DNA from: Antedon mediterranea
Lineage: Eukaryota > Animalia > Echinodermata
Assembly (NCBI RefSeq): GCF_964355755.1
Contig: NC_092677.1
Coordinates: 8,702,101-8,766,100, forward strand
Length of the DNA: 64,000 nucleotides
Direction of reading: 5' to 3'
The notes under the pieces were generated by a model. It was not told where the DNA came from. It made no database searches and was given only the letters and a program-made list of their open reading frames with translations. Each line of letters starts with the position of its first letter. Position 1 is the stretch's first letter. A program made the translations under genes and the position numbers. Positions 1-64,000 of this stretch are shown here, in pieces.

Positions 1-36
1 TTTCCCTTAAATAATATTTCATTTTTTTAAACCCAG

Positions 37-2527
37 GGAACTACATGTCATCAATGCAGACAAAAAACCCTGGACATGAAAACCATTTGCCGTGCAGAAT
101 CTTGCTTTGGTGTCAGAGGTCAATTTTGTGGACCATGTTTGCGTAACCGCTATGGTGAGGATGCAAAGACCTGTCTGAAAGATCCTGTAAGTATTGTAAT
201 CTTGTTATATATAAGATATCGTTTGTACAATGTATAATTTATCAGGCAGCCGCTGAAACAAACAGCATTTATGGTTGAATTGAATTGAATTGAATTTATT
301 TGGAAAATCATCATAAAAAATACATACAAAGTGATAACATAAATTACGGACATTACAAATAATACATTTATAAAAGACTTTCCAGGATAGCCCAAAAAGC
401 TTATCAGCTTATTTCCATTGGGATCCTTTTACAATCTAAAATAAAAAATATAAACATTACAAAGTATTGCATTAAACACGTAAATATTACAAAAACAATA
501 ATATAAAAAACAAGTTAAATTAAAGATTATGATTGACTTATAAAATTATTTGGTAGAACATTTGGTTACTTAGAAAATCTTCCTAGATATTTGCATAAAC
601 GTGTTAAAGAATAAAAAAGGTAGTAGCGGATGTATAATAATTCTGACATGGCCCCCTTCTGCCTCTAGACTTGACCCTAAATCTTGTTCTCCTCAGGAAT
701 GGTTTTGCCCACCATGTAGAGGTGATTGTAACTGCAGCTTCTGTCGTAAGAAGAAGGGACGACATGCCACCGGAATCTTGATACACCTTGCCAAACACAG
801 TGGCTTCAACAGCGTCAGAGAATACCTTGAAAGGTTAGTGTTTTTATCAATTAATCGTAACATAATCACCCTAATGAACAGCTTTTAAATGTTGCTATCT
901 CAGCGCATATATAGCCAAGGTTTTAAGGCTCCAGCAATCTATTTTCCTTTCTTATGGGTTAGGCCTACTAACTAAAATTTAGAAACATAATCTCTTTTAG
1001 CAAGTATATATACATAACAAATTTTACTCAGAAGCAACTTGATTCTACATTATTCTTTAGGTGCTTCACCGCCATCGAAAAATAAGTGGGGATATTAATT
1101 TCTTACAAATGTTTATACTTTGTAATAAACAATTTCAAACCCGGAGATGCTGTACCCTTTGAAAAGGGCTTTATAATAAAATCCTTTTTCTTGAGTTTAA
1201 ATCCAAGTTATTTAACTGTAACATATTTGCTGTCAGTGTTGTGTACACTCATTTAGCCGATATGGTTTATGAGGAGACCACTAACATTAAATAAGATTGC
1301 AATTACATGATATATACTTGCCTCTGGTACAGCCGATAACTTTTGCAATTTTTCCCTAGTATATTAAGCTCTCTGAAATGATTGAAGTTGATTAGTTGGT
1401 TTCATTCAATCAAAGGTTTTACAGGGCTCGTTATTTAAGAGCTAAATTGAAAAAATTCTGTGATTAATAATAAGACTCTGTAATGCTCTAGATAGCTGGG
1501 AAATAAATGTAACGCTTTTCTATGTGCAACATTAATTATCCTGCTATGTAAGAAGAATTTGCCTTTCAATTTATGGTATTTTACAGCTACAGTGCATTTG
1601 TATGTAGGCCATGGCATGCGAGAAATAAAATAGAAATTGTAATCTTAGAATGTTGCTTTTTAATAATAATAATAATAAGATTTATACAGCGCACATATCC
1701 ACTAAAGTGCTCAAGGCGCTTGTGAAAACCATGAAATATATTAACCTTGAACTAAAATACAAAGATAAATTTGACAAAAACCGAAAAAATAAACAGGACC
1801 AATTTTAATGATGCCCACTTTAATACATTATGTTAAAAAATGTATTATATAAAACAGTCACTTGTAAAAATAAAAGCGTCAAATTCCCTCGAGCCTGACG
1901 GTATACTGGAAATGTTGCCTGATACACACAACTCCACATGATCTTCCACACATCAATTCAATAACATAGTACTTTTAGCATGTCTACGAGAATTATAAAT
2001 AATCATTTAAACAATCAGTGTGACACAACAAAATTACAGAATCAATCCGTTTATTTTATTAAAACACTTTGTAACAAGAGAACATCTAACAAATTATTTT
2101 ACTGCAGTAACTACAGTGTTTGGTACTTCTTTCGGTACTAAAAATCAGAAATGAAAAATATGTATAATTACGCCTAAAAAACATGCTGAATAATTGCATA
2201 CTATTAAGTTAACATGCAGTAGAATATGTTGTAGTAAAATGTAAGCATTTATTGAATCTATTAAAGATTTATTTTGTGACTATCTAATTTCAAACAATAA
2301 ACTTTTTACATGCAAATAATCAAACACAGATTCTAACTGATAAAATCTAATGATACACATTAATAATTTATTGTATAAATTATCAAACAATTTTGGTCAT
2401 TTGGCTTTCACTTTACCTCAATCATGATGTGACTGTTACATTTTTCTCTAATATAATATTCATATAATTATTATATTTTCACATTTTTTTACATTCTTTC
2501 TTTATTGACAGCTTGGCTAGTGTTTAA
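37..2527 (+). CDS. CDCA7: CDCA7/CDCA7L (JPO1)-like protein, C-terminal zf-4CXXC_R1 domain; 5'-partial
   Basis: Exon 37-186 reads [50 protein letters not shown]. Exon 697-833 reads [45 protein letters not shown]. Probable last exon 2512-2527 reads SLASV*. All have AG/GT boundaries. The [20 protein letters not shown] and CPPCRGxCNCSFCR motifs are diagnostic of CDCA7. AATAAA at 2785-2790. Confidence 0.92.
275..430 (-). mobile_element. LINE 3' end remnant with (CAATT)n tail
   Basis: AATAAA followed by TTCAATTCAATTCAATTCAA on the minus strand, with an upstream GC-richer stem-loop-like segment. Confidence 0.5.
1661..1722 (-). mobile_element. L2-type LINE/SINE 3' end
   Basis: Minus strand GCGCCTTGAGCAC..GTGGATATGTGCGCTGTATAAAT followed by (TAT)n: an L2-like stem-loop and tail. 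Confidence 0.6.
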
Positions 2528-4877
2528 AGTTGTTTAACAAAATTCTTTATGCGAGGAAAGTGTCTTGGTGAACACTCTACTATGTTATTTTTCTCACTTA
2601 TGGGTGTCATTGTAATAAATGTATTTTATTACAGACACAGTGTCTGCATTATTGTGTTGCTTGATAGTGAAGAGCTGTTTAATTTTTATATTCTGTATTT
2701 TCAATCATCATTGGTTTTATATCAAAAAAATGTTTCCACATTTGATTACAATTCTTATGAAAATGTCAATTTTTACATTATATGAATAAATTTGTTACAA
2801 TCGTTTCACTTGTGAATTAAATTTAAATGTAATATTGTATCATCAATTTGTCATATTAACTTTTACATTGTGATTTAAAAAATTGTTTGTTACTTTTTAT
2901 ATTCAAATGTAAACAAAATATTTCTATTTATTTCTTTTTTATAACAACTCATTATAGTTCCTAGTTTGTAAACTATGTATGGTTCTACCCATGATTGTCT
3001 TATTGTTCTTAAAATATTATGTGAAAAAGATGTAAAATTAGTATCCATATTTGAATTTTTTATCAAGATTTTTACAGATAGTCATACACACTGCTTCTGT
3101 ACACACCAACTTCAACATAAAAAGCAACTAAAATCATACTTCATTTCTGTACAAAAAAAATTAAAGTATAATTTTGACATGATCCCTTGAGTGCTTTTCT
3201 ACACTCTAAATGTTATTAATTAATAATCAGGTGACGTGTTTAAAAAGTCTAAATTTGCTTCATGTTGATAATGTACCTAAAACAGGAAATACTTGATCGA
3301 TTCTACATTTGTCTTGCTCGTTTCCTAAACCAATGATAATTTCCGTCTATTTATAATCGCAAATACTGAAAATGTTTTTCCAAATTATGTTGAGATAAAA
3401 TCAATTTAACTATGCATATTATTAAATATAATTGTTAAACATAATTTTTATAGGGTTATACAATTTGTATCACAGTCACGAAAATATTGTATTTCTCCGA
3501 CAATATTGAAGTGATTGTTTAAATAAGAATTATTTCACAAGTACCGTAGTTAAAGATTCGTTAAATTTAATGTTCATGTTACAGAATATTGTTAATTAAT
3601 AATAAGTTATTTTGAATCTAGAAAACAGTGAAAATTGAGTATTTTTAAAGTTGATTTCTTTCAACAATCTTTTCTCCAATTTCAAACATTTTCATGGTTC
3701 ATTAATTGTTGTTTTTAATTGTTAACAATGTTAGAGATTTGTGAAGAATTGTATATAGCTTTAATTTTGTCGTCAAGCTTGGTTTCCAAGTATGTGAGTT
3801 TACCAATCACAAGCGACAGTTGGGATGCATTGCGTCGCAATTAGTCAAATTACTATTGTACATCCAACGTTCGTTATGTGTAACTGGTATGTGTTTGGAT
3901 TTATGCTTAGTGTGAAAAATATTGTTACCTTTTTTTATTGAAAATTGTATTAAATGAAATTTAAAGAATGTTGAATAAAATGTTTACTTAAAATTCGTTT
4001 GTTTTAACAATAAAAAATTCACTTATTTCTCCATGTTTACAAAAAGTGATTTTAATAAATGGTGCAGTTATTTTGAAGTTACTGAATGTCCGTTGTTGTT
4101 TTTTAAGTTTACAATTACATTAGATATCATTGTCGTTTTTATTTGTCAACATTTAGTTTCTTCAGAAAGGTAATAGATTTTTTAAAATTAATGAATTGAA
4201 AGAGGAAAATCTCCTTGAACTCAGTCCGTAACGCCACGTTCAATTATAATTTATTTTCATCGAAGAGTGTATAAAAATCGAAAACAGAAATCTTATGAAC
4301 GTCGTCCGTCGTTTAAATGCAGGTCTGTTTATAATTCTGCAAGAGGTAGACCCTCTAGGTCTACTCATATTGGTTGTTTCCATTTGTAAACTTTCCCCTT
4401 TCCATTCTTTTGTTTTGTACTATGTATGAATATGTGAATGGAAATCAAAAAGAAAGAAAAAGAAACCGTACTGTACCGTAACTAGCTCGCATAATAATAA
4501 AAATAATAATATACATATAAAATTGTTAGTTAAGACCGTTTTATTAGTATGAAACAAACTTTCTGAAACGCACACAGTGTGTAAATATAAACATTTACAT
4601 TTTTTTTACATACCAAAGTATAAATATCTTGATCATTTCTAAAGCTCTGTCTACAATATGTGGTGTAACACAATGATGTCATATCACTACATATTTGGGC
4701 ACATCATACTTGTTGTTGTCAAACTAGTTTGATAGTGTAGACAAGGTTTAAGATACCAAGAAAAAACGTAATGGTCTAAAGAGAACATTACATTTCACCG
4801 TTAGTAGTTTAAGGTAAAATAATATAAAGCTAACAATTATTATATATATACATTTTTCAGTCAGTTTTAGACTTAAT

Positions 4878-5165
4878 CTCTCTGTCTACGCTATCAAACA
4901 TTATGTGACAAAAAATGTGATGTGCTCATGGACACGATGACATATCACACTACCATGTTTCAATTCAATTCAAAATTCTTAATCATCCCACACGGGGCAA
5001 TTCAAATAAAAAGGTCTGGATTAAAATGATCTTACAATATATACAAAATATCACAATACACAGTACAATATAACAAGAGTCAAAGTTCAAGAATTTATGA
5101 GTCGGATGGCCACTGGCACATCATACGTTTTTTGGTCAAACTAGTTTGATAGTGTAGACAGAGTT
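4878..5165. mobile_element. MITE family A copy interrupted by a Rex1/Babar-like LINE 3' end
   Basis: Both TIRs are present. The insert at about 4959-5114 reads VPVAIRLINS*, AATTGCCCC..GGGATGATT and (GAATT)n on the minus strand. Confidence 0.7.
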
Positions 5166-5699
5166 TTACATAAAATATGGTAAAACAATAAATATAATCT
5201 CACTATAGTATATTTTAAATATTTTTTTTGGTTCAATTTAAAACAGGCTTACATGATTAATTATAATTTCATTTTTTCCTAATAAACTAATAAATCGTAA
5301 ATCTGTAAGAAGTTGGGTAATTTTCGATGGGAAAGTTAATACTGTATTTTCTTCTTTAAATGACTTTACCATTATATTCAATATCAATCGATATACTGTA
5401 ATATGCTTAGTACAATCACTACTAGTAGGCCTATGTTACATTTATTGGAATTTGTTTTCGAAAATTTTGGAACTTTGAAAAATCCATAATCAAATAAATA
5501 AACTAAAATAAATTTACCTACACTTATATATACTTACATATCAAATGTTTTATTATACATTATATATACAACAGGTGGACAAATGTAACGAATACAAACA
5601 TCATTACTATTATTAATGTTAATTTGTTTGTTTGCTGCCCGCCGCATTGATTCCTCATTGTAGTTTTGATATTTAGTCTTTTCGGTACCCTGAATCTAA

Positions 5700-5906
5700 A
5701 AGTCTTCATTACTGTTTTTGTCCTGTTTCCGGTTCCCGTGTTGTCCTGTTTTTTTTTGTTTTTTTTTCTATGGGCTGCCTTATACAAGCTTTGCTTTTTA
5801 GGAATGTTGCCCCTCTTATTTTAATAATTTTTACTGTTAATTTTTATTTTCTATGAAAGACAAGAGAAATAAATGTTACTTTGATTGATTTGATTGATTG
5901 ATTGAT
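5700..5906 (+). mobile_element. LINE 3' end remnant with (TGAT)n tail
   Basis: GGGCTGCC..ACAAGCTTTGCTTT..GCCCC stem, then AATAAA and TTGATTGATT repeats. Confidence 0.5.
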
Positions 5907-6668
5907 TTTTTTGTACTCGCAATTTTAAATAGTTAATAGTTTAATCGCAGTAATATTATTAATGTAAAACAGAATAATATATCTAATGAAAAAAAAATAG
6001 CACCTTCAGTTCATTACAACATAAATTAAAAGGCATCGCTCCAACTAAAGTTTTTTTTTTCTCTTTAAAGTGACCGCTTCATACCAGTGCAGAATAAGTA
6101 CAGTAATATATCGAACTATCAATTTTTTTTGCAAAAAAAGGCTTTAGCGAACTTTTCTTTTCGGCATGATAGATGAAGAACGAACGTTTAATCGGCTAAA
6201 TTTTCCCGCTAATAATGAGATTCACGGTGGGTGTAGGCCTATACTGAGATTATACGCATGCGCAGGTTATTGTTTTGCATAAATTACCACATTATAGAAG
6301 ATATTTCAACATAACTTATTAACCTTACTCTTTCTTTTCTTTTCATACAACTTCTGTATTTCATTGTATATATATCTGTCATATAACTGTTACCAACAAA
6401 ATATAACATAGGGCCTACAGAGCATATCCTTACCGACGACGTAACGTGAACTATGACGTAACGTAAACATTAGGAAGTTGATGTTTCGCTATGTAAATTA
6501 TACTGGGGAAAGCTTGCTCTCCCACACCCTGAAGAGGGTAATTAAAGAAATAATGAATATATTGCCATTGTCATTCAGGATACAGAACACGCCATATACC
6601 AGAGAGGGGAGAAACCCAATAGATTCAATTCACTCTTGTGAAAATTAACTCTTCCCTGATTATACTCT

Positions 6669-9600
6669 TCAAACAATCGTAAACTCCTCAGTGTAATTGT
6701 CTGATGTATTTGACAGCTGATCCTGTGACAACATTTCGATTTCAATCTCTCCATTGCTATCTTCAGTGGAAACCTGTGGAGATCCTGAGAATCGTTTATG
6801 TCGACTACTTTTTGACGAACTAACAGTGTTTATGACTTGAGTAGAATTAAGTGCAGGGAATGATTGAGGTGACGGAGTTGATACTTGTCGACGTGGCCGA
6901 TGTTTCTGCGCTGACCGTGGTTGCTCTGGTTCACTCAGAAAACCTGTAAAAAAAATAACACAATTATATGTTTGATGGACATTTTCCTTATTAGTAGTAC
7001 TCAGAGAGGTTGTTGTCGGTTTGTTTTGGTCGACTATTAATTGTCAGTTTGAAATATAGTTTTCTTACCGTTGATTCTTGTTTCGTAATATCGCATACCG
7101 TCATTTAGTAGAATGCTGGAGTGATGATGTGAACGATCAGCGCATTCGTCTAACGGGCTGCAAGGCTGATCTAAGGTAGCTGAACGTGTTTGTCGCTTAG
7201 AATGCCTACATTGTTAAACAGATTGATAAATCATAACATATCGTAATTGTACGCATTTACTACCTTCCATAACCCAGCTAAGTTGATTAAGGTAAAGATA
7301 AATGTATTTATCGTTCTTAATTTTAAACTGAGGACATTTGGATTAGGTTCTCTGCGGACCCAAGGAAGCAAGCAACTCAAATCAACTCACTGTTAGACGA
7401 TCCCCTACTATTTTCGAATAGTATACGAAGTTCTTTAACGTGCGCTTTATCATTCAAACGCCGAGGGCCAACGGCTATTTGTCCTATCCCACTAGCATCT
7501 TGTATAAGGATATATTAATAATACTTCAAAATAAAAAATAAATAAAACTACACACACACACACCTTCTAGATTTGCCAGAACTTCTCTTAGATTTGTTAG
7601 ACGATTTTGAAGTTGGTTTCCGGGAATTTCGGTTCCCGCTTTTTGTGCGAGGTGGGCGATAGCATTTTGAATATCTGTCGTTTGCTTGGTCGTCGGATCC
7701 ATCACTTGAATGAAGTGTTTGACTTCTGATTATGCGCTCGCGTGGTCTAGCTCCTGTAAAATTACATCAAAATTAATTTCTGTATTTAGGAATATTTTAA
7801 TATACTTTCCGGAATTCATATTTTCCACATTGTTTTGAGGACATAGGCCTAAGTCACATTTTGGTGTTAGATTTTAGATTTTATACCAACTCTTGTTTTT
7901 CACAAACTATCCTCATCTCGACAAAAACCAATACTCCATGCAAGAATCGAACTCGAAATCCCTAATTTATTTGTTTCTTCCATGGTTTAACACACGACAA
8001 CTGTGCGCTAACCATTGGTAAGATCAGTAGCGGAAATAAACACCATTACAACAACTGACAAATATGCATGCTCAAGTAAATCCCACCAATGAACCCAATA
8101 TCCGGAACTTTTACGTACACAGGTGACAATCTAGCGGGTTGTTTGACAATCGGAAGGCAGCCGTGAATGAATTTTTTAGGCCTACCATACGGGAAAGTCA
8201 TGTTATCATGAAATCAACTATAGAAATGTTTAAAGAAATTGATGTAGGAATAATATATGATCTGAAGAAGGTTGTGCGAAGTTGGATATACCTACTTTTT
8301 TAGAAGTAGGCTAGGAGGTAAGCACTGTTATGTTATTCTGAGTGGCAGACAAGCCTAACAATAACACAGCAACGCCTGTATTAGCGGGCCTATGTAACGT
8401 ATGTGGGTATCAGGTGACGTGTGTTTTAGCTTTACCAACATGGGGAAATAAAACAATGACTTCGTTATAGCTTCATTTATGATATGCAAGCGTAAAGCTT
8501 ACATTTTAAACAGATTATTTATGTATTGATCGAGTATTTTCAATTTGAAGATCCGTTTTTTGTCGAGATCATTTGCGATGGAAATCAGTTTGAAGGCACA
8601 CGGAGTTAATACAACTCACTGGAAGGAGCAATCATAGATTAGGACCACTTTAGGGTTGATTTTTTATTTTACGACTACGTTACCTTGTTTATGGATCTCC
8701 CCAGGCGATGATGAATCTGTGTCAATGGGTGGATCCACAGGACTAACAGGAATTGTTGGAACGCTGTTCCAAATGCCATTGTCTATATCACTACTAGAGC
8801 TATGATGAGTATCTACACGCTTATACAATTGTGCCGATTTGTCGAATGATGAACAACGTTGTTGTTGAATTCTGTGACGTTGTTGCTCTTGGTTGTCTAT
8901 GGAATGTCTGCTTATTGATATATCTAGGAACAAAGCAATATTGTACGGTTTAGGAAATAACATTTAAAGGCAGGCAGGAATACAATTCTATTTTGTAATG
9001 GCGAAAGAACGTAAACGCAGGTAGTGGGAACCAATGTTAACACACGATAGGCCCTACGCAGTATTATAATATCCATAGGCCTAAATGTTTTGAACCAGCG
9101 TTTTTGTGGTAGCTCTATGCCCAGTATTATAATATCCATGAATGTTTTGAACCAGTGTTTGTGTGGTAGCTTTAGTAGTAAATCACTTTTAATATTAAGT
9201 TTTGTGTATTCTAATTGAAGTGGTCCCCGTATATAGACAAATTGGAATTTTCCATATTCATATTTCCTATTTGTAATAAGCTATACAGAAAGTTGTATTT
9301 GTAATGTCTACACTAACATATTTTTTTGTTGACCTGTTTGCTCACACTATCATAATCAAATGATGTCTTTAGTCTGATGTAGTAGGCCTTTTATAGTTCT
9401 TATACTTACTTGGTTTTGCAATGTTTGTGGTTCTGGACAGGTTGAGGTGGGCTGGTCTCTCTGGCAGTGGTGGTGGTTTTGATTTCTGATAAGCCGATAT
9501 TTTATCATACGTCATTACATTCCCTAAACAATTAAGAAATACAAAACTGCAGTACGGTATAGAAAGTATGTCAATTATTCTGATCATATTATGATTTATT

Positions 9601-12600
9601 TGGCCTGACATGGAGTACGAGAGACAAGGATAATCTAAAGCTCTGTCTACACTATCAAGCTCGTGTGACAACAAGTAAAATGTGCCAAAATATGGTAGTG
9701 ATCTGACGTATATTAACCTTATAAGGTTGTTCTACAACAAAATACACTAATATTAGATGATGTTTCATTGAATTTATTGTAGTATACTCACCTAGATGTG
9801 GATTGGATGATTACGTCATATTTTTAGAATTAATAGTGCGCACGGTAATAATCTAAGGTATATTTATAGTAGCCTAACTTTCGATTACGTACCGTTTTCT
9901 AAAAGTCTGCTTTGCGTAATGTTATGATACGGACTGGCACGCAAAGGGTACAAAACTCCACCTACGGCTCCTTGGGCTGGTTCTTGTGAGCTTTGGTATT
10001 GAAATGTTGTTAGGCTTACAGGGGAAATGCTGTTGATGTTGGGGTCACTCACAGGCAGATTTACAGAATGGCATGCATCTGATAACGAAAGGGGGTGCAA
10101 ATGAAATAAAAGAAAACCGAAATTCAACACATAAAACAGAAACCACACTCCGCCGGTTAGATGGCGGAGATTTCACCAAAAAGGGTTAAAAGCATCATGC
10201 AAAAATAATACAGTAGGCCATCATGGGAAAGCAAGGATACCTGAAAAGAATGCAAGCGATTTTTCACCGTCTTATTTAGCAGACGGTTACCAATCAAATA
10301 AAGGTTGGCAATGTAAATATTTAACATTAATACTGTCACACACTACTAACAATTATTTACATTAGGAAAACAACGACACAATTATACACATAATGTTTCA
10401 TGTTTCGTGGCTTGTGCTCGGTGGTGGTGGGTCGTGAAATGTGTGAAATGAGAATTGACTTGTTTGGTATACATTAAGTGCTTTTGGCGAATCACCCTCG
10501 AAAGACGAGGAACCATGCGGAATATCTGTGGAAAAGAACATTATATCTCCTTTAAACCTGTCTTGCACTAGGCGAAATTATTCCGCAAATGTCATCTACT
10601 AAACTTATTGACTTATTCCATTGATTTCATTTTCAGGTTTCTTGCATGTTTTATTTCACCGCACAAATTATATAGATTTTTCTTCTTATTTTAAAAGTGG
10701 TATCTATTATAATTTATCACCCTGTTCTACCATATTCTCTAAGTTTGTCATTGAACCTACCAATATCATCGTTTGGGGAAAATATCCAGTTTTTTGTTGA
10801 ATTATTTAAATTATTTAACGGTGTTCCTCCTTCTCCAAGAAAAGGCTCGTGTTCATATGGCGCTCCCGTATCTTCACGTCTGAATAAGAATTAAAAGTAT
10901 GTTAGGCTAACTACACGTAAAGTAGCAATAGCTTAATTTGTATTAGATTTCAGACTTAGGCTACGTTCAATAGGAGTCTGGTCTGGTCTGGTGGCCGAAT
11001 AAAAGCCACCGGACCTAATCTTGGTTCAATGTGAACTTAACTTTAGGCTTACAGATACTGACGATAATATCCTTTCCAACACACACAATGCAAAACTGTT
11101 ATTAGTCCGTGATGGAATAGATTTGATAACATTTGTTAAGACAATACAAATTTGATAATGAAAATATTTACCTAATATTTGAGTCAATGTCTATTGTCAT
11201 CATGCCACCTGCTGCAATGGTTGTCGCCTGTTTTGTTTTCCAATGATTCGTGTTTCTATAAAGTACTATCACAACAATACATAGTAGGATGAACACTATC
11301 AAGCCTCCTAAAACCGGTACAAATATCTTAGGGTCACCATAGTAAGGGAGTCCCTGTTCTTCGGGCTTATGTTCCAAAACCAGGGGAGGAACCGTTCCTG
11401 TAATAAAGAAAAAATTGCATAAATTCAGCTTTTAAAATTATATTTTAACAAGAGAAATAAGAGAGCTGCAACCTCAACCATCAGGAGAAAAAATATAAAA
11501 AGATACAGTACGTACGGCCTAAAATTAGCAAAGTCATATCTATCTTTAGTTTAAATGTGGTAAAGAACCGTCCTTTAGTTTTGGCGTTATATCTTGCTAA
11601 ACACGCACAAACAAATAATACCTCCAAGGCGGAGAGGTAATTATTAAACTTTCTACCAGTAATGTACAACTTATGATATGTATTTTCATCCAATGAAATT
11701 ACCTCCTGTGTATGAGATTGTTGCCACTGTTATTTTGTAAGGAGTTGCCCCGGCACTATTAACTGCTGTCACTCTAATATCATACCACGTAGATGGGTGT
11801 AATTCGTCAACAATAAACGTATCTGCGGGAGCCAGGATGTTGCTAGCCTTCGTCTTCCATTCGGTCTGACCAAATAACCGATACTGAATTGTGAAACTCT
11901 TTATTGGACAGCCACCCGAATCAAAACTTCGTAAATTTAAATTGACTAGTGTTGCATTGGTTTCCGTGAGTATCATGTCAGTAGATGGTGCAATCGGAGC
12001 TAATTGAAAAAAACAGAGAAAAATAATTTTTTTAGAAAAGCGTTGCAGGAATCTTTGATTTATACCTAAGTGTTACACTTTGTATAGGGCAGTATGATGG
12101 TGACATGAAACAAAATGAAATTGTCACAATACCTGTATAGTTTATATAGGTACTGTGTGCAGCTCTAGTTTTTAGTAGATATGTTTGTTACGTCGTTCGG
12201 ATGGGACGTAAAGTCGTTGGACCCGTGTATATACAATAAATAACAATAAACTTTTTCCATTTGAAAAAAAGTAAGGGATCGTCTCCTGGCTTAATGTTTG
12301 ACAACAACACATACAGATACCCACATTTGAAAGTTTAAACCATGTTAATGCCAGTTTAAATATATTAAGTACAATATCTGAACTAAATCGTACTTACTGG
12401 AACCATCTGTGTTAACTTTTACTTCGTTGCTATCATCGCTGGTTCCCAGTTTGTTCATAGAAGTCATATAGAAAGTATATGGTGTGCCGCACTGTAGATC
12501 CGTGAATATATAACTACGTCTTGTCGAATTTACGCTCACACGCTCCCAAAGAAAGTCGTTTTTCTTTTTATGGAATAGGGTAAAACCTGAAAATAAATCT

Positions 12601-15600
12601 TTCCTTATTAAAATGTATGCAAACATTTTCTTGATAAATACGTTCTAATGATATATTCTAAAATATGTAGGCCTGTCATTCTGTAATGTTTTAACATACA
12701 AGCTGAATATTGTAATTAAACAATGCACTTAATTAATTAAAAAATAGTAAATAAACTGATCAAATTTTGTTTATATTTATAAATTATACATATTTTCTTT
12801 TAATGTAGTAATAGTGAATAATTAGGAAATATATATAATAATTAAGAAAACATTAGGTACTAGGTATAGGCCAAAACATCAACATTATTATTAGTATTAA
12901 AGAGGATAAAAATGTGAATAATAGTGATGAAATTAACCTATTTATATTGCTTTTCCCTGGAATCTGAAGATCTGTCTTAGGTATTAGGCCTACCATGAAT
13001 TACATATTTTGTTTATCTTACCTAGTAAAACACTGCCACCATTGCTTTTAGATATCCAAGATACTTGAATACTCGAAGTAGTTGAAGAAACAACATTCAA
13101 TGTTGGTGGCGCTGGTGGAGCTAGTTAAAATACAAGCAATAGTTATTTCAAAATGTACTCAAATAAGATGTTAATGTAGGCATAATAAGACTATAACAAA
13201 CTCATTTGCAAAACTTAAATGTTGATTTCCAATACTGAATCCCCACATCATAGGTAGGCTACTAATAAATATACCAACAATAAGTTGCTTACAGACTACT
13301 AATAAATACACTTAGGAAAAACGCCGTATATCTTGCAGTTATATAGACAATTACAGTATGATACAGTATAAATAAGTGTTTTCCTACTTCGTGTAGTCAA
13401 CTGTTTACTACGGAAGTTGGAAAAACTTATTTACATTCACTAAAAGCGGATTATACTTTAATTTTCTACAAGATTAATGATAATCACAGAATAAATCCCA
13501 AAATAACTGTACATAAATATAACTAATATTTACCCAATGATATTTACAATTTGACAAATCGTGATAAAAGAAGTTATATTACCAGAATAGGTTCTAAAGC
13601 TAAAGACTTCGCATTTATAAACAACTTCCCAAATACAAAAACCACAATGAAAATCAATTGTACAAATTGTCATTTGTACTGTATATACATAATTAATTAT
13701 AATTTCTCAGACAATGGTAATAATGTTTCTTACACATTGTCTCTTATTTTACATTGTATAATTATACTAATCCACGTTGACCATTGAATGTTTATTAGAC
13801 TTGCAAAGCAAACGCTGAAGAAAGTAGATACCACATTATTCCTATACATGGAACACGTTCACAGAGCATCGCACCCAGTCGTTTTGCTGACACGCTGGTT
13901 TTATCAAATAGGCCTATGAATATTGTACATAAATAGGCTCCCACCAAACAGCCCATTGCATACTTATGCTGTGCAGATAAACCCAATATAATAAGTTTCT
14001 ATATATTGTTAGCTACAAAATCGAACAATATATTGAGATCTATCCCCAAAAAAATTAATTAATAGAGGTTATGAAGACAATAAAAATGTTTGCATGTTGT
14101 AAAATCCATTTAATTGAATTGAAAATTACTAATTTGAGATTACATTTCAATATTTTTGCGAACGTTTTAATTCGAATTATGCATCTTTGGTTTGTATTTT
14201 TTCCCCCACAATCTCATGATTAAATTAACAATTTAATAAACCACAAACACAGACTATCGGGGATCTGCTGATGTAAACATTTTTTTTAAAGAATAAATAC
14301 TATTATTTACCTAAGTGACCTTACTAAACACATGGTTGGCTTGGTTTAATAGTACAAAACCTTCTTACATACCAATACAAAAATATAAACCATGGTGCTC
14401 AACAGAAACCGGGAAAAATACTTGGCAAAATGCAGAGAGCGATAAATTGCGCGCTATTTAACCTTCCGGCACTACCATTATTATATAAATGGCTCTCCCT
14501 TCCGGTCATATTGAACTCGATATTTTATGATGTCATCAATATATCAATTTTCTTGAAAATCAATATTCTGGTTTGTTATTGTAAAGACAACAAAACACAT
14601 AGAAAGCAAGTAATACAACTGACATTTTGCCAAGTAGTTAGATTACAAAAAACATAACATCTAAAAGAATAAAAGAAGCGTGCACCAAGCTACCGAAACA
14701 AACTTTGTTCAATAATTCGTTACTTACTTCCTGATGGTTGTCTCACTACAAAATGCAGTAAATAAACGATTATGTGTGATTAGTCCATGCAAGTCACGTG
14801 AATAAGAAACAGAAACTTATCACAATAAGACATCATACATTAAACAATTTAGAATTGTGTATCGTACAGTTTTAATTTAGTGAAGAGTGTACAATCATGC
14901 AGTAGGGACATGCAGGCAGTTGTGATTAGGTCTTAGTAAATTTTAATTTAGGCCTAAAGGAAATATTATACAGTATAACGTAAATACATAATAATAGGTA
15001 GCATATAGTTATTTTACTAAGTTCATGTACGCTTCGGACATGAGTTTGTGTATCATGCAAAAACTTGGTTCCCACTTCGATGCAACGCAATGACGTAGAC
15101 CCAACGCAATGACGTAGACGCGACGCAATGACGTAGACGCAACACCCAATCGAGTTGACCAATCGCAAGCGACAGTTTGGGTGATTCTGGCCTTGTGATT
15201 CATCCAAACGTTCTAATGAGAACCAAGCTTAAGATGGTAAATTATTATCACATGCGGTTATTTGTCTAGTTTTTTTACATGCTGGTTCAGTACTGTGTAT
15301 ACTATATTCTATTATTTTCTTATGGTGAGTGTACTGTAGAAATTTAGACTATTCATATAATATCAATCCTTAATATTAAGTTAATTAAATCTCAAATTGT
15401 GTTACTGCAGAAATAAGTTTTATATTTAGCAAATTTAATTTATCAATCACCAACGATAAAGGTAAACTTTAGCGAAATGTTTTGAATGAATCTGATGAAG
15501 TGTGAATAAATTATAGCATGCACTATAGGCATACATTAGCAATTCTTTCAATTTTTTAAAATACAAATAAAGTTATTTACTTACCGAGAACATTTAAATG

Positions 15601-18600
15601 TATAAACAATTCTTCGGATAAACCCCACGTGTTTCTAGCTTCGCAAATATACTTGCCCTTATCGTCGGGCATTGTGTGGTAAATTACTAGCTCTCCAGTC
15701 GGCAGAATTCCATAATCTTCTCCTGGTGTTATCGGTTCGTCCACACTAAAATATTGGTAAATAGATTTTCTGTATGTGACATATATTCAAAATACATCAT
15801 TATTTGTTTAAAAATCACACACTACAGTATAGCAACATAAATCAACACAGTGCATTGACAAGACTTATATTCATCATCGATATTTCCAAATTTATTAACA
15901 GTATAGTGCTCAGATTTTCCAGTTACGTTTTGCAGACGTTTTGCTGAATTTTGTGCATACTAATTTATCATAAAGCATACCCCTCTTTTCGCCAGTGTAA
16001 ACTTGGCAAAGGATCTCCCACGGCCATACACTCTAACGTCACATCCGTTTTCCAAGTAACAGTCAAAGTTTTTGAAAATGACATAATTCTTGCTGGAACT
16101 GTGAAAAACCATGAAATACAATTTATTAAATTAAACTACAGATATAGATTGAATTAAGAAGACAAAATGCATTATAGAATGATTGTGGATTTAGATATGA
16201 ATTTGCAGCTTAAGTCTAGACTAATGTTGAATAATTCATCATGTTCTAACATTATTAAATACTAATGTTTAGTTGTTTGTTGCATTCGTTTAAGTCGACG
16301 GTTATTTCATTTTGGTTAAACATGAGGGTAGATAATTAACACATCATTTTAAGCTCTGTCTACAAACTAGTTTTTTAACGGGTGTATTGTGGGAAATAGT
16401 ATATACAATTACATCGGAAGAACTTATGACAAAACCTTAAAATTCGAATGAAACCCCGATAGCCAAGTTGTTGAGTAAGCTGGCAGGACTGTATAACTGT
16501 GCGCTACCTGTGTCCCACTAGGACCCTGAGATACTGCCCATGTTGCAAGCCGTCACTGTGTCACAGCTTGCAATACCTTCCCAATAAAACATCACTTAAA
16601 ATAATAATAATACTATTTTTAGTAGAATTGATCAGACTATTATCTACAATTTACTAAGCAATCATCTAAGGTTTTTTACGAATATCAAGCATTTCAAAAA
16701 TGCTGACCGACCGAAAATGTCCAGGCCAGAACCTCCTTCTAAAACCTTTTACCCGAGTCATTGTCATTTTGAGAACCTTCGTCTTCCTAGAGGGGAACGA
16801 GCGAAGCGACCTCACCCTCTAGTGATAACAAATACTTGTTAAATTTGAAAGACCTCGTACAGTACCTCTTGATAGTGGTATTTCTGTGGCAACATTGCTA
16901 GCTTCTCCTGGACCAATGATCGTTGCTGCTTTCACATAAAAGTCATACGCCTGTTCAGTCACCAAGTTATTTACCAGATAGTGTGTTACGTTGACATGTA
17001 ATGTGAAGTTTGACAAAATCTGTAATGAATATCAAACGTTATACACTGTAAAACGAAACTTGTAGAGCATCTTCGATATTATTAGCTTTGTCCTTTCAAC
17101 AGTTAGTTAAGAATTACTAATTATAACAAAGCATTTTTACAAACGATGGTTGTATAATGATTAAACCACTGTTACTTAAAATACCCAAAATCCTTTTTTT
17201 TTATTTTGATCTGATTATATTAATTTGATTTTAGAGGACGATTTTCTATTTCCATTCATATCAACATCTGAACTTTCTTCTACACTATCACACTTTTTGT
17301 GACAAAAATGTGATGTGCCCATATATAGACACGATGATGTCATATCACTACCATATTTGGCATCTCTCAAGGAACATTAAGTTAAAAGTGTTTCTAACTT
17401 ACTGTTTCACCATGTTTACTTGCTGTCATTGTCAGGATATATTTCTGCAGTATTCCGTTTATCTCTAAAGGTGGTTGCCATGACACCATTATGCTTGTGG
17501 GTGTGTGCGCATGTGCTTTGATGTCAGCTGGCATTGAGGGATCTACAGTATGAACAATTAAGAGACACTTAGAAAGCTGTTTTGTTAAATGTTACTCACT
17601 GATCAAATAATAATGTAATTATTTTTAAATAACACTTTATATTATTTTCATTGCAATCCCCATTATGACGTAATTCATCATTTGTCATTATCGTGTCATT
17701 TTAGGCAGTGTGATTATGTAGATGTAAAATGTTGATTATACAATTGAGTTTTTGTTAAGTATTGACATTTTTAAAATAGCTGAATTGTTTTGGTTACAAT
17801 TATTATATAAAAAATCATATTGATTTTTATTTGTATTATTACATACGGGTAATACAATGTTTTAAAAAATTCATCTGTGCGATATTGTACAACAAACATT
17901 CTAAATTCGTGTATTATTAACTAACAGTCTTGGTTTGTCATGATGTATAATTCGTCACTACGAACACCGTCTCCAACCCTTGTGAATGCCAGTACTCGGA
18001 TGCTATAATTGGTGAATTTCTCCAATCCAATCAGGTCTGTAGTAAGAGTTGTTGTCGTTTTTATCTGGAGATCAGCTTCATCTAAATAAATAAAACAATA
18101 AAAAAATATACATTTCTACTAACTCTCACTTTAGAATATTGTGAACCTCTAGTAAGGGTATCGTCGGGATCCAGCTAAAGGAGTATAACCTGAATATGAC
18201 ATGGCCTTAGTGTTTTTAAAACAATACAATTTTCCCGCTTTCGTTTCATGGGAAAATTATTATTATCATTAGGCCTATAGGATTTCCCTTGAATATAGGT
18301 GTCATTAAGTGGGATATCAACTGTACTACAAATCCGGCTAAGAGCTAGATTGCATGCAATTAACATACATATTTTATAAATTACTAGATTATTATCGACT
18401 TCAATGTGTCAGAGAAGAGAAATAATTTATTAAAAGAAAATATTAATTAGGCCTAAATGCAGTTGTGGAAGCAGTCCTCGCAATCCGCTTGAACCTTTCT
18501 ATCATTTCAATTATTTAGTTATACCTTCATCTGCTCTGATTGGTTTGTAGAAAACCTTATATCCCTGTAAGATACCATAGATAGAGTCCAGAGGTAGGGT

Positions 18601-21600
18601 TGACCACATCACACGTATGACGGTGGAGCCTAGAGGGGTCGCTTGCACAGATGGCGGGGGCTCACTAGGAACTAAAGGAAAATATATTGAATTACTATAA
18701 CAAAAATAGCTTTAATATATCTGTCCATTTCGTACATAAAGCTTACATGGATAAAACATCAATAGCCAATTATTAATATTACTAAAGTATAAAATGTATT
18801 TAATATTATTCTCTATAAAATGGTGTGGTCCAGTTGTATGCTAATGGTTGCTTTTGATTGAATTGAAAGAAAGACGACTAACAATACAGGAAATAGAAAA
18901 ATAATAGTAGGTTTGTAAGAGTGTACACTAACTCATAATAAGGCAAAACCATCACTAAAAATATCTATAGATATATAACAGTGAACTTTATATAATATAA
19001 CTTAATGAAGCTACATTGTTTGGTCAAAAATCTAAAAAAGCTTACCATCTTCAAAAGTAGTAATTTTCTTTTGTTGCGACCACGGTCCCGAACCTATTTC
19101 GTTAAATGCTGCAATTTCCACAGCGTATTCCGTAAACTTCCGAAGTCTATCGAGAGTATATGATTCTATGTAGTTCGTAATAGATGACGTCATGACAGAC
19201 TGGGATGGAGTGGATGAACCGACTTCTTTATATCGAATGTGGTATCCTAAAATGTCTCCATTTTGAAGATCAGCTCTTGGTTGCTGTAATGATTTAATTC
19301 ATATTTAAAATGCATTTACCAAATTATTTAAATAATTTCAGCAAGGAGGTATATTTATTATTTGTTTATACGATGGTTACAAAGATTCAGCAAAAATTGT
19401 TATAGTAATATAATTATTAATATAATATACGTGATACTAAAATGTTTAATGCACTTACTCGCCAAACAAGCCGTACTGAGGTTGAACTAAGAGCAGTAAT
19501 CTCAATATTCAATGGTTCTCCTGATGGTACTTTTTGATTGAAAAAAAGAAGAAAAAGTTTGATTTTACCAATTATTCTTTCAAATGGTATAAAACTGTAA
19601 TTGTTACAAAATTTAATATCCGACTCAAATCCACCTTCATGTCATTTGTAAGAATTTTTCACAAAATTTGAATTGTTTAAAAAGAACTATAGTGTTCCTG
19701 ATGGCATCTTTTTTATAATAAATATTTTAATAACCTTCTGTAAGTTGTTCAACTCTGTATAGTTTAGTCATATATATGTTCTGTTTATCTGTTCTCGAAC
19801 AATAAAACTACATGTTCGAAAACATTAATCTTCATGATCAAAATTTCATTTTTTTAAACAAAATACTGTATTATGTAACGATTTTATTTGCCATAAAATG
19901 TAACAAAAACTTCATTCCGTAAACTTTACTATCACTTTATTGTACATGTTAATGGTATAATTACATTTCATGATTCATGTCTGTGTTTATTTATAACTTC
20001 CTTAAACTTTATGGAATCGTAGGCCCATGATTTTAAAAGTGTAGTAACCTTAAGGAGATATATGTAAAATGATAGCATACATTTATATGCAGTCATCGAT
20101 CCAATGTTGATATTAAATATCTTTTTATTTAATATTTTCTTATCTAAAAAACTCTGAAATCATACATTGGTCAAAAGTCGAACTTCGGGTTGTCGTTACG
20201 ACTTGTTAACTGCTTTATAAATTACAAAGCTTTGAAGCCGTTACTCGGATTTTCCAGCCAGCATTTCTTTTCTTTTTCTTAATAGATAAGCATATTAGTG
20301 CATAGGTATTTCAATGGGAAAATATGTTTTGACGATACCATTGTGTAACGCACATTGCAAATATGATTAACATACCTTCTTCAAGTGTTTTTATAAGTAT
20401 TTCGTCACTGTATGGACTTAGGCCGATAGGGTTAAAGGACTTGATCCTAACAACGTAGACATACGCAGGATGGAGCTCCGTCACGGTGTATACCAGCTGT
20501 GACAGGTTTCCCAGAATATGAACCCGGTTTACACCTCCTTGCCAAACATCTGTAAAGAATGTTAGAAATATGATGTTCCAACATTGTTAGAAGAGGTATT
20601 TGTATTTATCTAAGTTTCTGGCCCTTAATACATTTATTTATCTATAATTACCAGAGTCGTTCTTGTATTCAATAGTGTGGCCGGTTATAGGACTGTTGCC
20701 ATCGAAGCCAGACTCCCAACTAATAGAAAACGATCTGCTGGTTACCGCAGTTTGTTGCAAATCAATCGGGCATTCTGGTGGCTCTGAAATCAATATTTAT
20801 TTGAAAAAAACATTTAGATATATCCCATAATACAGTTATAAATCCAAAGGCAAAATACTGAAAATATGACAATGCTGTGGGTATCAGTGGCTGGATCTCA
20901 ATGGAGATACAAAATGACAATGCTGTGGGTATCAGTGGCTGGATCTTAATGGAGAAACAAAATGACAATGCTGTGGGTATCAGTGGCTGGATCTTAATGG
21001 AGATACAAAATGACAATGCTGTGGGTATCAGTGGCTGGATCTTAATGGAGATACAAAATGACAATGCTGTGGGTATCAGTGACTGGATCTTAATGGAGAT
21101 ACAAAATGACAATTCTGTGGGTATCAGTGGCTGGATCTTAATGGAGATACAAAATGACAATGCTGTGGGTATCAGTGGCTGGATCTTAATGGAGAAACAA
21201 AATGACAATGCTGTGGGTATCAGTGGCTGGATCTTAATGGAGATACAAAATGACAATGCTGTGGGTATCAGTGACTGGATCTTAATGGAGATATAAAATG
21301 ACAATGCTGTGGGTATCAGTGGCTGGATCTTAATGGAGAAACAAAAAAAAAGAACATCATTTTTGTGCATTTCAGACTTCTTAATTATTAAGACTATTGT
21401 AAAACTATATTGACCATTTCGTACCCTTAGTACTATAATTAGATAATATAGTAGAAAAGCATGTGCATAATTCCAATCCATTTTCCAAATTATTTCGGCA
21501 AGAACAATTTATTTAGGTGTTTTTTTTTCATCAAATATTCCAATATGGATGAAATGATATAAATAAATTAAATTAAAATATTAGATTATCAACCTAATTA

Positions 21601-24600
21601 TTTAATTTACCCAGAATTGTAAGATGAATAGTAAGGCTATCAGAACCATAACTATTGCTAGCTTGGCACGTGTAAACAGCGGTGTCGCCTCTAGATGTCT
21701 TGAGAATCTTTAATTTGGAGTTCACCACATCGCCTTGTACAGTGGTAATAATTTGATAAGCGGTCCCCGAAAGACTTGTGTATATAAGATCATTTTTAAA
21801 CCAGTCAATTTCCAGAACACCATGTCCATCCGGGTTACAGTCCAAGATGACTTCTTCATTTAGATTAGCGGTCAAATTGATCTCCGAGATGTAAAATCTA
21901 GCTGGAACTGTAAAAAATGAAAAAAATTTGTATAACATTTTTACAAAACTGTTCTACACGGAGCCCCGTAGCTACAGTGAGTTATACTACGTGGCAGGGT
22001 TTGGAACATTTGCAAATTCCACAACATTAAAGACTGTGTGTAGTGAGCATGCGCGAGTAGAGACAACACCTAACTTTTACACGCAGGGAAAAAGATCTTA
22101 AATTCAGACTAAAGGTAATATATAGCCAACAAACTCTACTATTTTTAAAAGTTGTATACACTAACTAAAAGAAGACTGCATGATGGCGACTAATAGGCCT
22201 ACTAGGGCAAATACTAAATCAATTGACTTAACAAGAAAAACTAGACCCTCCGAAAGTCTAGAAGCAGATGATCCAATCGAAGCCTCCGGCGACCGACAGG
22301 GGGAAACTCAAACGCTCGCCGATCAACTAGGTAGGCTATCAGAACAACTTAATGGTAAACTAGATAAAGTCCTAGAAAATCAAAAAAACTACAACAAAAG
22401 GCTTACCAAACTGGAAACAACTGTCAAAGATCTAGAAAAAAGTGTGGAATATGCGCATGATTCAACTAACAAAACGAAGGAAGAAATAAAAAAAATTGGA
22501 AATGAAATCAAGAAAATGGAGGAGTATGAAAACAAAATGGCGGCTTATCAGGATAAAATGGCGGACATGGAAAATTCAATCCTAAAACAAGAAAGATACA
22601 GTAGGAGTTTTAATCTAAGGTTTGGAGGAGTTATAGAAAATGCTACAGAAAACACCCAGGACTTATTGCAAAAAGTACTACGCGAAGAACTCGGACTCGA
22701 GGACATCGAAATTGAAAATTGCCATCGCACCGGGAAACGCCGTTTAGATAACAAACCGAGGCATATAATAGCTAAATTTCTGTACCGTCCACAAAGAAAC
22801 CAAGTCCTAAAACTAGGAAAAGTAAAATTAAAAAGTAAATCACAAAACGTATTTATTACTGAAGATTTACCTGACGCGGACATGAAGAAAAAGAGAGAAT
22901 TATCTACAATTATGGCGCAGGCATATGCCGAAAAACGTAAGCCCGTATTCAGAAATGGACAACTGTTTATCGACGGTAAGCCATACAAGCCACTAAAATA
23001 ACTATAATTAAGTCATTAAGCCAAATTAATTAATGTTCAATTGAACACAATTAATTAATGTTTATGAATTATATTTCATACCTACATTACCGCAGAGTCT
23101 ATCATTGTCTTGTAGAACGTAGACTAATTATGTGATTGTAGTAGTATTTCTACCGTTATAAATTGTAAATAAACGAAGTTTGTTTGTTTATGTCGCGCAC
23201 CTGGCTGTTAGTGTTATGTTCTGGATATCTCTGTCCATTCAAACTTTAATTCATGTGACCCACGGCAGGTGTGCGACGATAGTGTTACATAATGAGAAAT
23301 ACCAACAACAATTAAGTGGCTGTTGACGATGTAAGTTTCAACGTAGTTGTTTACCGGTTATTCATCGATGAGTTACTGGGTTGATCAAACTCGTAAACGT
23401 TAAACACATCGTTTTAATGAAACACAACACAACTAAATGTATTTAAGTTATACTATCCGTACTTTACTAGTGATATATAATGACAAATTATAACAACATT
23501 AAGTGGCTGATGTGATTAATAAGTGAGCGCCGTTATTGAGACATCATGTTCTAGACCGTTTCAACGTAGCTGTTTACCGGCGATGTTTGACTTAACAGTG
23601 AGTAACGATAACTTGCCATAATAATACATTCTGGACATCGGTGAGTTAGATTGATCAAAATCTTTTAAGTTAACCAAATACTTAATTGGCGTCCATGATC
23701 ATCATTATTGTTTCACTGCCTGTCGTTTAGTTGTTGTTGGTATGTCATGATAAAACAATTCATATTACATTGTATATATTGTAATTTATTGTACATACTT
23801 GTTAACTTAGGCTATTATGTGTTAACTATTCTCTGCTGTAAGCAGCTTGCTCAATTTTATTCATTTGTCATTTTCTTTTCTGTCTAATTTAAATGTTTGA
23901 ATGTGACCTTTTTGATAATGTAAATGTGAGCACAGAATATTTTAACGAAGATAACTTAATTTCTTTACTTGAACATTCTAATTTATCATCAAACTTTTCT
24001 ATATTTGGACTAAACTGTCGTAGTGTTGTTAATAAGTTTGACTTAATCTCAAACTATTTAGACTCACTCGTACATGCCTTCTCCGTTATTGCCTTCAGTG
24101 AAACCTGGTTAACCGAAAAAGATAATATTAATCTATACCAGTTACCAGGCTACAGTTTGATTCACAATGATAGGAAAGATAAGAGAGGTGGTGGGGTAGC
24201 GTTCTATGTTACCAACAAACTAACATATATTATTAGAAATGATCTGTCATCTTGTATGACTGAAGCAGAGACTATTTTTATTGAGATTGAGTTAGAATCA
24301 GGAAATAATGTTATTTGTGGTATAGTTTATAGACCACCCTCACGTTCCTTGCAAAAGTTTGATGATGAATTAACATGTGTAATGCAAATGATTAATCTAG
24401 AAAAAAAGAAAGCTTACCTTGTGGGAGACTATAACATAAACTTACTCCAACAATCTACCGACAACACTATCCAATCACACTTAGACACAATATTTTCTCA
24501 GTCATTTCAGCCAATCATAAAAAGTCCTACTAGAATATCCGATAATTGTGCTTCAATAATTGATAACATTTATTGCAACATCGATTCTTTTACTACGTCC

Positions 24601-27600
24601 CTTAAAAGTGGAATACTTATTACTGATATTTCTGATCACTTCCCAATATTCTGTGTAGATACTTTGGAAAAACATAATAAGCAATATCCTCGATTTGTAT
24701 ATAAACGACAATACTCTCCTCAACAAACGGAGTATTTTTTGCAAGAATTACAAAGTAATCAGTGGAATGATGTGCTATTCTCAAATAATGCGAATGTTGC
24801 TTATCAAAATTTTACAAACACTTTAAATAAAACAATTGATAATTGTTTCCCTTTAAAACGAATTAGAAATAAGGCGAACAAGTTAAAATCTCCTTGGATC
24901 ACAGCTGAAATTGCCAGAGCTATCTCTCAAAAACATAAATTATATAAAAAGTACAAACAAAATAACACCACTACTAATAAAAGTACGTACATACATTTTA
25001 GAAACAAGTTAACCACTACTATTAGAAATCGGAAAAAAGAATATTATATGGTCCAGTTTGAACGAAATAAACAAGATATTAAAAAAACGTGGACAATCCT
25101 AAATGATATAATGGGTAGGAAAAAGACTACCAATTTGCCTACAAAAATAAAATTGGGTACTGAGACTTTCTCTGATAATGATGAGAAAGCTGATGCATTC
25201 AACTCTTTTTTTATTAATATTGGAGAAAAACTAAATAATAAATTTAGGCATGAATCTCAAAATGAAGAAATCACCCACAGAACTTTCTTAAAGGGAAATT
25301 TTACCTCTTCAATGTTTTTTAAGCCTGTTACTGAACATGAACTTAACCACTATATTAAAAACACAAAGAATACTTCTCCTGGCCATGATGGTATAAGTGC
25401 CCAACTCATAAAATCTGCTTCCCCGTTTATTTTAAAACCTTTATTGCATATTATTAATACGTCATTATCATCGGGCTGTGTCCCGGCTGATATAAAAATT
25501 GCTAAAGTTATCCCGGTATTTAAGAATGGTGACATCTCCGATATAAATAATTATCGGCCTATTTCCATTTTACCCCTTTTTTCCAAAATATTTGAGAGGA
25601 TTGTGTATGATCAAACGATTTGTTACCTCTCAAAATATAACGTACTGAGTAAAACACAGTATGGATTTAGACAACACCATTCAACTAGTCATGCTTTAAT
25701 ACAATCGATTGAAAAAATCACAAACGCTATTGAGAATAAAGAGTTCACACTAGGAGTTTTCCTTGATTTATCAAAAGCGTTTGATACAATCGATCATGAT
25801 ATATTATTAGATAAGTTAAGATTTTATGGTATAAGAGGAGTTCCGCTAAACTGGTTCTCAAACTATCTTAAAAAAAGACTACAATACACATTTATTGTTA
25901 ATACTGCATCTAGTAAAATGAGAGTAAACACTGGAGTTCCTCAGGGATCCATATTGGGTCCATTATTATTTCTTATATTCATTAATGATATTAGTCTAGC
26001 ATGTAACCATGTAGACATGATTATGTATGCAGATGACACAAATGTGTTTTATAGTCACAATGATATTACTCAAGCTTTTGATACAATGAACCAGGAGTTA
26101 TCTATACTTTCGGACTGGTTTATTGCTAACAAATTAACGCTAAATGTAAACAAATCAAAATATGTTATATTTAAGGCTAGAAATAAGTCAGCTGACACTA
26201 CCTCACTAGAATTGAGGATGGGAAATGAATGTATAGTAAAAGCTACTGAAGTTAAATTTCTAGGCTTATTTCTGGATGAAACTTTATCGTTTAATTTTCA
26301 TGTAAATGAGGTAGCAAACAGTATTTCTAGAATAATTGGTGTCTTAAACAAAGTGAAGTCTATGTTATCAAGTAAAATCTTGTTAACGGTATACAATGCA
26401 CTTATATTACCTAGAATAACGTATGCTATCACAGTATGGGGTGCTACTTCTGCTACAAACTTAAACCGTATACATATTCTCCAGAAAAAAGCACTTAGAA
26501 ATATTTGTCATGTTCATTTTATGCATCCTTCTCATCCACTTTTTATTTCAACCCAAACATTAAATATTTTTGACCTTTATACAAAACACACTGCTATATT
26601 TATGTATCAATATAAACATAATCTATTACCTGAATCATTTAATAACTTATTTAGTACATCTGCCTCATTCCATAATTACTCAACTAGAAACAGGTCAAAC
26701 TACTGTCCACAACTAAAACGCACCAAAGTCGGACAGCAATGTATTTCCTACCAAGGAACACATATTTGGAACAATTTAACAGACTATATAAAACAATCCC
26801 CCACTTTAAGTTTGTTTAAACAGAGATTAAAGCAATATTATAACAATAGAAATATTTAAGTTAAGTAAATCACATTATGTTATTTTGGTTTGTTCTTTTT
26901 GTTTGTACTAATTGTTTGATTTTTTTGTTAGGGTTACATGCTTAAAGCACTTGTGCTTATTTTGTATCCCATTCCATTATCTTATTATTTGTATTGTATT
27001 TGTATATGTTTTTATTTTGATTATGGAATAAAAATGTCGATGAAATTGAAAATTGAAAAAAACAACTCCCCAAACGTGGCAATTCTCTCGAACTCTTTTA
27101 ATTACCACTGTTAACCTTTATCCTTTTATTTTTTTTTCTATTTACTATATCACCTCATACGTGCCATTTATCTAATCAAAATCATCCATTTTATAGCATA
27201 GTGACATAAAAAATAAAGAGTCCAAAGGCGCCAATTAAATGATATAGTTCCCTGAACTATCAGACATAGGAGTAATATACTTAAGGATCTTTTATTTTTA
27301 CGGTTCTAATTTAGTTTCTAATATTTTGGCCAAATATGGTATGGTAAAAAATAATTGATACTTTGTGTCGTACTACACACTATTCATAGAAAGGCCTATA
27401 TTATAGAAAGTAATATTGTCCATATAATTTGTTATTAACATGATCATAAACAATATAAATCATCGCTTTGTGGAGTTGTCATGTGATTGCTTGCGTGTAT
27501 ATTGACAATAAATAAAACGTGTTTAAAACTTATGCTACGAAATCGGTAATTACAATTATGCTGGTAGATATTATTTTTTTATTTCCATTCTTTTACATGT

Positions 27601-30600
27601 AATATTCTATGGTTGTATTTTTTGAAGAATTGAAATGAAGGATTGGTTTTATTTATTTTATTTTATTGTATATCTTTGTCACATGTGGATTGGATTTGAT
27701 TTGAAGATTATAAAATTAAATATTATGTAATTACTACATACCTATATTATGGTATTATTTTAGTATACATCAAATAATTTGTAGATTTAAGGTTACTGCA
27801 GTTGTAATACATTTTTGTGACCATGTTTGTTACCTTAATTATTTAGGAAGAAGCTTCTTTGAGTTTATTGCAGTTACTGCCTTATAAACTTCTATATTGA
27901 AACTATAACTAAGTTATTGCAGTAAATGTACTTACTGCAGTAACTGCAGTAGGATAAATTTGAGAGTGACTTACTGTAAACAACAAGCAATGCAGTACGA
28001 CTATCTTCTCCACGTGTGTTATTAATGCTGCATAAGTACCGCCCATCGTCGTCTTCTGTTGACTCTTTTATTACAAGATCTCCGTTTTCTTTCACTGATA
28101 TCCTGTCATCTTCCTTTATTTCAACAAAGTTGGATCCTGCAAAATCTGTTTAAAACGTATTTGATTTAATTGAAAAACAATTGCCTTTTTTGTACCTGAC
28201 TTAAGTTAAATGTTAAAATCACTAATATTAGTTTCGCGGCGGATGGAGCATGCTATAACTTTAACCCAGTAAGGAAACACATTCGGTACCCAAAAAGCTG
28301 CCCTTTTGATATGGATGTCCTCTGAATATAAGTTAACACAGTGTTAACATATAACACATCGCCCTTTGTTCGTTTCACATGAGTGAAGTGTAAAGTGTCC
28401 CCTAAATATAATGTCAAAAGGCGTATGCATTGAATATCATATATAATAATATTATAAAATGATCATACAGTGAATCTTTTCTGATAATAGTTGAGAGTTT
28501 AATTGGGACATAATGATTGTTATTTTAAGATAATTTAAAATTAGGCTTACACCTAAATACATTACCTAATGTTCGTTTCCACGTTATGTCTGGTTCAGGA
28601 TAGCCACTAGCATTGCAATGCAGTGTTGCTGTGTGGTTTAATATAACGTTTGTATCAACTGGATACACAATAAACCTGGGAGGAACTATAAAATAATTTC
28701 AACGTTGTTTTAATATTTAAACAGATTTTTAAAAATTTAAGATTCATATTTATTGATTGAACCAACTTCATACAAAAAGTGGCTAAAATACAAAAATAAA
28801 TAAGATTTAAAAAATAGGACAAAATGCCGGGAGCGACAGCGCACTATTAATATTTCGGCATAATATAGTGAAAAATACAGGGATCTCGAGATTTTGTGAC
28901 GTCATCAACCAATAGGCATAGTTTGTTGGTCCTCCTCAACAAAAACAACGATTCGAAACGAATACATGAGAATGGTGTAACGTGCAAAAGAAATATACAA
29001 ATAGAAGAAACATAACAGAGATGCATACCAAATATGAATATTTCATTTGTATACGTGACGGTTGCAGCACTGTTGTTCGCAACACATGTATAATTTCCCG
29101 CCAAATCGGTTGTTACGGCATCAGTATATATCATACTGCTTGTACCAACGTTTTGAATTATTAGGTCACTGCTAGCTGGTATAGGATGTTCGTCTTTTAG
29201 CCATGAAATTGATATTGGTGTGTCTCCACTGATAACTGAACAGAACATTTGCATTCGGTCTCCCTCCGACAAGTGCATCTTTGGCATCTCTCCTATTTTC
29301 GGTGGTACTAACATTGACAAATGAAAAATATTGCGTTACTCATTGCAATTGAATGTATTAGGTCTATTCAGTAAATTCCCAAAATAAAATATTGACGCTC
29401 GCATTAGATCTATACTCGAAAATATATACAGTAGGCCTATAGCAGTTAGTATACGGTTACAGAGCTTACCTAACACATCTATATACACGCTTTTTCTATC
29501 TGACTGTCCGAGTCCATTATCAACTTCACAAAAATATTTTCCTTCGTCCGATCCTTTTTTGACGTTACTAACCACCAATGTGCCGTCTGCTTCGATCGTC
29601 TGGCGGTCATTTGATGGCAGAAGATCATCGCCCTGGTACCATCGGATGTTCTCAATTGGATAGCCTGTAGCAATGCAGCGGACATCCATAATGTCACCAG
29701 CAACAGCAGTCAGGTTCCTGAAATTTCTTATCATAGGTGCACCTGTCAAAGAAAGAATAGCTCAGTTAAATTATTGGTACAGAGTAAGCCTGATGCAATG
29801 GAACAGGCCTCCGTTCCACTGGCAACATCAACTGATAGCAGAATCAGAAAGGTCAATATGTGCATCAGGTAATGACAAAAATAAGAGTAGTTTGTATTAG
29901 TGGACTTTTAAATGCGTATTCGTGTCAAAATAGAAATGTTGAGAAAGAGAATCCAATTTTGTCAGTATGTATATTATTCAAATCGTTATTTATTTCAATT
30001 GTTCTTACAGCTAAAAACTAAAGTATGATAATCGTTACACAATGTTTAAAAATTATATATAGGCCTATATATACTAATAATAATATAATATTATGGTCAT
30101 AATATGTATTATTAATTTGGTTGTGGCAGGTGTTGGATGAATAAACACTTTTTACATATCTGTGATGCAAGTAACCATGCAACTTAACATCGTTTTCTTT
30201 ATTAGATCGATATATTTATTGTATATAATCAGTCATATAGAGTCATAAGTGGTCAATATGTATTATTAGTCATTAGGTTTATTTACAAAACCTTGATTCA
30301 ACTTACCATATATATTTATCCTAGCCTCATAGTAAACTTCCCCGTTTATATTCGTTGCCTGGCAACCGTAAGTTCCACCATCTTGAACTTTGGATCTTGT
30401 AATATTTAAGTAACTCACTACATCTCGATCACCGTTTATTACTTGGTTTATGGCGATGCGTTTGTTTTGGATAACCTGTTCATCGTCCAGATACCAAGTT
30501 ACAGTGGGAGATGGATTACCAGCAATTATGCACATTAGGTGGATGTCTGGACCCGGATGGAGAAGCTCCTTTTCAAATCCATCGACAATAGATGGAGCAG

Positions 30601-33600
30601 CAGCTATATGAAATATAATAGCCATAATATACAAAACAGCACATTCATTGTTGAAGAATAGGTTTCTGGACAACCAAGATTATTAATTTAATTTTTGTTT
30701 AAGTCACGGAAAGTTTTACTACTAAACCATTCTTTCTTCTAAATTATGATAATACAATAATGTTGTTTTTTGGAAAGCGAATATGTTAGAAGCTTACAAA
30801 TTTGAGAAAATAGGACAGGATTTATTGATATGAAAACTATTTTTCCTACCACCGAGTGACAATTGCATAGTTGCTTCCTGGAATTCCCATCTGTTTCCTG
30901 CTACACATTGATACATTCCCTGATCACCTCTTCTCATCTCATCCACCATCATGGTCCCATTATCAAAAATAGTTACTCCTGGTAGACCGTCCAATAACGT
31001 TGCGTCTTTATACCACGTGACCGTATCGATAGGATGACCGGTGACGGAACAGTTAAAGTACGCGGAGTCACCAATATCAACGGTTCGTTGATGAGGATAG
31101 AAATACACATGAATAGATTCTGAAAAAAAAAGTTACGTATCACAATAAGTCTATATTTTATTCACGAATTGTTTGATTTATTTCAAGATATAGTGTGTAG
31201 AACTTTGGAGATTTTTCTAATGAAAAGGTCCTGAAGATTTTTTAAAATATATAGACCTAGCTTACCGTACTTATTGTCGGCTATTCTTCCCTTTTACTCA
31301 CCTCTTACACTTAAATGCACATTCGCAGTTTCTGTTCCAATACTATTTGTAACTTCGCATGTATAATCTCCTTCATCAGAAATACGAATATCTCCTATTA
31401 CAAGATTCCCACCACGCATGCTCATTCGAGTTTCTTGATCAAGATTGATACCATTCTTCCTCCAAGAGTAGGATGGTGACGGGTAACCACTTGCAACGCA
31501 CGGGATCTCAACCGTTTCACCAACCTGACTTGTCAAACTGGCCTGACTGTTAATGACACGAGGTCTTGCATTCACGGGGTCTGGAAGAAATACATTGCAT
31601 TCATACTTTGGCATTATCTTGCTAAAACAAACTGGTTCATTCGTAATTAGCAACATTATAACATAAGACAAGCCAGATGATCCGTATGTTGCGTGTATTT
31701 AAGGAGGAAAATGAATTAAGCTAAACTTTACTATCTTACATACCCACTACAGTCAACGTAGCTTGTGCTTCAACGTTGCGTCCAATGAACGTATCTCGTA
31801 CGTTACAACGGTACGTAAATTGTCCATCCTCTGACGTCAGTTCACGTATATGCAGCTCACCAGTTTGAAGAATACTATAACGTCCTCCTAAAACATAAAA
31901 TGCATTGTATTGATAATATTGAATTGATTTTCATAAGATCTAACTATTTAAGTTCTCACGCACAAATTGGATGAGGGACTCATTTGGTCGAAAAGCTATT
32001 ATATTATGGAATTCGTTATCGGAGGATGTAGTAGCTTCAAGATCAACCAATCAATTTAAGTCCGGTCTTGAACGGGCATGGTCCAACCACCCTCTTAAAT
32101 TTGCGCCATATTCAAGAGTTGATGTAATTATCAAGAGGGGCTTATGGGCATAGCCTAGCCTCGAATCCGGACCCAGCATTGCTGAGCTTCGGAAACAAGT
32201 AAACAAGTAAGTAAACTATTTAACAAACCAAACTTTTTGTTTTATATTAGTTATTATTTTTGAGTAATCGCACTTTAAAGGCGTCATGTCAGTACAGAAT
32301 GTCATATTTCCAACGGAATTAAATTGTTAGATAATTGTTCCAAGTTCTATCAAAATGGTAATCAATGGCAATTGCTGATATTTTAACATTTATATTGGCC
32401 TAAATAACGTGCTCTACCTGCTTCAATTTGAATATTGTCTCGTGTCCATGACGTCACCTCAACGTAGTCTTTGACAAAACTTGGTATATCACATTTGAAC
32501 ACAACTGTGTTTCCGCGCATGGCAACCTCATCGTGTAGTGATATGCTGTACGACTGTGACGGAACTGAATAAAAGAAAACAATAGTATTTTACAAAACAT
32601 TATGTATGGGGTTCTTATTGTAGGTAAATGTTGTATAAATACAGTGAATATCTATACACATCGATATAAATGTAAACACTTTTGTGAAAATAACCTTCCT
32701 GGTTACTTACGCCGGCTGTCTCAGATATTCCGCGAAAGATAAATTTGAAAACATTTTAGTCGAACTATATAATTTGTTTCTATCTTTGTCCTCGATCTTT
32801 CACTATGTACAAGTTTGCTGACAATCCTCTTGAAGTGTCTGTGTGTTCGGGCTTGTGTGCCCTGTGCCCGCGAAAAATACTGTGAACACTCACTTGAGGG
32901 CAAGGGATCACACCCTTATTACATGCAACCATATTATTCTTCTGGTTTAAAACTTTAAGTTAACTAAAACTTTGATTTAGACTAGAAGTCATGCATATAA
33001 TAAGCTATATTAGAACTCTGTTTTAACAATGCGATTCAGGGGACATCCCTTCGGGTATTGTGTTGGGTATACTCCGCACTTCTACAAATCTTGTTTCTCA
33101 TGATGTATGTTGTATTTCTATTATTCTTCTACTGTTCATATAAACTATAAAAAAGTAATAGACGTGTCTCTTGAACAGATATTGGCCGTAGTGTGCAGTG
33201 CTAAAACGTTTTGCTTCACTTTTCACACGTGAAAGTGTCCTCAAATGAAAGGTCACATTTCAGAGTTTTTTTCTTGTAAGTGCCGTCTAAGATCTGTCTA
33301 CACTAAAAATTAGTTTGACAGAAAATAGTTTGATGTGCCCAAATACAGTAGTGATGTGCCCAAATACGCTAGTTATGTGACGTTCATATTATTGGTACAT
33401 CACTATTTTTTCTGTGTAGACAGAGCTTTAGTGGGCTCTTTACGCACTCATGCAGAAAGTAGGCCTACACGTTAAAACATTTTAATTAGGCTTGAATATT
33501 AATTTGGTTATGCTAACACTGATATTTGGATATTTAATATAATTAGGATAGCCTATTCGAATAATTACTCTAATTAGATCTATTGAACTCGCCGCATACA

Positions 33601-36600
33601 GAATAGACCTATAAAATGAAAAAGGGGATGTGTACTTAATTAACTGTATTAAAGTACCATGTCCTTTTTCTGTAGATATATTATAATTATTAGTATGCTA
33701 TTTGACTTCATTTATTACAAATTAGAGTAAGAGTAGTAACTGTATTCAGTGTCCCCAAATACAGGTTGGCCTTATAGTGTTAAAACAATAATAAAAATGT
33801 TTGTCTTTATTCTTAATACACATATGTTTATAAGCGCTTTGCACAAAAAATATCCATGAAATCATTCTGAAACCCCATAATGTCCGCTTAATAATGTTTT
33901 CTCATTAATAGGAGTATTTCAAGGAAGACGTTTTAATTTATTAGTTCGAGATAAAATAAAATATACAACAATAAAACCGCGACTCTACAGCTCACTATGT
34001 CGGTCGGTTGGTCGGTCGGTAAACACTGCTCAAATTTGAGCATGCGACTGCAGCCATATATTGCCTTGTTTAATGGAAGCACAATAATTGTTCGATTTGA
34101 ATTATATTCAGTAACACTTATATCTCATTAATTGAATTGTTTTACGAATTACATTTCGTATTTTTTGTGGTATTAATATTGTTTTGTTAATATTAATAAA
34201 TTATATTAATATTAACAAAAAATATTGTTATATTTTAATGGTCGGCATAGTATTGTTATTGTAATTTAACTTTTTCGACAATAAACATAAACCAACATTT
34301 CAAACAGAGAGTTGTATTGTTTGCTCTAAATACAGGTAGATCTACTAATTATGATTAGAATTAAAATTGAGTGAATTCGCTCCGTAAAGCGCCTTCATTT
34401 GATATAGCTTGTAATATTTTTTTCTTTTATATTGTAATTTTACAAGAAAAAAATGAACATAAACTTTAAATACGTTTAATAATTCCAGGATAAAAGTGTT
34501 AGACCTCGAGGTAAAAAAAGGATGGAACAAATTAGTTGAATATGAAGACTAAGTTCACTTTAAGAATTAAGTATAATTTGCTCTTATAATATTTTTTTTT
34601 TTTAATTTATTTTTTTTTTATTTCATTTCATCACATACATAATACAAAATTAATATATAAAGGCAACGTAACTATTAAAACGATATAATACTCTCTCAAA
34701 AATAAGAGAGTAAAGAAATTAAAGAAAAAAAAATAATGTATCGCAAAAATACACTTAATAATAATCATTTTGCTAATAATATGGTTGCCTTGTATTTTTG
34801 GTAAATGTGAAATAAATGATTATAATTAAGTAATTGTTTTTTGATTTTGCAACTAAATATGTACCACTTTGTAATTAAAATTAAAATGTTTGCATCACTG
34901 TGTGTTTTTCCAAAACCAAAACATATACTTTCTTTGGTGATAATTAAGTTATTGTTGATATTTCGATACATATATTGTTTTACATTTTCCCAAATTTTCT
35001 TTACCAGATCACATTCAAAGAACATATGTAGCAGTGTTTCCTGCTTTTCCTTGCAAAAACTACACATTGGTGAATCGACCTTTGACATCTTAAATAGCAT
35101 TGTATTTGTATAAATTATACGATGAATAAATTTAAATTGAACATTTTTTAGCTTAGTGTCATTTGTACAGGCGTGTAAATTTGAGAAAAGGTTTTTCCAA
35201 TTAAGTTTGTTGTCAAACTCCTTTTCCCATTTGGATTCAATTCCAATTGGCTCTTCAACATTTTTTAATATAATGTGTTTATAGATATAATGACAATTTC
35301 TCGTTTTCACAGAAATGAATGTCTGTAATTTGGATTCAACTTCATTAGTTGTGTTTATACCTTGTTTAATTAATTTCTGTTTCCAGAGCTTTGGAATTGA
35401 ATTTACAATCTGGTCTTTACGATCTGGTACAATTTGCTCTTATAATAGAACACAGTCGTCTTTCAAACGAAATTGTCCTTTTTGCCGTGTAGTTTTCGGC
35501 TGAACTCACCGACGCTTTGGGAATTGACTATCAAACGATACTGTTACATTGAGAAGTGCGCGTCAGCACGGTTAAATGAACTCCAATCCAATATTTAAAT
35601 CCCCTTAGAAGTGAAAACTTTTACCGTATACCGAATGATATTCTTAATAACATCATAAGCATAATGAAATTAATAACACTGTTGCGTTTCAATGGGCATA
35701 GCTTCAACTTATCCAATATACACTAGCGAGTCTATTGAATGAACATTGGACTAACGCCTAAAAACCTTATTGATCGTAATTATGATATTGATTCTACCAA
35801 GGAGTCATTGACGGCTCTGCCTCATTAACGGTTGGTGTTTATTTAGGTTTTGACGCATTGCTTTTATAAAGCTAGGTTCCCACTAGGACGCAACGCAGGG
35901 ACGTTAGCGCAACGAATTTAAGAATCACAAGTGATGAACAATTCGAATCTATAGACGTCTCAGTGGGAACCAAGCTTTAGGAATAATGTAAAATAATTAT
36001 TCTACACAGGGCTAGATAATAACTATCAACGCTTATGATGCAAACGTAGCAATGTTCTTGATAATAATCATAGATAGATCTAATAGGGGAGAGAGAACCA
36101 ACAACCCAGCAATAGCTAAAATATCTCCATACTAGAGATAATTGGAACACGTGTTCTGTAGTGGATACCCTACCGTGCAAACTTGCATTTTCATAACTGA
36201 ACCTTGTACTGTATGTATGTTTCAGCAATAAAGCTACCCTGGATTTTATTAACATTAAACTTGATGGTACACAACACAATTGATCATAAAATAACGTATG
36301 TCCTTGTATGTACGTATGTTAGTTATAATTATTACAAATCGTAACTATTTTGTTTTATTGATTATTTATTAACCTTCTTTCACTGGTATTTATTACCATA
36401 TTACATACATAAGGTGATCAAGAATGTGTATAGGGCATGGTATGGTTGAAGAGAGGAAAGAAAAAGGTTGATATGGCCTACTGAAAAGCCATTGCTGTAG
36501 CCTAATAAAATGTTATGATGTATGTTATTAAAATTGAAACTGGTGGTCATTGACATATTATTACGAATAAATAGGCCTAACATTTCTCTTTGTTGTGCAC

Positions 36601-39600
36601 ATTTTTATAAAATTTTCATAAAATAAATTATTTCACTTATATTTTATTACAAGCATTGAATATAATCGAAGGGAAGAGGAAGACCACATAAAGTCGTGCA
36701 GTTCGATAGAGATAACAAGAAAATATTTAGAGGGCTAAGTGACGAAGTCACCTGCTATAGAAGTCATTTTTGACTACATGCAAAGTGTAGTAACGTGGGT
36801 AAAAACTTGATGACTGTCAATAGTCTGTTGCAATCTATAACCTAATGAAAACTGCAGATTCGGATGTGTTAGTTAATATCTAGGTGTTTTTGGAAAATGT
36901 AGGACTGTTGCTGTCAACAGACACAATACTGCAGGCTGTCTGCTAGAGTCGGTTGATTAGTCATTGTATTATTTATCAGTGTTTTAAACCGTACTGGTGC
37001 CAAGGCCCTAAAATTGGTATTTAGGGTGGGCGGGAAGGGAAAGGAAATAGTGTTACCATTACTTTAAATCTTACCTCCGTTAACAGTAACATATCGACTC
37101 CTTATAACACCTGCTTCATTCTTAGCGTGGCAGACGTACACCGTAGAATGTATACTCTCGTCAAACTGACTATCAATTATGGCGGGAAATTCTAAAGATC
37201 CAAATGAGTTAACTTTTCTCAATCCCTCAATCTGAGTAACTGGTGTACCGTCTTGAAAATGCCATGTCACTACTGGAGAGGGGTCCCCGTGAGCACTGCA
37301 CGGCACCTCACCTCCACGGATGTAAAGGAAGCTAAATGTGCTAGGTGGTTCCTCAATAAACGTTGGTCCCACTACTTCTTCTGATACACAAAACCTGGCT
37401 TGCGAAAAGATTCCTTTAAAGATATAATTAAAAGTGGGTTTGAACATTTGTAGAAAATGATATATAGTAGGAGCATTCGATTTGTGACGTCATTTAGCGT
37501 TATCAACATCATCATTCTTTCTCTTTATAGCCATCATTATCACCATCATCATCCTCATCATCATCAAAAATAATTGGAAAGATTTTATATAAGAACACAC
37601 ACAACAAAGAAAGTTAACAGAAACCTGCTTATTATTATAAGTATTATTAAATAGTTACAAGGTCATTGGTACAAAACGGAAAGTATAACTAGATTTATAA
37701 TTTTTCCTACAGCAGTTACTGCAGTAAATACATTTTTTGCTACAGTAACGTATTATTTTATTTTTATTGTAGAAGTTTTGTAAGGCACTCATTGCAATAA
37801 ACAGTGTATATTCTTACACATAAAAGCTAAATAAATAAGTAGCAATGTAGCAAAGCTGTAGTTACTGCAGTAACCTTAAATCTACAAATCAGTTCATTAG
37901 AAATTAAAATGATGCTTTAAACTGTGCTTATGATTACTTAAAGCTTTAACAATTAAATAAACAACCAAATACAGTTACTGCAGTAAAATCATTATCGTCC
38001 TTAAAATGCAGATAATCTCTATTTATAAGAAAATTCTGAAACTGCCCAAACAGTTAAAGCTTTATCTACACTATCAAACTTGTTTGACCAAAAAAAGTGT
38101 GATTTTCACTAATTAATATGGCAGTGATATGACGTCATCGTGTCCATATGGGCACAACACATTTTTGTCACATAAAGTTTGATAGTGTAGACAGAGCTTT
38201 AGTTTAAAGTATGTTTCTTATAATTTTAACAATAGTACAGTAGATAAGAATCGCATGCAATTATAATTATTTTCTTCTTAATTTAATTTTCATGATACAT
38301 CAAGTTATAGGGTAATGCATTAAGCGTTCATTATATTTCAACAAATGTTAGGCAGCTGGATTAGCGAACAGCAACCTAGCAATAGTACATTGTGCTCTCT
38401 ACACAATATTTGACAGTTAAACCAACAGCAAACAAATGAAATAGGAGGATTTACAAACATTGACAGTTTTTTACGTACATCTGCTAAAAACCAAAATAAT
38501 CAATATCTGCAACAAATATAGGCGAATAGATGTATTAATTTTAGGCCTACACGTCCATCAAAATGAATAAACTTATTTTGTCACGTGTCCTTCAAAGTAA
38601 TAATTTTTATTTTTGGTTTGGATTGGCATCTTAGTGGTTTGATAACTTTGACTATTAATGCTGAGATCTCTCAGTTCACTGACTTATCCATGGTTAGCTA
38701 GCTAATAGGCCTAAATACACGTTGTTAGTTTTAATTAATCGGATTTTGACTGGTTGATAATAGTATGGCTAACACTGTTATTTGGCCATTTTTATTTTAT
38801 GCCATCATCTTATAGATAATTGGCAACAGATTGTGTATTTAAAAATGAACAAAGCCAAATTTATATTTTAAAAAACAATAAATGTAATCTCTGATAACGC
38901 ATATGCTGTCCCGTAGTCAGAACCTTACAGTATATAAAACTTTCTCCGTCGATGTCTTTTCCAGAAAGCACTTCCGAACATTTACAATTTGATCATTTTA
39001 TATTGAATGTCATGTGATATAAATAAGTTGCTGTATTCAGGAATTTCCTATGATACTGGGCAAATAAATTGTATATGAAGGGACAGCTTAGAATCGGGTA
39101 GCTAGCTGGACTATTTGCCATGTCTTTTATATAGTAATCAAGCCTAACGTATTTAATTCCCTTAATTGCCGGTCACACATGCAATAGTGAACTAATTATC
39201 ATCTTATTCCCACTTGGTATTTATCATTTTTTATTTTTATATTAATTGCCAAGTCAGTAAAATATATGCTAATAAGTGTACATTGTATGCTTATTAGGAA
39301 AGTAAAACATTGTGAATTTGTAATGTATAAACTTATATTATTGACGCCTGGGCACAAGGTCGACGGTTTAAAGCAGTGTGCGGGTTTGTAGGCCTACGTG
39401 CATTTATAAATACTGATTTGTTTATATACGGAGATACACAAAGGAAATATATTCAAAATTAGAACTTGTTGAAAGTACGTTACTTTTGTTACTTTGAAAT
39501 AATACTGAATTCGGTTACTTTATGTTTATATACGTGTTTTATATTGCACAGTGTACTATATGACATTTTCTAACTTTGTTTATTAGATATATGAGACATG

Positions 39601-40983
39601 AGATAGAAATTAAGAAAGTGGAGAGAAAATGAAACAAAAAAAAAGAGAAAAAGGATGAATGAAAACATACTATTTGTTTGTTTAAAATATTTATTTTTTT
39701 TCATAAAAGAATTATATATTTGAGAGAAAGTGTGTTTAAAAAAAATTAAAATATTTTATGTATATTAATTTTCATAGAAAGGTCGCGTTAATTTATTTAT
39801 TTATAATAATTTATTACATTTCAATGTTAAGGGGCTGAACATGATTATTTTAAACTATTTCTTAGCATTCCCTTGATATAATTATTAATATTATTATTTG
39901 TATGTTACATTTTTTTATAATTTATATTTGTGAGTAAAAAAATAAAAAAAGAAAGAATGAATGATGATGAGTATAGAGAATGAACAGCAAAACTGAGGGA
40001 GACAGAAATAAAAAGAAAGTTGAAAATTAGAATGATGATAATGATGAATGAGAGAAATGTATGAAGGAAATAAGAGACTGAGGAATAGTAGGTCTAGTTA
40101 TGATTCAAAGGGTTTATAGTTTAGTGAATGATAGAAGAAAGAAGTTATAAGAAATGTAAGGAAAATGATGCTGACAGATGTCGAGAGTCCTGATCATGAT
40201 GCATTATTTTGTTTAAAGAAATTACAATGATCTACAATTTAAACAGGGAACTAACTGAACTAGTTGTTACAGGCCAGTAACATGTTTACAAGTTTCGTCA
40301 AAATCCAAGTTGTACAAACAAAATAGGCACAGGAATAGGAGTTATAATACATAACGTATCAGTTTAGAAACCTGTATAATGTACTGCTTTCTAATAAAAC
40401 TATTTTACTGTGTAAATTTAATCTAGTTTGACATTAATATGTCTACCAACATATTTAATCAAGAACTGTAAAAATATGTGACACTAATAAATGTGTCGTG
40501 TCATTAGACGACAATTAAAGGTCAAAAGTTTATATTTATTTTAACATATATTACAAAATAAATTACAGTAACATCTCCCAAACGCCAAACACAACAATTT
40601 ACTAAATACATTACAATACCAAGGTACAAATAACATAAACAAATAAGAGCTTACTATACATAGCACAGATTATTCTGCTTGGATGTGTAATAATATTGGG
40701 ACTATAATTACTCGTATTTGTATACTTATACGTACTTACTTGTACTCGTAACTTACTCGTGCTTGCGTGTACTTAATCATACATATTATTTGTACTCACT
40801 CGTTTTTATTCGCACATATATACGTATAGGGCTACTTTAAATCAGCTGCGTTCTCTATACAATTTTGAGAGCACCAATACGTGTCTTTATATCAATAGTA
40901 TATGAAATATTAGAGAGATTTAAGGTTTAAACAAAATCGTAACAATAAGAAGACTTACCTAATACAAGTAGTATGGACAACAT
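6669..40983 (-). CDS. DSCAM: Down syndrome cell adhesion molecule (Dscam), complete multi-exon gene
   Basis: Phase-consistent exons in transcript order. Signal: 40959-40983 (MLSILLVL). Ig1 37075-37413; Ig2 32418-32564 + 31744-31887 ([20 protein letters not shown]); Ig3 31302-31580; Ig4 30850-31119; Ig5 30307-30603; Ig6 29470-29742; Ig7 29029-29307; Ig8 28566-28685 + 27975-28145; Ig9 21611-21907. FN1 20652-20783 + 20376-20549; FN2 19459-19529 + 19046-19283; FN3 18525-18671 + 17926-18081; FN4 17403-17542 + 16866-17019. Ig10 15981-16098 + 15585-15745. FN5 13022-13120 + 12398-12586; FN6 11703-11999. TM 11172-11397. Tail 10761-10879, 9893-10078, 9410-9523, 8684-8923, 7564-7753, 7069-7205, 6669-6943, ending YTEEFTIV*. 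This is the canonical 9Ig-4FN3-Ig-2FN3-TM architecture. Confidence 0.95.
7395..7492 (-). mobile_element. SINE central-domain fragment (MetaSINE-like)
   Basis: Minus strand GGATAGGAC..CCGTTGGCCC..GCACGTTAAAGAAC..TTCGAAAATAGTAGGGGATCGTCT. A degenerate second copy lies at about 12198-12290 (+). Family assignment is from memory of the consensus. Confidence 0.5.
7935..8018 (-). mobile_element. Degenerate tRNA-derived SINE head
   Basis: Minus strand has an A-box-like TGGTTAGCGC and a B-box-like GAGTTCGATTC, but no complete cloverleaf. Confidence 0.4.
10398..10525 (-). CDS. DSCAM: Candidate alternative Dscam cytoplasmic exon (30-nt cassette 10496-10525, or terminal exon ending ...[10 protein letters not shown])
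   Basis: Strong acceptor ttcttttccacag, phase 1. Open frame [42 protein letters not shown]. Internal in-frame donor G|gtgatt at 10495. Confidence 0.5.
14394..14560 (+). repeat. Unclassified dispersed repeat
   Basis: GTGCTC..AGAAAC..AAATACTTGGCAAAATGCAG..CTCGA..TGA(T/C)GTCA is shared with about 53780-53930, 28815-28915 and 50810-50835. Confidence 0.6.
14728..14745 (-). CDS. DSCAM: Candidate 18-nt in-frame Dscam microexon (VRQPSG) between Ig10 and FN5
   Basis: Minus strand reads gactaat...tttactgcattttgtag|TGAGACAACCATCAGGAA|gtaagt. It is phase 1-1 with no stop, a consensus donor, a branch-point-like CTAAT and a UGC just upstream of the acceptor. Confidence 0.65.
20866..21342. repeat. 48-bp minisatellite, about 10 copies, in the Dscam Ig9-FN1 intron
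   Basis: Unit CAAAATGACAATGCTGTGGGTATCAGTGGCTGGATCTTAATGGAGATA, near-identical copies. Confidence 0.97.
22180..23001 (+). CDS. LINE ORF1 protein (coiled coil plus L1-type RRM/CTD, Transposase_22-like)
   Basis: 273 aa. A heptad-rich N-terminal half is followed by [35 protein letters not shown], typical of LINE ORF1 RRM domains. Confidence 0.88.
   Translation: MMATNRPTRANTKSIDLTRKTRPSESLEADDPIEASGDRQGETQTLADQLGRLSEQLNGKLDKVLENQKNYNKRLTKLETTVKDLEKSVEYAHDSTNKTKEEIKKIGNEIKKMEEYENKMAAYQDKMADMENSILKQERYSRSFNLRFGGVIENATENTQDLLQKVLREELGLEDIEIENCHRTGKRRLDNKPRHIIAKFLYRPQRNQVLKLGKVKLKSKSQNVFITEDLPDADMKKKRELSTIMAQAYAEKRKPVFRNGQLFIDGKPYKPLK
23893..26859 (+). CDS. LINE ORF2: APE endonuclease plus reverse transcriptase
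   Basis: 988 aa, uninterrupted. APE motifs NCRS, FSETW, GGGV, YRPP, GDYN, IDNI, SDHFP. RT motifs [35 protein letters not shown]-terminus YSTR..IWNNL..FKQRLK is of CR1/L2 type. Confidence 0.96.
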   Translation: MFECDLFDNVNVSTEYFNEDNLISLLEHSNLSSNFSIFGLNCRSVVNKFDLISNYLDSLVHAFSVIAFSETWLTEKDNINLYQLPGYSLIHNDRKDKRGGGVAFYVTNKLTYIIRNDLSSCMTEAETIFIEIELESGNNVICGIVYRPPSRSLQKFDDELTCVMQMINLEKKKAYLVGDYNINLLQQSTDNTIQSHLDTIFSQSFQPIIKSPTRISDNCASIIDNIYCNIDSFTTSLKSGILITDISDHFPIFCVDTLEKHNKQYPRFVYKRQYSPQQTEYFLQELQSNQWNDVLFSNNANVAYQNFTNTLNKTIDNCFPLKRIRNKANKLKSPWITAEIARAISQKHKLYKKYKQNNTTTNKSTYIHFRNKLTTTIRNRKKEYYMVQFERNKQDIKKTWTILNDIMGRKKTTNLPTKIKLGTETFSDNDEKADAFNSFFINIGEKLNNKFRHESQNEEITHRTFLKGNFTSSMFFKPVTEHELNHYIKNTKNTSPGHDGISAQLIKSASPFILKPLLHIINTSLSSGCVPADIKIAKVIPVFKNGDISDINNYRPISILPLFSKIFERIVYDQTICYLSKYNVLSKTQYGFRQHHSTSHALIQSIEKITNAIENKEFTLGVFLDLSKAFDTIDHDILLDKLRFYGIRGVPLNWFSNYLKKRLQYTFIVNTASSKMRVNTGVPQGSILGPLLFLIFINDISLACNHVDMIMYADDTNVFYSHNDITQAFDTMNQELSILSDWFIANKLTLNVNKSKYVIFKARNKSADTTSLELRMGNECIVKATEVKFLGLFLDETLSFNFHVNEVANSISRIIGVLNKVKSMLSSKILLTVYNALILPRITYAITVWGATSATNLNRIHILQKKALRNICHVHFMHPSHPLFISTQTLNIFDLYTKHTAIFMYQYKHNLLPESFNNLFSTSASFHNYSTRNRSNYCPQLKRTKVGQQCISYQGTHIWNNLTDYIKQSPTLSLFKQRLKQYYNNRNI
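31930..32216 (+). mobile_element. 3' fragment of a CR1-type LINE
   Basis: [34 protein letters not shown] is a CR1-type ORF2 C-terminus. It ends in an (AAGTAAAC/AAGT)n tail. Confidence 0.75.
33977..34071 (+). mobile_element. DINE-1/HINE-like (Helentron-associated) short element
   Basis: CGCGACTCTACAGCTCACTAT(GTCG)n ... GCGACT ... GCCTTGTTT. Other copies at 43642-43717 (-) and 46208-46290 (+, TTTTAGTCGTGTGCAACGCGACTC). Confidence 0.6.
34592..35412 (-). mobile_element. 5'-truncated L1/Tx1-type LINE (ORF2 C-terminal zf-RVT region, 3' UTR, A-rich tail)
   Basis: Open frame from about 35410 to 34765 with [12 protein letters not shown] and [15 protein letters not shown]-rich tract at 34592-34620 on + is the A tail. 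Confidence 0.85.
38058..38198. mobile_element. MITE family A (TIR AGCTCTGTCTACACTATCAAACT), PIF/Harbinger-like; complete copy
   Basis: About 23-bp terminal inverted repeats flanked by TAA/TTA. Related copies at about 4643-4748, 4878-5165, 9639-9705, 16352-16372, 17275-17362, 33290-33427 and 47558-47678. Confidence 0.8.
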
Positions 40984-43900
40984 ACTATTCCAAGAAATTG
41001 AAAACTTCTTCTGAAACAATAATAATTATCTGCACAGCTGGAAATTGTATGCTGGTATAAAATGCAATTATATATACATCTCTCCTTTTTCAAAAACAAT
41101 ACAGATTGTTTAAATTTCAATAATCAAAATGAAGAGTCTATATCACATTGCTATACACCTAATTTTCCATCCGATGAATTGTGCAAAAACATCAACTGGA
41201 ACAACTTTTTTGGAAGCTGCGGCTAAACTGAGGTGTTATTGATCCAGCTATGACAATGTCATCTTATAACACCCATATCGATACAGTAGACAATAGTTTA
41301 TTAATTATATTCACTGGAAGCTCATGGCATGTTTTAAGATCAATACAAGATATTAAATTAATACTATCGATGTATTTAGATCTTTCCTTTAAAAAACGCA
41401 ATTGTACAAAAATAACCCAACTTCTGTTAAGATCCTTTGCATGAAATTTAAATTCATATTAATGTATACAACAATATTTCACAGAAAATGAGTTCGTTGT
41501 CAGGGAACGCTTAAACATATATACGTAACGCTGATTGGTTGAATTACTACAAACCTGGGAACAGTGAACTCATTGAAATACGGACTGGCAACCAATCAAA
41601 ATATCCGTAATTTATTCAATATTATCGTTTATGCATGTCATTACAGATGATAATGGTTGGTTAATACGAGCCCAGCCGATTAATAATTCGTTAAGACAAC
41701 ACGTGTGTATGGCCCATTGTGGGTATATTTCAGGATGGCGTATTTTCATTCCTATATGTCCAGATGTAAAAGCCTTTTCGCGTGCTAGCCAGCGAACGAA
41801 CAAAGGCGTCATAAACACCGCACGTGCAGTAGAGCTCCGTTGCTATAGACCCGCACAAAGGTTCCGTTGCAGCTGGCTATATCATTAAACCATGGAGAAA
41901 TTTAAGGCCTATCTATACAAATGTTTAAAGATACATACTGTAACGTATCATAACTTTTAAGGATTTCAACAAAACACAATTGAATGATGAATACACGCCT
42001 TTATTTGCCGTTTGTTTCCGTTAGAATTTGTGCTGGAATATAGGTCGAGCTACCGACCTCATAATCGCGCATGGAGTAAATGAGAGAAATTAGTACAAAA
42101 TTCGTATGTAGACCTAATTATTAAATATTAATGCTATTATACTATAGCCAAATATGCCATACCAACTTAACCATATCATTCGTTAATTGTTCTTTATAAA
42201 TACTAACAAAATGTATAACAGTAATTTTTGTTTACCTTATAATATCATCAAATGTATCATCATGTTACTTACGATAAAGTCATATTTCATATACACAAAG
42301 TTGTCCCAAACACAACTTGTTGTGCAATTATTCCTGACAGAAAATACAATAAATATATAGCTTCTTTTGTTGACGGTTACTGATATATTCAGTATTACTT
42401 TTTATTTTAGTGCAACATTTTTTTTTTTACAAACTAAAAGTTTACTAGGGAAAATGTAGCTTGATAATTATGACTCTTCCCCGCCGATAGTACATTTAAT
42501 GTGTGGCCTATCTGTTTATTTACCCTACTCGGCTAATGTACTTTCTTCGTATTTCTAGATCCCGTAGAGGATTGTACCACTGGGAATATAAAGCACATTT
42601 TGTCTAAGCTTTACAAATAAATACATTTTTTCTCAATAATTATCCGTCGTGCATCTTTGTCGACGAGGTATTGTTTTGCCAGAAATACAGGAAAACAAAT
42701 TTCGAATTTCAAAAATGTAGAATACTTGCCGGAAGTAATAAAATTATTTTCTACTAAAACTATCCATGATTTACTATTTCAAAATATAGAAATCTAAGCT
42801 TTCTAAGCTTAAAATATAATTAAGGATGTGTTGTATTGGATATATCTGAACCAAAACAATAATTGGCCGTACATCCCTGTCGACAAGGTATTGTTATTCC
42901 TGATATACAGGAAAGCAACTTTCGAGATCAATAAATATTAGACACCGAATTGCCGGAAGCAATAGGCCTACGTCAGTAATCTAGCACTAATTAGTTAGTT
43001 TTTTATTCACTTTGATTTTTTATTGCATGTAATTCATATAAATATAAAGAAGTAAGTAATTCTTTCCTTTGTTAATTATACGCAAACAAATTAATTTATA
43101 AATATTATATCGAAGTAAAAGTCATTTGAAAATTATGAAGAATGTAAGTAATTTCAAAGTAAATTTGAGTGAATCTCACAAAAAAAAAAAAAAATTAGGA
43201 TTTAATAGGTTATTATTTTACGGTATAACATTGCTATATAATCATTATTAGGCATTAATTTCCAATAAAACTCACTTAACAACGCGTAATAATAACACCA
43301 GTGTGTTGATTCAGTCCACACACCAATATGTTGATTTAGAACACACTTAAAGCGCGTGCTAGGCCCAATCCATCGTTTACATTTCGCAGATGGCACGTGC
43401 ATTATTATGTATATTCAATTATTATGTTTACTCCTGACGCCATGTTTCAATCTCCAAGTCACCGTTAGAACACAATTGATATAAAGTGTCCCGATAATCA
43501 ATAAACGTGTATACCAGTATGTAGCCTCTATCATTTGTTGGTGTGATTGTCTTAAATGATAGACAATACTAGGCCTAATACAAAGTTTAGTTTATGCAAA
43601 GATTGCAGAATTAGGCAAAATTCCATACCAATGTTTCCAGGAAACCAGGACATATACATGGCTGCAGTCGCGTGCTCAATTTTGTGTTTACCGACCGACC
43701 GACATAGTGAGCTGTACACTAGTTAAATAAATTAAATAGGCCTACAGTAACCAGCAAACGTTGTTTTTTTTTTATTTGTTCAAAAATGTAATGTATATGC
43801 ATTCACTAACACAGTCTGAACAGGGCTTTAATTATTTTCAGATGGTAATGGATTTCGACAACATGTCAATTATTTATCTGTGTCAGGAGTTGCCCTTTAA

Positions 43901-46319
43901 TATTATTTGAGCTTCTCAAAACAAAACGGTTGTTTTTCAGACGATTCTTTCACAGTGTAAAATTGAAATACGAACGTCTATTCAATCGAATCATTTCATG
44001 CGTATAACTAAATTACTGTTTTGAAGTGTGTTGAGTAAATATACTTAAGTCAGACGACAAAGCACTTTAGGAAAATAAAAATCGATGTTTCAGCCGAGTC
44101 CAGGTGATGCACTGACAGGCATGCGACGTAATATTATTATGTATTATCTTTATTAATGCTCAATAAGTGCGACTCGACACCGTTTAGAAATTGGATTTTC
44201 CTTAATATGATACTTATAAACCGACCCAGACAGAGTTAATTAAACATTGAATGACCTCCTAAATTAAATTATTGTCTACTATAATTTTATAATATACCAT
44301 TTTAATGTCACAGTTATTTATTAACCAAAATTGGATCGACAAATATAAATGTATATATACTGTAATATTTGAAGGCAAAACATTGACTGTCAGGAAATGA
44401 CCGTTTATTCTGCTTTTATTTAATAACTCAAATAATAAATTCTTTATCCAAACTGAAAAACGGATTTTTTTCATTTTCATTTGTTATGTTTTTGTGGAAA
44501 AATACCCCTTCAATTTCTACATTAAAAAAAAATGTTAAACAATGCTTATTTTTATACAAATTTTAATATTGAATAAATGTAAATATCTTTGTAATTCAGC
44601 TAAGGCTGCGATAATGATATTGAAATAAATGAAATGAAAATATTAAAATTAAAATCCCCACCCTTACTGTCAAAACTGTCCAATTGTGTACCCTTTTAAT
44701 TTTGAAAATCAACTTTTATATATATATTATTCATATTTATTAGGTTATTTTATTATTGTTATGTTTGCATTTATGTGTTGCTGTACTGCTACACTGATAG
44801 TGCTATCAAATTCTGTCAAGAAATAAATATGTTTAAAAAATGAATATATGATTAACGCATGTATCCGCTTACTTTCTAATACATGTCATTATTTTCTAAA
44901 ATATGCACTGTCATGACCATAATTATCTGAACATGAGTAAAAAAAATTCAGTGTGAAAGAATGCATAGCAGAAAAAGTAGTAGTAGCCGTTCAACAATTT
45001 TACAAGTTATGCTTTTATTCATATTCTTTCTACAATCTGATAATTTATTCTAACCGTTCAATCCTCAAATATTAACCCATGATAATAAATAGAAAATGAA
45101 CCCAACCGATTCAATACGCGTTGTTAATTTCAACCAACGTGTATCAAATGCACCGTAAACCATTTCAGTGTTTAAAAAACATCAAACGATACAACAAAGT
45201 GTTGTTTTAAAAAACAAACAAAATTGCTTCATTTAATAAAAAATAATAAAACGAATTATTAATTCCTGTTGATTGAATAATTAGACTTCAATCAACCATA
45301 AATAATTAAAATCCATTTACTTTGTAAATAACAACACGGTCAATCAATTTTAATAAACGAAGAAACAAAATTAAATTTTACAGACGTTCAACAAATACTA
45401 TACAGAAGAATATGAATGAAAGAATTTATTTGAATTGGTTTTGTTAACGGAAAGAGCGAAACTGCCAATTTAGTACTCGCAAATTACAAATCTTTCTGTT
45501 CGGACATTTAATTCAATTCAACAAACATTTATTTACGTCCAAAAGACAAAAAGTTTTTTAAAAAATGACAAGAAATAATTGAGAAAATGGACAAAGTCAG
45601 AATCACAAAAAGATGATAAATTTGTAGTTTCCGGCTGACATCAAATATATATTTGATATATAATGAAATTTTTAAGCATGTGAATTGTTGTAAAATTGAG
45701 TAATTACTCTGTAAAAATACAAAAGTGCTATAAGCTATAACTGTTTGAACCTTTTGTTACTAATTACATTTTTTGAAGAAAAAAAACATGATTCATAAAA
45801 CATGTCCTCAATGGATCCTTATGTTTACACATGAATCGTCATTGTTCTCCAGAGGCTAAACAATGTTCACAATGTTTCATCTGTCTGGTTTTAGTGTCAT
45901 GTAGATTTCCGGACATGATTTTAATACCATTAAATACCGGCAGATAATATGTCTTTTAAAAGGCTTTTAAAAGTCGCGTCTTTGTAAATATAATGGTTAC
46001 ACTTCCGGTGTAGCATGACTGCGCAAATGTGAAATATCTTTTAAAATTCTTTCTAAAACTGTGGAATTTTTATCTGTTCTTTAAAAGAAAATAAGTATTT
46101 TTTTATAATGCATATATTATTTGTAAAAGGTTGAACAACGGTTATTTATTTCAGTTGATTCGCAAATGTTTTTGGTTTCCTTTGAGCGTCTATCTTCTTG
46201 CATAACCTTTTTAGTCGTGTGCAACGCGACTCCACAGCTCCCTATGTCGGTCGGTCGGATGGTCGGTCGGATGGTCGTTCGGTCGGTTGAGCACGTATGT
46301 ATATAGTCTTGTTATTCAA

Positions 46320-46950
46320 GACTTTCCTTTCATTCCTTGCTTCCGTTATTTCCGTCATTATTTCTACGCCATTCTTTTCTTGTATTTTTCCACACTTTCC
46401 TTCAATTTCCTTCCTTCCATTATTTCTTTCATTATTCTTTCATTTATTCTCTCTTTCCATTCCTCTCTTCCACACTTTCTTTCCATTTCTTTCCTTCCAT
46501 TATTTTTTTTTATTATTCCTTTCATTCTTCTCTTATGCATTCTCTACTTCCATTCCTCTTTTGCACACTTTCTTTCTATTCGCTTCCTTGTATTATTTCA
46601 TTTATTATTTCATTTATTATTCCTTTCATTCTTCTCGTATGTATTCTTTCCTTCCATTCCTCTCTTTCACACTTTCTTTCCATTCCCTTCATTCTATAAT
46701 TTCTTTCCTTATTTCCTTTCATTCTTCTCTTAAGTGTTTTTTCCTTCCATTCCTCTCTTCCACACTTTCTTTCCATTCCCTTCTTTTATTATTTCTTTCC
46801 TTATTTCCTTTTATTCTTCTCTTATGTATTCTTTACTTCCATTCTTCTCTTCCATACTTTCTTTCCAATCCCTTCCTTATATTATTTCTTTCCTTATTTC
46901 CTTTCATCCTTCTCTTATGTATTCTTTCCTTCCATTCCTCTCTTCCACTT
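46320..46950. repeat. CT-rich degenerate tandem repeat (unit about 80-90 bp)
   Basis: Recurring TTCCATTCCTCTCTTCCACACTTTCTTTCCATT and CCTTTCATTCTTCTCTTATG. Confidence 0.88.
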
Positions 46951-47557
46951 AAACAAAGAATGTAATTACAAACATCTGAAGTCTTATATACATCTGCTTT
47001 TATTCCATCGATTTTATTAACATTGATTTTATAAAGATTTCAATATTTATTATATAAAATAATTATAGGCGTCTTTGTCACTAAATAAAGTGAATTATTA
47101 TTGTTCGTATGTAGGCACACATAAAGTATTAATTTGCATATAGAGGGAGAAATGCTTTGATTATTCAAATTAGGTCAATTAATGCTTAATGTAGGCTGTC
47201 ACTTCGTATCGAACCTACACGTATTGTATTTGTTGAATTCAAAACAACGCAAACTTGAGATTTGTAATAAAATAACCATTGAATTAATACCAAATTAGAT
47301 TATCATGATGTAATAAGAATTACCTAACCTCTAACTTTGGGTCACGATAGCATCAAAGGGTCAATAGATATTAATTTGGTATTTTGATATATTTAATTTT
47401 CACTGGAATAATCGTCTTAACACGGTCATCGTCTTGAGGGCTTTTACTGGTTGTCACGGTTGATTTAATTAACTCATCTTTGCTTTATACGCATATTTGC
47501 TTTAAAATACTTGAGTTCAAACAATGTTGTACGTGTTTGTATGATAGTCTGATCTAA

Positions 47558-47678
47558 AGCTCTGTCTACACTATCAAACTTTTGTGTCATATCACTCCCA
47601 TACTTGGGCATAATACTACCATCTTTGGGCACATCACACTTTATTTTGTCAAACTAGTTTGATAGTGTAGACAGAGCG
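47558..47678. mobile_element. MITE family A copy
   Basis: AGCTCTGTCTACACTATCAAACT ... AGTTTGATAGTGTAGACAGAGCG. Confidence 0.8.
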
Positions 47679-48959
47679 TTATATTAATCTACATAGGTGG
47701 ATTAAATGGATAGGACATTACGCTAAAAGCTACATTTAGACAGCACCTTTCAATTTACGTATATTATTTTGTTTTGCATTATCTAACAACACGGCGCCGT
47801 GTTGTGTGTGAACGAAACCTTAATCACAACATAATCTTTTATTTATTGTTTATACTTAATTAATACCATAATGCCTCAGCAAAAATGTATGATCTATTTA
47901 TTGTGAGAAATGTGAATAAATGGTATTTTTTTTAAACATTTTGTACCCATTTTTTATAATAAACTATCTACTTTAAAATGCGTCCTTGCAAATGTACCAT
48001 CAACTTGAATTTTATTTCTAAAAACATTTTTATGCGTTTAAAAATTAGTCCTTGACATAAAAAGGCATGCTTTGAAATTCAACAACATACATGATACTTC
48101 AATTTTATGTAAGTTTTTTTAGCACCATTGTACACTCTGCTGGTATCGCTAGGACTAATTCCTAATGATTCGCATTGATGCTCACTGATCAGCATCTAAT
48201 GGTTTCTACCCGTAATTATGTTTAGAAGACACAAAGTCTGTAATGAACCTACACACATTAAATTCAAATACTGTATTGTTAATGAACAAAGACATTTATT
48301 TGTTTGTTCTTAGTTTTTGCCTGGAGAAATAAGTATAACCGTGATGTTTGTCATTTCCGCGTGAGATGATATCCCTTAGTATGTTCTAGACTGTGTTGCG
48401 ACTTAATTAAGTAAAAAGATAAATATGTTGGCACATATGGCGGTTCATACGTATAACACTTGAACTTGAGCAGTGAACAATCGAAAAGCTGGTCTAACAT
48501 AAAAACTACATACTTGGGGAAATTCTAGATATTCACAAACAATCTGTTCGGTACCTTTTCTTGTCCGGTATCATTAGCCATAGCCTATTGTTAACCAGGA
48601 AACCATAATTATTAAATTGAGCTTTTTTGGTGACCATCCTATTGGGAAGGTTTTCACGTATATAGTGCATTTGAAGTTGTATAGTGAACACGAATGAGGG
48701 CGGATTTTTCTTTCTTTTATTTGTTCTTTCAACCTTTTGTATTGCCGCTTTCTATTGTTATAGAAAGTATAGTACGGGTACAAAATATTCTTATATGTTT
48801 CGCCATATGATATTGCAAGTCGCATTAAATTTAATTGACTAAGAATAACGATTATAAAAATGTTTTACACTTTTTTTATATAGAAAATAGCATGCATAAT
48901 TTAATTTATTTGTTGGTTGTTCGACATACATTCGAGATTTCTAAAGAGTCAATGACGCT

Positions 48960-49250
48960 CTATGGCTCAAAAGCCAGAAGTCCCAACTCTCTGGCTCACA
49001 CAACAAGCCACAGGTGTTAGAGCTTTAGGGCCACAACAATCCAAGAGCTGGCGCACAAACCAGAGGTCCAAGAGCTGGCTCACAAACCAGAGGTCCAATA
49101 GCTGGCTCACAATCCAGAGGTCCAAGAGCTGACTCACAAACCAGAGGTCCAAGAGCTCTATACGGCTAACAAGCAAGAAGTCTCAGAAACCCTATGGGTT
49201 GCAAAACAGAAGTCCAAGTCTCTATTGCGCACAAGCCAGAAGTCCAAATA
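48960..49250. repeat. 27-bp minisatellite with degenerate flanks
   Basis: Unit CACAAACCAGAGGTCCAAGAGCTGGCT, about 4 good copies at 49054-49157. Confidence 0.88.
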
Positions 49251-50310
49251 ACAAACAACCTCAATATTATGTATAGATATGTAAACAATGTTACTACTGT
49301 ACAATTTATTGTAAATTCAGCATGCAAAAAGAAAAGAAACATATGCACTGTCTATTGTATTATGCATCTTGTTTATAATAGTGCAGAAGCCAGAATTAGC
49401 TTCTTGAGTACTGTTAAGTTACAACAGATGGGCATCGCTATCAATCAACATCTGCCCGGAGAATGATTTATAAAATTATTACGTAATGTATAAAGTTAAT
49501 ATAAATAAACGTGTAGGCCAACCCATTTCTCACTGTTGGTGGACCTACAGATGGATGCACTTGCACAGGTCATTCGTTGAAAGTACAAATGAATTACTAT
49601 TATTGTCGTTACTTCTTTGTAAGCCTACTTGGTGTAGCCTACGTGAGAATACTGAACGGCATGTGAGGAACCCGGACCATAATCTATCGAATTACTGTTT
49701 AATATCATAATAATTATAATGAAAATTATCAGATAGACTGAATGAAAAGTAATTAAATTAATAAATAGTAATGTTGTTTACAACATTGCACTTTTAATCA
49801 TTCTACCTATAAATTTATTGTAATGTTGTTCATTTAAATGATCCTTTTATTTACCACCTGTCTATGCAAATCAACAATTATTACAATAATAGGCCAATGG
49901 TCACTGACAATCATGGATGTCACACATTATGCTAATTTCTTATTTTTTTAGACTAAGCAAAACGAAAATGATTATCCGAGCTGTTATAAATACTGTATAT
50001 TAAAAGGCCTGATTTTAATATTTCTATCAACGCCATTGGTACCCATATGGTATATAGTTTTCCCTGCTTTGAAGTAAATGGGTTTATTATCATAACCTAA
50101 CTTTCACAATGCTAATTACTGCATAAGGCCAGATATTTCTTTGATACTCATATTATATTATTTTATACAACGTTGAGTTGAGGGTTTAACTTATAATTGA
50201 TTAAACTCAATACAATTGTGTGCCAATTTGCATCACAAGCAGGCTACATGTTTAATAAATGACGTATTTGGGAGTTTCTGCCATTTGCAAAACTAACGCG
50301 TTTTGTATAT

Positions 50311-50490
50311 CCATAGACGTAAAACGCGCGTTATTGTACGTTACACATGGAGGAAATAATAATGCGTGTTTTACGTTTATGGTCATTGTCTGTCACAGCA
50401 TTTAACCATAAACGTAAAATAAGCGTTATTGTAAGTTACAGGTGGAGGAGACAATAATGCGTGTTTTACGTTTATGTTCATTGTCTGTTT
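50311..50490. repeat. Two tandem copies of a self-complementary unit of about 95 bp
   Basis: CCATA(G/A)ACGTAAAA..CGTTATT ... AATAATGCGTGTTTTACGTTTATG occurs twice. Confidence 0.8.
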
Positions 50491-50735
50491 TATGTTATGG
50501 ATATATTCTATGAAATAATTTTATACATAAGTAACTGTTATTAGCACATCACTTCAATTATTAAATTACAACAAAATTCAAAGAAATGATTCCGTTTTTT
50601 GTCTCGTAATTCCTAAATTAGGCTATAGATGTGTCTATGTCATATTTCTTTCATGTATCCGTAATGCAAGCTACGTCATAGCACTCACGAATCATACATT
50701 TTCATTTTGTTCTTCTGTTGTCTCTGCACAAATGT

Positions 50736-52978
50736 TCATCTATATGAATCTGTTGATTTCTGTTAAAAAAAAAACACAAAACAGCAAAAATGTAATTAGG
50801 CGCATAGTAATTGGCAAAATGCAGAAACGACAGCATTTAATTACTGAACGCACGTTACGCGCTTCCTCGCTCGTTCAGATCATTGGCAAAGTTGACCGAT
50901 GTCTATAGCAATCATATCATCCATTTATCTCTAAACTTAACCGTGGTTGTATTTAGTCTGAAAGATGTAATATCACGGAAGAGTGAGGTAAAATAATATT
51001 CCTCTTCCCTTCCTCTTCCCATGAGATGCCTAGGTCTTACCTTGTGTTTTCTATGTTTTCTCCGTGAACGTTCTGGCGATTCTGAATTTATATTCCTTCG
51101 CATTTCTTCAAGTTCTTGAACTTTTTTCTCGTACTCCTCCCTCTTGTTGTACTCTCCCGGAGACAACGAAACTTTCTTCTTTCTTGGACGCTCCCGTCTA
51201 TCGGGACTAACCGATTTGTTCCGTCCAGACACTGTATACACTGTTGATACCTTTTGGTGATCTGGGGTGACAGAGCCTTTTTTAGAATCAACACTGAGAG
51301 ATAGTCTAGGGCTCGGTGTGATAGAACCATTTAATTGTCTTGCTTTTTCTAAATCATATAACCCACGTTTAGATCCGCCATTTATATATGATCCGTTTTT
51401 ACTGACTCTCATGTCAGGACTGTACGACATGACAGGGTAGCCTGGATGATAGCCGTTAGGTGATAAATACCCATCGTATATGTCTCTTCTAGCTACATAA
51501 TAGTTTCCTTGATAAGGGCCTTCTCTAGGCTCAGCGTGGACAACGTGTTCAACAATCTTTGATCCTCGATGACGATGTTTTCTGTGTCTTTTCTTCATTT
51601 TCTTTGGAGGTTCCGGTGTTGCTTCTGGTGGAGGAAGTGCCCCTGTTGGCTTTTCATTTTCGACAACCGATGCTTCCACATCTTTTGATGGAGCCACTGC
51701 GAGAATATAATTAAAATATTTGTTTCAGTAAAATATTTTTCTAAATACATATAATGATATATTTATGTACCACTAACGACCAAATAAATTGGGATTTTTC
51801 TCCTAAAGCAGAAGAAATTTCCTTTAAGTGTAAGGCTTCCTTTGTTCAACAACCTAACCCTTTATCTACATAACACCCTCTAAGAATAATATGGTACATA
51901 TAAGTAGGTCTATCATCACCCTAGTCTAGTACCTATAATCTACTAAACATAGCAGTTTCTCCATAAATATGGTTTAGGAAAACTGTTTCTGTTAATTTCA
52001 ACTATAATGGTAATAAATATTATCAAAATAATTGTAGCAGAACCACTATTAAGGGAATACCTTCAGGACCGAACAAAGTGTCTATATAATTGGGGTGTCC
52101 CTGAATAGGAGTGTTCCAAAAGAGAGATCCTACTGTATTTTCAGCAGTAAACGTACCTTTGTTAAGTTTCTTCTGTTTTCTATAACAATAGGCTGCAATA
52201 ATACCAATCACAATCGCCGCAAGTATGACTATTCCGATTAGACAGAGCACGGCTAACACATACTTGTATAAGTCAGATTCTTCTTCTAAACACAAATAAA
52301 TGTAATAATTAAATCAAATAAAACGAAGAGAAAAGATATCTAGTTTCGATTAAAATTTTTACTGATCTGTAAAAAACAAATTGGCGAGTTTTATTATATA
52401 TTTGTTTACGCGTGGAAGTAGGCCTACTAATGTCATCATTATTTACTTAAAACACTCAGTTCGCAGGAAATTCTTGCTGGCTTGGAAGTTGTTGTAATGT
52501 CTCCACAACACCCTCATCAGATTTTAGTTTCTCTTTTTTCTTTTCTTTCAAAGCTTTCACAGTTAGTTCTACTTTAGATTCAGGTTCAATTAAGTCTTTA
52601 AAATTGATGCTGGATATATGAAACTGTCTGACAGGTAAAAACGAGGTTAAATCTACAACAGACTGGCCGTATCTGGTAAGCGACCCGGGCTGATAGGTGA
52701 GTTTTCAGAATAAGATGGGACTACATGTAAAGTTAGTTTATAAATCTTACCAATTACTTGTATAGATGACGTTAGAGATGACGTATCTATTCTGTTTCTA
52801 GCTTCACATCGAATTAAAGAGCCATCCATACTCTTCTCGGCTGACACTATACTAAGGACACTCTTTTCAGTATCCGTTGTATCAATCGTAAATCTATTAA
52901 ATAACATAATACAAGATTATTGTTTAAGACATTTTAGGCCTATAATACATCATAAGTTATTCTCTGATCGAATCTTTA

Positions 52979-53071
<93 letters not shown>

Positions 53072-56000
53072 TGTAATAATAAACTGCAGTGAAATACGAA
53101 GACTGTAACTTAAAGTTCCGTAATACAACAGTACACGATTGTTTTATGTTTCTATTATATTTATTGTATTGTTTTCTTCATCTTCTCTGTATTTTTTAAT
53201 TTTTTTTTTTAATTCACAGACTTGAATTAAAAAAATAGAAAGACTAGGTTAAATTAATCTAAAATTACGAAATTGAGGTTTATACACACTGAGAATCGTC
53301 TTATATTGTCACGATTAAATATTTGGCGTAATTAGTTTTGTCATCATTAGGAATAACGAATGTCGAAATGATATGTTATTGTTTAGAGTATATTGTATCT
53401 TCTCTCTTAAAAATTATCAGTGTAGTTTGTTCATTAATGACAATGATGTCCGGTGGTTTATTGTACCAATTGTATGATCATACTAATTAGATCTGGTAAA
53501 ACTTTAATATAATTCAATAGTATTGCTGTGTGGGTGGAAGAAGCAATTAATTCATACAAAACTTGATATTCTACACAATTACTTACCTAGAGTCGGATGA
53601 ATTAATGAGAGCACCATTCATATACCACTTATACCCGAGAACGACTGGATCACCTACGGCTATACATTCGATTGATCCAGCCTGGTTTTCTATGATTTCT
53701 TGACGTGCAGGCTCGATTGCTATTCCAATCGTAGGAATTACTGTAAATAATTAGAAGGAAGCATACTATAATAATCCAAGTGCTCAGAAACTATGCGAAA
53801 TACTTGGCAAAATGCAGGATACGACGACAGAGGGCGTTCTATTCAATATTTTGGCTCATGATAAAGATACAGATAACTCGAGATTTAAAAAAAACTTTTG
53901 TAACGTCACAATTTATCGATTTTCATAAAAAATAGACATGTTCTGTTGGGGCATAGCTGTTTCATACTAATTAAATTAAATTAAAGCTATGCCAAATACT
54001 TTTTTCTAAATCAAATAATACCATAGCCACGAACGTGTATTAGGCCAACTACAGTAGAAATTCTATTTAGGGACACCTTCGAGACCCAATAAAGTGTCCC
54101 CTAAGTGTCCCCTTAATAGAAGTATTCTCTTGAGTATGAGTGTCTCAATTGAGTGGTTCTACTGTATTACATTATTTTATTTAACTTACGTTCAAATCTC
54201 AGGGCTCCGATGTTGCATATTTTCGTTGAAGTATACGTCGGGTGGGTAGAACGACAGCTGTATTCAGCTCCGATTAAATCCGCAACCAGCTGTAGCTCAA
54301 GCGTATTTCTTGCGTAAGGTTCCGAGACGTATTCCCCATCAATGAAACTTTGGCCAACCTGCCAACTAAGCTTTGCTGCTGGATCTCCACCTTCCGACTC
54401 GCAAAGAAGCGTGACGTTCTGATTTTCGAACAAGTTAGTATTGGGGAATATACTGCATGTTGGAAAGTTATCAGCCGGTGCAACAGCATCTGAAACAAAG
54501 TAAGATAAAATAGGGGCAGTTATAAACTGTTCAATATATCGTACGATTTCGAAAGTTTTGAAAGCCGAACGTGGTTAATGCGCATGCTTACTCATATTCT
54601 AAATTTTGAAAGCTGAACGTTAAAATCTGTGATGTTGTAAACTATAAAACCAGTTTTCTACTAGACCAATTCGCGCAAATCGTTTTACTATAATTTACAG
54701 TATTCATATATTCATCTATTATTTGTGACAATGTGCAACCAACAGTATGATTCTCTTGAATAAATTTGCCTGGTGGAAAACTGACTTAGCTGATGAGCCC
54801 TTCTTACCTAAAACAACAAGTGAAGCAGGCGATGACGAAGCTGCGCCAGAAATGCCGTCAGAGTTGATGACACAGTGGTAGGTTCCAGATTCACTTTTAG
54901 TCACTTCTGATATAACCAAGTTATATTCTCCATCTGAATAATTTCCTACTACACTGTGTCTAAATGGTTGTAAAAGATAGTCTTTGTTGTAATTTCCACA
55001 CAAAATAATGTTCATAATTTTGTAAAACTAAGAGTAGGCCTACAGTAACAATAGGGCATTTAAAAGAGATAATGTTATTTTTTTTTCAACAATATTTTCA
55101 ATATTGTGATGTATGTAATTTTACCTTTCTTGATTTATAACCCAGATACTTCTTTATCTTTCAATTTCAATTCCATCATTATTTTAGAATTTATATCAAA
55201 CTTCCCCACAACGTTATGGAAATTTTACCTATCTAAATCAATTGATTCATCGTCACTGATAGACTGCCCATTGTAAAGCCATGATAATGTACCAACTTTG
55301 TCCGCTACTTCACATCTGAACGTAACATCGGACCCTTCGGTTGTTGTAACGTCACTTGGAATTACTAAAAATCTCTGTCCGGACGCTATAAACGACATGA
55401 ATAGAGTTGTTATTGAACAGCTTTTAGATGCAAGATGATGACAATTTTACCAAGCCTACTGAGCGAAGTAAGAGCAGCAAATTGGCTGAGCTATTACTGG
55501 AGCATCAGAGTCTAGTCTATTCATGAACGGCAAAGTAGTAGGCGTTATACTAATAACAATAATAGTTATAAAAATAGTATAGTAGGAAAGGCTAGAAACC
55601 AACTAATAATGTATCTCCACCATTGCGATACGTGTTACCATATTTTTTCTCTGTTGCAATTCAAACAGCCTTAGTATCCAGAGTATTGTTATGTTATATT
55701 TAATGTGTTTAAAGTCAATCCTAAATTATACATGCGATTATTCTTTGCAACAACAATTAAATCTAAGTTCCTTACTTGCTATGGTCAGCATCGCGACTGA
55801 AGAAGTGATAGCAGACGATCCACCGGCAGCAGTGACACTACACTGGTACGAGCCAGAATCGCTCTCCTCAGAGCTCACTATCTGCAGATTGTAGTCTCCA
55901 TTTGCTTGGGAACCAATAATTGAGTACCGTGTCCCTCCCGATGTAATAGTGGTGTCACTTGTAAATGGCACAGACTCCTTCAACCACTGTACGCTGCCTT

Positions 56001-57133
56001 CTTTGTTTTCGACGTTGCAGAAAAGGACGGCCGTACTGCCTTGGAACACGTTGGTGTTTGTTGGTTCAATAGTGAAACTCTGTTCGTCTGGAAATTAATA
56101 ATGAATATTTAATCAAAACTTACGCATAAGACTAGTTTTAGAAAGCTCTTTTAGGTAAATGGTAGATTTTCTTTATTTTCTTAATCTTAATGTTGATATT
56201 GCTGTATTGTAGGCCTAATGCGAATATAACCGTTTAATCATTTCTTAGTCTATCGTAGACGGTAGGTTGTGTAAAATACATCTATATAATAAAATGTTCA
56301 GCTCTGTTTCTCGCAGATGTCTATTACTTTTCCAATTGGTATCTCTCGCTCAAATAAAAACAGATACATCATCAATAATTTACAGTTTTTATAAAAATGC
56401 CTTCGTAATATGTATTTCAGATATCAGTGCTTCCTCGTTGAAATGACTGAGTTCTAACAGATTTAAATACTTTTAATTTGCTAGGCCTGCTAATGCACAG
56501 GACAATGTATTTGAAAAGTCCACTCGAAAATATTATTCCGCAAAATCTGGACAATATTAGGCTAACTTACTTTGAACAGTGAGCACTGCAACGTTTGATT
56601 CCAGCATAGGATCACTTCCTGATGCAGTCACAATACATTGATAGTTACCAGAATCTTCCTCCGCTGTATTGGAGATCACCAGATTGTATTCTCCAGAAGA
56701 CTGATCACCTCCTAAACTATACTGCGATCCACCGAAGACGTTTGTATCTGCGCTGATTGGAGTCGCCCCATCTTTAGTCCATGTTAGGACGCCTAGTTTA
56801 TTTGATACAGTGCAGAGTAACGTTGCTGTCTGGCCTACAGTAACTTGAGTATTAGTAGGTTCAACGGTAAATTGCTGCTGACCGTTGCCTAAAAATAGTA
56901 TCGATATGTCAACATTTTAATAAAATTGAAGGACAGTGAACAAACAATTCTTTATTTAAACACACTTTCAGCAGAGTATTTTGTGAAATTTTTAAAACAC
57001 GTAACTTCTCAATATCAATTACTATATTCATTACTATTATTATTATTATTAGATATATCTCTATCTACCACTTACCTGAAATTACTTGGTTCATCAAAAT
57101 AACAATTACAACGAACATCCTCAATTCGAGCAT
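50736..57133 (-). CDS. Kirre/NEPH(nephrin)-like immunoglobulin-superfamily type I membrane protein, 5 Ig domains
   Basis: Signal exon 57076-57133 (MLELRMFVVIVILMNQVIS). Ig exons 56571-56888, 55776-56087, 55229-55385 + 54808-54959, C2-type 54190-54489 (LLCESEGGDPAAKLSW), 53587-53740 + 52751-52893. TM exon 52157-52285. Basic/Ser-rich tail 51041-51696 and last exon 50736-50759 (KSTDSYR*). Probable non-coding upstream exon ending at 58090. Confidence 0.85.
52982..53070. repeat. (TA)n microsatellite
   Basis: About 44 uninterrupted AT units. Confidence 0.98.
54052..54164. mobile_element. Tc1/mariner-pogo-like MITE with TA target duplication
   Basis: TA|CAGTAGAA ... TTCTACTG|TA with internal AAGTGTCCCCT repeats. 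Related fragments at about 18140-18325, 28268-28410, 33030-33250 and 52050-52137. Confidence 0.65.
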
Positions 57134-60100
57134 TGTTAACAATTTCTGTAAATTAAATTTAATTTAGTTTAATAAATCAGTGTTTGTAATAACAACATGA
57201 ACAAATAAAAAAATGCAACAATCACGACCCTGGGATAATGTCATTATTTCTGAAGAAACAATAGTTAGGCCCATGTACAGTTACAATGATTGTAAACAAA
57301 TATTAGGGATATAACACGGAACCAACTACATTGGAATAAAAACATTTATTGTCTAGGATTCACCATGCCTTTGAAAAATGCCTTTCTTGATGTCAATCTC
57401 TCTTGAGACAGCTTGTCAACTAATTTTAGGCTTGATAGGCCTACTCTGCAAGTATATCGACCTACAACACAATCATAAACATTATGGTTTGAGAGACTAC
57501 ATTATTCAGTTACTACTGAAGTGGCTAAAACGAGCCAAAGCACGCGTCGTGGCCTTAAATAATTCTTGTCTTTCAAAAAAGCTGTAACCTTCAATTTACA
57601 TTATCCTTAGTAATCCTACAATACAGTAGTTATGTTAGTGCTACTGAAGAGGATATCAATATTAAGTCCAGTTATTAAGTTGTTAAGTTGGCCTTTTTAG
57701 GCTAGCCTACCATGCATTTCACACAACGTTCAATCAACATGTTATAATAATTCTGATATCATCTCAAGTTGATGTATTATTCACTGAAGACGATATAAAA
57801 GCAATAAAATCATGTTGCCTAACCATCAAATGCATTCCACACAAAGCATTAGTAATATAATATAGGAATGAAGTCGTTGTTTATGGTAAAATGTGCAAGT
57901 ATACACATTTCTAGGCATATTATTACAATATGCGTAATTATCGTAGCATTAAAATACAATTTTCACAATGATAAACCTATAAAAAGTAAATTATGCAGTA
58001 CATCATAAATATCAATTTCTGTTTAACGCAAATTATTCTTAATACTATTTATGTTATTACACGTAGACCTAATTTGTAATATCACTTACCGTAGTATTAA
58101 AGCTAAATTATATTTAGTACCGTAATCGATAATCGGACGGAGAGATAAATAATTTCTAAGATACGGTAATATTATGTTTTACTAGATAGAAAATATTTAC
58201 CACTGTCGTGCTTACAATTAAATTTAGGTAACAGATTTCAGGATTTCACGCTCTCACGATAGTTGGTCTCATTTAAACCATTTTAATCAAATTATCTTTA
58301 ATATTTTAAAGTAAGTTTTTGTTTATTGTGTTGTCATGGTTATCTAATAAAGAACAGCATTTAATAATGTTTCGTTGTTGATGGTACAAAGATATTGTAT
58401 TACATTACAACAATTGCAATACGTATCAATTCATCCAATTATTATAATTCATGAATACTGGAAACATTCGGACAAGAAACCTGATACTGTACTACCAATC
58501 AAACAATACTAAACCAATTTCAACCAAACCTACAGTATAATGACATAAGTCACACGTTAGATTTAATGAAAGGTTAGTCAGAAAGGGTTGAAGATGATCA
58601 AATATTAGTTGAGTCTAATAATGATTAAAAACGATTAGAAATTTGTTGGGGTTTTTTCGGTTTCTTTCGAATTTCTTTAATAGTTGGGCACGAAAAAAAT
58701 TCTCTTTCATTTAGGCCTATGTTCATAATTTGATCTACAGAATAGTCCTTTATGATTATGATGTTGCTTATTCTCCATTTCTTTTGTTTGTTGCGGTCTC
58801 ACAAGTGTTAGTTACAAACAAGTATTCAAGATACAATTTAATAAACTTTTAATTAAACTTTTAATGGCGATATTTAGATAATATAGATGTTTAGATACAT
58901 ATACTTTATAATAATTTTCCTAAATATGTTATTACCGGAATTGAAAATCTCCAATTTGAAGTACCGTAACACGTTTGAATGATAATGAAATGGTACTAAC
59001 CTTATTAAAAATTGATATCACACGTTGAGTGACAATAACGTAATAATTATCCGTCTTTTTATAACACAGTTAGTAAATAATATCTTGTTATACTCCTAAT
59101 TAACTTGAAGGTTTTGTTGACGAACCTGTTAAATCAGCGGTATATAACATACATCCTTGATGATTATTGCCAACATGCTGCGTGTACAGTAGTATCTGAA
59201 GTTGAAAAGTGTGAGATACCATGAGACACACTACACCCAAAAAAACAAGGGGTAAATAACTTCCCTAGTAACAGTCGGTAAGACCTGACAACAAATTCCA
59301 CAAATCGCCTTCCGACATACATACTAACAAAATTCTCAGTAACAAGGTTCTTGATTTGTCAGCAACCATCGTCTACTTGGTGATGTTTGAATATCGACCA
59401 ATTGGGTAGCTATTAACAAACGATATTTGATCTCTTAAAGGATCACAACTCACAATTGAAGCGATCAATTGGTTTGCCTAGTCTTTGTGTTCAGCTCTTT
59501 GTCATTTTAATCTGGTTTCTTAAGATGTAATGTAAACTTGGTTGATTGTTGTTATTGTTTATTATTACTCAACGGCGTTGAACACGTAGATACGATACTT
59601 CGATGTAGTATGACAATGTTGAATCGAAAAAATGGAACGAGCCTTTTTTCCTTAGGTCAATACCGTACTCATACAATGAGATTAACCTTTGTTAATATGT
59701 ACTGTCATGAAGTCAGAAATGAAATAGGTCCATGGTTCGAACACGTACCAACATTTTTTTTTACTCAGTGGTTTTAACTAGGATCTGTGTCGTCGAGAAA
59801 TTGTCAATTAACAAATCCATGTATTCTAGAATTGGTCACCACAGGACCTGATGATCTCTTTTTCCATCCTCTGAAGCATCATTCATTCACACATCCCCTG
59901 ATGTCAAATCTCCGCCTCCTCATCACATTCACAGTCTGTGTCTCTGTATGGTTTTAGTGTTTACTCATTTCAGCCTTTTATGACTACTTGTTTCTTAATA
60001 ATACCTTGAGTAGGTGTAGTCTCTCAGATGACTGACGTGCGTAGTATTTTAAATGAATTTATTCCGTTAAGATTGGAAATAAGATAAAATTGAAAACTAA

Positions 60101-60445
60101 AAGATTGGGGTCACTAGGCGATGACTAATACAATTCTGCTTGAAGATCAACTAAAATCTTTTTCTCTAAAATAGAACATTCATGATCTCATGTTTGCGCA
60201 TTTTTCACGTGCCGAGAAGTTGCTAGAAATATTAATACGCATGCGTACTAAATCAACGCTTACAATGCCGCGCAAAGAAGTTTGCTTAGAGAAAACAAAA
60301 ATGCAAAAGAGGTAGAGTATAGAAAAACAGGTTGGCACCTCAAAATAAAATTAAAAACTAAGGCCTCAATCATGTCTTTATTGGTGAAAATCCCAAGTAA
60401 CATGTATAAATACGTGAGTAGCATAATACCGGATATGCCTATTAA

Positions 60446-60660
60446 AGCTTGGTTCCCACTAGAACGTAACGCAAGGACGTAAACGCAACGCAAGCGTGTT
60501 GACCAAAGACAAGCGAAGTTATAGACAGTTAGCAATCACAAGCGAATAAGCCATCGCTTGTGATTGGTCAATTCACTTGCGTTGCGTTACGTCCTTGCGT
60601 TGCGTTACGTCCTTGCGTTGCGTTGCGTCCTTGCGTTGCGTCGCTAGTGAGAACCACGCT
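60446..60660. mobile_element. MITE family B (TIR AGCTTGGTTCCCACTAG), PIF/Harbinger-like with TAA target duplication
   Basis: TAA|AGCTTGGTTCCCACTAG ... CTAGTGAGAACCACGCT|TAA, with internal TTGCGTTACGTCC repeats. Other copies at about 15061-15229, 35870-35976 and 3776-3880. Confidence 0.82.
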
Positions 60661-61605
60661 TAAGTAGCAATAGGCCTAGTCTAAAATTAGCAGCCAGAAT
60701 GAATGACCACAATTAGCAGGACACGTGACAGACAAATTATATGTATCGAATTAGCAAGTTATTGTTCTCTATTCTTTTCAAAACAACAGTAAGAGCACCA
60801 CTGAGAATAAATATAAAACACAACAATAATAATAATAGGTAAACATCATTCAAAACATTCACATTATTAGGATACCAGTTACAGAGTGTAATTTCACTCT
60901 TCTCTGAGGATACTAAAGTTAAAAATAAAGAACGCGGAAGTCTAAAGAGAACACCAAAAAATACCAATTTATCACCAGAAAATATATAATGAATAAGGTG
61001 TTTAACGAAGATTACCAAACAAGAACATGAGTAAAAGAAGGAAATATATTTACGAACGACATATTCACTCTGAACATCTTTTCCATGTAGGCCTAATTCG
61101 GAAATATATTGTATGTTTTTATTTACAATTAGGCCTAATACACACTATTATAATTGTTGAGTTTATTGAAAGTCGTAAACTTATATTATTGTTGTTGGAC
61201 CTTTGTACAATTATTTTATTAGATCTACAGTTTGAATACTGATGAGCGGGTATTTTTTAATATTGTTTTGTTACTAACTTATGGTTTATGTTAATACGAT
61301 ACACTTTTGTTTTTTCAAATATAAAAATATAGACTAATAAATAATATAATACACACAATATTCTGTTTGTAACAGAAGGCCGAGATGAAATAGTAAAGTA
61401 ATTCAACCTAGTATATGTGTGTTTTATTCAATAAGCCGAAGTGTATTGTCTATGAATTAATATGTATTATATAACACCTATATAAATTCCTGTCATTTGA
61501 TTGGACGAATGTGGGTCACATGGCGTGCAATAGTACGCACTATTCAACGATCGTTAAATAGTACTTTTTGAAACATTTTTGTTTGTTATTTAGATGTTAT
61601 ATAAA

Positions 61606-61767
61606 ACAAATAATGAATGTTTTGTATTCGTGTAATGGTACAAATAATGGCACTTGGTGAATGATGAAAGGTTATATCAACTCGGCTTTGCCTCGTTGAT
61701 ATAACCTTTCATCATTCACCTCGTGCCATTATTTGTACCATTGCACTCATAAACATTCATTATTTGT
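61606..61767. repeat. Long near-perfect palindrome (about 75-bp arms)
   Basis: ACAAATAATGAATGTTT..TGGTACAAATAATGGCAC..GGTGAATGATGAAAGGTTATATCAAC is mirrored around about 61688. Confidence 0.93.
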
Positions 61768-62495
61768 ATATTACCGTATAGAATTGTCAGCAAAATATAA
61801 ATTAATAAACAATATAATAGAAACAACATTTTGTTGCGATAAAAAAAAGATGCTGACGAAATGAAAATGTAGCATTAAGTCGACCTTCTGTATGTATATG
61901 TCGACATTTAATAATGCATTATTTTGAAACTTATTGATATAGGCCAATTCGCCTCTTGTTAGACCAAAACTTGTCCAAGGAATTGTTTTCCTTAATTCCA
62001 ATCCCCTTTTCCTTAACTCCAATCCATTTTTTTTTAAATTCTGATCACTGGAAACTGTTGCTTCATTGCCAGTGATGTTCATTTTTTCATTCTTACATTA
62101 TAGGTTTTCTCACAAATTAAGCGAACATTTACTTTGTGACGGGTATATCCATTATATGCGATTGCGTCATCAAAATACGATTACGTTTGAAAAAAATGAA
62201 TACATCACGTTCCATAATGCAGATGCAGTAAGTAAATATTATATCGATTTTTGTATTTTCTTTACAATATACAGTAATTTATTCTGTTATCTAAACAACA
62301 GATTTCATTTTATAATTTCTCAATAGGCCTACTTTCAATACAAATTGTTTAGGTCCACTACACTTTTGTACATGCTTAGTAGAATACAAAATAAAGCCAA
62401 GATATGTATAATTTAATGTAATTTATTTATATCCATACACCAGTTTGAATGCACAGTACAAAATATTCAATAAGAACTATTGTCATAATCATTGT

Positions 62496-63333
62496 TTATA
62501 CTGTAATGGGTTTCCTTGCTCTGTCTTCAATTGTTGTCCATGTTGAATAATGTGTCTGAAAACAATGACATTAACATAAATTTATTTAACACTGGTGAAA
62601 TACATATTTTATTTTATTTCGGTATAAATAAGTTAAATATAAAAATAGTTTTACCTCAAACGCTGAAGGAAGGGCAATGCCCTGGAACCTGTGAATATAA
62701 TCCTATAAAGAGAATAAAATAAAATAATGATACCATACGACTTCATAACAAATTTTATCCCATTTATTAAACAAATTACGATAAATGATAAAGTTTTTCG
62801 TTATCTTACCTTCTCTGGATCCTGATCCTCATTCAGCAAATGAGTCTAGAAGATAAATAAAAATATCATTACATAAGAAATCTTGACATTTCAATAATTA
62901 AGCTAGCTTCCCTGGTAATCAGCTATTTTATAGCAGACATGATACAAATACCACCATGTTGGTGCATGTTGCTTCATTGAGATTGAATCCAAGGTTGGTG
63001 GGAATGAGTACAAAGTCCACTCAACGAACTGACCATTCAATACAGTTACATCCAAGTAGGGTAAAACATCTGACCAATGAGAAAGGGTGGAAGGGTGTTA
63101 TATGCATACTTACAGAAATTCTATATTTATATTTTAATTGAGTACTGTATTAGTTTATAATTGAATGTAGAGTTGATGGAAGTCATAACCATACCTTAGT
63201 AAATGAAAACCTGTGAATTGCCATAGCCTGCGTATTTGGAACCATAGGGCCATCACAAAGGTCAATAAACTTTCCTAATCTGTATAATGTTAAGTTATCT
63301 GTGTTCTTTTTTTCAACTTCTGAGGTTTTATAC
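62496..63333 (-). CDS. MRPL39: 39S mitochondrial ribosomal protein L39, C-terminal exons; 5'-partial
   Basis: Exons 63195-63333 (YKTSEVEKKNTDNLTLYRLGKFIDLCDGPMVPNT...), 62810-62845 (THLLNEDQDPEK), 62655-62702 (DYIHRFQGIALPSAFE), 62496-62555 (THYSTWTTIEDRARKPITV*). From memory this matches the ThrRS-like C-terminus of vertebrate MRPL39 (HRIGDFIDVSEGP...RRFQGVSLP...HFTIW). Confidence 0.85.
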
Positions 63334-63471
63334 CTAAATGAAAATTTAGCAAATATAACATTAGTTGTATGAATAGTGTTTTGATAATAGAAAATAAACA
63401 GAACAAAAATCATGCGCATGTTAAGTGTCGTTTCAATTCATTTTCTGAAAGAAATTATTATTGTAAATTAA

Positions 63472-63976
63472 AGATGTATTGTCCCTTGAAACACAAAAAA
63501 ATGAAGCTCAAAATATTCTAAATTTAAATTGGTCATATCTAAGTAATATTAAAGTTATTCACTTTAAGTTGAAAATTCGAGCCAAAAACAAGTTTAATTT
63601 GACATTTCGTCTGGAAAATCGTCAGGAGCGAAAGTAAACAAAGATTTCAACCATGAGTATGCATTATGCATGATGCTAATTAAGATTGTTCACAACTCTT
63701 CACAGTTGAGAAGGTCTTTTCACACAGATCGCGAGGAAGTTTTACGATTATGCATACAGAGTAGCCAAATCAGCACGTTGCATTATGAGATATGTTTTGA
63801 TCGAAAACTTTGACTGGAAGTCAAAGTTATTTTTTCAACCCAAATACGTCCGTATTTCAGTTAAATGATTTTTTTTTCGACTAATTTTAGGTAACTATTA
63901 TGATACTTTAAAAATTACCCACTTTTTTTCAAAATCTTTTATTTTTTATTTTTTTGGAATTAGAGACAATACATCT
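63472..63976. mobile_element. Non-autonomous DNA transposon with TTAA target duplication (Kolobok-like)
   Basis: TTAA|AGATGTATTGTCCC ... GAGACAATACATCT|TTAA. Confidence 0.8.
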
Positions 63977-64000
63977 TTAAGGAAAACTATTTTAAATTAA

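Follow-up and report, generated by a model that had tools for sequence, protein, structure and literature searches.

An 18-nt cassette microexon at the Ig10-FN5 joint of Dscam in Antedon mediterranea, with inserts at the same place in other echinoderms, a snail and locusts

The stretch of Antedon mediterranea DNA that was analysed (64,000 nt, hereafter the window) contains a Dscam gene on the minus strand. Our own exon model of this gene remained open across the ectodomain and the transmembrane segment, and it was 99.8% identical to RefSeq XP_071958859 from A. mediterranea over 1644 aligned residues. The protein of RefSeq isoform X1 could be placed exon by exon on 37447-6672. Judged by its domain layout and orthology, the gene is a member of the Dscam family. 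The top match of the host protein among solved structures was Dscam Ig1-8 (3dmk), and none of the 34 matches was a solved Dscam structure covering Ig10-FN5. With 34 exons masked, tblastn searches with fragments of eight Dscam proteins detected no extra Ig or FN exons within the gene, all the matches being located in the neighbouring gene at 52.7-56.9 kb. Since no duplicate exon was found in the masked gene, it has no arthropod-style arrays, as had been proposed in an earlier reading of this DNA made from the sequence alone (the sequence-only reading). The tandem Ig2, Ig3 and Ig7 exon arrays by which Dscam-hv is recognised are thus lacking in Antedon. Word-index protein queries with single exons, which covered proteins of up to 2000 aa, returned no Dscam match. 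The features discussed below are listed in Table 1.

Table 1. Dscam features in the window, in the order of transcription. Offsets are counted from the start of the 18-nt exon.
Feature	Position	Strand	Remarks
Host Dscam coding span	6670..40983	-	9 Ig, 4 FN3, Ig10, 2 FN3, TM, tail; single-copy exons
Upstream exon, second half of Ig10 (Ig10b)	15585..15745	-	100% to isoform X1 aa 1328-1380
TGCATG	15517..15522	-	at -777, ~62 nt past the Ig10b donor
TGCATG	15054..15059	-	at -314, edge of a dispersed repeat (15060-15109 matches 60444-60493)
Two TGCATG	14896..14914 (starts 14896, 14909)	-	at -156 and -169
TGCATG (Rbfox consensus)	14786..14791	-	at -46, two bases ahead of the branch-point motif; predicted site
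Branch-point-like CTAAT	14779..14783	-	at -38, within the 68-nt AG-free zone; putative branch point
UGC, eMIC-type motif	14755..14757	-	at -12..-10
Cassette microexon, 18 nt, phase 1-1	14728..14745	-	spliced in contig; RefSeq isoforms
Downstream exon, first part of FN5 (FN5a)	13022..13120	-	100% to isoform X1 aa 1388-1420

Several other features of the window were recorded. Two Dscam N-termini are annotated: isoform X2 starts from a separate exon at 40983 (-), which has a short hydrophobic run, and isoforms X1 and X3 begin at 37447 (-) through an upstream extension of the Ig1 exon, in which no obvious signal peptide was seen by eye. An alternative last coding exon at 10400-10525 (-) closes RefSeq isoform X4 (1738 aa) and gives it a much shorter cytoplasmic tail. 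Near this exon TGCATG occurs at 10196 and at 10072, the latter where the next exon begins, and a contig of sequencing run X1 (see below) spans 10050-10292 unspliced. The FN4 exon contains a GT at 17419-17418 (-), 17 nt before the donor in use past 17403, and the use of the distal donor after 17403 (-) fits both the length of the contig and RefSeq. About eight 60-nt units repeated in tandem (~20870-21340) lie in the intron after Ig9 and showed very high repeat depth in run X1. A probable LINE-type retroelement (~22100-26600) is found on the opposite strand, in the Dscam intron 27974-21908, and we take a sequence near 25935-25952, read by eye, to be its GVPQGS-like reverse-transcriptase motif. 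The neighbouring gene (~50760-57150, -), co-oriented with Dscam and upstream of it, encodes a multi-Ig single-pass membrane protein that presumably resembles nephrin/Kirre.

The intron of interest (15584-13121) separates the second Ig10 exon from the first FN5 exon. The Ig10b exon matched the Pfam I-set below the curated cut-off, being half a domain. The sequence-only reading had placed a cluster of microexons in this intron, and the coordinates, motifs and stop-free translations that it gave there were all recovered. The 18-nt exon, TGAGACAACCATCAGGAA at 14745-14728 (minus strand), is flanked by tgtag and gtaagt. Using splice-site matrices trained on the 27 exons of Antedon Dscam itself, it ranked 8th among the 1555 intronic AG..GT pieces of 3-30 nt that were scored. 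Five sequencing runs contain the region, and run X1 alone acts like RNA, in that its contigs skip GT-AG introns; the record has no RNA label and gives no tissue, and the RNA status was judged from these intron-skipping contigs. Contig record 3 of this run (1467 nt, depth 9.9) joins the end of Ig10b, the 18-nt exon and FN5a with no other letters. Its bases 1360-1378 correspond to 14728-14746 and its bases 1379-1467 to 13032-13120, with no mismatch in either piece, and its loose end is the last 30 nt of the Ig10b exon. As the contig joins these pieces without letters between them, the 18-nt exon is spliced. In a short sample, the run X1 individual had four differences from the window in the 161-nt Ig10b exon and none in the 18-nt exon.

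The RefSeq cluster comprises four isoforms, three of which (X1, X2 and X4) include the 18-nt exon and one of which (X3) skips it. Isoforms X1 and X3 differ solely by this exon, and the sole difference between XP_071958858 (2076 aa) and XP_071958860 (2070 aa) is at the Ig10-FN5 insert. The Antedon skip form is that of a predicted RefSeq model, and no skip-form contig was listed in run X1, from which absence is not implied as contigs omit rare forms. The 18-nt piece is an alternative cassette microexon, with both forms given by RefSeq annotation, and its inclusion turns L-A-PPAPP into L-VRQPSG-T-PPAPP. The earlier proposal of an 18-nt phase 1-1 exon was thus correct: the contig has the exon spliced, the annotation treats it as alternative, and it makes the Ig10-FN5 joint longer. 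The +18-nt junction product expected from it was seen in both the run X1 contig and the RefSeq isoforms.

Two more pieces of the same intron had been proposed as coupled frame-shifting microexons that would give +42 and +48 nt forms. Both were rejected as exons. The 13-nt piece (14311-14323, -) ranked 79th out of 1555 and the 17/11-nt piece (13583-13599/13593, -) ranked 88th and 120th, and they were found neither in contig record 3, which spans the intron, nor in any of the four RefSeq isoforms. In their favour, both pieces are bounded by AG and GT, no stop interrupts the joined frame, and the donor of the 13-nt piece has a score of 8.4. It is also the case that contigs omit rare variants and that one run cannot prove absence, so that the lack of listed cover at 13583-13599 in run X1 does not imply it. 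However, their acceptors scored only -0.8 to 1.7, and the AG-free zones of the 13-, 17- and 11-nt pieces were 14, 5 and 4 nt, compared with 68 nt at the 18-nt exon. AG..GT pieces as good as these occurred at 3.9 per kb of intron. Stop-free frame-restoring pairs of such quality numbered 7 in the Ig10-FN5 intron and 10 and 142 in two other long introns, although these counts are not independent since the pairs share sites. Because equally good pairs are common, the coupled pair is a chance expectation. Moreover, the insert at the Ig10-FN5 joint never exceeded 7 aa in 20 aligned Dscam rows, and a 151-nt unspliced run X1 contig that passes the 13-nt acceptor by 5 nt argues weakly in the same direction. 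We consider coupled frame-shifting microexons to be highly improbable here. The idea that linker microexons diversify this ectodomain held for one 18-nt exon with two forms but not for a cluster, the other pieces being at chance level, and instead of the +42 and +48 products the contig and the isoforms had the +18 sequence. Antedon Dscam gains two ectodomain forms in this way, and hence no replacement for the arthropod arrays.

The cis code of fly eMIC exons consists of a UGC, a CUAAY, a long AG-free zone, a weak 3′ site and a UCUC-rich pyrimidine tract, according to the available sections of PMC8797185. The 18-nt exon has the UGC close to the 3′ splice site, the CUAAY and the long AG-free zone. 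In the 27 constitutive exons, CTRAY was present in 3 and a UGC at -22..-7 in 5, with both together in none. The AG-free zone of 68 nt compares with a median of 35 nt and was exceeded in 4 of the 27. The UGC by itself is a weak signal. The acceptor scored 4.4, against a median of 5.8 for the acceptors of the gene, no UCUC tract was seen by eye in the 40 nt upstream, and the donor is a perfect gtaagt. As the acceptor fits the fly eMIC code save for the UCUC tract, neuron-restricted inclusion is the likeliest control. The missing UCUC-rich tract speaks against this assignment, as does the listing of only the included form in run X1.

All five TGCATG motifs that had been noticed upstream of the exon on the transcribed strand were confirmed (Table 1). 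They are contained in the 839-nt upstream intron, where none of 5000 dinucleotide shuffles produced five (mean 0.34). At least five in 839 nt were obtained in none of 150 whole-window shuffles, and random placement of 21 sites in 64 kb gave at least five in some 839-nt window in 43 of 20000 trials. The upstream cluster is beyond chance. No TGCATG was present in the 1607-nt downstream intron. Upstream Rbfox sites lead to skipping under the position rule described in the accessible part of PMC5840707, and the portion available of PMC4317164 reports Rbfox motifs to be enriched downstream of human microexons. The Antedon exon differs from the human ones in having all five motifs upstream. With every UGCAUG upstream and none downstream, the position rule therefore predicts skipping and not inclusion; the arrangement is, by motif alone, that of an Rbfox-repressed exon and not that of an Rbfox-enhanced one, for which UGCAUG would be downstream.

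Rbfox repression might then be the main control: inclusion would be the default, and cells rich in Rbfox, such as muscle, or neurons would skip the exon. This would agree with the UGCAUG cluster being the strongest statistical signal, with the presence of the exon in the sole form listed in run X1 and in three of the four Antedon isoforms, and with a perfect gtaagt donor and an acceptor that, at 4.4, is barely under the gene median. Nevertheless, we think this unlikely, as the UGC, the CUAAY and the 68-nt AG-free zone match the eMIC code and both motifs were never combined in the 27 constitutive exons. Dscam is mainly expressed in neurons in other animals, and bulk RNA would mostly show the neural form if Dscam were chiefly neuronal. 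In addition, several relatives are annotated in the skip form only.

The best explanation, to which we assign a probability of about 0.65, is a single 18-nt cassette that encodes a six-residue linker and is switched on by eMIC in neurons and off by Rbfox elsewhere. In neurons, an eMIC-type Srrm protein would be able to define the tiny exon by means of its UGC, its CUAAY branch point and its long AG-free zone. In skipping cells, Rbfox on the upstream UGCAUG motifs, one of which adjoins the branch point, would block recognition of the 3′ splice site. By lengthening the Ig10-FN5 joint, inclusion may change how far the membrane-proximal ectodomain reaches or how it is angled, so that there would be two receptor forms. 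The 18-nt exon supplies a testable eMIC/Rbfox reporter for echinoderms.

The nature of the linker was considered in structure models. In an AlphaFold2 model of the snail Littorina protein, built from the 20-row alignment, the mean pLDDT was 87, and the insert (639-644), which follows the final strand of Ig10 and precedes the first of FN5, was one of two segments below pLDDT 50. The same joint scored pLDDT 89-90 in a model of an insert-free Dscam. The two models are of different proteins, neither of them from Antedon, and their pTM values are low (0.43 and 0.39), so that domain angles are unreadable. The prediction is that inclusion of the exon ties Ig10 to FN5 through a flexible linker of six residues, and that the two domains abut when it is skipped.

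Inserts at the Ig10-FN5 joint were found in 8 of 21 Dscam rows and were absent from 12, and one row (Cordylochernes) was retained in the count as not aligning. This count excludes P0116, P0151, P0037, P0079 and the non-Dscam matches, which do not span the hinge or are not Dscam. The insert reads VRQPSG-T in Antedon, VSHPTG-T in Anneissia, VRRPIG-S in the sea stars Patiria and Asterias amurensis, VGDHTG-T in Littorina and ESRSKG-I in Schistocerca locusts (two rows), all of 6 aa, and VVNRTKG-T (7 aa) in the urchin Diadema. Two more Schistocerca proteins, beyond the aligned rows, also carry it. Every insert ends in Gly, and beyond the length, the last Gly and the phase there is little sequence in common. 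Pairs of isoforms that include and skip the insert were found in Antedon, Patiria, A. amurensis and one Schistocerca species, and in the last three the difference consists of the six insert residues only. All 12 insert-free rows begin FN5 with A, V or D, the codons of which start with G. The end residues, as read from codons, fit a phase-1 cassette, and on this ground a shifted donor or acceptor was dismissed as the origin of the inserts in relatives. Relatives were compared at the protein level, and exon boundaries and phase outside Antedon are putative. At the protein level, then, deuterostomes and protostomes share the position and the length of the insert, the phase being deduced from codons. 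No other ectodomain insertion of at least 4 aa was common to more than two of the 20 aligned Dscam rows. Rather than a direct Ig10b-FN5a junction alone with no conservation, the data comprise an 18-nt junction and a protein-level insert in relatives.

No insert was present in the models, one each, of Saccoglossus, Gadus, Astyanax, Strigamia, Watersipora, Acanthaster and A. rubens. For the last two, both forms exist in the close relatives Patiria and A. amurensis, which means that one model can miss the exon. A tree of 20 rows, with one row per isoform set and Sidekick as the outgroup, backed crinoid, eleutherozoan and arthropod groups, but its deeper forks stayed open and it cannot settle exon homology.

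Mini-exons in hinges are known from meA/meB of the LAR-family phosphatases, exon 2 of L1CAM and VASE of NCAM. Like the Antedon exon, they add a few residues in or between Ig/FN domains and tune geometry and binding; unlike it, they act in membrane-distal, ligand-binding Ig domains, whereas the Antedon insert is membrane-proximal and far from the solved Ig1-8. eMIC microexons resemble the Antedon exon in being shorter than 30 nt and frame-preserving and in having the UGC, the CUAAY and the long AG-free zone. Microexons at the hinges of neural adhesion receptors and those of the eMIC type are both kinds that are already known. A 12-nt exon in fly Dscam1 is located downstream of an exon pair that, by size, we take to be the transmembrane exons. 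It belongs to the same gene family but is found in the tail, and the Antedon exon is at Ig10-FN5 and is without the UCUC tract. This fly exon (DmeEX0004097) is of the class eMICsens in the sections available of PMC8797185, and none of the 55 Dscam rows covered, out of 68 in the supplement of that study, was an 18-nt exon. The accessible part of a fly microexon catalogue holds three Dscam rows, of 8, 12 and 15 nt (PMC8042270).

Arthropod Dscam1 arrays are of the same family and share the domain layout and alternative splicing of the ectodomain, and in the available text of these accounts no optional exon at Ig10-FN5 is described (PMC6851185, PMC1397879, PMC3364881). One of these papers assigns a single isoform to each of fly Dscam3 and Dscam4. 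In contrast to the arthropod arrays, Antedon Dscam has no duplicated exons and two ectodomain states only. Nothing on an Ig10-FN5 exon appeared in the parts available of PMC10803435, PMC13281805, PMC12992808 and bioRxiv 2026.04.14.718097. The literature searched, the scope of which ended short of exon-catalogue databases and preprint supplements, contained no description of a Dscam microexon at Ig10-FN5 and no match for an 18-nt Dscam exon, and on eMIC microexons in echinoderms (sea urchin) it yielded general papers only. The automatic RefSeq models already contain the exon, unremarked, and it yields two forms only.

Neural microexons ancestral to bilaterians have been described in APBB1/2/3 (6 nt) and MADD (9 nt), and in the main text available of that study Dscam receives no mention, although its datasets may list the exon (bioRxiv 10.64898/2026.09.05.749416). 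Like them, the Antedon exon is a short in-frame exon at the same position in deuterostomes and protostomes. The APBB and MADD exons belong to proteins that act in signalling inside the cell, and both vertebrates and insects retain them, as that study requires. The Antedon exon, unlike them, is extracellular and is lacking in the two fish models.

The exon is very likely homologous across echinoderms and probably also across bilaterians. We lean towards a single bilaterian origin of the Ig10-FN5 insert and regard the 18-nt exon as a candidate bilaterian-ancestral microexon. Alternatively, the echinoderm exon could be old, and this phase-1 intron could have gained the snail and locust inserts in separate events, as a hotspot tolerant of short Gly-ended linkers (type I convergence). 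The partial text of bioRxiv 10.64898/2026.09.05.749416 gives such an origin some credit, as neural exons there often arise repeatedly in corresponding regions of orthologous genes and just two neural exons among 20 bilaterians were confidently called ancestral. For comparison, four same-position eMIC exons are shared between fly and mammals in the available sections of PMC8797185. The spread of the insert is patchy, with one mollusc and one insect lineage possessing it and hemichordate, fish, centipede and bryozoan models without it, and the deep forks of the tree remain open. Convergence has more difficulty with the identical position, length (6 aa, or 7 in Diadema) and last Gly across three phyla, and with an ectodomain that has no other shared insertion. 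Absence from a single model is also weak evidence for it, given the sea stars Acanthaster and A. rubens, which lack the insert while relatives have both forms. We rate independent origins as a serious possibility, though one short of even odds.

The fullest version of the inherited exon is tentative: a neural microexon from the last common bilaterian ancestor, acting as a two-state switch in the Dscam stalk that would predate the arthropod arrays and would have been lost in vertebrates. If this were true, echinoderms, molluscs and an insect Dscam that is not hypervariable would have retained an ancestral exon. It would be the first extracellular addition to the very few such cases, APBB and MADD, and it would have been overlooked because current criteria demand a vertebrate copy. 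As deeply shared microexons are rare, the exon of the crinoids, sea stars, urchin, snail and locusts offers a test case for inheritance against hotspot convergence. It suggests that the ancestral Dscam may already have had a spliced ectodomain, contrary to the usual view of non-arthropod Dscams as invariant.
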